From IMG/VR virus record IMGVR_UViG_3300029578_000018: DNA of 46,551 nt; one strand, given 5' to 3'. Origin of the DNA: a virus. The notes under the pieces were generated by a model. The model did not search any database. It saw only the letters and a list, made by a program, of their open reading frames with translations, and had not been told where the DNA came from. The position numbers and the translations under genes are program-made. The first letter of the stretch is position 1, and the number at the start of each line of letters is the position of its first letter. Shown in pieces: positions 1 through 46,551 of this stretch.

Positions 1-112
1 TAATCCACCACGCGCCGCCCCCCCCAATTGTCATTGCCGCCATCAACAGCGGCCCGAAGATCAGAGAGGGAATAGTTGTCCATTTCAAAACTCCTTTCTT
101 GAAATTTTTATA
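1..112. repeat. Terminal direct repeat, copy 1 (identical to 46440..46551)
   Basis: Base-for-base identity read directly. It duplicates the first 29 codons of ORF 45922..46527. Confidence 0.95.
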
Positions 113-132
113 ATAAACCGTTGCGCACCGGC

Positions 133-348
133 TTATTTCAGGAATCTCATAAACTCCTTGGCTTGCTGCTGGAGCTGCTGGAACTGCTGCGGGTTCATCT
201 TTCCCGATTGCAGCATTTGTTCCACTTGTTCCTTTGCCCGCTGCGGGGTCATACCAGCCGCGAACTTGCGGAACTCCATCAACATTGCGAGAGGGTTATT
301 CAGGCTTTTTGCGTTTTGCTGGAGCATCTGAATCATCGGATTTGGCAT
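133..348 (-). CDS. Small Gln-rich helical protein, unknown function (71 aa)
   Basis: GGAGG lies 9 nt upstream of the ATG. The ORF overlaps the upstream ORF out of frame by 53 nt. Confidence 0.6.
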   Translation of the reverse strand: MPNPMIQMLQQNAKSLNNPLAMLMEFRKFAAGMTPQRAKEQVEQMLQSGKMNPQQFQQLQQQAKEFMRFLK

Positions 349-658
349 TTAGCATTTCCTCCAATCTTTTCACGCGTTCTTCCAAACTGGTAACATCTAC
401 CTTCGCGGGGTCTTGATACGGCGCAATGCTGTATGGAGTAACAGTACAATACCCCGCCCCGTCGCTGACCTTGAGCCACACAACCGGGTCATTCTCGTCC
501 AGGAGTAAGATGGAACTGTTGGGTGCCATGCGGAACGCATCTGCCCCGTTTCTGCCGTTTACTCTGGTGATTTGGCACGCTTGCTGTGATGCTTGCCCGT
601 ATTGCCCCATGTATGGGGCACCATATCCCTGCTGATATTGGTTGTTGAATCCGTACAT
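296..658 (-). CDS. Hypothetical protein with Q/Y/G-rich N-terminus and C-terminal coiled coil (120 aa)
   Basis: The track ORF is 296..745. I place the start at ATG 658 (MYGFNNQ...) because AAAGGAGGG lies 6 nt upstream. Confidence 0.65.
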   Translation of the reverse strand: MYGFNNQYQQGYGAPYMGQYGQASQQACQITRVNGRNGADAFRMAPNSSILLLDENDPVVWLKVSDGAGYCTVTPYSIAPYQDPAKVDVTSLEERVKRLEEMLNAKSDDSDAPAKRKKPE

Positions 659-752
659 CGCCAGCCCTCCTTTGCTTATATGGTACAAAAAAATCGCCCA
701 TTCAGATGGCCTGTAAAAGGTCTCTGAATGGGCGATCATGTCCAAGTGAGGT

Positions 753-1025
753 CTATTGATTTGTCAGCGCGTCAACAATTTTCGACAATGCCCTGCGGCG
801 GTTTCTCTTGACGCTTTCCGGCGAGACGTGAAGCGCGTTGGAAACTTGGATATAAGACTTTCGGCGGATATCGCACAAAATAATGCACGATTCCTCATCT
901 TCTGGCAAATCGAAAGATTGGACAAATTCCAAAGCTCTCTTAGGAGCCATGCTGGAAATGTAGTACCGAACGGCTTTACGACTATTATCCATGGCAAAAT
1001 AGAAGCCGTGGGCGTGCGGGCGCAA
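753..1025 (-). CDS. Sigma-70 region-4-like HTH regulator (alternative start at 992)
   Basis: The C-terminal segment SYIQVSNALHVSPESVKRNRRRALSKI resembles a sigma region 4.2 HTH. Neither candidate start has a clear RBS. Confidence 0.5.
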   Translation of the reverse strand: MRPHAHGFYFAMDNSRKAVRYYISSMAPKRALEFVQSFDLPEDEESCIILCDIRRKSYIQVSNALHVSPESVKRNRRRALSKIVDALTNQ

Positions 1026-1078
1026 TGCGCGGGCAGGGAGCGCGGCGTTACATCACTCCCCGCCGTCCAGAATGTTTC

Positions 1079-1768
1079 TTACTTCTTCCCCTTCACCACA
1101 AACCCGGTGAACCCTGCCGCTTTCAGCTTTTCCAGCATCCTGTCGGCGTTGGCGCGGACGGCGAAGGCTCCCACCTGGACCCGGTACAGCACCTGTTCGG
1201 CGTCGGCCTTGGGTTCTTCGGCAGGCTTCTGCGTCTGAGCCGGGACGAAGGCCACGCCCAGGTACTTGCACAGACCCTTGGCGATGGCCTCGCCGATCTC
1301 CGTGGTGTGCTCCACGATCCACTTGGCACCCTCCACCGTGTCGTGGAATTCGCACTCACAGTACACCGTGGGAGCCGCAGGGATACGCACCTCGTAAAGG
1401 TTGGGGTTCTTCTGCACGTTCTCGGACGTTCCCGGCGTCAGCGGGGCCAGCTCCGCAAACACCGCCTTGCAGGCGTCATACCCCTTGCCGGGGATGGCGT
1501 AGCAGAACAGCCGGGTGCCCATGACCTTGCCGTTGCAGGCGTTGGTGTGGACGCAGTTGTGGACGTCCGCACCGAAGCTGTTGGACTGGGCGCAGCGCTG
1601 GGCCATGGTGGAACCCAGAGCCGCCACCTGCACCTCCACGCCGCTGCGGCGCAGGGCCGCCGCCTCCGCCTCGGCGATCTTCTGGCACTGGACGTGCTCG
1701 TTGGTGTTGCCCCAGGCGTAAGCGTTGCTCACCTGGTCGCTGGGGCTGATGTAGACCTTCTTACTCAT
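1079..1768 (-). CDS. Endolysin: N-acetylmuramoyl-L-alanine amidase with C-terminal SPOR domain
   Basis: The N-terminus is amidase-like (KVYISPSDQ...VHTNA). The C-terminus YRVQVGAFAVRANADRMLEKLKAAGFTGFVV is SPOR-like. The gene sits directly after the holin. Confidence 0.85.
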   Translation of the reverse strand: MSKKVYISPSDQVSNAYAWGNTNEHVQCQKIAEAEAAALRRSGVEVQVAALGSTMAQRCAQSNSFGADVHNCVHTNACNGKVMGTRLFCYAIPGKGYDACKAVFAELAPLTPGTSENVQKNPNLYEVRIPAAPTVYCECEFHDTVEGAKWIVEHTTEIGEAIAKGLCKYLGVAFVPAQTQKPAEEPKADAEQVLYRVQVGAFAVRANADRMLEKLKAAGFTGFVVKGKK

Positions 1769-2231
1769 CGCTATTCTCCTCTCCCGGCAGGTTCTCCTCT
1801 GCCGTGTCCTCAGTGTGTACCTTCAGCTTTTTTAGCAGGGCCTGCAAAAAGCCCGGCACCGGTGCGCCAATGGCCGAAACGTTCTCCAGGATGGACAGCA
1901 GCTCGTTGATCACCAGCCAGATGATGACGATGCTGGCAAACAGGAACTCCACCGGCCAGTCCCAGCCCAGGGTGTCGGCTCCGTAACGCAGCAGCCAGTC
2001 TACCACAGCGGCCACGGTGACGATGACCAAGTAGCCCACCTTCTTCAGGATGCCCCGCAGGCCCACCCGGGAGGACAGTTCCCCGGCGTTCCATGCCTTG
2101 GTCATGCCCGTGGCGTAGTCCAGCAGCATAACCACCACCAGCACCAGCACCGGCACCAGCAGCTGCACCCCGTAGGCACACAGTGCCCCCAGGGCGGCCG
2201 CCAGCACGGCCTTGATCGTGTTCTCTTTCAT
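1761..2231 (-). CDS. Holin (Phage_holin_4_1 / LL-H-type)
   Basis: Multi-TM protein with LLDYATGM...LSSRVGLRGILKK...INELLSILENVSAIGAPVP, the pattern of this holin family. It overlaps the endolysin start. Confidence 0.85.
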   Translation of the reverse strand: MKENTIKAVLAAALGALCAYGVQLLVPVLVLVVVMLLDYATGMTKAWNAGELSSRVGLRGILKKVGYLVIVTVAAVVDWLLRYGADTLGWDWPVEFLFASIVIIWLVINELLSILENVSAIGAPVPGFLQALLKKLKVHTEDTAEENLPGEENSDE

Positions 2232-2353
2232 GTAAAATCTCCTTTCAATTTGTGATTTTTACTGTATTTTGTTCCGCATGTTTGGCTATTTTGCCGATTA
2301 CGCCGCCCCGGGGGCCTTGATCGTGTTTTCTTTTATACCGCATACCTACTCGA

Positions 2354-4228
2354 TTAAAAAATTTCCTCATTCACCGTAATAATGAGTCCATTTATATCGA
2401 CAGTAGACGGAAACGAAATCCGGAACATATTCGGGTTTGGCGTTTTAAGGGTGAAAGAAATGATGTCATTTGCCGCATCGTAGGCATAATCGGTGGAGTT
2501 CTTGACATAAACCGCACCATACCAACTCGCCCCATTATCGGTACTATAAACAACGCGTCCATCGTTCGCTGTAGGACTTCCGATTCCCTTAATCCTGACT
2601 GTAGAAGTCGAACCTGCTACATAGCTAATATTGTTCGAGACATTCCACGCGCTGTTGGCCTCCAGTTGTCCGCTGGAATTGATTCTTTGCCCCGAATACA
2701 TTTTGCTTGCGTCGAACAAGTTGGTATAATTGGGCGCTGTGGCCACGGCTGTTACGGTAATTGCAATATCCCCAGTCACGTTCGGGATAGCGATCTTTCC
2801 GTTAGAATAATATGTTGCTGACATATCTATACCTCCCATCATAATTTTCACTGCCGCTCCGTCCAAGGTGCATCCGGTGGCCGCCGTGATCGTTGCGCCA
2901 TAGCCTTCGCCGTCGATCACAGCCTTTTTGCGGTTATTAGTGGCGCAGTTTGTCAGGCTTGCTGTGACCGCGTGCCGCATATTCGTCCGCTGCCCGGAGA
3001 ATACGGCGGACGTGATGTCCACACCGCCCATGGTGACCTTTACGCTGCTGATAACCTTACCGTCCGCCGGTTCGATCTTCGTCTCATACGGCTGGTACTG
3101 TGTGGCCGACGCTGCACTGTTATCCGCAGTAGCCCCAGCAAGCGCCCGGGATACTGTATAACTGCTGACCGTTGGCGACAATGTTTCCGGCGTCCCGTCG
3201 ATCATAGCGGCGCGGAATGCGTTTATCTGCTCTGCTGTGATTCCGCACGACAAGACAAAATTCACGCATTTATCCCGGAATGTGGCACCCGGCAATGCTG
3301 CGATGCCGGAGATAAACTGCTTGTATCCAGTTTCTGCGACAGTTCCTGTTTCTTCCGCTGTTCTTCCGCATCTTTTACGCAGGTAACAGTTATCTCCGCT
3401 GCCTGTGAAGGAGGTCATTTCGTAGTCCTTATCGCAATCAGATTGTGACACGCCGAGGATTCCCTCCAGAATACAAACGACCGTGCCCGTGCGATCTGCC
3501 CCGGCAGAACAGTGGACATAGACCGGTTTCCCATGGCAAGCGCAAGACATTGCGAATTCAAGCGCTTCCTTTGCCTGCGGTTTATTGTTAAGAATCGCAG
3601 AGTAATAAGCCCAGTAGGAGCCATTCAAAGGGCAGCAATAATCCACTTTCCCAGCAAGGACGTTAGAGTTGCCGCCTTCCGTTCCCTGTAGCTCCAACTC
3701 AGCTCTTATTCCGACTTCCCCAGTAAGCAAAGTTGCGTCTGCTTGAGCGGGTTCAGCACCACGGAATATTTTCCCGTATTTGACAGTGCCACCGTCACAA
3801 GCCCAGCCGCCAATATCACGGACATTTTGTGTCTGCGAGGTGTTGACCCATCGGACCTGGTCTAAAGGCTTGAGTGTTCCTGCCTTATGAGTGGTGGCAA
3901 ACGGGGTCAGGACATTCGGCGGCTCATTGTAAAAGGTTTTGCCGTCAACGACTTTCCCGATGGGCTTGGTGTTGCTCTGGACAGCCGCAGCAGGCGCATA
4001 GTCGGCAATCTGTGACGTGCTGTAGTCGCTTGGGTCATAGGTCACGTTGGCAAGGTAATTGCGTACCGCTTCCGGGCACTGATGCCACTGCACATCCTCC
4101 GCGCCGGTGAGGGCCTGGACGGCCCCGGCCATTTCGGCGATTTTATAGGTGGCCGTACTGCCGTTTTTGGCTCGGATGGCATTTGCGATGGCCTGGACGC
4201 TTGCCTCCTCATAGAGCTTCTTTGCCAT
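2354..4228 (-). CDS. Tail fibre / receptor-binding-position protein with an internal CX5R tyrosine-phosphatase-like domain
   Basis: Last structural gene before the holin. It has a fibre-like N-terminus and HCSAGADRTG (aa 239-248, nt 3485..3514). NVRDIGGW...GKIFRG upstream resembles the Y_phosphatase3 family. Two tandem Ig-like repeats (...MGG[VI]D[IM][ST]...) and a C-terminal lectin-like region follow. Confidence 0.7.
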   Translation of the reverse strand: MAKKLYEEASVQAIANAIRAKNGSTATYKIAEMAGAVQALTGAEDVQWHQCPEAVRNYLANVTYDPSDYSTSQIADYAPAAAVQSNTKPIGKVVDGKTFYNEPPNVLTPFATTHKAGTLKPLDQVRWVNTSQTQNVRDIGGWACDGGTVKYGKIFRGAEPAQADATLLTGEVGIRAELELQGTEGGNSNVLAGKVDYCCPLNGSYWAYYSAILNNKPQAKEALEFAMSCACHGKPVYVHCSAGADRTGTVVCILEGILGVSQSDCDKDYEMTSFTGSGDNCYLRKRCGRTAEETGTVAETGYKQFISGIAALPGATFRDKCVNFVLSCGITAEQINAFRAAMIDGTPETLSPTVSSYTVSRALAGATADNSAASATQYQPYETKIEPADGKVISSVKVTMGGVDITSAVFSGQRTNMRHAVTASLTNCATNNRKKAVIDGEGYGATITAATGCTLDGAAVKIMMGGIDMSATYYSNGKIAIPNVTGDIAITVTAVATAPNYTNLFDASKMYSGQRINSSGQLEANSAWNVSNNISYVAGSTSTVRIKGIGSPTANDGRVVYSTDNGASWYGAVYVKNSTDYAYDAANDIISFTLKTPNPNMFRISFPSTVDINGLIITVNEEIF

Positions 4229-4365
4229 CAGTAGCTCACCTCCGTCCCATCGGCGATAGCGTCGATTTTCCCCGCCACCCGGATAATCTCATCCTGGATA
4301 GCATTCAGCTGGGCGGCAGTGATAACCGTTACGTTATCCTCGTACACCACTTTTTCAAGAGCCAT
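4228..4365 (-). CDS. Small ORF (45 aa, MALEKVVYEDNVTVITAAQLNAIQDEI...), below the track cutoff
   Basis: Translated by hand. Its stop overlaps the ATG of the 624-aa ORF (ATGA). Its start overlaps the upstream ORF by 11 nt. Confidence 0.45.
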   Translation of the reverse strand: MALEKVVYEDNVTVITAAQLNAIQDEIIRVAGKIDAIADGTEVSY

Positions 4366-4906
4366 TTTCAACCACCTCCACATAGATTCCCACCAACGCA
4401 CTCAAGGCATGATACACGGGGTTCCCGGTATCTCGGATACACTTGTATAATACGCCGTCCTGGGTGTAATACTTCCCGGCCTCTAATGCCATATTGCCGT
4501 TGTAGGGGATAGCATCGTATTTCGTGCCATCGTGCTGTTCACAGATTTCCTCCCAGAGGGATTCTGTCCCGGCAGAGCCGGGCGCCCAGTCATCCTGGGA
4601 AGTGTGTTCCTGGCGGAGCTTCCAGAGCTTCCCGGCCCGGACTACCTTATAGCCCACCGGGCAACCATTTTCAGCCGTGTAGGCCTTCCCGCTTTCCCAT
4701 TCGGGATAGAATGCTGCCATACGGAGGGCCGTTGCATCGTCCACGGTTAGGGTGTTCACCTGCTGGCGGATGAGCATAGCCTGGACTTCCTCGGTGGATA
4801 GGGGACGGTGCTTTTCTTCTGCCTCGTAGCGGAGGCGAGCCTCTTCCATTTCCGTGATTTCTTCCGGGGTGGCCTCCCGGATTATGCCGTTTTTGTAGAT
4901 TTTCAT
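4355..4906 (-). CDS. Tail-associated protein with CBM5/12-like motif (183 aa)
   Basis: GKLWKLRQEHTSQDDWAPG....SLWEEI resembles the carbohydrate-binding module 5/12 signature. The start is set at ATG 4906 (GGAGG 10 nt upstream, ATGA overlap with the upstream stop). Confidence 0.6.
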   Translation of the reverse strand: MKIYKNGIIREATPEEITEMEEARLRYEAEEKHRPLSTEEVQAMLIRQQVNTLTVDDATALRMAAFYPEWESGKAYTAENGCPVGYKVVRAGKLWKLRQEHTSQDDWAPGSAGTESLWEEICEQHDGTKYDAIPYNGNMALEAGKYYTQDGVLYKCIRDTGNPVYHALSALVGIYVEVVENGS

Positions 4907-5985
4907 CGTGCCCATACCTCCAATTTTCCTGATACCGGGGAATATTGGTCCGTAGTTCCCCTAAGCTTTAACGTAGTAGCTTCGCCTACACTTTCAGTGA
5001 GATTCCAAACGGAGTTCAGGGACATTCTTGAATTTAACCCGGAAGATATAGAGCCACCTGATATTTCAATCAGCCAAAAAAGGCCGGTATACTTACAATG
5101 CGTCCAGCCATATCTGGATACTCCAGCCTTTGCCACCACGCTTCCAACTCCGGCTGTACCAATTTCCTTCCCATTGATTACGAGATTCAATCCTGAATCT
5201 GTTTGCGATTCGTTTTGTAAATTACTCCATCGGATATGGAACTCTGTTGCTCCACCAAGGTTATCTGCGATAAAGCTATGTGTTCTTTCTGTGATTTCTA
5301 CGTCAATAATCTTTGTCCAGGATTTTTCTCCGCCTCCGCCCGGCATATCTGCCGGTTCCCACGCCGTAGGTACGCCACTGTCGTCGACTTCGGAGATTTT
5401 GGCGATTTGGCCGACGGTTGCACCGGTGACGTCCATCCCCGCGCCCGTGTCGCCCTTGGGGCCTTTCAGATCGGCCAGGGCAATCACGTTTTCCCAGGTT
5501 TTCCCATCGCCGGAGAACTGGATATAGCCGCCCTCCACCCGCATGGACGCAGAGGCCGCAGGATGCTCCGCCAGGTAGTCCTCCACGGCTTTGGCGATAT
5601 CCTCCGGGGAGACGGTAGAAAGCTCGTTGAGTTTGGCCATGATCTGCGCATATACGTCTTCCGCCGGGGCGGCAGGAGCGCCGCCGGGAGTAAGCACGGA
5701 GGACAGCGCCAGAAGCCGGGCCGCCCGGGTAGTGCGGATATCTCCGGCATACAAGCCCACGGACGCCCACCCCGGCGTGCTGAGCACCGGCAGAACCGCC
5801 GTATTGCCGGGGAATACCACGTCCTGATAGGTGCCGTCCGCCAGGTTCACCCGCATGGTCTTGGTGTCGTAAGGCGTCCATTCCTCGTCCAGGTCCCACA
5901 CCACCGTGTAGTCGCTGTTGTTGCAGATAATCACGCCCTCGCCCTCGGCGCATTTGTTGCACACCTTGATGTTGATTTCGGGCAT
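4903..5985 (-). CDS. Tail fibre protein with a short collagen-like triplet run (GPKGDTGAG)
   Basis: 360-aa ORF in the fibre cluster, with a G-X-Y run at aa ~175. Confidence 0.65.
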   Translation of the reverse strand: MPEINIKVCNKCAEGEGVIICNNSDYTVVWDLDEEWTPYDTKTMRVNLADGTYQDVVFPGNTAVLPVLSTPGWASVGLYAGDIRTTRAARLLALSSVLTPGGAPAAPAEDVYAQIMAKLNELSTVSPEDIAKAVEDYLAEHPAASASMRVEGGYIQFSGDGKTWENVIALADLKGPKGDTGAGMDVTGATVGQIAKISEVDDSGVPTAWEPADMPGGGGEKSWTKIIDVEITERTHSFIADNLGGATEFHIRWSNLQNESQTDSGLNLVINGKEIGTAGVGSVVAKAGVSRYGWTHCKYTGLFWLIEISGGSISSGLNSRMSLNSVWNLTESVGEATTLKLRGTTDQYSPVSGKLEVWAR

Positions 5986-5995
5986 TTTTCCCTCC

Positions 5996-7723
5996 TTAAG
6001 CCGTCCTGCGCCATGTGTACACGGCCAGGTACGGCGGCATATTGTTGTGGGCTTGGCCGCCGCAGTTAGACGTAGCCTTGCCCGTGTAAGCGTTGGCGGT
6101 GCCGCTGGGAGACACGATCTTGATGGCCCCGGTGCCGGTGGCGTCGCTCTGGCCCGTGTAATCGTAGCCGTGAGTGTGGTTTGCCATCTCCGCCGCCGTC
6201 AAGACGTGCTCCTCCTCGCCGCCGGTGGAGCCAGCCGCATGGGATTCACCCGCCGCCAGCAGGAATACGTCCTTGACCTGCTCCCACGTCCCGCCGAACA
6301 GTTCCGCTGGGGAGGTGGAATCTGTGGACTGGAAGATGCTGCCAACGGGGTGGAGATAATCCAGGAGAGTTTTCCCCAAATACAGGATGGGCCATTTAAA
6401 CTCTGCCACCTTTTCGTGTTCGGCCACGCCGCCGAAACAAACCCCGGGCAGGGTAAAGTTCATGTTCATGGGCACCGAAACGGTGGGGATAGTGATTTCC
6501 CGCGTTACCGTGGTGCCCAGGGAGTCCGTAGCTTTGACCTGTACAACACTGGTCGTGTCCGTGCCAAAGGACACCAAATGCACGGTCTTTGCACCGCTGG
6601 TCTGGTCGGTCAGCGTGGACGCGCCGGTAATCTCCACAGATGCCTTGTTCCCGGTCAGCTGGAGGGACAGGGCGAACGTCAGTTTGATATCTGCGCCCAT
6701 GGCGTTATCCGTCCACACGCTTCCTGTGTAAGAGCCGCGCACAAAGGTCAAATCCTGGATTCCAGGGCCGCTGTAGGCGTTTACGGTGATGTTCCGGGTA
6801 ACGGATGCCGTGCGCCCTCTGCTGTCCGTGACGGTGGCCACAACGGCCATTGTGCCGCTTCCTGTAAGGGCATTCGCTCCGTCCGGGATGGCGACTTTCC
6901 CGCCGATGGTCAGAGACTTGGCCTTGATGGTGCTCCCGTAAGACCCGGCAGCGGAAAACGTGGCTTTCAGAGCGCTCTTGCCCTGCACCCAGCCGTATGT
7001 GGGCTGATACCCGGAGGTGTCGGACAGACTCACGGACAGGGTGGGTTTTACCGATGCAGGAATGGATGCCGTCAGTGTGGTCGTATTGGTGCCCACCACG
7101 GCGTCCCCGTTGTAGGTGGTAATTTCCGCCGTAATGTTTACGGAGATTCCAGACGTATTCTGCGCGGCCCAATCCAATGGCGGCGTATACGATATGGATG
7201 TGGCGCTGGATTTTGTCACCACAGTTACCTGTGCCGCAGAGCCACATTTGAGCTTGATGGTGTGCGTAAAAGTGCTCACGGCCCGGGTCACTGCAAGCGT
7301 ACCGGCAGAACCCAGCACAAGTCCGGATGCTGACACGGATGATGCCCGGGGGATATCCGGGAGATTGACCGTGCCGGAAACCGTCAGGCTGGATGGTGTG
7401 TAGGATGATGTAAATCCGCTGTGCCAGTCCGCAGAAAGCACCACAGACCCCTTGCCCATATTGTTATGAGCCACGGTGATAGACTTGCTGCCCAGCTTGT
7501 ACCAGCCCTTGGAATTGTACCGGTACGGGTTATACACCTTGGTGCCTTGCAGAGTGTAATAGCAACTATTGGCGTCCAGGTTGTAGCTCTCGCCGGTGCC
7601 GTCATAGATGTACAGCGTCAGGGATAGTGTGGACTTGTTGTCCGAAATGCTCTGGGATACGCTGTAATCCAGCCGTAATTGCCAGCCGGTGGAAGATTTT
7701 GCGCCGTAAATGCTTGCCATCAA
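5996..7723 (-). CDS. Tail fibre / baseplate protein (DUF859-like N-terminus, GGTWE...NNMPPY C-terminal module)
   Basis: The N-terminus GWQLRLDYSVSQSISDNKSTLSLTLYIY resembles siphovirus DUF859. The C-terminus LFGGTWEQV...HVLTAAEMANHTH...AHNNMPPYLAVYTWRRTA is a module common in Firmicute phage fibres. Confidence 0.75.
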   Translation of the reverse strand: MMASIYGAKSSTGWQLRLDYSVSQSISDNKSTLSLTLYIYDGTGESYNLDANSCYYTLQGTKVYNPYRYNSKGWYKLGSKSITVAHNNMGKGSVVLSADWHSGFTSSYTPSSLTVSGTVNLPDIPRASSVSASGLVLGSAGTLAVTRAVSTFTHTIKLKCGSAAQVTVVTKSSATSISYTPPLDWAAQNTSGISVNITAEITTYNGDAVVGTNTTTLTASIPASVKPTLSVSLSDTSGYQPTYGWVQGKSALKATFSAAGSYGSTIKAKSLTIGGKVAIPDGANALTGSGTMAVVATVTDSRGRTASVTRNITVNAYSGPGIQDLTFVRGSYTGSVWTDNAMGADIKLTFALSLQLTGNKASVEITGASTLTDQTSGAKTVHLVSFGTDTTSVVQVKATDSLGTTVTREITIPTVSVPMNMNFTLPGVCFGGVAEHEKVAEFKWPILYLGKTLLDYLHPVGSIFQSTDSTSPAELFGGTWEQVKDVFLLAAGESHAAGSTGGEEEHVLTAAEMANHTHGYDYTGQSDATGTGAIKIVSPSGTANAYTGKATSNCGGQAHNNMPPYLAVYTWRRTA

Positions 7724-9366
7724 TTCACCCCCACGAAGGACACGGAACCGTTAGGCTGTACGACAATGCCCATAGGCCCCAGGCGGAACTTGCTCAGCTC
7801 CACCAGCTCAAAACTATTATTATTCCAATATGCCAGAAGGGTCCCAGAAGTATCATAGAATCCGATTTTGTCGTTGTACTCTTTCAGCACAATTTCCGAC
7901 GCAGATGACCCGATACGCAGCACCGGATGGCCGTCATCGTCGATACTGGCGTCGATGAAGTCCGAAAGCGTCTGGCCGTTGACGGTGACTCTTTCTGCGG
8001 ACATTTGCCCTGCGGTAATGACATTTGCGTTGATCTCGCCGTCCATGGTCAATGCAACACCGGAAATTGTATTTCCGCCGTCCTTGGAGAATCCCAGCCC
8101 ACCTGTGGACATAATCCACATCCGGGTATTGGGCGTAATGGTGGGCGTATCTCGCAGGGTCCACCCGATTGGAAAGCCCTGTTCGTCCAGAGTCAGCTCG
8201 TAATACCCGCCCTTTGCCCCGATGATCTTCTGTGTGGCGTTCTGCATGGCCTTGGTAAGGCCCTCATAAGCCCGCTTAATTCGCTGCTCTGTAGGGCTTT
8301 CCATGGCGTAATCCGCGTCCTGTGGGGCGTAACTGTGCATCGTAGAGGACAGGCCACCGTACAGGTGAATTTCCTGCTCCATAACGCACACATCCAGCCA
8401 TTCGCCGGTATCACCCTCCACTTGGATGACGTCGCCAACCTCAACAGACGGGTCACAACGCCATTTTACATCGCAGGGTTGGAAGGATATCTCTAACTCC
8501 GGCTGAATCAGGTCTGCAACGGCCTGATTCATGTAGGGGTTTGTGGACGTAATCCCCAGGCCGGTGCCGGATGTAATGGGTTCATCTTCCGTTCCGGTGG
8601 TGAGACTGGATACCGTGTACAGACCGTCTGCCGTGCGGGTCAGGCCGGACATGTACTGTTGGTCCCGGCCAACCCGGAAAGTAGTCTTTGCGTACCACTT
8701 GAACACCAGATTGCCGTCCCGGTCGAAGTGCGCGGACTGCCCGCACAGTCCAGCCAGCCACCCCAGCTGCTGTCGGATGGCCCCCTCAAACACAGACTCG
8801 ATTGTCATATCCGGGAAAATCACCGTTGGGGGAGTCAGGCCGCTTTGCGCACACAAGTCCGTCAGCATAGCGTCTGGCGTGGCGGGGAACTCAATTTGCG
8901 GGGTGTACTGCTCCGTCAAGGATGCCATTTGGTCGTAGCCGGTGATTTCCCAGCCATACACCAAATTTTCCACGCCGTCTGCGGGGATGTAATATCGGCC
9001 CAGGGGGACATATTCCACCCCAGATGCTGCGGTGCTTACACCGGAGATTGCCTTACCGGCCACAGCCTGACCGGCGATGGCTGTCGTGCCTGTATCGCCG
9101 CCAGGAACGGAGATGCCGATATACGGCACAAAGTACCCGCCGGACAATTGCAACGGCTCATCCGGCTTGTAAATGCGGATTTTGCACCGCCCGGAACAGG
9201 CAGAGCCGACGGAAATACCGTCTGAAGAATCAAACGCCGGTGTGGCGGTGATCTCCTGAACGTAGTTTCCGTCAAGCTCTGTCTGCCCATTAAAAATCAC
9301 CTTGGCCTTGATCTCGCGGCCATAATCCGCAAATGCGGTGTGGAACGCGGTGGAGACATTGTACAT
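7720..9366 (-). CDS. Tail tip / tail-associated lysin-position protein (prophage tail endopeptidase-like, Tal)
   Basis: 548-aa ORF directly after the Dit-position gene. The N-terminus is typical of phage minor structural proteins. Confidence 0.7.
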   Translation of the reverse strand: MYNVSTAFHTAFADYGREIKAKVIFNGQTELDGNYVQEITATPAFDSSDGISVGSACSGRCKIRIYKPDEPLQLSGGYFVPYIGISVPGGDTGTTAIAGQAVAGKAISGVSTAASGVEYVPLGRYYIPADGVENLVYGWEITGYDQMASLTEQYTPQIEFPATPDAMLTDLCAQSGLTPPTVIFPDMTIESVFEGAIRQQLGWLAGLCGQSAHFDRDGNLVFKWYAKTTFRVGRDQQYMSGLTRTADGLYTVSSLTTGTEDEPITSGTGLGITSTNPYMNQAVADLIQPELEISFQPCDVKWRCDPSVEVGDVIQVEGDTGEWLDVCVMEQEIHLYGGLSSTMHSYAPQDADYAMESPTEQRIKRAYEGLTKAMQNATQKIIGAKGGYYELTLDEQGFPIGWTLRDTPTITPNTRMWIMSTGGLGFSKDGGNTISGVALTMDGEINANVITAGQMSAERVTVNGQTLSDFIDASIDDDGHPVLRIGSSASEIVLKEYNDKIGFYDTSGTLLAYWNNNSFELVELSKFRLGPMGIVVQPNGSVSFVGVN

Positions 9367-9370
9367 AAAC

Positions 9371-9742
9371 TCACCTCTCCACGAAGTTCATGGACAGACT
9401 TTCCCATCTCCATTCCCCATCGATGCAAGAGTACATGGGGGTAGTGCGGTCCCCCACATAACACGTCATGGTGCGGTTCATGCCGTCCTCCGCGTCTGGC
9501 CCTGTCGCCTGGAAAAATACGTCCGTGACGGCTTTCAAGATTGTGGAGCATTGTTCAGCAGTCAAAGGGGGCCATTCCATGGTCCACTTCCGTTTCCTGG
9601 CTACCCTGTCGCGGAACGCATCACCATTCTGGTTTCTTCCGGAACCGTCTGCATCTACGTCCTGCAAGCCCCAGGAAAAAGATTTGGGGTCAGGGAGCGG
9701 CACAGTGGTCTCGTCTTTCTTTTTTACCGTGATGATTGCCAT
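9371..9742 (-). CDS. Distal tail protein-position gene (short, 123 aa)
   Basis: Called by position, between the tape measure and Tal. Confidence 0.55.
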   Translation of the reverse strand: MAIITVKKKDETTVPLPDPKSFSWGLQDVDADGSGRNQNGDAFRDRVARKRKWTMEWPPLTAEQCSTILKAVTDVFFQATGPDAEDGMNRTMTCYVGDRTTPMYSCIDGEWRWESLSMNFVER

Positions 9743-9751
9743 GCGCCCTCC

Positions 9752-12739
9752 TTACGCGAACAGGGGAGATTTGCCGGTTGCCCGGACCACCTCTTTGTTT
9801 TTCTTTACGACGTTGCGATACACCACGTCGCCGTCCATATTGATAGTAATGTTGATATCCCCGGACACTCCATCTTTATTGGACATAGCGGACATTACAG
9901 CGCGGTACACGCCGTCAGACACGGCGGAGACTATCTGGTCATTGTTCGCAACGGCTGTCCGTCTGCCGATGTTGCCCACCATCTCCGCGCCAGCTTCACG
10001 GGCGACAAACAACTGTCCCTCGTTGGGAAAACCGCCTTCGGCAAGCTTCGGAATGTAAATCGGCTCGACTTTCGTGATACTTACTCCAGGGATTTTGTTG
10101 ATTAGCCCGATTGCCAGATTCAACATTCGTATGAATCCGTTAATCGTTCGCTCAATCGTGGAAAAGATTCCGTTGATTACGCCCTTGAAAATGCCGGAGG
10201 CGAAATCGGATACAGTCGTCCAAATCCCCTTAAAGATTTTGACGGCTGTATCTCTTATCAAGGTGAGCTTTGCCAAGAAAAAGCCAACTATCGGTTTAAT
10301 GACCGTGTCGTACACCCATGTTGCGGCCTTTTTCAGCGGATCGATCACGTGTTCCTTCACCCAGCCGGTTACTGGAACGATGACATAGGTGTAGAACGCA
10401 GTCCCCGCTGCGGCGAGGACTTCCACGACTTTTAGAGAGATTTCTTTAATTTTATTCCAGATAGTTTTGACGCCCTCAATGATTCCGGAGACAATTTCCA
10501 CCGCGTTATTCCAGATGTGTGTCGCAACATCCGCCACAGATTCAGCAACGGGGCGGAAGAACTCAATGATCGGCGAAATGACTTTCTCCCACACCCAGTT
10601 TGCAGCAGTGCTCAATGCACTAACTACCGGCTGGATGATTTTCCCGTCAAACCATTCCCAAATGTTCGTAAAGAAACCAGCTATTTCATTGCCGAAATTC
10701 TGCACTATCCAGATTGCAAGGTCGGTCAGCGCCCCGACGGCGAGTCCGATCAGAGCACCAATTCCCATACCGATAGGCCCGCCAAGCGACCCGATGATTG
10801 CACCCACACCGGCACCCGCCATGGTGGAGCCCAGAGGAATAAGCACTCCATTCAACCAATTAAGCCCGTTTTTAATGGCGTCGTATACAGATACCAAGTA
10901 CGTCGGTAGCCCGGCAATAATCATGCCAACTCCGGCGGCGAGCATTCCTGTACCAATCGTTCCGGCCATGGGAACGAGTGTTGCAAGCTTTCTGGAGATT
11001 GCGGTAATCGCAGGAAGAATTCCTTTGGCGATGGACCATCCCGAAAAAGCCGCTCCAACAGCAATGGCCAGCGGCAGCAGTTCTTTGAGCTTTGCCTTAA
11101 CCTGTTCAACGTTTCTGCTCACGACCCCAGCCAAGAAATCGTACTCGGGCAAATTAATCCCGAGTCCACCAGAGCCGGTAATGCCAGCATCCGTTTTGCC
11201 GGAAGAACCCGTGTTGGACGGCAGGATGTTCAATTCGTCAAAGCCCATGGTGTAGCGCTTAAACTCCTTGGCAGCGTCTACCGCTGCATCCATGTTGTCC
11301 GAAAGATCCCCGGCGGCAACAGCCCCACGATTCACGCCGTCCCAGTCAACGTCCGTAAGCTCAAACCTGAACAGTTTAGCCAGCGCGTTCGCTAACTCGC
11401 GGACAATTTGCAGAAACGCAATGACATAAGGCAGAGCTTTAGTCAGAATCGGGATAAACAGATTGCCGATTGCACGGGACACCTGAGTGATTTCTGCTCT
11501 AAGCACACGCAGCTGGTTCGCAGGAGCTTCCAGGGTTCGGGCCATGTCGCCCTGTGCGGTCGTCACCTGTGTCATAATAGCGTAGTACCGCAATTCTGCT
11601 TTTTCCGCCTGATTCATGGCGGAAACGCTCTTGGTAATACCAAGATTCAGCGCTTCCTGCTGCAATCGCGCAACAGACAGGTCATAGCCCAATCTTCGCA
11701 GTGGCTCCAGTTCGCCTGCAATGCCGGATTGCAGCTTCTGCATGGAGTCCTCAACAGAGATGTTGAAGAAAGAGGACAGGTCATAGCCCAACTGTGTCAA
11801 ATTTTTGCTCATGGTGTATGCCCGGTCTTCTGTATCGCCAAATCCAGTCAGAAGCGTCTGGAACACACCCTGGTTCCGCATCCACTGCGCCGGGTCGATG
11901 CCCATCACAGAAGATACTTTTTCTGCGTAGTTCTGCGCTTCCTTTGCGTATTTACCCAGCGCGACGCTGAACAGGTTCAGGTCCTCTTGGTACGTGTTGG
12001 ATTCCGTGATAGCCGTTCCGATAAGGCCCACCACGCGCCGCAGCCCAGCATACAAAATTCCGAACCGAATCATGCCCGTAGCTCTACTAAACATGCTCGT
12101 TCTGCGCGTCCCGCGCTGCACAGCGGCGTTGTACTGGGTTACCATCGTAATGGCCCGCTGGAGTCTGGCGGGTAGCGCAGCAAATCCCGTTCCGAGCCGC
12201 TGCATCTCGTCAGCCAACGGACGAATCGCCGCCGCAAGCTCCTTCATTTGGCGGTTAAACTTATCCAAATCCGCCGCATCAAGCTCACGCATGACCTCCG
12301 GGAGTTTGCCGAGTTGGCTAATAAACGATGTGAGACGGGAACGTCCCAGTTCGGAGAGCGGACGCATACCGTCTGCAAGGGCAATCAGCTTATCGCCGTC
12401 CGTTGTCTTGATTTGGCTCAGCGCCGTAGATAGTGCGGCGATTTGGTTCGGCACGGAACTGGAGATTTTGACGGCGCTGACCTCACTCAGGCTTTTCAGT
12501 CCGCTGGTCAAGGACCGGAGCCTCTGGAGCTTATCTGTGCTGGTGTTTTCCAGGGCCTTGTTCAAGGAGTCCAACTGCCTGGCAGTAGTGCGCAGAGCAG
12601 ACACGCCCCCGGATGTGGCCGTTTTCAGACGAACCAGGGTATTTTGCAGCTTTTCCAGGGACGCTACAGCGCTGTCGCTGTTTTCCTTAATTTGAAACTC
12701 AATACCATGGATTTCCACATTATCCGCCATTCTTGCCAC
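9752..12739 (-). CDS. Tape measure protein
   Basis: 995 aa, helical N-terminal half, Gly/Ala-rich TM-like central block, and the canonical position after the G/GT chaperones. Confidence 0.9.
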   Translation of the reverse strand: MARMADNVEIHGIEFQIKENSDSAVASLEKLQNTLVRLKTATSGGVSALRTTARQLDSLNKALENTSTDKLQRLRSLTSGLKSLSEVSAVKISSSVPNQIAALSTALSQIKTTDGDKLIALADGMRPLSELGRSRLTSFISQLGKLPEVMRELDAADLDKFNRQMKELAAAIRPLADEMQRLGTGFAALPARLQRAITMVTQYNAAVQRGTRRTSMFSRATGMIRFGILYAGLRRVVGLIGTAITESNTYQEDLNLFSVALGKYAKEAQNYAEKVSSVMGIDPAQWMRNQGVFQTLLTGFGDTEDRAYTMSKNLTQLGYDLSSFFNISVEDSMQKLQSGIAGELEPLRRLGYDLSVARLQQEALNLGITKSVSAMNQAEKAELRYYAIMTQVTTAQGDMARTLEAPANQLRVLRAEITQVSRAIGNLFIPILTKALPYVIAFLQIVRELANALAKLFRFELTDVDWDGVNRGAVAAGDLSDNMDAAVDAAKEFKRYTMGFDELNILPSNTGSSGKTDAGITGSGGLGINLPEYDFLAGVVSRNVEQVKAKLKELLPLAIAVGAAFSGWSIAKGILPAITAISRKLATLVPMAGTIGTGMLAAGVGMIIAGLPTYLVSVYDAIKNGLNWLNGVLIPLGSTMAGAGVGAIIGSLGGPIGMGIGALIGLAVGALTDLAIWIVQNFGNEIAGFFTNIWEWFDGKIIQPVVSALSTAANWVWEKVISPIIEFFRPVAESVADVATHIWNNAVEIVSGIIEGVKTIWNKIKEISLKVVEVLAAAGTAFYTYVIVPVTGWVKEHVIDPLKKAATWVYDTVIKPIVGFFLAKLTLIRDTAVKIFKGIWTTVSDFASGIFKGVINGIFSTIERTINGFIRMLNLAIGLINKIPGVSITKVEPIYIPKLAEGGFPNEGQLFVAREAGAEMVGNIGRRTAVANNDQIVSAVSDGVYRAVMSAMSNKDGVSGDINITINMDGDVVYRNVVKKNKEVVRATGKSPLFA

Positions 12740-13172
12740 CTCCCTGCTCGAATCGTTTGTTGTTCGCGATCATAAACATCTCCATGACGGACCGCGCCTT
12801 CTTGTCGCCTTGCTCCTGTTTTTTGAGCTTTTCGCTCTGTGCATACAGGTCGTATGGGGAATCACGGTACGGCTTTGGCCTGGTACCTTTCTTGCCGCCC
12901 ATGCGGAGAATGGGTGCTAAGTCCGCCACGGCTTCATAAATGTATGCGCCGTGCAGCCATGCGGTTTGATTTGTCAAATCGCGTTTAATCTTCGCTGCTT
13001 CCCTGTAATATTTGACCAGTTCACAGTCCTCGTCCCAGTACTGGCTATAGGTCATACCAATGGCCAGATAATATGGAAACAGCTCATAGAATTTATCGGA
13101 ATAGCGGGGGATTGGCTCCCCCGCTTTATTCGACGGCGACTCGTTTACCAGTTCGCCGTCCAGGTAGGGTTT
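12720..13172 (-). CDS. Tail assembly chaperone, -1 frame extension (the T part of a G-T fusion)
   Basis: The frame of track ORF 12720..13055 stays open upstream to the slip site (hand translation 13172 -> 13055, no stops). It is the -1 frame relative to ORF 13145..13480. Confidence 0.55.
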   Translation of the reverse strand, partial: KPYLDGELVNESPSNKAGEPIPRYSDKFYELFPYYLAIGMTYSQYWDEDCELVKYYREAAKIKRDLTNQTAWLHGAYIYEAVADLAPILRMGGKKGTRPKPYRDSPYDLYAQSEKLKKQEQGDKKARSVMEMFMIANNKRFEQGGGKNGG

Positions 13173-13480
13173 TCCTCGCTTTCCACAGGCTCGTCCAGCA
13201 AGGCGATGATGGGGTCGTTGTACATCTCAACCAGCTTGCCGATCAGTTCGTCCTTCTTGGACATACCCGCGTAAATCTTGTCGATCACATCGCGCTTAAC
13301 AAACCGATGATGAGCTTTAAAAGCTCCAGCAAACAGCGCGGGAAGACTGGTCATGGGCTTGCTTTCGACTTCGGTCGCAACAAACCCTTCTTTCTCCATC
13401 AGCTCCACGGTCTTGCGGGTATATTCCAGGGTGTACGCAATGCCGGTCACGGGATCCTTAACAGTAAGCGTCTTTGCCAT
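13145..13480 (-). CDS. Tail assembly chaperone (G-like)
   Basis: 111-aa acidic ORF between the tail tube gene and the tape measure. Confidence 0.75.
   Translation of the reverse strand: MAKTLTVKDPVTGIAYTLEYTRKTVELMEKEGFVATEVESKPMTSLPALFAGAFKAHHRFVKRDVIDKIYAGMSKKDELIGKLVEMYNDPIIALLDEPVESEENPTWTANW
13166..13172 (-). promoter_or_regulatory. Candidate -1 programmed frameshift heptamer A_AAC_CCT
   Basis: Fits X_XXY_YYZ in the G reading frame, 6 codons before the G stop. The -1 frame is open from here to 12720. Confidence 0.5.
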
Positions 13481-13494
13481 ATTCTGTTTTCTCC

Positions 13495-13896
13495 TTATTC
13501 GCCATCCAGGTTGATTACGGTCGAGGGAGCGATGGTGATAGCCATGCCCACAACTTCGTTGACACCGCCTCCAGTGGGGTACACGGACAACTCGCCCTTA
13601 AAGCTGAACTTGCCGTCGGAACCGGAAGGAGTCAGCGTTCCCGCACTTTCAGTGCCGCCGAACCATACGGCGTAATCCTCTTGCTTGCCCTCCAGCGCTT
13701 TGAGCGCTTTATAATCGGGCAAGGCGTAGTTGGCGGTGAAGGACAGGCCGTCCATGGACTGGATGCCCGCGATGAAGGTCTGCATCTTGTCGGAAAGCGT
13801 GGTGGTTTCCAGCATGTCGGGGTCGCCACCCAGATCGGGGAACTCTTTGATGTCGATCAGCTTCGACCACGACGCAGCGCTGGTATCTTTGTGCAT
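13495..13896 (-). CDS. Major tail (tube) protein, TP901-1/phi13-like
   Basis: IDIKEFPDLGGDPDMLETTTLSD is a typical motif of this family. The N-terminal boundary is uncertain (see the finding at 13894..13941). Confidence 0.8.
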   Translation of the reverse strand: MHKDTSAASWSKLIDIKEFPDLGGDPDMLETTTLSDKMQTFIAGIQSMDGLSFTANYALPDYKALKALEGKQEDYAVWFGGTESAGTLTPSGSDGKFSFKGELSVYPTGGGVNEVVGMAITIAPSTVINLDGE

Positions 13897-13945
13897 CAGG
13901 AAAACCTTGTAGGTAGAGATAGGGATAGGTCATCATTCCTTTCTG

Positions 13946-14347
13946 TTATCGTCTGAAAATAGTGGCCCCGTCTGTTTCCGCCCTGTATCTGGCAACAAGA
14001 CGGTAGATAGAGGCGTTTTCCATGTTCGGGACCGGGGACATGGAAATCCTTGCGAAGTTACGCGCATACATCATCCTGTCGATGTCTGCCATGATGGAAC
14101 GGCATTCACTCTTTTTCCCGCCAGTTTTGTTGGAGTAGACGTTTACCTCGTACATCAGTACGGAATATCTCTCTCTTTCGGATGAATCTAAACGATTTGC
14201 GGCGGTGTAATTGTCCTGCTCCACAATGCTGGCATGTGGGAATTTAGGGGGTGCATTGATATACTCCCCGGCCACGTCAATGCCCGGGTATTTCTCGCGG
14301 AGCTGTTCCGCGATTGGCGTATATACCTTGCTTTCAATGTCGATCAT
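13946..14347 (-). CDS. Tail completion / terminator-position protein
   Basis: 133-aa ORF between the gp10-like neck protein and the tail tube gene. Confidence 0.6.
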   Translation of the reverse strand: MIDIESKVYTPIAEQLREKYPGIDVAGEYINAPPKFPHASIVEQDNYTAANRLDSSERERYSVLMYEVNVYSNKTGGKKSECRSIMADIDRMMYARNFARISMSPVPNMENASIYRLVARYRAETDGATIFRR

Positions 14348-14871
14348 CGAAACACCTCCTTGACCAAGGCTGGGAGCCTGTCTGAAAGCTCCTTTACCGT
14401 GTCGTACATGGACATGTTGGCCGGGTTGCCGTGAGTAAGAACCACCGTATTGCCGGTTTTTGGGTTCGTTTTCTCAACTCCGTTCGTTCCGGGGTCCCCG
14501 TAGTAGCCCCACGTCCTTTGCTTGCCGTGACCCTTTCCGTAAGCGCCGCGAACCATGCCGTTTCGCGCAGCTTCCGGGTGGTTGTCCGGGTACATAACGC
14601 CAGTGCCGAATTCAATAAACAGGACGGACGCACCGACAGCTACTACCGCCGCCGTGCGTCCGTCCCGTTCTTCGATTTTTACATTCGCGTCGTTTGTCCC
14701 GTCGTATACGGCAGACTCAAATTTTGCGGATGCGATATCATACCCCATGGAAGAAAGCTCTCGGAGAAGCACATTCGCCCTGTCCTCCAGCCATGTCCGG
14801 TAATCTTCGACTACGTCAATCATCCGTTGAATGCCCGCAGCGGACAGCGCCGTCTTTACAGTCCTTTTCAC
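14344..14871 (-). CDS. HK97 gp10-like head-tail component
   Basis: VLFIEFGTG motif, its position, and a 4-nt overlap with the neighbouring gene. Confidence 0.65.
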   Translation of the reverse strand: MKRTVKTALSAAGIQRMIDVVEDYRTWLEDRANVLLRELSSMGYDIASAKFESAVYDGTNDANVKIEERDGRTAAVVAVGASVLFIEFGTGVMYPDNHPEAARNGMVRGAYGKGHGKQRTWGYYGDPGTNGVEKTNPKTGNTVVLTHGNPANMSMYDTVKELSDRLPALVKEVFR

Positions 14872-15239
14872 GACACATTCACCTTGCTGACGGCGATGGA
14901 AACCAAATTCAGAGACTTGGCAATTTGCTTTACAACGTAGTCATAAAGCGGCCTTCCGTCTTTATATTCTGGTTTTTTGTCGATAAAAAGTACTGCGTTT
15001 TCGTCGATGGGGCAGGTCATATCATCTGTGATAATCACCTTGTCATAGGAGATGAACTGCCCAAACTGCTGAATCTGAGCATACCCAGCAGCCGGGGAGA
15101 TGTTGGCTTCCATTTTCACCTGGTCCGCATATTTCACGTTTTTTTCGCCGGTTTCGTATCCACCAGCGTCCTTCCCCAGTTCTGTCCCTTGGTACAAAAG
15201 ATACCAAAACGGCCTTTTGTTTCGGTTCATGATTTTCAT
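14868..15239 (-). CDS. Head closure / head-tail adaptor-position protein
   Basis: Called by position in the connector cluster. 123 aa. Confidence 0.55.
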   Translation of the reverse strand: MKIMNRNKRPFWYLLYQGTELGKDAGGYETGEKNVKYADQVKMEANISPAAGYAQIQQFGQFISYDKVIITDDMTCPIDENAVLFIDKKPEYKDGRPLYDYVVKQIAKSLNLVSIAVSKVNVS

Positions 15240-15248
15240 CCTTGCACC

Positions 15249-15560
15249 TCACATGGTGGCCGCAAACGGCACGATTTCCCGCATAAGAGAAGGTGGCACG
15301 TCGCCGCCCTCATAAGACCTGGAAACGCCATTTTCGCTATGCGCTGTTTCCCCCTCTGCTCCGCGCTTGTTGATGAGATATGCGGCGATCTCAATTTGGT
15401 TGATCTCGTAGCATGCGGGGACAGCAGTGGCATCTGTCCCGAACGGAAACGCTCTGCGAAGAATCTTGCTGGCCGCAATATTCAGATACGCAGAGAGAAT
15501 CGATTCGCTTGTCTCTCCGGTCATGTCTCCCAGCATGGCCAGTTTTTCTTCGTCGCGCAT
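15249..15560 (-). CDS. gp6-like head-tail connector protein
   Basis: 103-aa ORF immediately after the capsid gene, with an LSAYLNIAASKILRRAF helix pattern. Confidence 0.6.
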   Translation of the reverse strand: MRDEEKLAMLGDMTGETSESILSAYLNIAASKILRRAFPFGTDATAVPACYEINQIEIAAYLINKRGAEGETAHSENGVSRSYEGGDVPPSLMREIVPFAATM

Positions 15561-15574
15561 CTCATACCTCCAGA

Positions 15575-16600
15575 TCAGCCGGTGACAGCTTTGGTGTTAA
15601 CGGGATTGCTGGCGTCGTTGGCGATGAACACGCTGCGGCTGTAGGTAGGCTTGGTGAAGGTGGCGGCGATGCCGGTAAACTTGCCGTGGTACCACTCAGG
15701 GCCATGGTCGAGACCGATCTGACCGAACAGCTGATACTTCTCGCCCGCGCCGGTTTTGGCCAGTTGTTCCAGGATGAAGTTACCCTTGCCGGGCACAGGC
15801 TGGAACACGGGGGAAATAGCGTCCAGGTTCAGCAGCAGAGCGGTGCCAGCGGGCAGGCACTCGCCGAGGTACAGGTACACCACGCCCAGGGGAGTAACCA
15901 CGCTGGAGAGCGAAATACCGTTGATTTCACGCGAAGCAGGAACCACGGTCAGGCCATTCTGAACAGCGTCGGCGTTAATCTGGAACATGGTCACAGCGTC
16001 ACACCACAGGCAAAGGCCATCGGTGGGAGCGTTCTGGCCATAGACCTTCTTCACCATGTCGGCGATATCCCACAGGCCCAGAGGCTTGCTGCCCATGGCC
16101 GTGACGTTGGTGGTGATTGCGGTGACAAGCCCACGGGTCTTGTTGATCTTGGTGTCATCGGTGGCCTTGTTGTACACGCCGTTGATGAACGTGTATTCAA
16201 TGTCACGGTTGATCTTCTGCATCTTGGCGGCCACCTGAAAGTCCAGTTCATTAATGGGGTTTGCCTGTTGACCAGCCACGTTCAGGCCCGACAGGGTGCC
16301 CATATTGGACTGTTTGGCATAGGAGATGCCGACAGCCTCATGGAAAATCTGGGTAACGTTTGTTTGCTGCTCCCGGGTCACAATGGAAGCATCGGGGGCG
16401 GTCAAAGACGCAGACTCGGAGATGGCGGGCTGTTCTCCGCCGCCGGTGGTGTATTCCTGGCCGGTAACAAACTCTACGTGGTTCGTCACCTTAGCCCGGG
16501 AACCGATAATGGAACTCAGGGGGGTCTTGGTATTGCCCTTGTTAAAGAGCATGCCGGAATAGTTCAGCGTTGCAAAGCTGGTAGCAAAAGTATCTGCCAT
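15575..16600 (-). CDS. Major capsid protein (HK97 fold, SU10-MCP-like)
   Basis: 341 aa, follows the scaffold gene. It carries the FATLNYSGMLFN...ISESASLTAP...QIFHEAVGISY pattern. Confidence 0.85.
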   Translation of the reverse strand: MADTFATSFATLNYSGMLFNKGNTKTPLSSIIGSRAKVTNHVEFVTGQEYTTGGGEQPAISESASLTAPDASIVTREQQTNVTQIFHEAVGISYAKQSNMGTLSGLNVAGQQANPINELDFQVAAKMQKINRDIEYTFINGVYNKATDDTKINKTRGLVTAITTNVTAMGSKPLGLWDIADMVKKVYGQNAPTDGLCLWCDAVTMFQINADAVQNGLTVVPASREINGISLSSVVTPLGVVYLYLGECLPAGTALLLNLDAISPVFQPVPGKGNFILEQLAKTGAGEKYQLFGQIGLDHGPEWYHGKFTGIAATFTKPTYSRSVFIANDASNPVNTKAVTG

Positions 16601-16613
16601 GTCTTAACTCCTT

Positions 16614-17189
16614 TTATTTGTTATTTGCGGATTCTTCCTGTGCCTTCAGGCGCGTGTAATAAGCGACTTCCGCATAGTTCTTGCTTGCACGCGCCTCCTC
16701 GATCTTCTTGTCGTAATCAACTCCAACGGGACCGGCACCGCCGTGCGGCGCGGGAGTGCCCTTGAGGATGTCGGACTTTACCTTCTTGGCATACTCGTCC
16801 AGGAATTTCTGCTGGTTCGCAAAGACCTTTGCGGAATCACCAGCCGCCAGAGCTTTGGCGGTGTCACTTGCCAAATCTTCTGCATAGCCCTGCGCCACGA
16901 ACTTGGCCTTGTACTCAGAGACGGTCTTTGCCGTTCTCAGCTCGTCAAGCTCTTTCTGCATTGCGGCAATGCTATCGGATTGTTCCTGTTTCTGGCGCTC
17001 GTCCTCGGAAAGCATATCGTTGTACTTCTTCTTCCACTGGGCGGCTTCGGAATTCGCCTTGGAAATAGCATTCTTCTGCCGGGCAATCTCTGCGGCATTG
17101 TCCTCATACTCGAATCCCTCCAGGGCCTTGAGCTTGTCCTCGGTGGACATATCTGCGTAACCTTCGATTCTGCTGGTGTCGATTTTCAT
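16614..17189 (-). CDS. Scaffolding protein
   Basis: 191 aa, highly charged coiled coil, between the portal and capsid genes. Confidence 0.8.
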   Translation of the reverse strand: MKIDTSRIEGYADMSTEDKLKALEGFEYEDNAAEIARQKNAISKANSEAAQWKKKYNDMLSEDERQKQEQSDSIAAMQKELDELRTAKTVSEYKAKFVAQGYAEDLASDTAKALAAGDSAKVFANQQKFLDEYAKKVKSDILKGTPAPHGGAGPVGVDYDKKIEEARASKNYAEVAYYTRLKAQEESANNK

Positions 17190-18637
17190 GTTGATACCTC
17201 CTGCGTTTTTTCGGCGGTTCCCTCCGCACCGTTTTCCGTTTTTTCCGAGGTTGTCTCCCCGTTGCGTTTTAACGACTTCCCTGTCGATAGTTCCTTTTCT
17301 TCTTGCTTTTCGGCATATTCCGCGCTGATTTTGTACGCAAGCTGAGGATCGGAGAACATGCCGCAGTGTGTAAATGCCAGTTGTGGGGCAATTTTCCCGT
17401 TGTTCAGCATGGCTACCAAAACACTGGCCTTTTCGCTGATATTTTCGTAATTCCGGCGCGTAAACCGAATTTCCAGGGCGGACATTTTCAGCGAAAGTGT
17501 CCGAAGATTATTGCAGATTTTGATGGCGATTTTCAGAAACTGCTTTTCGGACCGTTTGAACATCTGCTCGGAGTCCTTTGCCCGCGCCTCTGCTGACGAC
17601 CATCCGTCGCGCATAATGACCGCAGACCCGGTGTCACTGGTTGAGGATCCTCCATTCCGGTTCGGCATTCCGCAAATCGTCAGAACGGTGTCGTACATGT
17701 CATCCGTCAAAGTCTGGGTCTGTGTCTGGTTCAGCTCCGCCGTCAGGTACCCGATGTCAGCCTTGAGCGTCGCGTCAATGTCCTTGAACTTAATAGCGCC
17801 TTCTGCCCTCAAATTCTTGTAATCTTCGGGCGAAATGTCCACGTTGTGGAACAGCATCAGCGCCTGGACAAACTGTTCTACGCCGTCCATGCGGTTGGAT
17901 TGAACGTTGTTGATAGCGTCCAGAAGGGGGAGCACAATCTCAAAAGCGCCCAACCGGGATTCATTGGAGGGGTATTCGATAATTGGGATGCCCAATATCT
18001 GTGGCTCCGCTTTCACATCCCAGGTTTCCGTTACCTCAAAATATGTGTCTTCGGAATAGCAGCAGAAAACAACGGTGTTGTCCTCTTTCTGCACATACGT
18101 CACGCCCAAAATGGGCCGGTGGCCTAAGCCGCTGGAGTACACCACGAAGGTGTTGCGCGGATCCAGTGTAAAAATCTCAAACGGAGATTCATCTTCTTCC
18201 ACGTCCGCCATTCTGTCCGGCAGAATCATGCGGTACGACGTGCCGCAAATATGGAACCAGTCCGCCAGCTCCTTGTCTTTGGCGGCCTTGTCCTCTGAAA
18301 GCGCATAATCGTTGAGCTTGGACACGCCTTCAGCGACGGATTCATCGTTCCCCCTGCTGACGTACTGCACAGGCTCACCCAGAAGATAACCGACCTTGAA
18401 CGAAACAATTTCGTTCGCCCGGTTCACAACGATTTTGTTGTTGATTTCCGGCCTGACGTCCTTTACCCTTCCCAAAATGGGCTGGTCTCCCTTGTAATAC
18501 CTGTAAAGATACTCAATGTCCGCCCGGTTCATCTGGTGGATGGGCATAGCCTTTTGCAAAACATCCACCACGTTTCCCCGGGTGACGTGCTCAACGTCCG
18601 TGTAGATAACCTTCCGACCAAAAAGATTCATTGGCAC
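17186..18637 (-). CDS. Portal protein (SPP1 gp6-like)
   Basis: IEYLYRYYKGDQPILGRVKDVRPEINNKIVVNRANEIVSFKVGYLLGEP matches the portal family pattern. It follows terL. Confidence 0.9.
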   Translation of the reverse strand: MPMNLFGRKVIYTDVEHVTRGNVVDVLQKAMPIHQMNRADIEYLYRYYKGDQPILGRVKDVRPEINNKIVVNRANEIVSFKVGYLLGEPVQYVSRGNDESVAEGVSKLNDYALSEDKAAKDKELADWFHICGTSYRMILPDRMADVEEDESPFEIFTLDPRNTFVVYSSGLGHRPILGVTYVQKEDNTVVFCCYSEDTYFEVTETWDVKAEPQILGIPIIEYPSNESRLGAFEIVLPLLDAINNVQSNRMDGVEQFVQALMLFHNVDISPEDYKNLRAEGAIKFKDIDATLKADIGYLTAELNQTQTQTLTDDMYDTVLTICGMPNRNGGSSTSDTGSAVIMRDGWSSAEARAKDSEQMFKRSEKQFLKIAIKICNNLRTLSLKMSALEIRFTRRNYENISEKASVLVAMLNNGKIAPQLAFTHCGMFSDPQLAYKISAEYAEKQEEKELSTGKSLKRNGETTSEKTENGAEGTAEKTQEVST

Positions 18638-18643
18638 ACCCCC

Positions 18644-20299
18644 TTAAAATGGCCGCTTGAACACTTCCACTTTGCCGCCCACCCGCATCCGAATTTCGTT
18701 CTCCAGCAGGGACAAAGCATCCGGCGCGTCATCGTGCGGCACTTTGCCGCTCCGGGTGTAAGTGGTGACTTCCTTCATGAAATTGAAGTACTGGCTGCCC
18801 CGTTTATAGGCGGACGGATGCTTGAACCAGAAGTGTTTCTTGATGTTGTCGGACGCAAATTCAATTCGCGTCTGTTTGTTGGAAATGGTCCTTTTTGTAC
18901 GTATTCCAACGCTATATCCACGCTGCCGGACGATTTCCGCAACGTCTCTGGCGTAATACATGCCTGCGTTGTTGCTTTCAAACAGCGCGTCCGCAACGCG
19001 GTTGTCGATCAGGCATCTGGCGCATTCCGGCTTTGTGACGTCCGGCGGAGAATCATCAAACACCACGTCCACGATATACACTTCATCCCCGTACAGCGCC
19101 GCAACGGGAAGGGCGGTGCTGTCGCTTCCGCTTTCTGCGGTGTCGCACACGGCAATAACGGCGTCCGGATCACGGCCTGTGGGGAGTTCAAAGAAATAAT
19201 TCAGCTCATCCTTGTTAAAAAGCAGCCCCTTTGCTTCAAAGGGCTGCTGCTGAAATTCGCTTTCAAACTGTTCCGCGCTCAAAAGCTCCCTCTGTTCGCG
19301 GAAATACGCTGTGGTAAACACCTTTTTCCCGTCCCGTTCGTATTCGTAGTTACTCTCGTCCGTAACAGGGTCAAGTGCTGGTATTTCAATGGCTTTCCAC
19401 GCCCAGCCGCCTTTTTGCGCTTCCTCTTGGAGGTGGCCGATGGGGTCATACAGGGAATATCGGGTTCCCGTGGCGACAATGGGGGTTCCCTCAATGGCTC
19501 GGCCCAGGATATCGCCGGATATAATCTCCCACTTATCGTCCAGTCTTTGGCGGTTTTTTGCTTCCTCGCGCCCCTCTACGCAGTCATCCAGATATAGGAC
19601 GTTCGTAGCCTCCGACAAGCCCACTTGTCTTGCGTCAATAGAACGACACATGACTGTGGGAAAACGGGATTTTGACCGCAGATTCAGTATCTTTGTGTCC
19701 GCATTGGTCTGCACCAACGGAGAATTGGGAAAAACGTCATAGAATAAATATTCATTTGGCGTTTGCAGATACTCCAGGCACCCGGAATAAAAGCTTTTCA
19801 CCAGGTCGTCCCCCGTCCCTTCCATTAGGGACGACTTGTCCGGTTCCCGCCCAGACAGAAAATTGACGAAATTGATGCCCAACTGGGATTTTCCGGCGCG
19901 TTTTGGCATCGACAGCGTCAACAACCGCAGTTTTCCGTCCAAAACCTCTTGATACGCCGCCACAATAGGCCGCAGATAATGTCTTCGAGGTGCGTAGAAT
20001 TTCTTCTCCGGTTTGCGGTTCATCTCGATGTACAGCAGAAACGTGTCGAAATCGTGCGGTGCGTCAAAGCACATGGCCTTTTTGTACACGTCAAACAAAG
20101 AATCCGCCGCATTTGCGCTGCACTTGTGCAGGGCCGCAGAACTCAGTTTTCGCAAATCCTTGCTCAGCTCATGGGCCAGGGTGAAATCATCCGGTTCCAG
20201 TTGTCGGCATACGGATAGAAGGTCCATGTACGGCACATGGTCGGACGGATTCCGCGCAATATGCTGTTTTATGCGTTCTGATAGTTTTGCGTAGTCCAT
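18644..20299 (-). CDS. terL: Terminase large subunit
   Basis: 551 aa, Walker-A-like LSMPKRAGKS, nuclease-half acidic motifs, and a position directly upstream of the portal gene. Confidence 0.9.
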   Translation of the reverse strand: MDYAKLSERIKQHIARNPSDHVPYMDLLSVCRQLEPDDFTLAHELSKDLRKLSSAALHKCSANAADSLFDVYKKAMCFDAPHDFDTFLLYIEMNRKPEKKFYAPRRHYLRPIVAAYQEVLDGKLRLLTLSMPKRAGKSQLGINFVNFLSGREPDKSSLMEGTGDDLVKSFYSGCLEYLQTPNEYLFYDVFPNSPLVQTNADTKILNLRSKSRFPTVMCRSIDARQVGLSEATNVLYLDDCVEGREEAKNRQRLDDKWEIISGDILGRAIEGTPIVATGTRYSLYDPIGHLQEEAQKGGWAWKAIEIPALDPVTDESNYEYERDGKKVFTTAYFREQRELLSAEQFESEFQQQPFEAKGLLFNKDELNYFFELPTGRDPDAVIAVCDTAESGSDSTALPVAALYGDEVYIVDVVFDDSPPDVTKPECARCLIDNRVADALFESNNAGMYYARDVAEIVRQRGYSVGIRTKRTISNKQTRIEFASDNIKKHFWFKHPSAYKRGSQYFNFMKEVTTYTRSGKVPHDDAPDALSLLENEIRMRVGGKVEVFKRPF

Positions 20300-20323
20300 G
20301 CGGCCTCCATTTTTGCATAAAAA

Positions 20324-20360
20324 GAGACGGGTTCCAGAAAGAACTCGTCTCTTTTATTTA
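20324..20360. terminator. Bidirectional intrinsic terminator 24 nt upstream of the terL start
   Basis: agagacgggttc/gaactcgtctct forms a 12-bp stem with 1 mismatch and a 6-nt loop. T-runs follow the stem on both strands. Confidence 0.7.
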
Positions 20361-20365
20361 CTTGG

Positions 20366-21160
20366 TTATCCTACAAGTTCACAATCGTACCAATACCCTG
20401 AGCTTCCACACGTTCCCTCGAGCGTTATCGTGTCTCCAACCTTGATTTGCTTGAGCGCATCTTCTTGGTCTTTTTCAAATTCGGCTATATAAATCACGAT
20501 CGTTCCGCCAACGTTTGTCTGCATAGTCAGCGTCGCGCCTCCCGTCAGGTTAAGCAAGCCGCTGCTCGAAAGGCCAGCTATCTGCCCTGTAACTTTGTAA
20601 CGATTGCCCTTATACTTTTCGTCTGCCGCAAGCTCGTTTTCCTTATATGCGAGGTAGACTTCCTCGAACGTAACTACATGTTCGAGCTTCGGGGTCTTCT
20701 TAATGTCCTTTTCTCCGCACGACTCGCACTTGTATTCCTCGTACCCTTCGGATTCCTCCGTGGCGGCCACACTGTCCACCAGCACCCACTTGTGTTCACA
20801 GGGCTTTTCTTCGCCCGACTGCTTCGGCTCGTCCCCCTTGGTTGGCTCCTCGACGGCGGGATTGTCCGGCTGTTCCGGTGGCGTCTCCCCACTAGAAAAG
20901 ATTAGCGCCGCCGCAATAAACGCACAGAAACAAACTGCGGTGACAATCAAGGGCTTTGCGACTTTACGCCGCTTGACCGCGTTTACAATTGTCCACGCGA
21001 TTCCGCCCAGGAAGCCCAACATGAATGTCCATGCCAGAAACATCTCGGGGTCCTTGTTTTCTATAGACGCAAGCAGAGCCAGAAACTCCATCAACGTGCC
21101 CATTACGATGAGTACGATTTGCCAGCCCCTTAGTTTTTTTCGCTTTTTCTCCTCCTCCAT
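20366..21160 (-). CDS. Multi-pass membrane protein with extracytoplasmic Cys motif and C-terminal OB-fold-like (tRNA_anti-like) domain
   Basis: Three hydrophobic helices, a Pro/Glu linker, CEHKW...CESCG, then AADEKYKGNRYKVTGQI.... The start is set at ATG 21160 (GGAGG upstream). Confidence 0.7.
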   Translation of the reverse strand: MEEEKKRKKLRGWQIVLIVMGTLMEFLALLASIENKDPEMFLAWTFMLGFLGGIAWTIVNAVKRRKVAKPLIVTAVCFCAFIAAALIFSSGETPPEQPDNPAVEEPTKGDEPKQSGEEKPCEHKWVLVDSVAATEESEGYEEYKCESCGEKDIKKTPKLEHVVTFEEVYLAYKENELAADEKYKGNRYKVTGQIAGLSSSGLLNLTGGATLTMQTNVGGTIVIYIAEFEKDQEDALKQIKVGDTITLEGTCGSSGYWYDCELVG

Positions 21161-21210
21161 TTTCCTTTTCCTCCACATTTATTTTCTCCCGGGTAGCCGG
21201 GGGAATTACT

Positions 21211-21972
21211 TCATCTCGCGCCCGTTGCCAGGATCGGCTCGTGCTGGCCCTTGACCCATTCCTTGTTTTTTCCGTACCGGTAAAATCCCTCGTAAGTTTT
21301 CCGGTTGTTCACGATACTTTGCACCGTGCTGATAACGAACGGCTTCCCGTTCCGGGTGGTATACCCGTCCTTGTTGAGACTGTCCACGATTCCATTAAGG
21401 GTCATGCCGCCGTCCCGAAGCTCAAATACCCGCCGGACAACAGCCGCTTCTTTCTCGTTGATGCAGAGCGCACCACCTCGAACTTCATACCCCATAGGTG
21501 CTCGACCGCCAGAATATCCGCCACGGGAGGCTTTAACTGCTCTGCCAGCGCTCGTGCGCTTGTTGATGTTGTCTCTCTCCATTTCGGCGCACGTCAGGGT
21601 GAACGCCTTGAGCATCCCGGCAAATACACCGAATTGCCCGAAGTCCTCGCAGATGCTGATTAGCTCAATGCCTTTGCGCAGCAGTGCGCCCTGGTAGTAA
21701 AAGTATATGTTGATGTCTCTGGCCACTCGGTCAGATTTCGCAACTACGACAGCTTCGTAAGGGGGGTTGTTCACTTCTCCGTAAACGATCTCATCGAACC
21801 CGGGGCGGTACTTTGCGCCGCTCTCTCCCTCGTCAGAAAACCATCGCAGGATGTTCATGTCGTTCTTGCGGCAGTATTCCTCTATCTGTTCACGTTGCAC
21901 GTCCAGCCCAAACTTATCTTCTCCGGTTTGCCCGTCTGTGCTCACGCGGATATATGCAACCACGTTTTTCAT
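21211..21972 (-). CDS. Serine recombinase, short form (resolvase domain plus partial Recombinase domain, no zinc-ribbon or coiled-coil)
   Basis: YIRVSTDGQ (catalytic Ser), SDRVARD, then the GRAPMGYE... recombinase domain. It ends at 253 aa. The start is ATG 21972 with AAGGAGGAG upstream. Confidence 0.85.
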   Translation of the reverse strand: MKNVVAYIRVSTDGQTGEDKFGLDVQREQIEEYCRKNDMNILRWFSDEGESGAKYRPGFDEIVYGEVNNPPYEAVVVAKSDRVARDINIYFYYQGALLRKGIELISICEDFGQFGVFAGMLKAFTLTCAEMERDNINKRTSAGRAVKASRGGYSGGRAPMGYEVRGGALCINEKEAAVVRRVFELRDGGMTLNGIVDSLNKDGYTTRNGKPFVISTVQSIVNNRKTYEGFYRYGKNKEWVKGQHEPILATGAR

Positions 21973-21993
21973 ACGGCTCTCCTCCTTTGGAGT

Positions 21994-22011
21994 CAATCCA
22001 AAATTGGATTG
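21994..22011. promoter_or_regulatory. Palindrome CAATCCAA-AA-TTGGATTG in the recombinase 5' leader (operator or recombinase site candidate)
   Basis: Perfect 8-bp arms with a 2-bp spacer, just downstream of the predicted recombinase transcription start. Confidence 0.4.
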
Positions 22012-22023
22012 GCTTCTACGGTT

Positions 22024-22053
22024 ATTGTATCACACAGTAAACGTAAATGTCAA
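22024..22053 (-). promoter_or_regulatory. Promoter for the recombinase: TTGACA-18-TACAAT with TG extension and an upstream A-tract
   Basis: Read on the minus strand. The A/T-rich block 22056..22088 sits where an UP element would. Confidence 0.55.
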
Positions 22054-22195
22054 GCCGCCTTTTTGTTTTTTTCTTTTATTTTTTGTGGGCATTTTGGGGC
22101 TTACCCGGCCCCGCTCCCGCCCTTGATATCCCCCGCCCCGGTCATGTCGCGCGTGGCCCCGTCTCTGCAAATTACGCAAAATCATGATTTTGCTA

Positions 22196-22223
22196 TTGAC
22201 AATTACATATAATCTGATATAAT
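22196..22223 (+). promoter_or_regulatory. Near-consensus promoter TTGACA-16-TGaTATAAT driving the plus-strand island operon
   Basis: Exact -35 and -10 hexamers plus an extended -10 TG, about 150 nt upstream of the 22372 ATG. Confidence 0.65.
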
Positions 22224-22371
22224 GGTATCCGTACAGCAGGGGAGCGCACCCGCCGCCGGTCAAGCAATGCGGATACGCTCCCCACACCAGACCAGAGGCC
22301 CAGCGCGTACAGTGTACCACGCCCGGGCTACCTGGTCAAGAGATAGGCCAGTAAGGCCGGGAGGTAATACA

Positions 22372-22791
22372 ATGGATTATACAACAGTACTTGCAAAGGC
22401 AACGCAGACACTTGAACAGCGCAAAGACCGCAGCGCATGGGGCCGGGGCGTGAATGAGTACGCCGTAGACATGCTCCAGCAGCTCACGGACTACTACAAG
22501 GGCGGCTATATCTCCGGTGAAACTCTGGAAAACTGCACCGCTTGCCAGATTGCGGCCTTGAATGGGGCGCGCAACTGGAGTGAATACAGCTGGGGCGGCT
22601 CCGCTCTGGTCTATGATGGGGACATCGCCGCCGCCCTCTGCAACCCCTCCGAACTCAAAAAGACCCGCAACGGGGAGCGCAAACCGAACAGCCGGGAAGA
22701 ATGGCTTGATGTGCAGGCCAGGGCATTGCATCAGGCTTTCCGCCGGATGTATGGAGCTATCCGGGCCGCCCGGCAGGAGGTGCAGGCATGA
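22372..22791 (+). CDS. Hypothetical protein (139 aa)
   Basis: GGAGGT lies 6 nt upstream of ATG 22372. The longer track ORF start at 22222 lies inside the -10 element. Confidence 0.7.
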   Translation: MDYTTVLAKATQTLEQRKDRSAWGRGVNEYAVDMLQQLTDYYKGGYISGETLENCTACQIAALNGARNWSEYSWGGSALVYDGDIAAALCNPSELKKTRNGERKPNSREEWLDVQARALHQAFRRMYGAIRAARQEVQA

Positions 22792-23012
22792 GGAAGTACA
22801 CGCAGAAGCAGCTCCGGGAGCTTGTGAAACTTGGCTGCGCAGAGGATTACACCCACAAGCCCAGCGAGTACATTTACACACTTCGGAGGCTGGACAAGAT
22901 CGGCTACTCCTCCGGCGTGTACGGCCTTAACGGCGGACTCGTGGAAGATATGGAAACCGGGCAGCTATACGCCATTATCGGGCGTTGCTCCAATCTGTTT
23001 ATCTTGTTTTAA
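22788..23012 (+). CDS. Hypothetical protein (74 aa)
   Basis: ATGA overlap with the upstream stop. Confidence 0.65.
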   Translation: MRKYTQKQLRELVKLGCAEDYTHKPSEYIYTLRRLDKIGYSSGVYGLNGGLVEDMETGQLYAIIGRCSNLFILF

Positions 23013-23024
23013 GGGGGTGCAGGC

Positions 23025-23093
23025 ATGAGCGCTAACGAGATTGCCGCCAAGGTGCAAGAGCTTAGAGAGCTGCGCCGCTTTACTTTTGCTTGA
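23025..23093 (+). pseudogene. 22-codon ORF (MSANEIAAKVQELRELRRFTFA), possibly the remnant 5' end of a lost gene
   Basis: Good RBS, but it stops after 22 codons. Its stop overlaps the -35 of the next promoter. Confidence 0.3.
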
Positions 23094-23118
23094 CCCGCTC
23101 CGGCGGATGCGGTACAAT
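23090..23118 (+). promoter_or_regulatory. Promoter TTGACC-17-TACAAT
   Basis: Hexamers and spacing read directly. AAGGAGG and a TTG start follow within 25 nt. Confidence 0.55.
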
Positions 23119-23140
23119 CGAGATGTAAGGAGGTGCTGGA

Positions 23141-23215
23141 TTGCTATCTGTCGTGCTGCTGATCATCTGGTTTCCGTTGGCCGTCCTGGCCGACGTGGTC
23201 CGCAAATCTAAGTAG
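23141..23215 (+). CDS. 24-aa hydrophobic peptide MLSVVLLIIWFPLAVLADVVRKSK (TTG start)
   Basis: AAGGAGG lies 7 nt upstream. One TM-length helix with a basic C-terminal tail. Confidence 0.45.
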   Translation: MLSVVLLIIWFPLAVLADVVRKSK

Positions 23216-23262
23216 CTTGTCAATCATTTGGGAGCAAAACATTTTAGTTGGAGGTAAATAAA

Positions 23263-23544
23263 ATGGTTAAGATCAAAGTTGAAAACGTGTATCCCAGCGG
23301 CGGATTCGTCCGCTTGCCGACGGAAGATGGCGGTCCGTCCGTCTACGCCATGGAGGGCGATTTTTTCGAAGGGCGCGGTGTTGATGACAGCGGCAACGAT
23401 TACACCATCTATTGGTGGCCTATCGACGGGTATGACCCCGAGACAGACGATGATTCTGACGCCTGCGATTGGGCGGCCCCGGCAGCCATTGTCGCGGACG
23501 GGGAAAAGCGGACGCTGGTTGCGTCCGCAGAGCTGGAGTGGTGA
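23263..23544 (+). CDS. Strongly acidic small protein (93 aa, 21 D/E vs 6 K/R)
   Basis: GGAGG lies 8 nt upstream of ATG 23263. Residues counted by hand. Confidence 0.7.
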   Translation: MVKIKVENVYPSGGFVRLPTEDGGPSVYAMEGDFFEGRGVDDSGNDYTIYWWPIDGYDPETDDDSDACDWAAPAAIVADGEKRTLVASAELEW

Positions 23545-23616
23545 AAGGATGATTTTGCCTTGCCAACCTCGCCGTATCCGGCAGTATTACTAATAGATGA
23601 TCTTCAAGGTAACAGG

Positions 23617-23649
23617 CCGCCCCGGAATAGCTCCGGGGCGGTTATTTTA
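23617..23649 (+). terminator. Intrinsic terminator of the plus-strand island operon
   Basis: ccgccccgg / ccggggcgg form a 9-bp GC stem followed by ttatttta. Confidence 0.75.
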
Positions 23650-23655
23650 TGCCCT

Positions 23656-23698
23656 GCCCGCAACGGCGTTTTAATGGCGTTTTGCGGGCTTTTGCTGT
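23656..23698 (+). terminator. Second, tandem terminator-like hairpin
   Basis: gcccgcaa / ttgcgggc form an 8-bp stem followed by ttttgctgtt. Confidence 0.45.
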
Positions 23699-23737
23699 TG
23701 GGTGGTATTGGGACACCGCCGCCAATGCAACACGCTC

Positions 23738-24037
23738 TCACTCTCCCCAGCCGTCGCCCTCATCGCCCGGTCGGGTAGTCCACTCCTTGAGGATTGCTAT
23801 TGCGTCGGCAGGCATGCCCGGCAAATCTCTTAGTCGCTCAAAAGCGCGGAGTGCGCTTGCCTTGGTGCGCATTAACCCTGCAATCTCTTTGTCGCGCAAG
23901 TAAGCCTTACTGTCCTCAAGGAGTTGTTTTTCCTCCCCGGATAAGCTGTCAATATCGACACCACGACCCAGCGTATACACTCGTTGTGTATCGTCGCACA
24001 TTGTACATTCCAACAGGTGGGGATAATATCCAGTCAT
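23738..24037 (-). CDS. Hypothetical protein (99 aa)
   Basis: AAAGGGA RBS. It is the first ORF downstream of terS. Confidence 0.6.
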   Translation of the reverse strand: MTGYYPHLLECTMCDDTQRVYTLGRGVDIDSLSGEEKQLLEDSKAYLRDKEIAGLMRTKASALRAFERLRDLPGMPADAIAILKEWTTRPGDEGDGWGE

Positions 24038-24120
24038 TTTTTTCCCTTTCTACCGTAGCCCCTCGGCTAATACATAAAACCTCTCTTGCTCGATTATACC
24101 ATGTAGACCGACTAATGTCA

Positions 24121-24257
24121 AAAGTCGCTGCAAAAGTCGCCCGGTTTTGCGCGAAAGTCGCCGATAGTCGCTAAACCGTGTATAACCCCGGGAAAATCGT
24201 TGCCCCTACTCCGAAAGTTGCTGAATAGTCGCTAAAAAAATCAGTTTTCATAGTCGC
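24121..24257. repeat. Array of six AGTCGC (minus strand: GCGACTWT) repeats plus one AGTTGC variant
   Basis: Copies at 24123, 24135, 24156, 24166, 24227 and 24252, with the variant at 24216. Spacings are 12, 21, 10, 50, 11 and 25 bp. Confidence 0.8.
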
Positions 24258-24891
24258 AAGACGCCGCCTCGATGTACTTCTTCTGGAGTTCTTCGGGCGG
24301 TGTTTCTGTCCCAAGGGGATTGTTGGGCGTGAGAACGACCTCTTGTTTGTCGGTCATGCCGAAAAAGTTCTTTGCTCGGAAAATGTATGTAATCTGCGGA
24401 ATTTTCCCCTGTGAGACCAATTTTGCATCGATTCCGGCCAAAATTTGTTTGGCTTTTTTTATCATGCCAGCCCTCACGGGGCCCAGCGATCCCTTTTGCC
24501 AGTCCAAGACCGTTTGAGTTACGGCACCGAGAGCGAGGCACATATCCTCCACTGTGGGGATTTGTCCTTCCTCTACGCACTGTTGGAAATAGTCGTTAAG
24601 CTTATCGGCGCATTCCTCATCGGTTTTTACGCATGACCTTTTGAAGTATTGGAATGACTCCCTAACGATTTGCGAGATCTCTTCATTTGTTGCAGTACAC
24701 CTGGCCGTGACAGACGCTGATGCCGCGCCTCTGGTGTGCGAGATGGCATTCTCTCCTCGTTCTTGTACGATGATCTTGCGGATAGTCGGCTCAGAAAGCC
24801 CGTTTTGTTTTGCCACAGTCGCTATATGCTTACATGCGTCATAGTCGGCAAGGACTTGTTCTCTCATAGTTTGCGTGATTTTACTTGCCAT
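24241..24891 (-). CDS. terS: Terminase small subunit
   Basis: N-terminal HTH (LSEPTIRKI). LNDYFQQCVEEGQIPTVEDMCLALG and ITYIFRAKNFFGMTDKQE match the usual terS C-terminal pattern. Confidence 0.8.
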   Translation of the reverse strand: MASKITQTMREQVLADYDACKHIATVAKQNGLSEPTIRKIIVQERGENAISHTRGAASASVTARCTATNEEISQIVRESFQYFKRSCVKTDEECADKLNDYFQQCVEEGQIPTVEDMCLALGAVTQTVLDWQKGSLGPVRAGMIKKAKQILAGIDAKLVSQGKIPQITYIFRAKNFFGMTDKQEVVLTPNNPLGTETPPEELQKKYIEAASCDYEN

Positions 24892-25018
24892 CTATGTCAC
24901 CTTCTTCCCGTCTTAACATATTTGGGGTGATTTCAAAAAATTCGACACACTCCGGGCACATGACATACGCATCTGCCCGGGCAAATTTATCTTGGTTCCC
25001 GTGCTTAATGATTTTCAT
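24881..25018 (-). CDS. Small ORF (45 aa, MKIIKHGNQDKFARADAYVMCPECVEFFEI...), below the track cutoff
   Basis: Translated by hand. GGGAGA RBS, and an 11-nt overlap with the terS start. Confidence 0.4.
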   Translation of the reverse strand: MKIIKHGNQDKFARADAYVMCPECVEFFEITPNMLRREEGDIDGK

Positions 25019-25107
25019 GGATTCTCCCGCTTATTGTGCCGCGCTCCCACCTCTGCGCTATGTATGGCACAAGTTCACCCGCCCAATTGGGCACTCCTAC
25101 CATCTTT

Positions 25108-25182
25108 TGGAACGGGCGGCTGGAGTCGAACCAGCACATACGGGAGTCAAAGTCCCGTGCCTTACCTTTTGGCTACACCCGC
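25108..25182 (-). tRNA. tRNA-Gln (anticodon UUG), CCA encoded
   Basis: Hand-folded 75-nt cloverleaf. Acceptor GCGGGTG/CGCCCGT, anticodon arm CGGGA-CTTTGAC-TCCCG, T arm GCTGG-TTCGACT-CCAGC. Confidence 0.85.
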
Positions 25183-25359
25183 ATAAAAGCAGACACCCGC
25201 GAGATATCCCGTGAGTGTCTGCATGCCGGTAACGCCCTTGCGGGGCCGCTTGCGCGGAGGCACCCATTACCGGCTGTGCCTTATAACCTATGGAGGAAAG
25301 AAAGAGGATAACAATGAAATTTCGGGTTGTGGGCTGACTGGTTCCACTCTCCGATGATA

Positions 25360-25839
25360 CTATTTTACACCACCTGAAACGTGGTTTGGGGCCACATTTT
25401 CAATAATTTTTGCGTTTTGCGCAATCAGCCACAGGAATTTATCTTTTCGCCGCCGAAACGTGCGCGGGCTTATCCCGGCCGGGGATATCATCTCGATGGG
25501 GTACTGTTTCTGACTGTCGCAGTTTCGCATGATTGCCCATACCAGCTTGCGCCGCACGTTCTCATTGTCAATATCCCGGCCCACGTTTTCTATGGCGTAT
25601 TCCACGGCCCGCATTTTCTTCGTTTCCGGCCAGCTCTCAATGATTGTCAGCCGTTCCGCCTTGCGTTCCGCTATCCTACTGTTGCCGGAGCCATGCGGCA
25701 TACCAGACATGGCATAGGCCGACGACTCCAACACTTCTTCCCGGGCCGCATTGTACGCACGGACCCGGCGGGGATAGCCCCTGACATAGGCGATGCACTC
25801 CATTCGGATATCGTAGGGGAGCGAGTATTTGTTGCTCAT
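25360..25839 (-). CDS. Candidate late-gene transcriptional activator (RinA/sigma-region-4-like)
   Basis: 159 aa, last early-region gene before the tRNA and terS. The family call rests on position and a weak pattern only. Confidence 0.45.
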   Translation of the reverse strand: MSNKYSLPYDIRMECIAYVRGYPRRVRAYNAAREEVLESSAYAMSGMPHGSGNSRIAERKAERLTIIESWPETKKMRAVEYAIENVGRDIDNENVRRKLVWAIMRNCDSQKQYPIEMISPAGISPRTFRRRKDKFLWLIAQNAKIIENVAPNHVSGGVK

Positions 25840-25847
25840 CGTACCTC

Positions 25848-26120
25848 CTATTCCAGCGCCGTCTCAACGCCGTATTCTTTGAGCATCTGCCGGATATCTG
25901 CCCAGGTAACGTACCCTTCCGCCACGCACTGAGCGGCGTGGTTTAGCTCCCCGGCAAGCTGCTGCACATCGTCCATCGGCGCATCGTGCTTATCGATCAG
26001 GACATACAGCATCAGATCTATTCCACGGTTCAGGCCCTCCACAATGCCGTTGCTGTAGGCTTTGTCTACGTCGGCCTGGGTGCGGGGAATTCTTCTGGGG
26101 TTAGTCTTGGGCATGGGCAT
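25848..26120 (-). CDS. Hypothetical protein (start uncertain: 26114, 26120 or 26138)
   Basis: GGAGGGAGG lies next to the ATGs at 26120 and 26114. Confidence 0.55.
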   Translation of the reverse strand: MPMPKTNPRRIPRTQADVDKAYSNGIVEGLNRGIDLMLYVLIDKHDAPMDDVQQLAGELNHAAQCVAEGYVTWADIRQMLKEYGVETALE

Positions 26121-26415
26121 CCTCCCTCCGTCTGCCATTCGCGCACCAGAAATCTGGTGGCACAGGGCAATCCACGCACGGGCCAAATGAACATATCAGA
26201 TCATCCACTGCGTAGTAGCTGTTCTCGCAATCTTTGCACCGCACCACCGGGACGGCATCAACGGTTGGAAGAACATACTTGATTATGTGATGTGCTTCTG
26301 TAAATCCCTCGGCAAGACTATCAAGCTGAGTTTCACCGTTGTGTATCAATTCTTTCGTTTCCTCGTATTCTTCGCCAAACAGTCTCAATACTTCATCAGC
26401 GTCAATCAGCCGCAT
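26101..26415 (-). CDS. Hypothetical Cys-rich phage protein (104 aa, MRLIDADEV...VPVVRCKDC)
   Basis: Start moved to the internal ATG at 26415. This pattern is common in Clostridia-type phages. Confidence 0.6.
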   Translation of the reverse strand: MRLIDADEVLRLFGEEYEETKELIHNGETQLDSLAEGFTEAHHIIKYVLPTVDAVPVVRCKDCENSYYAVDDLICSFGPCVDCPVPPDFWCANGRRREDAHAQD

Positions 26416-26725
26416 CGCTGCCACCTCCGTCCATTTTCGCGCCGCAGTTGGGGCAGTAATTCGACAGAACAAACTCGTCGTTGCAGTCATAAACGGCCTC
26501 CTCTTTGCAGACAGAGCAGATATATCCGCCAATCGGATCTCGTCCTGCAACTGCGGGGTTCCATCCGGTCATTTCGCTTTCGCGAATAGGCATCCACCGC
26601 CCATGCACCACCGGGGCCACATCAGCGGCGGGCTCTGCGAGGATGCATTCCACCGCGCTTCCACACCCGCCGCACCAAACGTTCAAATGCTCAATTGCCG
26701 TGCGGCGCTCAATGTATTCAGCCAT
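26402..26725 (-). CDS. Hypothetical zinc-ribbon protein (107 aa)
   Basis: CGGCG...CSVC...CPNCG motifs. Confidence 0.6.
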   Translation of the reverse strand: MAEYIERRTAIEHLNVWCGGCGSAVECILAEPAADVAPVVHGRWMPIRESEMTGWNPAVAGRDPIGGYICSVCKEEAVYDCNDEFVLSNYCPNCGAKMDGGGSDAAD

Positions 26726-26736
26726 TGTCTGCCCTC

Positions 26737-26928
26737 CTAAAACAGTTGAATGAGCTTTAGACCCTTCTCAAGGTCATGGCTCTTGTCGAACCGTTTTGCA
26801 TCGTCCGCCGTGTGAACGTCCGCCAAGTCCTCACGCGCTTTTGCAACGCGATCACTTAGGGTTTGGAGCTCGGCATCCAATTCTTCGAGAATCGAAAGCA
26901 GTTCATCCCTTTTCTTTTCAACGTCCAT
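26737..26928 (-). CDS. Small coiled-coil protein (63 aa)
   Basis: ORF in the operon, charged and helical. Confidence 0.5.
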   Translation of the reverse strand: MDVEKKRDELLSILEELDAELQTLSDRVAKAREDLADVHTADDAKRFDKSHDLEKGLKLIQLF

Positions 26929-27448
26929 CCTTCATCGCCCCCAATGCGTTCTCCGCCTCCTCGCGGGTGCGGAATACCGTCTTGCCAAATCCGTTTAGCG
27001 ATATGCCATACTCCCGCCCTCTGGCTCCTATTGGCTCAAGGCCAATAAAGCCGATTTTATTGCCCATACCAATCTGCTTGACCTCGCACTCGCTTATATG
27101 CTTATCCGTATCCAGCAAGGCGAACACCCGCTGGCCCACCTTGCACGGCAGTACCACCAGCCGCCCGTCCCTGTCGGCCTTGACCAGTTGGCGGAACCTG
27201 TCCAGTGCCTCGCTGGCTTTCTGCTCACCGATCATGTCCTCCAAAAACACCCAATAGGCGTGGAACTCCTCCGGCGTAAGTCCCGTGTCCTCGTAGGCGG
27301 CGAGGCGGCTCCACGCCGCTTCTTCCCACTTGCAATTCATGGCGCAGTTTCCGCCAACCCCGATGCATTCGGGGCCGCAAAAATGTGTGCAGCAGATACC
27401 GTTTTCGTGCGATGTTTGCTTGCTATGTTTCGTCAGTCGTTCCATCAC
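26918..27448 (-). CDS. Hypothetical Cys-rich phage protein (176 aa)
   Basis: ORF with an LAAYEDTGLTPEE motif common in phage early regions. Confidence 0.6.
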   Translation of the reverse strand: MMERLTKHSKQTSHENGICCTHFCGPECIGVGGNCAMNCKWEEAAWSRLAAYEDTGLTPEEFHAYWVFLEDMIGEQKASEALDRFRQLVKADRDGRLVVLPCKVGQRVFALLDTDKHISECEVKQIGMGNKIGFIGLEPIGARGREYGISLNGFGKTVFRTREEAENALGAMKDGR

Positions 27449-27696
27449 TACATCTCCTCCTCAAGCATCTCCTTGATTTTCCCGATGTTCTCCCGGATGA
27501 TATCCATGGTCACATCGCTCTGGATATTGTGCGCAAACACGGCCTTATCCGTTGCATCTGCGTTGTAATATCCGGTAAAAACGGTCCCATCCGGCGTTTT
27601 TCCTGCAATGCACATGCGTTCCGCCCCGATATCCACTACCGTTCTCAGGGAGTTTTCCAGCCATTCGGCCCAGGGCTGGCGTGTGATATCGTTCAT
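27448..27696 (-). CDS. Hypothetical protein (82 aa)
   Basis: ORF tightly packed in the operon. Confidence 0.55.
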   Translation of the reverse strand: MNDITRQPWAEWLENSLRTVVDIGAERMCIAGKTPDGTVFTGYYNADATDKAVFAHNIQSDVTMDIIRENIGKIKEMLEEEM

Positions 27697-28011
27697 TCAC
27701 TCCACCTCCTGCATCCAAAACTCGCGGCAGCAGCCGAGGCATCCAGCAGAACGATTCAAATCGCAGATATAATTTTTGTCAACATTTCTTGGGCACATCC
27801 CAACAACGCCATCATCGCCCATCATGCAGTTAGGCCACTGCGCTAATAACACGCTCTGCCGCGTCTTGCGCGGGTGCGCAGTTGCCCATTCTTCCACTTC
27901 TCGGACCACTTCTTCTGCCGGAGTGTCCATGTAAAACATGCTGTTCTTAGGATGTTCGCCCGTCCGGGCAAACATCCGGCGTTGCTCTTTCACAAACCTT
28001 ACAGCGTCCAT
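27697..28011 (-). CDS. Hypothetical Cys-rich protein (104 aa)
   Basis: ORF tightly packed in the operon. Confidence 0.55.
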   Translation of the reverse strand: MDAVRFVKEQRRMFARTGEHPKNSMFYMDTPAEEVVREVEEWATAHPRKTRQSVLLAQWPNCMMGDDGVVGMCPRNVDKNYICDLNRSAGCLGCCREFWMQEVE

Positions 28012-28012
28012 A

Positions 28013-28411
28013 TCATTCTCCTTTTTCCAGCATATCAGCCGCCGTTCTTAAATCATCCGGTAGCATAATAGGTACTTCGTAGATATTCGCATCGGCCCAT
28101 TCTGCATATTCGCGCAGGGTTTCGGCAATTTCTTTATGTGATGGCTTCACGGGGCCTCCTTTCACACCGCCACACGGGATGGGGAATCCAAGCCCCTGCA
28201 CGTTGGCGATTGGGATAGGGCGCAGGATAGCAGCCACCTCCTGGCTCGCCCGCCTGTTCCATTTCTCAATAACCAGTTTCCGGCTGTTGTATGTGCCTGT
28301 GTTGCAGAAACACTTCATGCACCGAACGTAGAACCGCGTTGTTGTCAGCCCCCACTCTTCAAACGCTCTTGCCTCGCCCCCGCAGAACGGGCAATATTTA
28401 AGCTCCTGCAT
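28013..28411 (-). CDS. Lar-like restriction-alleviation protein with a C-terminal extension
   Basis: KYCPFCGGEA...VRCMKCFCNTG...VIEKWNRRA matches the Lar family pattern. The start is set at ATG 28411. Confidence 0.6.
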   Translation of the reverse strand: MQELKYCPFCGGEARAFEEWGLTTTRFYVRCMKCFCNTGTYNSRKLVIEKWNRRASQEVAAILRPIPIANVQGLGFPIPCGGVKGGPVKPSHKEIAETLREYAEWADANIYEVPIMLPDDLRTAADMLEKGE

Positions 28412-29789
28412 TCCATTCGCCCTCCCGCACCTGGAATGCATCGCCGAGCTGCACCGTCTCCGGGAAATTGTGCTGCGTGGTCTGAATGGCGTACTTGTCG
28501 ATCTCGGTTGCGTAGTATCTGAGCAACCACGGCTGTACGCCCAGCTTGTCCAGGGCGATATGGCCGCAGCTCATTCCGTCGTACATCGACAGCACTTCCA
28601 CCGGCTCCGCCGTCAGCCCTTCGAAGTGGCTCATAATGTGGGCGATCACATCCACCGTCCAACCGTTGCCCAGCATCTTGTAGGCTTGGCTGTCGCTCAC
28701 CGGGAAAACATACTCCTCCGGCACGGTCTGGAGGCGCATACACTCGCGGACCGTCAGTTTGCGAATGATGTAGCAACCGTCTCGCAGTTTGATTGGGTAC
28801 TCCTTGCCCTTGACGGTGATACGCCCATCCCGTACCTGATAGATTGGCATATCCTGCGTCCCGCAATATTCGTACATTTCGCAAGATGTCGTCAGACAGT
28901 CGCTTTTCTCCCGCATGGCGCGGCCCCGGCGGGCCTTGCTCCCCGGCATAGCAAGGTCTACACACTCGCCCGGTGCGATGTCCACATACCCCTGCTTTGT
29001 CGCCTCTCGTACCCGCACCGGCACGGCGTAAAGCCCGGTTTTTGCGCCCACGCCCCCACCATTCCCGCACAAAGTCACACTCTTACCGTCCGGTGAATAA
29101 ACACGGTATTGTTGGCTGTCTTGCTTTTTGTCTTTCGCGTCGTTTTCAATGGTGCCGATACGGACAGGCACGGCTATGCAGTCGTATTGCTGCTTCGCGG
29201 GGTTCGGATTGTTTATCCTCGGCACAAGGTTGTTTTCGAGTTTTCCCATGTGTGCGTCAGCGGTTCGTGCTTTTCCGTTTTCCATTCCATTGACGATGAT
29301 TGGCTCCGCCGCACCGTTAAAACTGAATTTTCCGGGTTCTTTTATGGTCTTAATCACGGAGGACAGCCCTCCATGCGGGCCATGCGACGCCCGAAGGGTA
29401 TATGCTTTTTCTCTCCACGCAATGCCCGTTTCCAGAATGTCCCGTAACAGGATTCCCCTGTCCTCCGGTTGCTCAACACGGACTTGACTGTATGTACCGT
29501 CCGGGTTCCGTCTGCCAACCCAGTAAATGCGCTGTCGGTTCTGTGCGGAAACCAAAGCAGAGTTGATAAGCACCGGCTCCACGCCCAACTCTGCCGTGAT
29601 CTGCGCCCGGATGGCGGGAGACATGGATTTGTTGTTCTCATACAAAAAATAGTCCGGCTTGTACTTATCCCGAGCGATCCGGTAATTCAAAAACAGTTCC
29701 CAGCCGATGCCCTCCGCCGTCGTCTCGCGGTGTTTGGTCTGGGAGATACTCCAATGGGTGCAGGGGCTTCCGCCGATAAGCAATTTCAT
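28398..29789 (-). CDS. DNA (cytosine-5)-methyltransferase with permuted motif order (IV-X, then I-III)
   Basis: GGSPCTHWS (IV) at aa 6-14, YENN (VI), QNRQR (VIII), LTVRECMRLQTVP (IX) and LGNGWTV (X). LSMYDGMSCG (I), ATEID (II) and QLGD (III) follow at aa 399-452. Confidence 0.8.
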   Translation of the reverse strand: MKLLIGGSPCTHWSISQTKHRETTAEGIGWELFLNYRIARDKYKPDYFLYENNKSMSPAIRAQITAELGVEPVLINSALVSAQNRQRIYWVGRRNPDGTYSQVRVEQPEDRGILLRDILETGIAWREKAYTLRASHGPHGGLSSVIKTIKEPGKFSFNGAAEPIIVNGMENGKARTADAHMGKLENNLVPRINNPNPAKQQYDCIAVPVRIGTIENDAKDKKQDSQQYRVYSPDGKSVTLCGNGGGVGAKTGLYAVPVRVREATKQGYVDIAPGECVDLAMPGSKARRGRAMREKSDCLTTSCEMYEYCGTQDMPIYQVRDGRITVKGKEYPIKLRDGCYIIRKLTVRECMRLQTVPEEYVFPVSDSQAYKMLGNGWTVDVIAHIMSHFEGLTAEPVEVLSMYDGMSCGHIALDKLGVQPWLLRYYATEIDKYAIQTTQHNFPETVQLGDAFQVREGEWNAGA

Positions 29790-32290
29790 CGTTTTTCACC
29801 CCCCATCAGGTCGAAAAGCGAAATGTTCATGTCCTCCTGCTCGTACTCCTTGAGATAGCCCACAGCATCGCGGAAATACCCGTTGTTCAGCTCGATGGTA
29901 TACCCGCGCCGCCCGGCCTTCATCGCCTCCAGGGCGACAGTGCCAAGTCCGCCGAAGGGGTCCAGGACCAATTCCCCGGGATTGCTGTAGCGATTGATAA
30001 GCCGGTCTACAATATCCAACTGGAGCGGGCAAACGTGCATCTGCTGGCGGCGCTGGCTCTGCGTGGTGTTTAAGGTTCGCATGCGGTTGATATCGTCCCA
30101 TACCTGATCTGTCCAACTCCCAGGCGCTACCACCATAAACGTGGCCGGGAGCTTGTCCTCTGCGTCCAGTTCTTTCGCCATGCGGACATGTTCCGCGTAA
30201 TCGTACACGGTCCCTCGGCTGTACTCCCGGTATGCCGCCTGGATTTTGCCGGTGTCCATGGCCATGATCTCTTCTTTGGTCATGAGCCGGTCGCCAGATG
30301 AGCGCCAGAACCCGTGCGCGTCAATCTGCCACTGTGCCCGGGTGTATTCGTCCTTGCCCTTTACCACCTTTTCGTCTGCGTAAGCCTTGCTGCGGTCCGT
30401 AGGCAGCTTGCGGAACAGAAGAATGTATTCCGGGCAGCCCACCCCCATCTTTGAGCCGTCCTTGCACTGCTCCGTCCAGCCCAGCCGGTATGTCTGGTTG
30501 TTCTCTCGCACCACGTCCGTCACAACGGTGATCATGCCGAAATACGCAAACCCGTGCTGCATGTAATGCCGGATGCACATCGCGTGGAACGGTTCCATGG
30601 TTGGCATTCCCATCCCGGTGGCGTTGCCGAACAGCACCCGGTCCTTGACGTGGCAGCAGAACACACGCCCGGGCTTCAACACCCGCAGCAGGTTGGGAGT
30701 CAGATAGCCCATCTGCTCGAAAAAACGCTTGGTGTCCTCGTTGTGTCCGAAATCGTTGTAACTGGGCGTGTACTCATAGTGGTTGGAAAACGGGATACTG
30801 GTCACAATAAGGTCCACGCTGTTTTCCGCTATCTTCGCCGTTTCCTCTACGCAGTCGTTATTCACGGCGATGAAATTCTTTCCCTTGATTTCCACTCTTT
30901 CAACTCCTATGCTCCGGCTCATTTTCTCCGTCTGTGCCTCACCGGAAAGCCCGTATTTCTGGACGATCTCCCGCATTCGTGCCTGCATGTCGTTGTGTTG
31001 CTTCCACTTCTGCATCAGGACAAGGTAGATGGGGTCCTCCGCTTCTGTGTAGATGATGTCGATAATCACCTGTTCCGTTTGCAGGAACCTGTAAATTCGG
31101 TGGATTGCCTGAATGAAATCGTTGAACTCATAGTCAATCCCAATGAAGATAGCCCGGTGGCAGTGCCTCTGGAAATTGCACCCGGAGCCGGACAGGCTCT
31201 TTTTCGTTGCAAACAGTCGCGTTCGCCCTTCCGAAAAATCTATTACCCGGCGCTCTCGCTCGTCGTAGTCCATACTACCGAAGATGTCCACGGTTTCCGG
31301 CAGGGCTTTCTTGATTTCGTGGCGCTCCGCTTCCAGATCATGCCACAGGACGAAATGCGCTTCGGGGTCGCTGTCTACGATTTCTTTGGCTACGGCGACG
31401 CGCCGCTGAATGCTGTCACGCTTCTCACGCGCGGCCTCCGCCAGGGAGGTTGCCGCGTCGTTCATCAGCTTGTACTGCCCATCCCGGTCCGTTTCTGTGC
31501 CATAGTCGTCCGGAACGATATGCACCCGGACGTCAAGCGGGGGTAGGTCATATCCGGTATCGTCATATCCTAAATCGGAGGGCTTCCCCACGAACAGCGC
31601 CCACGAGGATACCCAGAGCCAGAACTCATCTTCTTTGTGCGGGTACAGGGTAAGGTTGTTTGCCTTGGTGCTGTCGCGCTGGAAAAAACGTGTCAGGGCC
31701 TGCCCCGTGTCCATGATCTCCAGATATCCAGCATAGTGGATAAGCTCCTTGTACCGGTTGGGTGACGGTGTGGCCGTGCAGACCAGTTTATACTTCACGC
31801 CCCGGAACTTGGGCAGGAAGGTTTGATATGTCTTGCTCCCAAAGCTGCGCAGCACGGACGCTTCATCCAGCGCTACGGCCGTGAACTGCGTCGGGTCGAT
31901 GTCGCCGTCACGGACACGCTCATAGTTTGTCATGACGATCTCAGCATCTGTTTCGGCCAGGTCCTGCATTTTGGTGATATACACCGGAGCCGGATAGCCC
32001 AAGATCTTTTCGGCGTCACGGGCAAACTCCTGCCGCACCCCCAGCGGGAGCACGATCAGCGCCCTGCCTCCATCGTGTGCCACCGCCTGGTGGCAAAATT
32101 CGATTTCCTGCACCGTTTTACCCAGGCCGAACGACTGGAACAGCGCCCGCCGTCCGCCTCGCAGTGCCCAGATTACAGAATCCCACTGGTGCGGTTTCAG
32201 GGCCGGGTTGATCTTTCCCGGGTCAACGTCGAATCCGCTTTTCTTGGCCAAGACGATCTTGGATTTCAGAAATTCCAGATATGTTTCCAT
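29786..32290 (-). CDS. SNF2/DEAD-type helicase fused to a beta-class N6/N4 DNA methyltransferase
   Basis: GLGKT (aa 55-59), DEAS and a helicase-C region. These are followed by DLIVTSIPFS (motif IV variant, nt 30788..30799) and LDPFGGLGT (motif I) near the C-terminus. Confidence 0.8.
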   Translation of the reverse strand: METYLEFLKSKIVLAKKSGFDVDPGKINPALKPHQWDSVIWALRGGRRALFQSFGLGKTVQEIEFCHQAVAHDGGRALIVLPLGVRQEFARDAEKILGYPAPVYITKMQDLAETDAEIVMTNYERVRDGDIDPTQFTAVALDEASVLRSFGSKTYQTFLPKFRGVKYKLVCTATPSPNRYKELIHYAGYLEIMDTGQALTRFFQRDSTKANNLTLYPHKEDEFWLWVSSWALFVGKPSDLGYDDTGYDLPPLDVRVHIVPDDYGTETDRDGQYKLMNDAATSLAEAAREKRDSIQRRVAVAKEIVDSDPEAHFVLWHDLEAERHEIKKALPETVDIFGSMDYDERERRVIDFSEGRTRLFATKKSLSGSGCNFQRHCHRAIFIGIDYEFNDFIQAIHRIYRFLQTEQVIIDIIYTEAEDPIYLVLMQKWKQHNDMQARMREIVQKYGLSGEAQTEKMSRSIGVERVEIKGKNFIAVNNDCVEETAKIAENSVDLIVTSIPFSNHYEYTPSYNDFGHNEDTKRFFEQMGYLTPNLLRVLKPGRVFCCHVKDRVLFGNATGMGMPTMEPFHAMCIRHYMQHGFAYFGMITVVTDVVRENNQTYRLGWTEQCKDGSKMGVGCPEYILLFRKLPTDRSKAYADEKVVKGKDEYTRAQWQIDAHGFWRSSGDRLMTKEEIMAMDTGKIQAAYREYSRGTVYDYAEHVRMAKELDAEDKLPATFMVVAPGSWTDQVWDDINRMRTLNTTQSQRRQQMHVCPLQLDIVDRLINRYSNPGELVLDPFGGLGTVALEAMKAGRRGYTIELNNGYFRDAVGYLKEYEQEDMNISLFDLMGGEKR

Positions 32291-32294
32291 CGTC

Positions 32295-32855
32295 TCACCA
32301 TTCCACCGTCACTTTTCCGCTCTCCGGCACCGCTACCCGCAGGAACATCGCCAGGTCCGTAAAATTGGTATAGTTAAACTCCATACGGGCATGCTCCAGG
32401 ATCAATCTCTTCCCGGATTCCTGAGCCTTAGGTTCTTCGGCGGGCGTCTCTGCGGCAGTCTGCTGTTCGGCGTTCGCCCACTCTGCAACCTTCCGGTTCC
32501 ACAGTAGCAAATTCCCATTTCCGCGCACAAACGGTGTCCCGGCGGCTTTTGCGGCGGCTCTTATGGTCGCGCTTGCCGCGCCCATTTCATCTGCCAGCCA
32601 GCTTGCAGTAACGCCAAAGCTCTGCATGTTGCGAAAGAACTCGCGTTTCAGGTCCTCCGGCAGTTCCTTGAACTTCGGCCACAGCATGGGCCGGGTGATG
32701 TTGTAGCTTTTCACTTCTCCATTTTTCTCCCTTCTTTGTTTCGCGGTCAGGTTGTCGCTGGGCAGCGTACACCCGCCGCGCTTTCGGCTGATATGCGCAA
32801 ACGCGCCTCGCGCAGTGCGCTTTTTCTGCATGCAATCGTAGTCAAAGTCATTCAT
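32295..32855 (-). CDS. Hypothetical protein (186 aa)
   Basis: Start moved to ATG 32855 (MNDFDYD...). It overlaps the 3' end of rusA by 8 nt. Confidence 0.55.
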   Translation of the reverse strand: MNDFDYDCMQKKRTARGAFAHISRKRGGCTLPSDNLTAKQRREKNGEVKSYNITRPMLWPKFKELPEDLKREFFRNMQSFGVTASWLADEMGAASATIRAAAKAAGTPFVRGNGNLLLWNRKVAEWANAEQQTAAETPAEEPKAQESGKRLILEHARMEFNYTNFTDLAMFLRVAVPESGKVTVEW

Positions 32856-33216
32856 ACCGGCTGATATACACCTCCGTCCGGGGGTTTTCCTTGTCGTACA
32901 GAACCCGGCTCCCGTCGTGCGACACGATGATACTGCTGTTGTCATCCGACAGGGTCCCGGCATACACCAGGATGTCGTCGATAGCCTCCAACAGGTTGGT
33001 TAAGTCCACCTTGCGCCGGGTGGGCATATAAAACAGGCACTTAACCTCCACCGGTTCTGCGATGGTCTCGCCGCCCTTGCAATGCCATGCGGCGGCCTGC
33101 TGGTACGTCTCGTACTGTGCGGACGGCAACACCATCGGCGCACCATACCGCCCTCGCACAATGCGCTGGTGATTTTTCTTGGTCACAGGGGGCAGGGGAA
33201 TAACGATCTTTTTCAT
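32848..33216 (-). CDS. rusA: RusA-family Holliday junction resolvase
   Basis: LPPVTKKNH...CLFYMPTRRKVDLTNLLEAIDDIL...LSDDNSSII matches the RusA pattern. Confidence 0.8.
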   Translation of the reverse strand: MKKIVIPLPPVTKKNHQRIVRGRYGAPMVLPSAQYETYQQAAAWHCKGGETIAEPVEVKCLFYMPTRRKVDLTNLLEAIDDILVYAGTLSDDNSSIIVSHDGSRVLYDKENPRTEVYISRYE

Positions 33217-33223
33217 GTCACCC

Positions 33224-34489
33224 TCACTTCACTATGCGGCCCGTGTTAGGGAAATAGGCCATCCTCACCATCCCGGTGGGGCCGCGTCTGTTTTTGTCTA
33301 GGTATAGCTCCAGCATGTCCGGGTCCCATTCGCCCCGGTCCTCTTTCTCGCACGGGCGGTGCAGCAGCGTCACGGTGTCCGCGTCCTGCTCGATCGCGCC
33401 GGACTCCCGCAGGTTGGCCATAGTGGCCCGAAACTCGCCGCCACGATTTGACTCACCGGCTCTGTTCAACTGGCACAGGCATAGAAGCGGAATATCCATC
33501 CGCATGGCCAGCAGTTTTGCCGACCGGCTGTTCTTCGTGGTGCTCTCGTAGAGCGTGGCTTTCTTGTTTTCTTGCTCCAGCAAGCCGATGTGGTCCAGCA
33601 CGATCAGCCCCGGTCGCTCTTTATAGGCCAGCGCCGTCACTCCCCGCATGTCCATGCCCGTCCGCCTGTTAAATACGATGGGCAACTCGGACAGTTTGGC
33701 GGATGCTTCCGCGTACTTGGCGCATTCTGCCTCTGTCAGGGTTCCGCCGAACATCAGCAGGCGAGAGGATATCCCCGCTATGTTGGCCGTCAGCCTGCTG
33801 GTGCAATCATCCGGTGACATCTCCAAGGAAATATACAGCACCTTCACGCCGCGTTTTGCCGCATTGAGGGCGATTTGCATAGCCAAGGCGGATTTGCCCT
33901 TTCCGGGCCGTGCGGCAACGATGTGAAACCCGCCGTTGATAAGCCCGCCGCCCAGCAATCGGTCAAATTCCTGCAAGCCGGTCTTGACGTATGGTGGAGG
34001 ACCGCCAGCAAAGGCCTTGTCAACGCGATTTTTAAGGCTCTTCACGGACTCGGAGACTTCCAGGCCCCCGGATACCCCCGCGCCGTCCTGAATCGCCGTG
34101 ACGGCTTCCTGTGCCGCTCTGAGGGCATCCTGTGGGGACAGCTCCGCTGTTCGTAGTTCTTCCCCCAAGTCTCTGAGTTTCCGGCCCATAGATGCATCCC
34201 GCATTCCAGACACCCACACGTCGATGTTGGCGGTAGTCACGACAACCTCCATGCAGTCCATCATGATCTTGCTGGTCACGTTGTCATTGCGGCTGGATGC
34301 GTCCATCAGCACGGACGGAGCATCCGCTGGGTCCCCGGCTTCATTCCGCCGCTGGATGGCCCGGAACAGCTCTGCGTATTCCGGCACCAGGAAGTCATCC
34401 GGAGACAGCTCTGCGGCGGCTTCGTAGCATTCTGGCTGGATGAGCAGCGCCCCAATGACGTTTTGCTCCAGGTAGAGAGAGTCCAGCAT
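33224..34489 (-). CDS. Replicative DNA helicase (DnaB-like)
   Basis: DnaB N-terminal domain, Walker A ARPGKGKSALAM, and a RecA-like C-terminal domain. Confidence 0.85.
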   Translation of the reverse strand: MLDSLYLEQNVIGALLIQPECYEAAAELSPDDFLVPEYAELFRAIQRRNEAGDPADAPSVLMDASSRNDNVTSKIMMDCMEVVVTTANIDVWVSGMRDASMGRKLRDLGEELRTAELSPQDALRAAQEAVTAIQDGAGVSGGLEVSESVKSLKNRVDKAFAGGPPPYVKTGLQEFDRLLGGGLINGGFHIVAARPGKGKSALAMQIALNAAKRGVKVLYISLEMSPDDCTSRLTANIAGISSRLLMFGGTLTEAECAKYAEASAKLSELPIVFNRRTGMDMRGVTALAYKERPGLIVLDHIGLLEQENKKATLYESTTKNSRSAKLLAMRMDIPLLCLCQLNRAGESNRGGEFRATMANLRESGAIEQDADTVTLLHRPCEKEDRGEWDPDMLELYLDKNRRGPTGMVRMAYFPNTGRIVK

Positions 34490-34492
34490 ACG

Positions 34493-35245
34493 TCAGTCCT
34501 CCTGCGTCCAGCCGCCGGTGTCGGAGTTATACTTCCAGCGAGGCTCTGGCTTTGCGGGCAGTTCGGTCTCTTGCACCTCGTCCTCCCACCGGCCCTGGTT
34601 CAGCCATGTGGCCGGATAGGGGATGTACTGGCCGTTATCGCGCTGCCATTGCGCACTGTGCTTCTGGGCCTCGATGGCCTTGAGAACGACGTCCAACGGC
34701 GGCTTCGCCTTGTCGAACGCCTTCCGCGCAGCTGATTTCCCCGCTTTTCTCGGATACGCCTGCCAAAAAACGTCAAATGCGCTTGCGCAGTTCGGATTGG
34801 ATTTGGATTCGGATTCGGATTGGATTAAGGCCGCAGATTGCCGCGACTCGCCGCAGATTGCGGCAACTCGCCGCAGATTGCCGCGACTTGCCGCAGATTG
34901 TTGCAAAACTGTGTTTTCCGGAGGCTCGGGGAACTTCGGCTTGCAATCTCTGATACGCTGATGCTTGACCCACCCGGGGAACAAAAAGTAGGGCCTCCCG
35001 TCCACTGTGTAGAGGGACACGCAGCCTTTTGCCGCCAATTCTTGGAGCGCAGCATCGATATCTTTGATGGATAACCTCTCCCGGAACGGGAAAACACGTC
35101 CTTTTATGATAGCGGGGCGGGCATCTCCGCGTCCCGCATCATCCGCTTGCGTAATCAATCCAACCCAAAGCCGAAACTCAAAATCCGAAAGAGCCGCGAT
35201 TTTTTCCGAGTCGCATAAGCTTTCCTTTATGATTCTATTCGGCAT
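34493..35245 (-). CDS. Phage replisome organiser / replication initiator
   Basis: The N-terminus SDFEFRLWVGLITQADDAGRGD is typical of Phage_rep_org_N. Iterons lie inside the gene. Confidence 0.75.
   Translation of the reverse strand: MPNRIIKESLCDSEKIAALSDFEFRLWVGLITQADDAGRGDARPAIIKGRVFPFRERLSIKDIDAALQELAAKGCVSLYTVDGRPYFLFPGWVKHQRIRDCKPKFPEPPENTVLQQSAASRGNLRRVAAICGESRQSAALIQSESESKSNPNCASAFDVFWQAYPRKAGKSAARKAFDKAKPPLDVVLKAIEAQKHSAQWQRDNGQYIPYPATWLNQGRWEDEVQETELPAKPEPRWKYNSDTGGWTQED
34794..34909. repeat. Candidate origin: six GGATT pentamers (34794..34826) plus four 20-bp iterons GCCGCAGATTGCCGCGACTC (34830..34909)
   Basis: Tandem repeats read directly. The four iterons differ from each other at 0-6 positions. 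Confidence 0.7.
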
Positions 35246-35257
35246 GGCAGTCCTCCG

Positions 35258-35650
35258 TCAGAACGGAAAGTCGCCGTCGTCCTCGATTTCACAGAAATCG
35301 TCGGCGGGTGCGGGCTGTTTCTTGCCCTCCTGCTTGGAGTCGCCGAAGTACATCCGGTCGGCCACCACCTCGGTGGTCTTACGCTTGTTGCCGTCCTTGT
35401 CCTGCCAGTTTCGGTCCTGCAAGCGGCCCTCTACGATGGCCATGCGGCCCTTGGTGAAGTAGTTGGCGGCAAACTCTGCCGTCTTGCCCCAAACCACCAC
35501 GTCGATGAAATCAGTCTCCTTCTCGCCGTTCTGGGGCTTGAAATCCCGGTCACATGCCAGGGTGAGGGAAGCGACGGCGGTGCCGGTCTTGGCGTGGCGC
35601 ATCTCGGGGTCCCGGGTCAACCGTCCCATGATGATGATCTTGTTCAGCAT
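35258..35650 (-). CDS. ssb: Single-stranded DNA-binding protein
   Basis: OB-fold pattern IIMGRLTRDPE...FIDVVVWGKTAE and an acidic tail DDGDFPF. Confidence 0.9.
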   Translation of the reverse strand: MLNKIIIMGRLTRDPEMRHAKTGTAVASLTLACDRDFKPQNGEKETDFIDVVVWGKTAEFAANYFTKGRMAIVEGRLQDRNWQDKDGNKRKTTEVVADRMYFGDSKQEGKKQPAPADDFCEIEDDGDFPF

Positions 35651-35835
35651 TCCGCCACCTCCAACCGCTCCGTGTACTTCTCAATGTCGGCGGCCTTGAA
35701 GTACACCCGGGGATTGCCCCGGGCCACATGATATCCCTGGAGCACCCCGTCACGCCGGAGCTCGTCCAGCATATCCGGGCTGATACTCAGCATCCGGGCC
35801 GTTTCCAGGCGGGTGTAAAGCATTTTCTTGTCCAT
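35644..35835 (-). CDS. Excisionase/MerR-type small HTH protein
   Basis: LYTRLETARMLSISPDMLDELRRDG is an HTH_17-like pattern. Confidence 0.55.
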   Translation of the reverse strand: MDKKMLYTRLETARMLSISPDMLDELRRDGVLQGYHVARGNPRVYFKAADIEKYTERLEVAEC

Positions 35836-35844
35836 GTCGTCCTC

Positions 35845-36120
35845 CTAAATGTAAGATTTCCCAAATTCACGGCGGAAGTCGTCCTCCGTCCATCCCTGGT
35901 CACGCATGATGGTCAGCTGGCCATACCGGCGCAGTCTGCGCATCTGGTCCCCGTTGCGGTGCACGGCGGTTTTTCCGTTGCGGTGGCACCTGTCGCCGCA
36001 CAGCCATACCACAGCGCCATATTTTTCGCTCTTAGTCCGGTATGGCCCACCGAAGATATGATGGCGTTCCAGCGGGTCATCCGCCCCGTTCCTGCCGCAG
36101 ATGAAACATCTGCGGTCCAT
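35845..36120 (-). CDS. Cys/His zinc-finger (HNH-like) protein
   Basis: CFICG...ERHHIFGG...LCGDRCH motif. The start is set at ATG 36120. Confidence 0.5.
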   Translation of the reverse strand: MDRRCFICGRNGADDPLERHHIFGGPYRTKSEKYGAVVWLCGDRCHRNGKTAVHRNGDQMRRLRRYGQLTIMRDQGWTEDDFRREFGKSYI

Positions 36121-36124
36121 GTAA

Positions 36125-36637
36125 TCACCTCGGTTCGTCCGGCTCAAACTCCGGGCACTTTTCGATCTGATAGGATTTGTATGCGCCTCCGCATTTGCTG
36201 GGGTCCACGGATGTCTCTACGGCGTCCCAACCGGGGACGGGGGTAAAGCTCTGGCTCCAGGAACAGCCGCCGCAGGCGTGTTTACAGCCCCAACAGGGCT
36301 GCGTTTTCCGGCCATCGCCGAATATCTCGTCTGCGGGCCATCCGGCCACCATCCGGCTGCGGATGAGTTTTGCGGGGATTTGCGTGATGGCCGTCCACTC
36401 GCTGATGGTCCGCGTCTCGCCGTGCCATGTGATGGGCGGCGTAGGTTGCGGCGCGTACTGGCATCCGCAGTGCCGCGCACGGCCCTTGCGTAGCCGGGTC
36501 GAGTCTACATGGATGGTCCTGCCGCAATCACACCGGCACTCCCATTTGGCGCAGCCATTCGGGCTGGTGCCATCGCGGCGCAAAGCAACGAGCATCCCGA
36601 AGCGCTGGCCCGCCATGTCTTTCGCTTTACTGCCCAT
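36125..36637 (-). CDS. Hypothetical Cys-rich DNA-binding-type protein (170 aa)
   Basis: GQRFGMLVAL...KWECRCDCG pattern, common in phage early regions. Confidence 0.55.
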   Translation of the reverse strand: MGSKAKDMAGQRFGMLVALRRDGTSPNGCAKWECRCDCGRTIHVDSTRLRKGRARHCGCQYAPQPTPPITWHGETRTISEWTAITQIPAKLIRSRMVAGWPADEIFGDGRKTQPCWGCKHACGGCSWSQSFTPVPGWDAVETSVDPSKCGGAYKSYQIEKCPEFEPDEPR

Positions 36638-37169
36638 CGTCTCGCCCCCATTCCCGCTTCATCGCTGCCAGCTTCTGGGGCGGCAGATGCTCGATTCCGG
36701 CGGACTCGCAGTCCGATACAATCTGATCGATCAACCGGCTCATTTGCTCTGTATCGTAAGAGCTGGAGCCGTACCATACCGTCACGTTCACGCACCCGGG
36801 GATTTTGCTGCGGCCTTGCTCGGCCATCCACCCGATACCCTGCGCCGTCCAGCGGCGGATGAAATCATCTGCGGCCCGCTCCACCATGCACAGCACGTCG
36901 CTCACGCCGCCGATGGTCCTGATCTCCTCCCGGTATATCGCTTCCCGGGAAAGGTTGTAGTGCGCGGCCAGCTTGTCCAGGAGCACCCAGCAGTAGGCGT
37001 TTGCATCGAGGCTCCGGCCCTTTCGCCTGATCTGGGCGACGTGCTCTTTATCGGCCTGATACTCGTCGCAGGCGTTCATGGCCACCTGGGGGGACTGCAC
37101 CCGCAGGCACAGCCACACCCCATCGCTGTCCTGTTGCCAGCGGACGGCGGAAACATCAACCTGTATCAT
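36627..37169 (-). CDS. Phage protein of the KGRSLDANAY family (putative HNHc-like nuclease)
   Basis: RKGRSLDANAYCWVLLDKLA motif. The start is set at ATG 37169. Confidence 0.45.
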   Translation of the reverse strand: MIQVDVSAVRWQQDSDGVWLCLRVQSPQVAMNACDEYQADKEHVAQIRRKGRSLDANAYCWVLLDKLAAHYNLSREAIYREEIRTIGGVSDVLCMVERAADDFIRRWTAQGIGWMAEQGRSKIPGCVNVTVWYGSSSYDTEQMSRLIDQIVSDCESAGIEHLPPQKLAAMKREWGRDDGQ

Positions 37170-37786
37170 GGGCAATCCTCCAATTTGGGCCAGGACCCCG
37201 ATGTCAGGCATTTTGCAAGGTATCTCAATCGTGGGAGATACTTGGTATTAACCCATTCGGCGTCGTAATTCACTCGGTGGAAAGAAAGCCGGTGCACATC
37301 GATAGGAAGGTAGAAGTTGCACAGCTCGTCCGGCGTAACCCGGTACGCAACGATAATGCATGATTTCCGCTTCTGGAACGCGCCGTAGCTGGCAAACATT
37401 TCCACTTGGCATTGCATCCAATAGGGCTTTGTTACGCGGAATGCATCTTTCTGGTGCGTTTTCACTTCTGCGATGCAGTCCCTTGTTTCGCCGTCGTAGT
37501 TTACTCGGAGGCGCAAATCTCTGCGCCGTATCTGCCGGTCCCGAGTCTTAACGCCGATTGCGTCCAGGATTTTATGCTCATACGCTGTCCCAGCCCGCAT
37601 TGCAGGCGTCGAGAAACTATCCCTACGGATTCCGATTTTTGTCGCCCACCAGCGGCGGAACGTTTCGGTGTCCCAATTGCCCATTACCATGGCCGTGTCA
37701 GACGCGCCAATCCAGCCGCTGCGGTCGTGGTTGGAAATCACAGGCGCTCCACCGCCTTCTCCAGGCTTGCCAGCCTGTCGAACCAC
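37166..37786 (-). CDS. YqaJ-like exonuclease (lambda Exo-type recombination nuclease)
   Basis: SGWIGASDTAMVMG at the N-terminus. It is paired with the annealase gene upstream. Confidence 0.65.
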   Translation of the reverse strand: MVRQAGKPGEGGGAPVISNHDRSGWIGASDTAMVMGNWDTETFRRWWATKIGIRRDSFSTPAMRAGTAYEHKILDAIGVKTRDRQIRRRDLRLRVNYDGETRDCIAEVKTHQKDAFRVTKPYWMQCQVEMFASYGAFQKRKSCIIVAYRVTPDELCNFYLPIDVHRLSFHRVNYDAEWVNTKYLPRLRYLAKCLTSGSWPKLEDCP

Positions 37787-38385
37787 CCAATCATGGATGC
37801 AAGCTGCTTGTCGTTGATGTTAAGCCCCGCCAGAACGTCGCGGTGGCTCATGCCACCCTGCTCTTTCGCCGTAAGCAACCGTTCCAGGCGTTCCTTAATT
37901 GCGTAGATGCTGTGGCGGCTCAAATCGTCTGCACCGTCGTCAGTATCGCCCTCCGCCCAGAGGTCAAATCCAAGGCCGGTGCGCACGGCCACACCCTTGA
38001 CAAACGCCCGCGCCAATGCATTATTGATGCGGAGCTGGTTCAGCGTATCTTCGTATACCACAAGAGATCCGTTCAGCAGGGGCATATCGTATGCGAAATT
38101 CACGTCGTCGATATGAATTTCAACGCGGACAAACCAGCATTCCGTGGTGCGGCCCTTGCTGTTTGTCACGGTGTGCTGGGGCCAGAGGTAGCTCTTTGTT
38201 TCGGGGCACTGGCAGGGAGCGTACCATACGCTTTCCGCGCCATTATCGTGCAACAGCTTTGCGCACTTCGCCCAGCTAAGATAGGGGACCTTGATTGTTT
38301 TGCCGCTCTCGTCCTTTGCGGCTCTAGTATCACAGTAGGGGAGCACGTCCACCTTAACCAGTTCATTAAACGGCTTAAGTGCCAT
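37738..38385 (-). CDS. Single-strand annealing protein, Sak/Rad52-like (DUF1071-type)
   Basis: VPYLSWAKCAKLL motif and a position next to the YqaJ nuclease. Confidence 0.55.
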   Translation of the reverse strand: MALKPFNELVKVDVLPYCDTRAAKDESGKTIKVPYLSWAKCAKLLHDNGAESVWYAPCQCPETKSYLWPQHTVTNSKGRTTECWFVRVEIHIDDVNFAYDMPLLNGSLVVYEDTLNQLRINNALARAFVKGVAVRTGLGFDLWAEGDTDDGADDLSRHSIYAIKERLERLLTAKEQGGMSHRDVLAGLNINDKQLASMIGWFDRLASLEKAVERL

Positions 38386-38402
38386 TTCGTTTCCTCCTTC
38401 TA

Positions 38403-38741
38403 TTACTCCGTGGGGACTTCCGCCTCGACGATCATGCGGTCAAGGCTGCACCCCTCTATCAGGTCGGCCAGGTACTCGCGCTCATCCCGCGAGAGATCGT
38501 GTAGAAACAACTTCAGCAGGCCACGAACGCGCTGGCCGCACTTGTGGCACACCCGGTCATCACGATTTTTGAGACTGTGGCATACCGGGCACTCATCGGC
38601 CAGGTACTCACTGGGATTGCCCATCTCAAAGCCACAGCGGGGGCAGTAGAATGCCGTGCTGGGGCCGTATTCCGCGGACTCCTCATGCTCCACGCGCGGG
38701 GTATCAAACTCCGCGTGGCAGTTGTCGCAGATGTACATCAT
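38403..38741 (-). CDS. Zinc-ribbon protein (112 aa)
   Basis: CDNC...CPRC...CPVC...CHKC motifs. Confidence 0.6.
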   Translation of the reverse strand: MMYICDNCHAEFDTPRVEHEESAEYGPSTAFYCPRCGFEMGNPSEYLADECPVCHSLKNRDDRVCHKCGQRVRGLLKLFLHDLSRDEREYLADLIEGCSLDRMIVEAEVPTE

Positions 38742-38938
38742 TCGTCCTCCTCGTCATCGTCCGGGATATCAACATAGCCCCACCGACTATCCTTGGTTTT
38801 GCCCGTGTATGCCCGGTAGAATCCGCGCTTTGCGCTTGCGTGCTTAATGCCAACCAGGTCTGCCAGCTCTTCCAGGCTGTCTGCCTGATGGATTGGCAGG
38901 CGGAACCTGTCCCGGGTGCAGTACTGATATACCCTCAT
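38738..38938 (-). CDS. Hypothetical small protein (66 aa, acidic tail)
   Basis: Start moved to ATG 38938 (MRVYQY...). Confidence 0.5.
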   Translation of the reverse strand: MRVYQYCTRDRFRLPIHQADSLEELADLVGIKHASAKRGFYRAYTGKTKDSRWGYVDIPDDDEEDE

Positions 38939-39333
38939 CGCGCACCCCGATTCTTGATGCGGTCCTCCAGCAGGAGCCGCACACCCTGGCACAGGGTATA
39001 CACCAGTTCGTTTTGCCAGATATCCCGGGACATGGCCAGCCGGGTCATTCCGGTTTCGATAGCATCCAAGGCTTCCACCATTTCGCCCCGCTTGGCCGGG
39101 GGCTTCGGGGCCTGCGCTACCATCTCACGGTGTGCGTCGTTGGCCTTAATCAGGGCATTGATGTGCGTCCGCTGATTGTCGATGGCATCTGCCGCATCCT
39201 GGCAGAGTTGTCGGATACAGATCCCGTCCTTGTGGGGGTCGGCGTAGGGGCACGTTCTGGGGCACGGTTTGCCAGGCTCTACGCAAGCCCGCAGGGCGGT
39301 GGCGATATCGGCGGGTGATAGGCGTTTCCTCAT
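38935..39333 (-). CDS. Hypothetical protein (132 aa)
   Basis: Start at ATG 39333 with GGGAGGA 7 nt upstream. Confidence 0.55.
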   Translation of the reverse strand: MRKRLSPADIATALRACVEPGKPCPRTCPYADPHKDGICIRQLCQDAADAIDNQRTHINALIKANDAHREMVAQAPKPPAKRGEMVEALDAIETGMTRLAMSRDIWQNELVYTLCQGVRLLLEDRIKNRGAR

Positions 39334-39428
39334 CGCTCGTCCTCCCGGCCAATCCAGTCCACCAGCCGCATGAACCAGGACACTGCTGTGCCGACGCCGA
39401 TGTATACGAAAATCCATGCAAGCGTCAT
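39330..39428 (-). CDS. 32-aa single-TM micro-protein MTLAWIFVYIGVGTAVSWFMRLVDWIGREDER, below the track cutoff
   Basis: Translated by hand. It has ATGA overlaps with both neighbours, and GGAGGTGGAGGA lies upstream. Confidence 0.5.
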   Translation of the reverse strand: MTLAWIFVYIGVGTAVSWFMRLVDWIGREDER

Positions 39429-40477
39429 TCCTCCACCTCCACGATCTCGCCGTGTCTCAGGGTGTACCAGGTATCCGCTTTGATGATCTCTCCATCAACC
39501 CGGACCAGCCGCGCGTCTACGACGGCCCCGCATTTGTGCTCGGACAGCACAAGCCAGTTTCCGGGCTTGCCCATAGCTTTGCTTTCAGGCCCCCAAGCGG
39601 CGGCCAAGCAATCGGGCCCGAGTGCTTTTGCGCCGCCATATGGCCCTGTCACGGTCGCCGTGCCCCTCTCGCCAGATGCGGCGGCGTTGCCCCTCTCGCC
39701 AGATGCGGCGGCGTTGCCCCTCCAGCCCGATGCGGCGGCGTTGCCACTCACGCCCGATGCGGCGGCGTTGCCACTCCAGCCCGATGCGGCGGCGTTGCCA
39801 CTCACGCCCGATGCGGCGGCGTTGCCCCTCCAGCCCGATGCGGCGGCGTTGCCACTCCAGCCCGATGCGGCGGCGTTGCCCCTCACGCCCGATGCGGCGG
39901 CGTTGCCAATCCAGCCCGATGCGGCGGCGTTGCCACTCTCGCCCGATGCGGCGGCGTTGCCACTCCAGCCCGATGCGGCGGCGTTGCCCCTCTCGCCAGA
40001 TGCGGCGGCGTTGCCACTCTCGCCAGATGCGGCGGCGTTGCCACTCACGCCCGATGCGGCGGCGTTGTCACTCACGCCCGATGCGGCGGCGTTGTCACGC
40101 GATCCAGACGCATGATCTTCAGCGGATCCCTTGCACGTTTCAAAGATGAACCGTGCCCCGGCCTCGATCACGTCATCCAGACCGATTTCCGCGCCGATCT
40201 TGATTTTCTCGCCGCATACCTTGGAGTCATCGCTGCTGCGCTGGCCGTTGTCATCGATCTCCACCTCGCAATAGCGGGATTCCGTTGGCGGGTAGTACCG
40301 GAACGTGTCCAGCGGGTTTTCGCAGGCGTGGAATCCCTTGCGGCACAGCGCCGCTTCCGACTCCTGATATTCTTTGCCTACCTCATACTGAAAACCACGG
40401 CATCTCAGGCGCTTGTCGAACCCCTTGAATGCTTTCAGCAGATTTCTGCGCTTGGCAACCCCCTTGTAAGCTTTCAT
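39425..40477 (-). CDS. DUF7666-like phage protein with 16 tandem 9-aa repeats GNAAASG-x-y
   Basis: The N-terminus KGFDKRLRCRGFQYEVGKEY...GFHACENPLDTFRYY resembles a family seen in Firmicute prophages. The repeats are read directly. Confidence 0.75.
   Translation of the reverse strand: MKAYKGVAKRRNLLKAFKGFDKRLRCRGFQYEVGKEYQESEAALCRKGFHACENPLDTFRYYPPTESRYCEVEIDDNGQRSSDDSKVCGEKIKIGAEIGLDDVIEAGARFIFETCKGSAEDHASGSRDNAAASGVSDNAAASGVSGNAAASGESGNAAASGERGNAAASGWSGNAAASGESGNAAASGWIGNAAASGVRGNAAASGWSGNAAASGWRGNAAASGVSGNAAASGWSGNAAASGVSGNAAASGWRGNAAASGERGNAAASGERGTATVTGPYGGAKALGPDCLAAAWGPESKAMGKPGNWLVLSEHKCGAVVDARLVRVDGEIIKADTWYTLRHGEIVEVEE
39665..40096. repeat. 16 x 27-bp near-perfect tandem repeat (coding)
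   Basis: Each unit is rc(y) rc(x) GCC [A/C]GA TGC GGC GGC GTT G[C/T]C. All 16 units were tabulated by hand. Confidence 0.95.
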
Positions 40478-40677
40478 CAGAGTTCCTCCCTTTCCTCAAG
40501 CCACCTGTCCACCAGGCGCTTGAAAATCATAAACACCCGGCTGCGGCCGGTCTCGATGCACACGCCGAACGGCAGTTTTTCGGCCTGAATCCCGTCGGAA
40601 AGCGTCTCTTTGGAGATTTTGACGCCGTTTTCCCGCAGATACTTTGCGGCCTCGTCGATTGTCATAGTTTTTACCAT
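40477..40677 (-). CDS. Small HTH/excisionase-like protein (66 aa)
   Basis: Start at ATG 40677 with AAGGAGGAAAG upstream. The longer track ORF (to 40926) is rejected. Confidence 0.6.
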   Translation of the reverse strand: MVKTMTIDEAAKYLRENGVKISKETLSDGIQAEKLPFGVCIETGRSRVFMIFKRLVDRWLEEREEL

Positions 40678-40687
40678 ACTTTCCTCC

Positions 40688-40716
40688 TTGCAATTGCTTC
40701 GCGGGTGTGGTATAAT
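40688..40716 (+). promoter_or_regulatory. Promoter TTGCAA-17-TGgTATAAT on the plus strand (antisense to the early operon)
   Basis: Hexamers and spacing read directly. The palindromic GGTATAATACC also gives TATTAT on the minus strand. Confidence 0.5.
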
Positions 40717-40722
40717 ACCCGT

Positions 40723-40785
40723 GAAGAATCCTTGCCAATGCTTCTTCGCCGCCCCGTCAGGTTGCCGCCTGGCGGGGCATTTTTT
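40723..40785 (+). ncRNA. Predicted ~63-nt antisense sRNA with two stem-loops, the second an intrinsic terminator
   Basis: SL1 is GAAGAA/TTCTTC (40724..40748). SL2 is an 11-bp stem at 40751..40778 followed by TTTTTT (40780..40785). The T-run is only on the plus strand. Confidence 0.45.
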
Positions 40786-40792
40786 ACATTCC

Positions 40793-40990
40793 TCATTTTC
40801 CCGACTCGTCTCCAGCCAGAAGCTCGTCCACGGTGCAGCCGTACAGTTTGGCCAGCGCCTTGTGATACTTCCGCCCGGGTTTCCAGTCGCCCACCTCCCA
40901 GTGGGACAAACAGGACAGGTCAACATTCAGTTTCTTGCTGACCTGTGCCCGGGTTACTCCGGCATTCTCCCGGAGCTCTCTCAGCGTCAA
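40793..40990 (-). CDS. Cro-like XRE-family HTH regulator (TTG start)
   Basis: LRELRENAGVTRAQVSKKLNVDLSCLSHWE is an HTH_3 pattern. GGAGG lies 9 nt upstream. The gene is divergent from the repressor gene. Confidence 0.75.
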   Translation of the reverse strand: MTLRELRENAGVTRAQVSKKLNVDLSCLSHWEVGDWKPGRKYHKALAKLYGCTVDELLAGDESGK

Positions 40991-41431
40991 ATGCGTCTGC
41001 CTCCTCTCTAAATGTGTGAGTTTTCATTGACTGCGGCGGGGAAATGTGGTACCCTTTCGATAGCCCTTGTGGCAAAATCAAAGGAGGTGGCCTTTTGACC
41101 AAACTTTTGACCTTGCCCGTTCCAGACCGTGGGGACACGGCGTGATGCAAATGGGCTTTGCGGAACCCATCCCGCAAAAGTGAGCGGCACCCCCAAGAAG
41201 CACGGCTGTTTCATCGTGTACCTCTCGTAGAACCGGCAAGCGTCCACGCAGTGAAGCGTGTAAAAAAACGCAGCTTGCCACTGTCGGGTCATGCAGTGAA
41301 GCAGGTATCAAACTCACGCCGACGGTGCGGAAGGTTGCAAGGGTGTTCTGGTGAACAAATTTGGGGAAACCCCGACCGTGGAACAGCACGGTCGGGGCAT
41401 TTCTATCCCCGCCGCAGTCATTGCCCCGAAC

Positions 41432-41445
41432 CTCACAAATGTGAG
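41432..41445. promoter_or_regulatory. Operator candidate: perfect palindrome CTCACA-AA-TGTGAG
   Basis: It abuts the -35 of the 41455 promoter. The half-site TCTCACA recurs at 41601, 41610 and 41626. Confidence 0.5.
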
Positions 41446-41454
41446 ACTTCATAC

Positions 41455-41483
41455 TTGACACGCCGCCCAAACCGCGTTACAAT
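41455..41483 (+). promoter_or_regulatory. Promoter TTGACA-17-TACAAT reading toward the repressor gene
   Basis: Hexamers and spacing read directly. Confidence 0.55.
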
Positions 41484-41563
41484 GACTCTGCCAAAAGAAA
41501 TTGTTAAAGCCGCTGTTATGGGGGGCTGGTGTTTTTGTACTCTTTTTTCTGGGGCTTGCCTAT

Positions 41564-41592
41564 ATGATACCTCAGGAATCTCATTTTGTAAA
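41564..41592 (-). promoter_or_regulatory. Promoter TTTACA-17-TATCAT reading toward cro
   Basis: Read on the minus strand. It lies to the right of the plus-strand promoter, so the two 5' ends would overlap. Confidence 0.4.
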
Positions 41593-41632
41593 GTACAAAA
41601 TCTCACATTTCTCACTTTTGGAGAATCTCACA
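41579..41632 (+). promoter_or_regulatory. Four direct TCTCA(C/T)(A) half-sites (operator candidates)
   Basis: Copies at 41579, 41601, 41610 and 41626. Confidence 0.4.
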
Positions 41633-41652
41633 ATTTTCAGGAGTGTAATTTT

Positions 41653-42000
41653 ATGTTCTGGTCAGTCTTTGTTGGCCTGTGCGCAAAACGAGAGGTATCA
41701 CCAAATGCCGTGGCAAAAGCGCTTGGGCTGTCGTCTGGGTCGGTAACGCTGTGGAAAAATGGAGCGGTGCCAAGGTCAACGACGATAAGGAAAATCGCAG
41801 ATTATTTCGGCGTATCTCCGGAGTCGTTCCTTGCAGAAGCCGATGATCTGGCCATAAAAAAAGAGCGTCCCGCCGATGGCGAGACGCTGACGATGGAAGA
41901 TTGGGAAAAACAGGTTGAACAGTGGACAGATGGCCAAATTTTGGAAGCAATGCAGAAACTTGTGGAAATACAGCAGAGGAGGCGCAACAGTGGACGTTGA
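41653..42000 (+). CDS. CI-like XRE-family repressor (115 aa)
   Basis: EVSPNAVAKALGLSSGSVTLWKNGAVPRSTTIRKIADYFGVS is an HTH_3 pattern. AGGAG lies 9 nt upstream of ATG 41653. Confidence 0.75.
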   Translation: MFWSVFVGLCAKREVSPNAVAKALGLSSGSVTLWKNGAVPRSTTIRKIADYFGVSPESFLAEADDLAIKKERPADGETLTMEDWEKQVEQWTDGQILEAMQKLVEIQQRRRNSGR

Positions 42001-42274
42001 GCTGACAAGGAGTGCAAAAAAGGCGCTGGCAGCTCTCTACACGCATTACTGCCAGCGCCAAGCATACGGGCAGTCGAAGCAAAACTCCACATTCTTCATG
42101 CCGATTCCAGAAGCAATAAAGGATGGATTACAGGAGATTTGCGCTGCCGGATATGCCGAGTATTCGCCTTTTGGTGGTGTTATCCTAATGGATGCGGGCA
42201 TCGCCTACATGGATAAGCAAGACCCGGAAACTGTCCTCATGTGGGATTTACATGACGGACAGGTCATAACCTAA
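41990..42274 (+). CDS. Hypothetical protein (94 aa, GTG start), translationally coupled to the repressor
   Basis: AGAGGAGG lies 9 nt upstream of GTG 41990, which overlaps the repressor stop. Confidence 0.5.
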   Translation: MDVELTRSAKKALAALYTHYCQRQAYGQSKQNSTFFMPIPEAIKDGLQEICAAGYAEYSPFGGVILMDAGIAYMDKQDPETVLMWDLHDGQVIT

Positions 42275-42472
42275 CTTGTTTTTCACAAATGCGGCAAAGT
42301 CACTGGCTTTGTACAGGTTAGGTGTAAGCAGGGCATTAGACACACTGAGCCGGACACCGCACATATCAGATTTGAAGTCAATCTTATCTCCGATAAGCGG
42401 TGTTCCATTTACGAGGACGAATGTCTTTTCTCCGTCAGATGCAATCAGGACTTTTGCGTTTGATAATTCCAT
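42248..42472 (-). CDS. Hypothetical protein (74 aa), convergent with the repressor operon
   Basis: AAGGAG lies 10 nt upstream of the ATG. It has a 27-nt 3' overlap with the 41990 ORF. Confidence 0.5.
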   Translation of the reverse strand: MELSNAKVLIASDGEKTFVLVNGTPLIGDKIDFKSDMCGVRLSVSNALLTPNLYKASDFAAFVKNKLGYDLSVM

Positions 42473-42924
42473 GTTTTTCTAACTCCTTCCATAATCGTCT
42501 TTGTTCTTCCTGTGTGAGTGTCTGGACGGCGGCTATGAATAGTTCTCGCTTGCTGCACTCGTCCATTTGTTCTATTATATCATACTTTTCGCAAAAACAC
42601 ACGATTTATTTCCCCCTCGTAAAAAAATATTTTCACCTATTCCCCCAAATAGGACAAATATTGCATACCGCGTTGCCCTATAATAGGCAACAAAGGGATA
42701 AATCTTGGGTTATGTTGGCCCCGCCGCCCCCGCACCGGGCGGCAGGGCCGATATAGCAGATAGCCCATCAGGCTGTCATCTGCTACGATTTAAGCATAGC
42801 AGTGCCGCGAAACCCTGTCCACATGCAATCCGGGGAACCGTGCGACCGATGTAGGGCGAATGGTCCCCGCATTTGAGATTCTGTCCCGCCACAGGTGAAA
42901 TCTACTTTATGGAGGCGAATAACT

Positions 42925-43497
42925 ATGTCTGCGTTGCAGGAAATTGCGGAAAACATTGAGCAATACCCAAAAAAGATTCGCGAGGCAAAGGAAAAGAAAA
43001 GGTACACCATCAACGACATCGTGGATCTGTCCGGCGTGTCAAAGTCCGCCGTGTCAAAGCTCCTGGACGGATCACAAATGGACCCGAAGCTCTACAACTC
43101 GGTCGCCATGTGCATGGTGCTGGATCTGTCGCTTGACGAACTGTTCGGGTTGGACAAGCCTATAGATCACCCGGAATCTATGCAGGCCAGGATACATCAA
43201 CTGGAGCTGGAAAACGCGCATTTGTCCGGTAACGTAAAAAGGCTGGAAGAAGTAAACGCCATACAGAAGGACCAAATGCGCACTCGCAAGCCGGTCATCT
43301 TCGTCCTGCTTGGTATGTGCGCCGTGTTGGCCATGTGCCTGGTGGCGTACCTGTTTATTGACTCGCAAATCACGGCCCAAGGGCTTATCCGCAACGGACA
43401 GCCCACCGCCGTGGCGTGGTTTGTTATTGTCATAGCAGCCACTGCGGTGATAGCCTCTACGGTCATCATCTCTATGGCCCTGCGCAAAAAAGTGTGA
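42925..43497 (+). CDS. Membrane-anchored XRE-family HTH protein (HTH, coiled coil, two TM helices)
   Basis: YTINDIVDLSGVSKSAVSKLLDGS is an HTH. ELENAHLSGNVKRLEE is a coiled coil. VIFVLLGMCAVLAMCLVAYLF and AVAWFVIVIAATAVIASTVIISMAL are TM helices. GGAGG RBS. Confidence 0.7.
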   Translation: MSALQEIAENIEQYPKKIREAKEKKRYTINDIVDLSGVSKSAVSKLLDGSQMDPKLYNSVAMCMVLDLSLDELFGLDKPIDHPESMQARIHQLELENAHLSGNVKRLEEVNAIQKDQMRTRKPVIFVLLGMCAVLAMCLVAYLFIDSQITAQGLIRNGQPTAVAWFVIVIAATAVIASTVIISMALRKKV

Positions 43498-43524
43498 AAA
43501 AAGGCCGTCCCACATGGGGCGGCC
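43497..43524 (-). terminator. Minus-strand terminator between int and the lysogeny genes
   Basis: ggccgtccc/ggggcggcc stem with a T-run on the minus strand only. Confidence 0.4.
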
Positions 43525-43549
43525 ATGTCACAATATGAAGGAGGATACG

Positions 43550-44632
43550 ATGAACTGCGTTAAGTGCGGTGGAGTTTTGCCGGATGGTGCTCTGTTTTGC
43601 CCAGCATGCGGAAAGCGGCAATCCAAACAATCCCGCAGGGCCATCAAGAGGCCCAACGGATCCGGCACGGTTTATAAACTGCAAGGCCGAAGGAGCCGCC
43701 CGTGGGTAGCGGCAAAAAGTAAAGTGATTATAGGGTATTACCCCACGCGCAAAGACGCGCTGGAGGCTCTGGAACGCTTGGCAGGGAAGGATTTGACAGA
43801 GCGGTATAATATGACCTTCAGGGAAGTATTTGAAGCCTGGAAGGAGGAACATTATAAGGAAATAGGCCCCCGTGGGGTGGAGTCATATAACCGGGCTTTT
43901 GATGTGTTCCAGCCGCTCCACGATGCAAGATTCCGCAGTTTGCGGACAGCAGACTTTCAGGCGGTCATGGACAAATATGCGGATAAATCCCACAGCACAT
44001 GCAGCAAGTACAAGCAGCTTGTTACGCAGATGTCCGCATGGGCCATCCGGGAAGAAATTGCCACAACAAGCTTTGCAAAATTTATCCATCTGCCAGAAAA
44101 CGTGAAAAAAGAAAAGGAAATCTTTTCCGATTCGGACATTGAGAAACTGGAGAAAAACGGAAGCGACACCGCAAAAATTATCCTGATGCTAATTTACACG
44201 GGCATGAGAATCGGAGAGCTTTTCGGTCTCCCGCTGGCCGACTATCACGAAACCTACGTCATCGGGGGAGAAAAGACCGCCGCCGGGCGCAACCGGGCCA
44301 TCCCCATCAGGCCGGAGGGCCGGGCATACTTTGCATACTTTGCCGCCAGGGTGAAGGGTGCGCTTTTGCTGTCCGGCTATACCGGCCAACAGGTACCGGC
44401 AAATTTCCGTCGACGGGATTACTACCCGTTACTGGAAAAGCTCAAGATCGAGCGGAAAACCCCGCATGCCACACGGCACACCTACGCCAGCTGGGCCAGA
44501 AGATCAGGCATGGCCACGGAGATTTTACAAAAAATATTGGGCCACGCCGACTATTCCACAACGGCAAATATTTATGTCCACACAGATATTTCTGAGCTGA
44601 TTGCAGCTGTAGACACGGCTGGCAAAAAATAG
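43550..44632 (+). CDS. int: Tyrosine integrase with N-terminal zinc ribbon and AP2-like arm-binding domain
   Basis: CVKCGG...CPACG, RPNGSGTVYKL, and the catalytic TGMRIGEL / HATRHTYAS / LGHADYSTTANIYVH. AAGGAGGA RBS at ATG 43550. Confidence 0.9.
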   Translation: MNCVKCGGVLPDGALFCPACGKRQSKQSRRAIKRPNGSGTVYKLQGRRSRPWVAAKSKVIIGYYPTRKDALEALERLAGKDLTERYNMTFREVFEAWKEEHYKEIGPRGVESYNRAFDVFQPLHDARFRSLRTADFQAVMDKYADKSHSTCSKYKQLVTQMSAWAIREEIATTSFAKFIHLPENVKKEKEIFSDSDIEKLEKNGSDTAKIILMLIYTGMRIGELFGLPLADYHETYVIGGEKTAAGRNRAIPIRPEGRAYFAYFAARVKGALLLSGYTGQQVPANFRRRDYYPLLEKLKIERKTPHATRHTYASWARRSGMATEILQKILGHADYSTTANIYVHTDISELIAAVDTAGKK

Positions 44633-44635
44633 CGC

Positions 44636-44656
44636 GTTACTAACACGTTACTAACA
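44636..44656 (+). repeat. attP arm-type sites: 2 x GTTACTAACA (P arm)
   Basis: Copies at 44636..44645 and 44647..44656. Confidence 0.7.
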
Positions 44657-44707
44657 AAAAAAGCAGGCTATAGAATCGTGGAACTTTTTGGCGGTAAAAG
44701 CAAAGAA

Positions 44708-44739
44708 AAAGTCCCAGTTTTACATGAAACTGGGACTTT
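44708..44739. terminator. 13-bp-stem hairpin serving as terminator for int (+) and for the reconstituted tRNA (-)
   Basis: aaagtcccagttt / aaactgggacttt. The minus strand is followed by TTTTTCTTTGC. Confidence 0.7.
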
Positions 44740-44741
44740 CT

Positions 44742-44786
44742 TGGTGCGCGGTACAGGACTCGAACCTGTGACCCCATGCACGTCAA
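44742..44786 (-). other. attP core: 3' part of a tRNA gene (variable region, T arm, acceptor 3' strand, CCA)
   Basis: The reverse complement reads GGGTC-ACAGG-TTCGAGT-CCTGT-ACCGCGC-A-CCA. No matching 5' acceptor strand lies upstream. Confidence 0.75.
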
Positions 44787-44897
44787 TTATAGGCCAATAG
44801 CAAACAAACAGTATTGTGCGGCATTATGTGGGATTAAGCGGGGATGTGTGGATATTTTGACGCGATAAGTTGCAAAGTACCGCTTTGTCCCACGTCA

Positions 44898-44918
44898 GTT
44901 ACTAACAGGTTACTAACA
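44898..44918 (+). repeat. attP arm-type sites: 2 x GTTACTAACA (P' arm)
   Basis: Copies at 44898..44907 and 44909..44918, with the same 11-bp phasing as the P arm. Confidence 0.7.
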
Positions 44919-44920
44919 AA

Positions 44921-45397
44921 TTACACCGACGCAATTCCGTGGTAGTAGGCAGACAGCTTTTCTTTCGGGCCTTTCGCGTCCTTGTCAAACAGAAATGCCT
45001 TGGCCATATCAGCAAAGAACTCAGGCTTGTTTACGCCATACTTTGCCGCCACGGAGCAGTAGTCCGAATACATCATATTCATGGCTACGTTCCAGTCATC
45101 CTCGGTGATGTGCGCAAACACGACACCGGCGTTGGCCGCGAGGGGGGTGGTCTGCTGAACAGTCCAATGCCCGCCGGTGGTGCCGTCATCATTTTTCATG
45201 TCGGTATTCCATGCTTTAGCATCCTCTTTGGAAAAATCAGCGGATCCACACATACATTTACCGAGTTTATCGACCTGTTCCCAGCACTCCGCCATTCCTC
45301 GGACGGCAGCAGCAGAGCGTTCGGACACAGGCAGTTCCATGTACGCAGACAGTTCTTTTTCCAGTTTTTGCTTGTATTCTTTCAGGTTGTCCTTCAT
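44921..45397 (-). CDS. Hypothetical protein (158 aa)
   Basis: ORF with an NDDGTTGGHWTVQQT motif. It is the last gene before attP. Confidence 0.6.
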   Translation of the reverse strand: MKDNLKEYKQKLEKELSAYMELPVSERSAAAVRGMAECWEQVDKLGKCMCGSADFSKEDAKAWNTDMKNDDGTTGGHWTVQQTTPLAANAGVVFAHITEDDWNVAMNMMYSDYCSVAAKYGVNKPEFFADMAKAFLFDKDAKGPKEKLSAYYHGIASV

Positions 45398-45407
45398 GTT
45401 GCACCCC

Positions 45408-45806
45408 TTACAGCTTCTCGACGGTGACGGCCATGTTGTTTACAACTGCCGCAACGCCGCCCAGGACCAGGGACAGAATAGAGCTTTCACACCCGCAAGC
45501 ATTGCGGACGATGGCAGAAATGCCAATATTAACAGTGCCGTTGTCGGCGGCGGTCTGGGCCCCCGTCGCTCCGATAATCGGAACGCCGTCCTTTTGCGCG
45601 GTGATAGACACGGTTCCAGCCGCCGAGGGAGACAAGGTGCCGGAGACGTTGACGAGGTAATACCCCTGTCCGCACAGTGTAATGGCATTGCCGTCTTGCT
45701 TGATGTTGCAGCCGTACCGGCGGGTAGTATTCCCAACAGGGATGATGCCGTCAACCGGGACGGTTGCGCCGGTGGTGTTGGTGGTATAGATTGCAGATTT
45801 ACTCAT
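45408..45806 (-). CDS. BclA-C-terminal-domain-like (C1q/TNF-like jelly-roll) protein without collagen repeats
   Basis: The pattern GNAITLCGQGYYLVNVSGTL...ITAQKDGVPIIGA...LSLVL...AVTVEKL resembles exosporium BclA C-domains. The call rests on recollection only. Confidence 0.4.
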   Translation of the reverse strand: MSKSAIYTTNTTGATVPVDGIIPVGNTTRRYGCNIKQDGNAITLCGQGYYLVNVSGTLSPSAAGTVSITAQKDGVPIIGATGAQTAADNGTVNIGISAIVRNACGCESSILSLVLGGVAAVVNNMAVTVEKL

Positions 45807-45842
45807 AGAATCATTCCTTTCTAATCAGGCTGATTTTTGTCC

Positions 45843-45877
45843 ATTCAAAAATAGCGGGGCGACTAATGCCGCCCCGC
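45843..45877 (-). terminator. Intrinsic terminator after ORF 45922..46527
   Basis: gcggggcg/cgccccgc form an 8-bp stem. TATTTTTG follows on the minus strand. Confidence 0.6.
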
Positions 45878-45921
45878 ATGCCTCGCCGGATAGGGCGTCA
45901 CTTTATTCCGATTGCCGGAAA

Positions 45922-46527
45922 TCAGATGTTGTTGCAGCCGCTATTGCAGCCGCAAAACGGAGAGGGGCCCGCATTGTAGGTGTATCCGCTGGGATAACGC
46001 ACTACGCCGCACAGCTGGTCCCTGATAAACAGCTGATTGTTGGCCTGTTCCAGCTGGGCGATACGGCCCTCCAGCTGAGATTTCTCCAGGGCGGCAAACT
46101 TGGCGTCAATGTTGGCGTTGACGCTGTCAATAGCCCGCTGCGTGGTGCAGCAGCACTCCGACATCTGAGACTGGATGTTGTTTCCGGTCTGCATAATGGC
46201 CATGTTCGTACCGTTCTGCGCCAGGGCCATTTCTTTGCCCAACTGCCCGACATTGCCCTGCATTTCGTATCCCAAGTTGCAGATGCCGTTGCCCACGTTG
46301 GTCAGACGGTCATTCAGCTGGCCAAACTGCTGGCCGAAAAGGATTTCCTGTTGAGACGAAGCGGTGGCATACTGGCCAAATTCGCCTTGCCGGTTCATCC
46401 CCCAGCCTCCGCCCATAAAGACGAAAAGGAACAGGATGATAATCCACCACGCGCCGCCCCCCCCAATTGTCATTGCCGCCATCAACAGCGGCCCGAAGAT
46501 CAGAGAGGGAATAGTTGTCCATTTCAA
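45922..46527 (-). CDS. Membrane protein: two N-terminal TM helices, Q/N-rich coiled coil, Cys-rich C-terminus (201 aa)
   Basis: AAAGGAG RBS. The ORF crosses into the terminal repeat and contains a G8 tract (46457..46464). Confidence 0.7.
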   Translation of the reverse strand: MKWTTIPSLIFGPLLMAAMTIGGGGAWWIIILFLFVFMGGGWGMNRQGEFGQYATASSQQEILFGQQFGQLNDRLTNVGNGICNLGYEMQGNVGQLGKEMALAQNGTNMAIMQTGNNIQSQMSECCCTTQRAIDSVNANIDAKFAALEKSQLEGRIAQLEQANNQLFIRDQLCGVVRYPSGYTYNAGPSPFCGCNSGCNNI

Positions 46528-46551
46528 AACTCCTTTCTTGAAATTTTTATA
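46440..46551. repeat. Terminal direct repeat, copy 2 (identical to 1..112)
   Basis: Base-for-base identity. Confidence 0.95.

Follow-up and report, generated by a model that had tools for sequence, protein, structure and literature searches.

The 3.9-kb interval between the large and putative small terminase genes (terL and terS) was probably an ancestral, lineage-wide hotspot for accessory genes, equipped with a divergent-promoter switch, within what would be a large siphophage family, temperate and infecting gut Oscillospiraceae/Clostridia. The window, i.e., the whole stretch of DNA analysed, comprised 46,551 nucleotides (IMG/VR record IMGVR_UViG_3300029578_000018). Judged by gene order among relatives, the interval is an ancient, built-in slot, and recent mobile insertion was rejected. 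A sequence-only reading had proposed a lower-GC, mobile cargo island that was inserted, with its recombinase, between normally adjacent terS and terL; this is now very unlikely. Among 67 relatives in which both genes were detectable (terL 67–100% identical), all possessed the gap (2769–4661 bp, median 3520) and its scaffold, and none had terS abutting terL, which largely refutes insertion. At least 12 of 18 prophages in metagenome-assembled genomes had the order terS, antisense genes, recombinase, terL plus portal, with recombinases 62–77% identical while terL was just 34–39% identical; the recombinase slot was syntenic down to 34% terL identity. The gap stayed contiguous in integrated prophages on contigs of up to 219 kb, and Clostridium phage Maintenon had a gap of 2.65 kb.

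Mobility on the encoded recombinase was likewise not borne out. Neither the gaps of relatives nor a repeat search revealed an empty site, a target duplication or terminal repeats, and the recombinase slot was constant in position, with one of two unrelated serine recombinases or an Xre-like helix-turn-helix (HTH) protein in it. Nor was G-C content lower: it was 53.4% between the terminase genes, as against 54.8% for the window, 52.1% for terL and 49.0% for terS. In favour of insertion were the presence of a recombinase gene, the presence or absence of single cassettes among near-identical phages, and distant pac phages (TP901-1-like lactococcal), where the terL match covers overlapping terS and terL features. 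The listed features themselves were real (Table 1), including the open reading frames, three consensus sigma-70 promoters, terminators, short serine recombinase and three-TM OB-fold protein, and promoter-gene-terminator units did lie between packaging genes. An independent JGI gene call for the same contig gave products of 253, 270, 139, 74 and 93 aa, and nine promoter-like sites were found, compared with 3.8 ± 1.9 in shuffled sequence.

Table 1. Features in and around the terS-terL interval, by position in the window.
Feature	Coordinates	Strand	Remarks
terL (large terminase)	18644..20299	-	Right-hand border of locus, late-gene sense
Strong bidirectional intrinsic terminator	20320..20355	both	TTTTTAT follows on minus strand; ~20 nt before terL ATG
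TM-OB protein, 270 aa	20366..21178	-	3 TM, Cys4 ribbon, extracytoplasmic OB domain; variable cassette
Short serine recombinase, 253 aa	21211..21972	-	LSR-type catalytic and recombinase domains; ends at HEPIL motif
8-2-8 palindrome CAATCCAA-AA-TTGGATTG	21994..22011	.	Recombinase leader; candidate operator or crossover site
Recombinase promoter	22024..22053	-	TTGACA-18-TACAAT, 11/12 plus TG
Universal purine-rich element GGGGnGGGGGATAT..GGCGGnAGCGGGGCCGGGTnAGCCCCAAAA..CCCGCAAAAAATAAAA	22067..22145	-	~75 nt
Perfect 18-bp palindrome GCAAAATCATGATTTTGC	22176..22193	.	Abuts cargo promoter -35; operator-like
Cargo-operon promoter, extended -10	22196..22223	+	TTGACA-16-TATAAT, 12/12 plus TG
Cargo-operon 5' leader, conserved	22224..22371	+	Helix 22290-22295 / 22331-22336
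p139	22372..22791	+	Commonest of the window's cargo genes across gaps
p74	22788..23012	+	Cargo gene; in 32/68 gaps
22-codon remnant	23025..23093	+	From 91-aa Gam/RecE-C-terminal-like gene
Internal promoter-like site	23090..23118	+	TTGACC-17-TACAAT, 10/12
24-aa hydrophobic micro-protein LLSVVLLIIWFPLAVLADVVRKSK	23141..23215	+	RBS AGGAGG 7 nt upstream
p93	23263..23544	+	Acidic, pI 4.05; rare cassette, 2-3 relatives only
Tandem intrinsic terminators	23615..23643 and 23656..23689	+	Close cargo operon
p99	23738..24037	-	Independent unit with own promoter; 10-11 relatives
p99 promoter	24093..24121	-	TTGACA-17-TATAAT, 12/12 plus TG
Array of six direct GCGACTWT repeats	24121..24257	-	At terS stop codon; candidate pac / TerS-binding site
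terS (putative small terminase)	24241..24891	-	Left-hand border, late-gene sense

The identity of terL was supported by PHROG_38 (7.6e-48) and NCBIfam TIGR01630 (48.3 bits, above the cut-off of 41.65). That of terS is assigned with modest confidence, from PHROG_606 (about 9e-10) and Pfam GP3_package (4.7e-5, under the cut-off); NCBIfam and PDB gave no match. The motif GCGACTWT occurred nine times in the window, where 2.27 matches were expected, and six of these lay in the array at the terS stop; arrays of 7–9 copies also occurred in the 80% and 77% terL clades. Beginning with this array and reading in late-gene sense, the fixed scaffold continues with the cargo-operon terminators, the conserved leader, divergent sigma-70 promoters, the purine-rich element and a strong terminator abutting the terL RBS. 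The gene slots, in the same sense, usually held an antisense cargo operon, a recombinase or Xre-like HTH, and an exported Sie-like protein. The divergent layout is not universal on the evidence of gene orientation: transcription of the cargo against its surroundings, as earlier described, held in the window, but homologous cargo lay in sense in the 74–77% terL clade.

The purine-rich element was identified by nhmmer as a single copy, always in terL sense, at 77 loci. Among 87 further IMG/VR loci, terL was 1.2–2.7 kb downstream in 68, i.e., 68 of the 69 that could be assessed; of the others, 18 were too short to tell and one lacked terL. The 3' A-tract of the element is predicted to act as an UP-like element of the terL-sense promoter. 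The terminator at 20320–20355 was kept in all 30 close relatives, and an equivalent terminator with another hairpin sequence occurred about 20 nt ahead of terL across all clades (42 of 47 distinct upstream regions). Late transcription would have to cross it, because there is no room for a terL promoter. These observations also bear on a tentative alternative, a late-transcription checkpoint comparable to lambda PR'-tR' with morons between, in which the element and a sigma-70 promoter would form the entry, regulator and Sie genes would lie between entry and terminator, and an antiterminator or activator would admit polymerase into terL and the structural genes. The element being single-copy, fixed in orientation and universal whichever regulator followed is consistent with this, as is a putative late activator upstream of terS (25360–25839, PHROG_248, 2.1e-4). 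However, no antiterminator gene was found, terS was not preceded by a copy of the element, and the element lay outside the transcript of the neighbouring promoter, on its upstream side; an RNA structure of the element lacked covariation support, and leaky termination could be enough.

A serine recombinase of either of two unrelated types was present in about 64 of 68 gaps; loci without one had an Xre-like HTH protein of 72–84 aa in the slot, with its own repeats at both promoters. The recombinase in the window matched Pfam Resolvase (2.9e-24) and Recombinase (2.6e-12), and in PDB, TP901-1 Int (1.1e-9) and TnpX (2.8e-8). Its catalytic and recombinase domains were homologous to those of large serine recombinases such as TP901-1 Int, TnpX and CcrB (PDB 1e-9; the CcrB alignment spans the first ~246 aa of CcrB), whereas it has ~250 aa instead of 450–700 and lacks the zinc ribbon and coiled coil, which define att-site recognition and directionality. 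This short form was typical: 30 homologues were 247–272 aa long, and nearly all of 112 representative clusters (E<1e-30) were 236–290 aa. Residues R9, S11, D81, R82 and R85 were invariant across the 30 homologues (36–100% identity), and, all catalytic residues being kept, recombination of DNA at one site in each genome is most likely a further activity of the protein. A role as phage integrase was rejected, a tyrosine integrase being encoded separately (43514–44632).

Repeats around the promoters were specific to recombinase type. The recombinase promoter carried a TTTACG box in its spacer and a CCGTAGA box past the -10; TTTACR...YGTAAA boxes around the -10 were found in 21 of 61 rec254-type promoters and in none of 58 small-recombinase promoters. 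The 8-2-8 palindrome had one copy in the window and was linked to this recombinase type. The palindrome GCAAAATCATGATTTTGC lay 221 bp upstream of the same type at 17 of 17 loci, and was replaced by TTGCAATATTGCAA at 17 of 17 loci with the alternative recombinase; recombinants between palindrome and recombinase type were not seen, although a 100-bp segment between gene and palindrome is shared. From co-inheritance and position, the palindromes and boxes are probably operators of the regulator. However, physical proximity (~200 bp) could partly account for the linkage, and the two palindromes near rec254 have different sequences, which makes it less than obvious that a single protein could bind both. 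Such an arrangement resembles Tn3/gamma-delta resolvase-res and pSM19035 beta recombinase-six, where serine recombinases repress their own and a divergent promoter: the recombinase adjoins divergent promoters with type-specific inverted repeats, and there is one site per replicon. It differs in that a recombinase domain, not a C-terminal HTH, accompanies the LSR-type catalytic domain, and in the lack of transposase or plasmid context; binding and resolution are putative here.

Activity at these sites is central to a rather unlikely alternative, although one compatible with a hotspot and switch, namely a module similar to Cre/loxP. Each genome would offer the recombinase one res-like site, which would overlap the recombinase promoter and lie ~2 kb downstream of the candidate pac; the site would, at that distance, be duplicated in the terminal redundancy of the first headful, as it would in any concatemer or dimer. 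Without needing host RecA, crossing over between the copies would close injected DNA into a circle or separate multimers, and the recombinase would also autoregulate, as do Tn3 resolvase and beta recombinase. Phage P1 has loxP-cre close to pac, and its terminally redundant DNA can be cyclised by Cre. In both cases a headful-type temperate phage would have an additional site-specific recombinase whose one site lies near the start of packaging, but P1 has a tyrosine recombinase and a plasmid prophage, while the present enzyme is a serine recombinase of an integrated prophage, its function being putative. Catalytic residues unchanged over 36–100% identity, candidate sites single per genome, and a place between candidate pac and terL that is kept even with terL at 34% argue for such a module. 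In rec254-type promoters the boxes form inverted repeats of ~33 bp over the -35, similar to a res subsite bound by a dimer, the two unrelated recombinase types in one slot suggest selection on activity, not on one protein, and headful-type affinities were seen in the SPP1 portal, GP3_package and TP901-1-like TerL (25% identity) matches. Against it, an HTH-only slot in some relatives implies that recombination is dispensable, classical small resolvases need supercoiled substrates, and neither a second site nor a recombination product was observed.

It is also very improbable that the recombinase is a DNA invertase, switching the cargo operon or its promoter by phase variation. This could explain PHROG_125 'DNA invertase' matches, a weak 15-nt inverted repeat around the plus-strand operon (22176–22190 / 23544–23558) and the opposite orientation of cargo genes in one clade. 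However, the second repeat arm belonged to the rare p93 cassette and was unlinked to the recombinase, the promoter segment was inverted in 0 of 30 close relatives, cargo ORFs were oriented 140 to 2, and the palindromes were single-copy.

Within the hotspot, cassettes were variable against constant surroundings. In a set of 30 relatives whose terL was 97% identical or more, the counts of genomes with each gene were 9 for the TM-OB gene, 13 for this recombinase, 11 for p139, 6 for p74, 2 for p93 and 10 for p99. Across gaps, p139 was found in 46 of 68, with 2235 metagenome clusters; it had no match in Pfam, PHROG, PADLOC, NCBIfam or PDB, and its AF2 model (pLDDT 63.7) had no Foldseek match. Family searches (including Pfam, PHROG and NCBIfam) gave no match for p93, and family searches with p99 gave none either. 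The 22-codon ORF was correctly called a remnant, relatives having a full-length 91-aa gene in its place (49 of 68 gaps; PHROG_434, 5.3e-13; Mu Gam-like, 1.8e-3). The 24-aa micro-protein is, on comparative grounds, a real gene; its region was kept in all 30 close relatives, and changes were mostly synonymous or conservative. The tandem terminators were kept in 24–26 of 30. The cargo leader occurred at 57 loci, and three base pairs of its helix had compensatory double changes, which represented two haplotypes of 27 and 21 sequences.

The junctions suggest how this variation arose. A repeated linker, AGGAGGTGCAGGCATGAG, joined p74 to its neighbours (copies at 22775 and 23012), the segment 23090–23118 recurred as a linker in other relatives, and alternative exported proteins shared an MWRKRKM start. 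Alternative cassettes would be swapped between conserved linkers of a fixed cis-scaffold, most likely by homologous recombination at these short conserved junctions. An integron-like platform, with the recombinase capturing cassettes downstream of a resident promoter, is extremely unlikely; it would suit a recombinase gene divergent from a promoter-driven, variable cassette array, but the junctions were RBS/start-codon linkers and not attC-like sites, the same cassettes accompanied either recombinase type or the HTH protein, and allele boundaries at 22140 and 22285 did not match the palindrome centre.

The earlier comparison with morons held in part: presence and absence of cassettes among near-identical relatives is, by gene content, moron-like behaviour, while insertion, mobility and lower G-C were not upheld. 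As with lambda bor/lom, stx between PR' and the lysis genes, and HK97-type morons, these are autonomous late-region promoter-gene-terminator units that vary among otherwise near-identical phages, with one Sie-like product. Unlike these, the present locus is an ancestral one that all members of the lineage share, with a conserved cis-scaffold and a regulator or recombinase in residence; it shows no compositional anomaly and splits terS from terL.

The TM-OB protein, with three hydrophobic segments by hydropathy, matched Pfam tRNA_anti-like (8.4e-10) and PHROG_8545 'superinfection exclusion Sie-like' (8.2e-8); at other loci its place was taken by a lipoprotein of 160 aa or a TM-OB protein of 148 aa. 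Like lactococcal Sie2009 and Ltp of S. thermophilus, it is a small membrane-anchored/lipoprotein-type product with an extracytoplasmic domain and its own prophage promoter (PHROG_8545), but it lies in the packaging rather than the lysogeny module, has a Cys4 ribbon as well as its OB (tRNA_anti-like) domain, and is Sie-like by sequence.

Under the preferred reading, a hotspot with a divergent-promoter switch, a DNA-binding protein would be co-transcribed with the exported Sie-like protein in late-gene sense; this would be the short serine recombinase here, and a small resolvase/invertase-type recombinase or Xre-like HTH in relatives. The regulator would probably bind type-specific operator repeats at its own and the opposing cargo promoter. 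That the cargo serves anti-defence or exclusion is a guess, based only on the Sie-like PHROG match of TM-OB and the Gam/RecE-C-like gene of relatives. The cargo operon would fire upon entry of the DNA into a naive cell and quieten as regulator accumulates, while in the lysogen the regulator and Sie unit would remain on, insulated from terL by the terminator.

The interval between terS and terL (20300-24240) had been read, from the sequence only, as a possibly mobile cargo island of lower GC inserted between these two genes. Comparison with relatives, which that reading had itself proposed as a check, refuted the insertion. A scan of IMG/VR with TerL identified 80 loci whose TerL was 67-100% identical to that of the window, and in all 67 relatives for which both genes were located the spacing between them was 2769-4661 bp (median 3520 bp); terS abutted terL in none. 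No empty site was found among INPHARED phages, the 80 IMG/VR relatives or 18 genome loci carrying the same type of recombinase, and in a cultured outgroup whose TerL was 36% identical, Clostridium phage Maintenon, the annotated terS and terL were likewise separated by 2.65 kb containing small ORFs. Nor did the interval have the defined ends of a mobile element: neither terminal repeats nor a target-site duplication was found at 20300-24240, and the only repeats bracketing it were chance-level 13-19-mers. Its GC content (53.4%, against 54.8% for the window) was higher than that of terL (52.1%) and terS (49.0%), and the deviant nucleotide composition of a moron was therefore lacking. Single cassettes were absent from some close relatives, as expected of morons, but none of the 67 relatives was without a gap. 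The likeness to a moron lies in autonomous promoter-terminator units, of which three combined a consensus promoter with their own terminator, while the difference lies in the absence of a composition anomaly and in a gap that is universal among the 67 relatives. The locus is real and had been well described, but its interpretation has to be changed: instead of a mobile island, it is an ancestral hotspot for accessory genes in which a regulator or recombinase is resident. If this reading holds, a split terS/terL pair should not be annotated as an insertion, and an extra phage recombinase should not be presumed to be an integrase or the marker of a mobile element.

The individual features were confirmed in most respects, and their coordinates are collected in the table. 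Of the two borders, terL was clear while terS was only probable, having no match in NCBIfam and nothing significant in the PDB. The ORFs of the sequence-only reading were present, in agreement with the public gene call (JGI contig 3300045988 Ga0495776_006671), and the three main promoters were borne out by a promoter scan that located nine sites, compared with 3.8 +/- 1.9 in shuffles. The bidirectional terminator and the tandem pair after the plus-strand cargo operon both folded as predicted. The short-form recombinase comprised Resolvase and Recombinase domains without a zinc ribbon, the 270-aa protein (TM-OB) had three hydrophobic segments and an OB domain (tRNA_anti-like) as well as a Cys4 motif, and the 93-aa protein (p93) was indeed very acidic (pI 4.05). 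Rfam matches in the window were confined to tRNA-Gln and a sub-threshold SR1-antisense match at a terminator. The tRNA-Gln(UUG) gene was situated between a putative late activator and terS; Maintenon had tRNA-Trp and tRNA-Gln within its own terS-terL gap. A C5 cytosine methyltransferase was encoded in the early region.

Features of the terS-terL interval and its surroundings, with the number of close relatives (of 30, TerL >=97% identical) carrying each cassette or linker
Feature	Position	Strand	Evidence	Close relatives
terL	18644-20299	-	PHROG_38 7.6e-48; NCBIfam TIGR01630 above cut-off	
Linker: terminator adjoining terL	20299-20355			30
Bidirectional terminator	20320-20355			
TM-OB gene (270 aa)	20366-21178	-		9
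Linker	21150-21200			26
Short serine recombinase (253 aa)	21211-21972	-		13
Promoter	22053-22024	-	11-12/12 consensus, extended -10 TG	
Linker	22050-22150			24-27
Purine-rich element	22067-22145	-		
Promoter	22196-22223	+	11-12/12 consensus, extended -10 TG	
Linker: leader	22250-22350			29
Internal promoter-like site	23090-23118		10/12 consensus	
24-aa ORF	23141-23215	+		
Linker	23150-23200			30
Linker: terminator	23600-23700			24-26
Tandem terminators	23615-23643, 23656-23689			
Promoter	24121-24093	-	11-12/12 consensus, extended -10 TG	
GCGACTWT array	24121-24257	-		
Linker	24150 onwards			30
terS	24241-24891	-	PHROG_606 9.1e-10; Pfam GP3_package 4.7e-5, sub-threshold	
tRNA-Gln(UUG)	25108-25182	-		
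Putative late activator	25360-25839			
C5 cytosine methyltransferase	28398-29789	-		
HTH repressor-like gene	42895-43497			
Tyrosine integrase	43514-44632	+		
p139				11
p74				6
p93				2
p99				10

In a census of 68 gaps, 43 had a small resolvase/invertase-type recombinase (190-207 aa) and 21 had the short 250-aa type; without exception, the gene shared the strand of terL and lay in the half of the gap nearer to it. In far relatives without a recombinase, an Xre-like HTH protein (72-84 aa) took the same position. Some relatives (loci L111, L201, L210 and L211) carried the short 250-aa type and a small recombinase of 186-190 aa in tandem within one slot; in L055, a small recombinase came after an HTH protein. 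The window's enzyme resembles large serine recombinases (LSRs) in its catalytic domain (Pfam Resolvase, 2.9e-24) and Recombinase domain (PF07508, 47.3 bits against a cut-off of 21.1), but differs in being short; rather than extending to ~450-700 aa with a zinc ribbon and coiled coil, it stops at the HEPIL motif with no match to PF13408. The closest solved structures were the catalytic domains of TP901-1 integrase and TnpX. It has a recombinase domain in place of the C-terminal HTH of small serine recombinases (~180-210 aa), a class to which the alternative occupant of 190-207 aa does belong (PHROG_125, 6.3e-65).

That the short type is a broken integrase was ruled out by the uniform length and invariant catalytic residues of its homologues. 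Those at 36-77% identity all ended at 247-272 aa, directly past HEPIL, and R9, S11, D81, R82 and R85 were invariant in 30 homologues. At E<1e-30 there were 112 clusters (representatives at 50% clustering), nearly all of 236-290 aa, and full-size LSRs (467-503 aa) first appeared at ~34% identity. A role as the phage integrase was also rejected: lysogeny does not require the serine recombinase, since the window also encodes a tyrosine integrase, which has an N-terminal zinc ribbon and adjoins an HTH repressor-like gene, and prophages on long bacterial contigs have an uninterrupted gap. We know of no biochemical characterisation of this clade (catalytic plus recombinase domain, ~250 aa, more than 100 clusters at 50% identity).

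Were the recombinase the vehicle of a mobile element, as had been suggested, it should occur in unrelated contexts. Scanning one genome per species for the short recombinase produced 18 loci from Oscillospiraceae/Clostridia MAGs (recombinase 62-77% identical), at least 12 of which had the order terS, antisense genes, recombinase, terL, portal, the rest being truncated contigs or unresolved. As TerL in these loci was only 34-39% identical to that of the window, the recombinase is a syntenic component of the gap across deep divergence and not an island vehicle. Their antisense genes often included an FtsK-like ATPase. In more distant relatives of the window (L071, L081 and L086-L101), the antisense operon, which lies between terS and the slot of the recombinase or HTH protein, encoded a soluble FtsK/SpoIIIE-like ATPase (234-250 aa; Pfam 7.8e-31, with PADLOC SspH/mad8-like P-loop matches). 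Papers on plasmid prophages of P. larvae and B. cereus show no more than that Firmicutes phages commonly have extra small serine recombinases, and a literature search yielded no relevant account of a recombinase located between terminase genes or of serine recombinases acting in cyclisation.

The promoters of the recombinase and of the cargo operon are divergent and ~145 bp apart. Among close relatives this region had two alleles, which were strictly linked to recombinase type. A perfect palindrome, GCAAAATCATGATTTTGC, abutted the -35 of the cargo promoter in 17 of 17 loci with the window's recombinase, at a constant distance of 221 bp upstream of the recombinase start, and TTGCAATATTGCAA stood in its place in 17 of 17 loci with the 190-aa recombinase; no recombinants between palindrome and recombinase types were observed, despite a shared 100-bp segment between gene and palindrome. 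TTTACG/CGTAAA boxes around the -35 and -10 were found in 21 of 61 promoters of the short recombinase type (the rec254 family), under a strict pattern, compared with none of 58 small-recombinase promoters, and HTH-type loci had their own repeats at both promoters. From these features, the slot protein is inferred to repress both divergent promoters. Small serine recombinases act on two cognate sites in cis, inverted for an invertase and direct for a resolvase; the candidate palindromes were single-copy in the 46.5-kb window and the promoter segment was never inverted, which argues against an invertase switch. The two alleles were distinct sequences and never inversions, and repeats that could delimit an invertible segment were at chance level, the one suggestive pair (22176-22190 and 23544-23558) belonging to the rare p93 cassette.

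A catalytically intact serine recombinase and its single res-like site keep their placement just downstream of the pac-like repeat array even where terminase identity has fallen to 34%. A Cre/loxP-style function would account for this, and is considered improbable: headful DNA with terminal redundancy, or a concatemer, would contain the site twice, and recombination between these copies would convert the genome to a circle or a monomer independently of the host's recombination, with the recombinase also repressing the opposing immediate-early cargo operon. If true, enzymes consisting of a short catalytic and a recombinase domain would be a distinct class of serine recombinase for phage genome topology.

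Between the divergent promoters there was a purine-rich element of ~75 nt in the sense of terL, which occurred once per genome and in fixed orientation in 77 loci, independently of which regulator came after it. An IMG/VR pattern scan returned at least 120 stretches; among the matches listed, 87 contained the full element, and in 68 of these terL followed on the same strand at a distance of 1.2-2.7 kb, while 18 were too short to judge and one was without terL. Overall, the signature was recovered in more than 160 contigs. Inspection of the alignment revealed invariant G/C runs and no convincing covariation for an RNA structure, and no second copy, such as one upstream of terS, was found within the window. 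At and just past the terS stop there were six direct repeats of GCGACTWT, accounting for six of nine matches in the window (2.3 expected over its whole length). Arrays of 7-9 copies were present in the clades with 80% and 77% terL identity, and not in the 67-69% clade; the array is a plausible candidate for pac or for TerS binding. At the other border, 42 of 47 distinct sequences upstream of terL, from the window and the equivalent position in the relatives L003-L082, had a canonical terminator that ended ~20 nt short of the ATG, with hairpins specific to each clade. The space left is too small for a terL promoter, so that late transcription has to read through, which implies that the whole structural operon needs read-through or antitermination at this terminator. 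If this reading holds, late genes of these phages would be controlled in an unstudied way, to which the terL terminator and the purine-rich element both point.

Mapping the coverage of the window with 30 relatives (TerL >=97% identical) showed that the gene cassettes were variable, whereas the short linkers between them were conserved. A junction motif, AGGAGGTGCAGGCATGAG, comprising a RBS and start codon, was repeated between the plus-strand genes, and the alternative exported proteins had their first seven codons (MWRKRKM) in common. An integron was rejected, the enzyme being a serine recombinase and not a tyrosine IntI, and the junctions being RBS/start linkers instead of attC-flanked cassettes. 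The window, too, has the look of a recombinant, resembling relative L003 in the half towards terL and relative L019 in the half towards terS. The close GenBank relative MT835537 (L001), which has a different recombinase, carried 1.4 kb of additional DNA (its positions 11310-12738) between the TM-OB gene and terL, coding for an RHH protein, a 74-aa protein and a protein of Bro-N/antirepressor type; the terL-proximal linker is therefore itself an insertion point. Relative L029 was 95% identical to the window in portal and 99% in recombinase, but had a terL of 83% identity and a terS of the 47% type, making it an apparent inter-clade recombinant; hence, crossovers between early and structural modules seem to fall in the gap/terL region. 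In the 74-77% terL clade (L106, L127, L155, L055 and others), homologues of p74 and of the Gam-like protein were on the terS/terL strand, which indicates that the cargo operon was inverted relative to the window's clade sometime in evolution.

Among the cargo proteins, p139, p74, p93 and p99 had no match in Pfam, PHROGs, PADLOC or NCBIfam. The p139 family is large (2235 clusters in metagenomes); a profile search against the PDB found no match, nor did Foldseek against PDB and BFVD at E<0.7, using an AF2 model that was weak (mean pLDDT 63.7, and below 50 in residues 68-106, the core that is conserved best). The 22-codon remnant noted in the operon proved to be the stump of a 91-aa gene that was intact in 49 of 68 gaps, making it the commonest cargo gene, and which resembled a RecE-like C-terminus (PHROG_434, 5e-13) and, weakly, Mu Gam. 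The TM-OB protein, with three TM segments, weakly matched the Sie-like family PHROG_8545 (8.2e-8), an annotation-level family, and nothing significant in the PDB; it thereby combines predicted membrane anchoring with sequence similarity to Sie proteins, and its role in exclusion is putative.

The 24-aa hydrophobic micro-protein, LLSVVLLIIWFPLAVLADVVRKSK, had a strong RBS and is absent from the public gene call. Its ORF was kept in 30 of 30 close relatives, where most changes were synonymous or conservative, and it is a real gene. The peptide is small, hydrophobic and under purifying selection, as in type I toxin-antitoxin systems; the search for an antisense antitoxin RNA gave a weak minus-strand promoter-like site (9/12, 23270-23241) and no Rfam match. 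It could be type I toxin-like or membrane-active. In the leader of the same operon, a helix (22290-22295 with 22331-22336) showed three compensatory pair changes among 48 unique sequences in two haplotypes, and may be a regulatory RNA structure.

If this reading holds, the minimal architecture of the short recombinase could interest recombinase engineers, and the conserved linkers would be usable for mining or engineering cassettes. Human-gut Oscillospiraceae prophages, a large and abundant family, would then carry a fixed slot in the packaging module, and the contents of this slot would form a natural catalogue of genes that are candidates for exclusion, anti-nuclease and anti-defence functions.

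Follow-up and report, generated by a model that had tools for sequence, protein, structure and literature searches.

A single intact gene at 28398..29789 (minus strand) of the window, the 46,551-nucleotide stretch of viral DNA that we analyzed (IMG/VR record IMGVR_UViG_3300029578_000018), encodes a C5 cytosine DNA methyltransferase (C5-MTase) whose motifs are arranged in the order IV-VI-VIII, target-recognition domain (TRD), IX-X-I-II-III instead of the canonical linear order I to X. Canonical order is typical of the C5-MTase family but does not define the fold, and sequence comparisons indicate that this protein, a member of the DNMT3-like phage "Dcm" clade, is very probably a working DNA cytosine-5 methyltransferase in which the chain has been circularly permuted.

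The gene was delimited using the list of open reading frames, the Pfam match and colinearity with homologues, and consists of 463 uninterrupted codons and a stop; it is thus not a split (two-subunit) C5-MTase. Its product begins MKLLIGGSPCTHWS. Since an in-frame TGA is present at 29798-29796, 9 nt 5′ of the ATG (29789), an N-terminal extension of the protein is excluded. The match to Pfam PF00145 (E = 1.1e-27; 97.8 bits versus a cut-off of 22) falls in two stretches. The NCBIfam model TIGR00675 (dcm) gives 83.5 bits, which is under its curated cut-off of 100.65, and aligns query residues 3-387 with model positions 63-327 only, past motifs I-III, because these motifs are out of order. A score below the cut-off is expected of a permuted protein, and no curated full-length model vouches for it.

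Motif IV (LLIGGSPCTHWS, aa 3-14; 29748..29783, on the minus strand as are all features of this gene) aligns to DNMT3A residues 86-97 and places the catalytic Cys10 (P9-C10, matching the PC of DNMT3A) on strand β4, directly at the new N terminus. Motif VI (YFLYENN, aa 47-53; 29631..29651), with Glu51 and ENN at aa 51-53, lies inside the DNMT3A alignment of query residues 3-92, and motif VIII (SAQNRQRIY, aa 81-89; 29523..29549), recognized by its invariant residues, contains QNRQR at aa 83-87 with Arg85 and Arg87. These are followed by a variable region, the presumed TRD (aa ~111-335; 28785..29459), which is marked by length differences between homologues and by lower identity and higher dN than the conserved blocks. 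Motif IX (IRKLTVRECMRLQTVP, aa 342-357; 28719..28766) aligns to M.HhaI residues 271-286, and motif X (QAYKMLGNGWTVDVIAHIMS, aa 368-387; 28629..28688), the helix that closes canonical enzymes, contains GNG at aa 374-376 and aligns to M.HhaI 297-316 and DNMT3A 264-286.

Beyond this helix, the linker HFEGLTAEP (aa 388-396; 28602..28628) joins the old C terminus to the old N terminus at strand β1; canonical relatives end a few residues past the motif X helix and begin 2-6 residues ahead of VLSLFDG. Motif I (VEVLSMYDGMSCG, aa 397-409; 28563..28601; YDGMSCG at aa 403-409), the AdoMet-binding loop after β1, aligns to IRVLSLFDGIATG of DNMT3A and to M.HhaI residues 15-23. In motif II (YYATEIDK, aa 425-432; 28494..28517), Glu429 corresponds to M.HhaI Glu40 (SNEWD), and motif III (TVQLGDAF, aa 445-452; 28434..28457), with GD at aa 449-450 and thus Asp450, aligns to GD(60)ITQV of M.HhaI. 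The chain stops after the tail QVREGEWNAGA (aa 453-463; 28401..28433), a remnant of the canonical III-to-IV connector, at the point where canonical enzymes run on into LLIGGSPC.

The permuted motif order is far beyond chance. The preliminary description's reading, a single gene with IV-X ahead of I-III, is borne out, and both DNMT3A and M.HhaI align to the product in permuted order: in DNMT3A (2qrv), query residues 387-450 match 7-69, 3-92 match 86-180 and 365-387 match 264-286, and in M.HhaI, query residues 400-456 match 15-66 (including E40 and D60) and 342-387 match 271-316. The C-terminal block is therefore, as had been assumed, related to AdoMet binding, being homologous to motifs I-III of DNMT3A, M.HhaI and the canonical phage relatives. 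When the sequence is de-permuted (aa 393-463 followed by aa 1-125), it becomes colinear from end to end with the canonical representatives P0151, P0157, P0181 and P0162, the alignment skipping 2 residues where the two segments meet, and with P0184, where the gap is 4 residues. The possibility that an I-III block had been overlooked upstream is not borne out, as tblastn detected no second block anywhere in the window, the sole copy being at 28601..28434, and the upstream stop codon closes the frame. We also considered that the tail of the upstream protein, ...MNISLFDLMGGEKR, might be what remains of a first motif I copy that has been deleted. This idea was rejected because homologues follow many unrelated upstream genes with other tails and because tblastn of the window revealed no second I-III-like segment.

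Across 58 diverse permuted members, over which conservation was scored, the invariant residues are G7, P9, C10 and T11 in motif IV; E51 and N52 in motif VI; S81, A82, Q83, R85 and R87 in motif VIII; L345 in motif IX; G374, N375 and W377 in motif X; S401, D404 and G405 in motif I; E429 in motif II; and G449 in motif III. R343, E349, C350 and R352 of motif IX and D450 of motif III are at least 90% conserved. Purifying selection acts on every block, with dN/dS of 0.04-0.25 for the conserved blocks, and the value for the relocated I-III block (0.06-0.20) is about equal to that of the rest of the core.

Could the protein fold as predicted yet not be a DNA 5mC methylase, functioning instead as a decoy or regulator that binds DNA or AdoMet, or acting on another substrate or transferring another group? 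It has been argued that AdoMet might be bound less well when the chain is permuted close to the AdoMet subdomain, and cp122M.MpeI had low activity (PMC5944983). In addition, motif VI has ENN in place of ENV and motif IV has SPCTHWS in place of PPCQ. However, the ENN and PCT(H/Y)WS variants are also found in canonical-order relatives, and the catalytic and cofactor-binding residues are all invariant across members that are ~40-95% identical. Given also the low dN/dS of the conserved blocks and the variable TRDs, which resemble ordinary specificity diversification, we regard such a non-methylase role as very unlikely.

Structure prediction, which had been suggested as a check on whether the termini rejoin, yielded a confident catalytic core. 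The AlphaFold (AF2) model built on an alignment of the 58 diverse permuted members has a pTM of 0.71 and pLDDT of 86-97 over aa 1-120 and 340-460; the TRD is poorly modeled (pLDDT < 50 at aa 122-204 and 260-313), and a model built on 47 close homologues was unusable (mean pLDDT 43). Strands are predicted at aa 2-7 and at aa 397-402 (pLDDT > 90), and the succession of strands and helices is that expected for β4-β7 ... β1-β2. The best PDB fold matches identified with Foldseek are M.HhaI (E = 1.6e-10), followed by DNMT3A/B, M.HaeIII and tobacco DRM. As the Foldseek alignments to PDB and BFVD are sequential, they support the fold class and not the placement of the C-terminal block; the BFVD matches added little. 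Since the N and C termini of C5-MTases adjoin in the fold, the re-ordered chain would be expected to form the usual Rossmann-type domain again.

It is also conceivable that activity requires a domain-swapped dimer or oligomer, in which the C-terminal AdoMet-binding subdomain of one chain completes the catalytic subdomain of another. The new termini part the β1-β3 subdomain from β4-β7, the linker is short (~9 aa), the nearest solved relatives, DNMT3A/B, function as oligomers, and split M.MpeI fragments complement in trans (PMC5944983). We nonetheless give this arrangement little chance, as the AF2 monomer is confident for both subdomains, the linker is about as long as the summed canonical tails, as closure in cis predicts, and, among the 120 closest homologues, motif I almost invariably begins 28 aa past motif X.

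The permuted layout defines a large, conserved family in phages of gut Clostridia. All 120 of the closest database proteins share the architecture and are colinear with the 463-aa protein, which answers the suggestion to look for homologues with the same permutation. The earlier view that such enzymes are rare does not hold for this layout in sequence space, since the permuted order is present in ~60 of the 150 best representatives at 50% identity. In the best 80 of 153 species-representative genomes, the match covers query residues 1-459; these genomes are mostly from Oscillospiraceae/Clostridia and include cultured isolates. Isolates carrying the permuted gene include Flavonifractor sp. An92, Oscillibacter sp. 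1-3, Anaerotruncus colihominis JM4-15 and Robinsoniella peoriensis. At the loci sampled from species genomes, the gene starts 1-3 aa ahead of LLIGGSPC and the upstream genes differ. Family members range from 321 to 662 aa, with the length variation falling in the variable region. In the collection of cultured phages, the matches in OR777945 (Phage nd4) and MT836645 are single colinear pieces, and those in MT835543 and MT835730 are likely also of the permuted type.

Two groups of candidates were set aside. Full-query tblastn matches in cultured Vibrio, Proteus, Escherichia and Bacteroides phages proved to be in canonical order, their pieces having been joined regardless of order. Short database proteins containing only IV-VI-VIII or only X-I most likely derive from truncated metagenomic contigs and were not accepted as natural split forms.

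Because the architecture recurs in all 120 proteins and in 80 independent genomes with different upstream genes, misassembly is effectively excluded, as the preliminary description had argued: although the window is a single unverified sequence and tandem methylase fusions occur among the relatives (P0127), the probability that gene fragments or a collapsed tandem methylase repeat were misjoined, and that the permuted ORF is absent from the phage, is negligible given the same order and the same start in proteins from many samples, the independent assembly of the species genomes (best 80 of 153), isolates included, with differing flanks, and the purifying selection on every block.

C5-MTases are a textbook case of a rigidly ordered motif architecture. 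To our knowledge, the natural exceptions usually mentioned number only two, namely M.BssHII-type enzymes (IX-X-I-VIII) and plant DRM (VI-X-I-V), and both break elsewhere, as the preliminary description recognized. The canonical-order phage "Dcm", DNMT3-like enzymes, such as those of Escherichia phage vB_vPM_PD06 (AYD85120.1) and Vibrio phage 1.147.O (AUR90578.1), Dmt of Bacteroides phage BT528P1 and representatives P0151 and P0157, have all ten motifs, a phage niche and a variable TRD in common with the permuted protein. The two also share the signatures VLS(L/M)(F/Y)DGMSCG, YATEIDKYAIQT..NFP, GGSPCT(H/Y)WSIAQ..RETT, YENNKSMS, LINSALVSAQNRQR and QAYKMLGNGWTV, and identity over the conserved blocks averages ~52% and reaches 67%. 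Whereas the canonical enzymes run from I-III into IV-X, the permuted protein begins at IV and carries I-III after X by way of a 9-aa linker.

Enzymes of the M.BssHII type, or "Type H" (M.BssHII, M.Alw26I, M2.Eco31I, M.Esp3I and M2.BsaI), are the only natural permuted cases recorded in the one systematic survey (PMC5944983). Like the window protein, they are natural single chains that continue from motif X into motif I, and they too are presumed to have originated by tandem duplication and trimming. However, their break lies in the variable region and leaves the whole catalytic domain contiguous, whereas here the break falls between motifs III and IV inside the catalytic domain, parting the AdoMet subdomain from the catalytic subdomain. 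With its N terminus 3 aa ahead of motif IV and its variable region internal, the window protein is not of Type H. Moreover, M.BssHII-type enzymes are components of R-M systems, whereas the window enzyme is a phage orphan.

Plant DRM enzymes (DRM2, 7l4h; tobacco DRM, 4onj) share with the window protein both the DNMT3-like clade and the fusion of motif X to motif I, and DRM2 aligns contiguously with aa 365-451 over nearly the same length, although the similarity is weak (E ~1e-4). DRM enzymes are eukaryotic, have N-terminal UBA domains and break between motifs V and VI; in the window protein, IV-V precede VI at the N terminus, no further domain is present and the gene resides in a prophage. The naturally split M.AquI type likewise builds the fold from segments that are not in canonical covalent order, but does so with two polypeptides rather than a single ORF.

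Artificial enzymes offer a further comparison. Directed evolution has yielded active cpM.HaeIII variants whose N termini fall between motifs II and IV, and permutants of M.MpeI and M.SssI made by design also show activity (PMC5944983). The activity of cp122 M.MpeI, the engineered permutant closest to the breakpoint of the window protein, was low and not detectable on gels (PMC5944983). The laboratory "Type B/C" permutants (cpM.MpeI/cpM.SssI) and cpM.HaeIII, which like the window family have their N terminus between II and IV, show that such a topology is compatible with catalysis, and the window family appears to be their natural counterpart.

How might the permuted form have arisen? In a neighbor-joining tree calculated from 239 columns of re-ordered conserved blocks, one split separates canonical from permuted relatives with bootstrap 90/100, a value that the few columns beside the new termini could inflate. 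This topology fits a single origin of the permuted family. P0127, a natural I-X-I-X tandem fusion found among the relatives, is a plausible intermediate. An in-frame tandem fusion or duplication of a canonical gene may have been trimmed at both ends, leaving the break in the III-to-IV loop, after which the permuted form would have radiated with many different recognition domains. On balance, we favor the view that this is a third natural permutation topology of C5-MTases, not found in the searchable literature, which arose once and radiated.

Another possibility is that the phage/Clostridia clade and plant DRM share one ancestral fusion of motif X to motif I (tandem I-X-I-X) within the DNMT3-like clade, from which trimming at different points might have produced IV-X-I-III in the phage clade and VI-X-I-V in plants. 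The hints are thin: of the solved structures, DNMT3A/B match best in sequence, and DRM2 aligns to the permuted protein without interruption from motif X through the linker to motifs I-III, the two differing in length by ~2 residues. Shared structural constraints on linker length explain this alignment equally well. We consider common ancestry of the two fusions highly unlikely. If it were true, the "domains rearranged" topology of the plant de novo methyltransferases would trace back to prokaryotes or viruses.

The neighboring genes bear on the role of the enzyme. Immediately upstream (29786..32290, minus strand) is a gene for an 834-aa fusion of an SNF2-type helicase and an N6/N4 DNA methylase (Pfam SNF2-rel_dom, Helicase_C and N6_N4_Mtase; PHROG 16 DNA helicase, E = 7.8e-123). 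It ends ...GAA AAA CGA TGA (GEKR*), confirming the reported ATGA overlap with the permuted gene, which starts at 29789. Downstream (28013..28441, minus strand) is a gene for a Lar-like restriction-alleviation protein (Pfam PF14354, E = 2.8e-11; PHROG 599 Lar-like). Its Pfam match begins at residue 12 of the longer ORF, and the candidate ATG at 28411, from which the protein would start MQELKYCPFCGG, is the likely start. The 14-nt overlap given for this gene is correct if translation begins there; from the first ATG, at 28441, the overlap is 44 nt. The window also encodes an integrase, terminase, portal, major head protein, tape measure and DnaB.

In this context, the permuted protein would serve a temperate siphovirus-type phage of gut Clostridia as an orphan methylase, encoded in an anti-restriction cluster and shielding the phage DNA from restriction enzymes of the host; the most likely interpretation of the sequence is an active phage orphan methylase with an anti-restriction function. 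The chain would run from three residues before β4 through motifs IV-VIII, the target-recognition region and motifs IX-X, and then across the ~9-residue linker into motifs I-III. By the mechanism of the family, Cys10 would attack C6 of the flipped-out cytosine, Glu51 and Arg85/Arg87 would activate the base, and AdoMet, the methyl donor, would be bound by the motif I loop together with Glu429, Asp450 and motif X. We infer the activity of the methylase, its 5mC product and its target sequence.

Our full-text literature searches, which REBASE itself lay outside, found no published description of the IV-X-I-III topology. In the 2018 survey of REBASE, which reported the M.BssHII type alone, motif I was represented by a pattern that the window family cannot satisfy; the survey concluded that nature allows permutation only in the variable region, with both domains kept intact (PMC5944983). 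Since TIGR00675 scores below its cut-off, the Pfam match falls in two pieces and the REBASE pattern misses motif I, the family could be under-called or mis-described in methylome studies of gut phages and prophages.

The existence of this family indicates that natural enzymes tolerate a break within the catalytic domain that parts the cofactor-binding half-sheet from the catalytic one. This topology has also been evolutionarily successful, as it is represented by dozens of clusters at 50% identity, with many recognition domains, in at least 80 bacterial species. As both close canonical relatives and a tandem-fusion relative exist, the family provides a test bed for the permutation-by-duplication model.

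The permuted methylase gene lies on the minus strand at 28398..29789 and encodes 463 amino acids, beginning MKLLIGGSPCTHWS, in which the C5-MTase motifs run IV-VI-VIII, presumed target-recognition region, IX-X and then I-II-III. Since an in-frame TGA is present at 29798-29796, upstream of the ATG, there is no room for a longer N terminus. The ATG (29789) shares an ATGA with the TGA of the 834-aa upstream gene, as described previously, and the reported 14-nt overlap with the downstream Lar-like gene holds provided that the latter starts at the ATG at 28411, a start favored because the longer ORF matches Pfam Lar only from residue 12 onward.

Alignments with canonical enzymes, in which motifs I-III precede IV-X, bear out the permuted order. 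When PDB sequences were searched with phmmer, DNMT3A (2qrv) aligned in rearranged order, with query residues 387-450 matching DNMT3A 7-69 (motifs I-III), 3-92 matching 86-180 (IV-VIII), and 365-387 matching 264-286 (X). Likewise, M.HhaI 15-66 and 271-316 aligned with query residues 400-456 and 342-387, respectively, placing Glu429 on M.HhaI Glu40 and Asp450 on Asp60. A tblastn search of the entire window with a canonical N-terminal block yielded a sole site, 28601..28434, and no second copy of I-III, so no such block had been overlooked upstream. Pfam PF00145 matches the protein (E = 1.1e-27) in two separate stretches. The NCBIfam dcm model aligns through its positions 63-327 only, to query 3-387, and the score of 83.5 bits falls under the cut-off of 100.65, as is expected because motifs I-III are absent from the front. 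Motif order aside, all sequence criteria assign the protein to the C5-MTase superfamily.

If the order is permuted, where is the chain broken? We joined window residues 393-463 to residues 1-125 and aligned this de-permuted construct to the N-terminal parts of five canonical relatives (50%-identity database representatives P0151, P0157, P0181, P0184, and P0162). The alignment matches these relatives without interruption across the join (...QLGDAFQVREGEWNAGA/MKLLIGGSPC... versus ...GDVFTADFTQFK--GVDLVCGGSPC...), with a gap of two residues in four of the five and of four residues in P0184; this places the break in the loop immediately preceding strand β4, with nothing essential lost. In length, the linker between motifs X and I, HFEGLTAEP, roughly equals a canonical C-terminal tail and a canonical N-terminal lead-in added together.

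Misassembly, which the preliminary description had argued against, is excluded, since the architecture recurs in proteins and genomes with the same start and differing upstream genes. Among the best 120 matches (56-94% identity, 405-594 aa) from a 5.8-billion-protein database, motif X is followed by motif I in all 120, with a spacing of 28 aa in nearly all, and 117 begin MK/R-(L/I)-LIGGSPCT; of the other three, two have a later called start and one carries a substitution in motif IV. With one genome scanned per species, relatives were present in 153 genomes, the best 80 of which align colinearly with query residues 1-459. These 80 are for the most part Oscillospiraceae and other Clostridia and include the cultured isolates Flavonifractor sp. 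An92, Oscillibacter sp. 1-3, Anaerotruncus colihominis JM4-15, Acutalibacter caecimuris, and Robinsoniella peoriensis. At all 53 loci examined from this set, the reading frame opens one to three residues before LLIGGSPC, and the genes upstream differ between loci. With the permuted alignments, the single I-III site, and this family-wide recurrence, both the original observation and its interpretation prove correct.

An exhaustive phmmer search of the 50%-identity representatives returned 1574 proteins at E <= 1e-30, the best 150 of which include about 60 permuted and about 33 canonical members. Long C-terminal extensions past motif III are present at four genome loci (L036, L048, L063, and L080; total 557-781 aa), indicating that further domains can be appended to the new C terminus. 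The best PHROG match of the window protein, phrog_17284 (E = 2.4e-63), spans the IX-X-I junction and is labeled "unknown function", so phage annotation resources list parts of the permuted family as unknown.

In an alignment of 58 permuted members, with identity down to about 41%, G7, P9, C10, E51, N52, Q83, R85, R87, G374, N375, S401, D404, G405, E429, and G449 are invariant and conservation of D450 is at least 90%. Compared pairwise with 14 homologous loci, the window gene has a dN/dS of 0.04-0.13 in IV-VIII, 0.04-0.25 in IX-X, and 0.06-0.20 in the relocated block; selection maintains the C-terminal I-III block. AlphaFold2 with a diverse alignment gave a pTM of 0.71, with pLDDT of 86-97 at residues 1-120 and 340-460 and low values over much of the variable region. 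The predicted elements appear in the expected order (β4, helix, β5, helix, β6, β7, then the IX/X helices, β1, helix, β2, helix), and the top PDB matches by Foldseek are M.HhaI (E = 1.6e-10), DNMT3A/B, M.HaeIII, and tobacco DRM. We infer that the relocated block is equivalent in three dimensions to canonical I-III, and the protein is most likely an active enzyme.

How did the permutation arise? In a neighbor-joining tree of the re-ordered conserved blocks I-III, IV-VIII, and IX-X (82 sequences, 239 columns), a single branch parts all 23 canonical from all 59 permuted sequences (bootstrap 90/100), and mean identity is 64% inside each group and 52% between them. The pattern is consistent with a single permutation event and subsequent radiation, with the proviso that the method is simple and that a few columns beside the new termini may favor the split. 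The representative P0127 (962 aa) consists of two complete canonical C5-MTases (I-X-I-X) naturally fused in frame through an acidic linker of ~30 aa and is the type of intermediate needed by the permutation-by-duplication model. Permuted and canonical members of the clade alike can carry an intein with a LAGLIDADG homing-endonuclease domain directly before the motif IV catalytic Cys (LIGGSP/CFVAGT...VVHN/CTYWS), which would be the intein +1 residue after splicing; it occurs in P0227, P0257, P0131, P0193, and about 10 more representatives and is absent from the window.

As a temperate siphovirus-type phage or prophage, the window encodes an integrase (43514-44632, plus strand), replication initiator, DnaB helicase, large terminase, portal, major head protein, and tape measure. 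Between 41000 and 46551, GC content falls to 0.47-0.54, and both the GC skew and the AT skew flip sign around the integrase; this region probably represents the lysogeny module together with one end of the prophage. The gene upstream of the methylase (29786-32290, minus strand), translationally coupled to it through the ATGA, combines an SNF2-type helicase (residues about 25-420) and an N6/N4 DNA methylase (about 490-810) in one fused protein and weakly matches DISARM DrmD and other SNF2 helicases. Directly downstream lies the Lar-like restriction-alleviation gene (28013-28441, minus strand), followed by small Cys-rich ORFs with zinc-ribbon-like CxxC pairs (26101-28011, minus strand); a tRNA-Gln with anticodon TTG (25108-25182, minus strand) separates this early/anti-restriction region from the packaging genes. 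From this context, the protein is most likely an orphan methylase shielding phage DNA from host restriction, and the diverse variable regions of the family would confer diverse target specificities.

Natural permuted C5-MTases surveyed in 2018 comprise M.BssHII, M.Alw26I, M2.Eco31I, M.Esp3I, M2.BsaI, and 22 more in REBASE (PMC5944983); the present family would be missed by that survey because its pattern cannot match SMYDGMS. That survey also reports activity for directed-evolution cpM.HaeIII variants with N termini between motifs II and IV, and low activity for the cp122M.MpeI of its own making (PMC5944983). Plant DRM, thought to derive from DNMT3 via duplication and permutation, is permuted between V and VI (PMC3227630), whereas the window protein breaks just before β4/motif IV. 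The earlier statement that known permuted enzymes break elsewhere therefore stands, and the window protein belongs to neither natural class, M.BssHII type or DRM. Full-text literature searches turned up no account of the IV-X-I-III order; an earlier notice in REBASE, which lay outside these searches, is possible. The finding leaves the accepted view of how C5-MTases work unchanged. The permuted proteins contradict a published generalization and constitute a large overlooked family.
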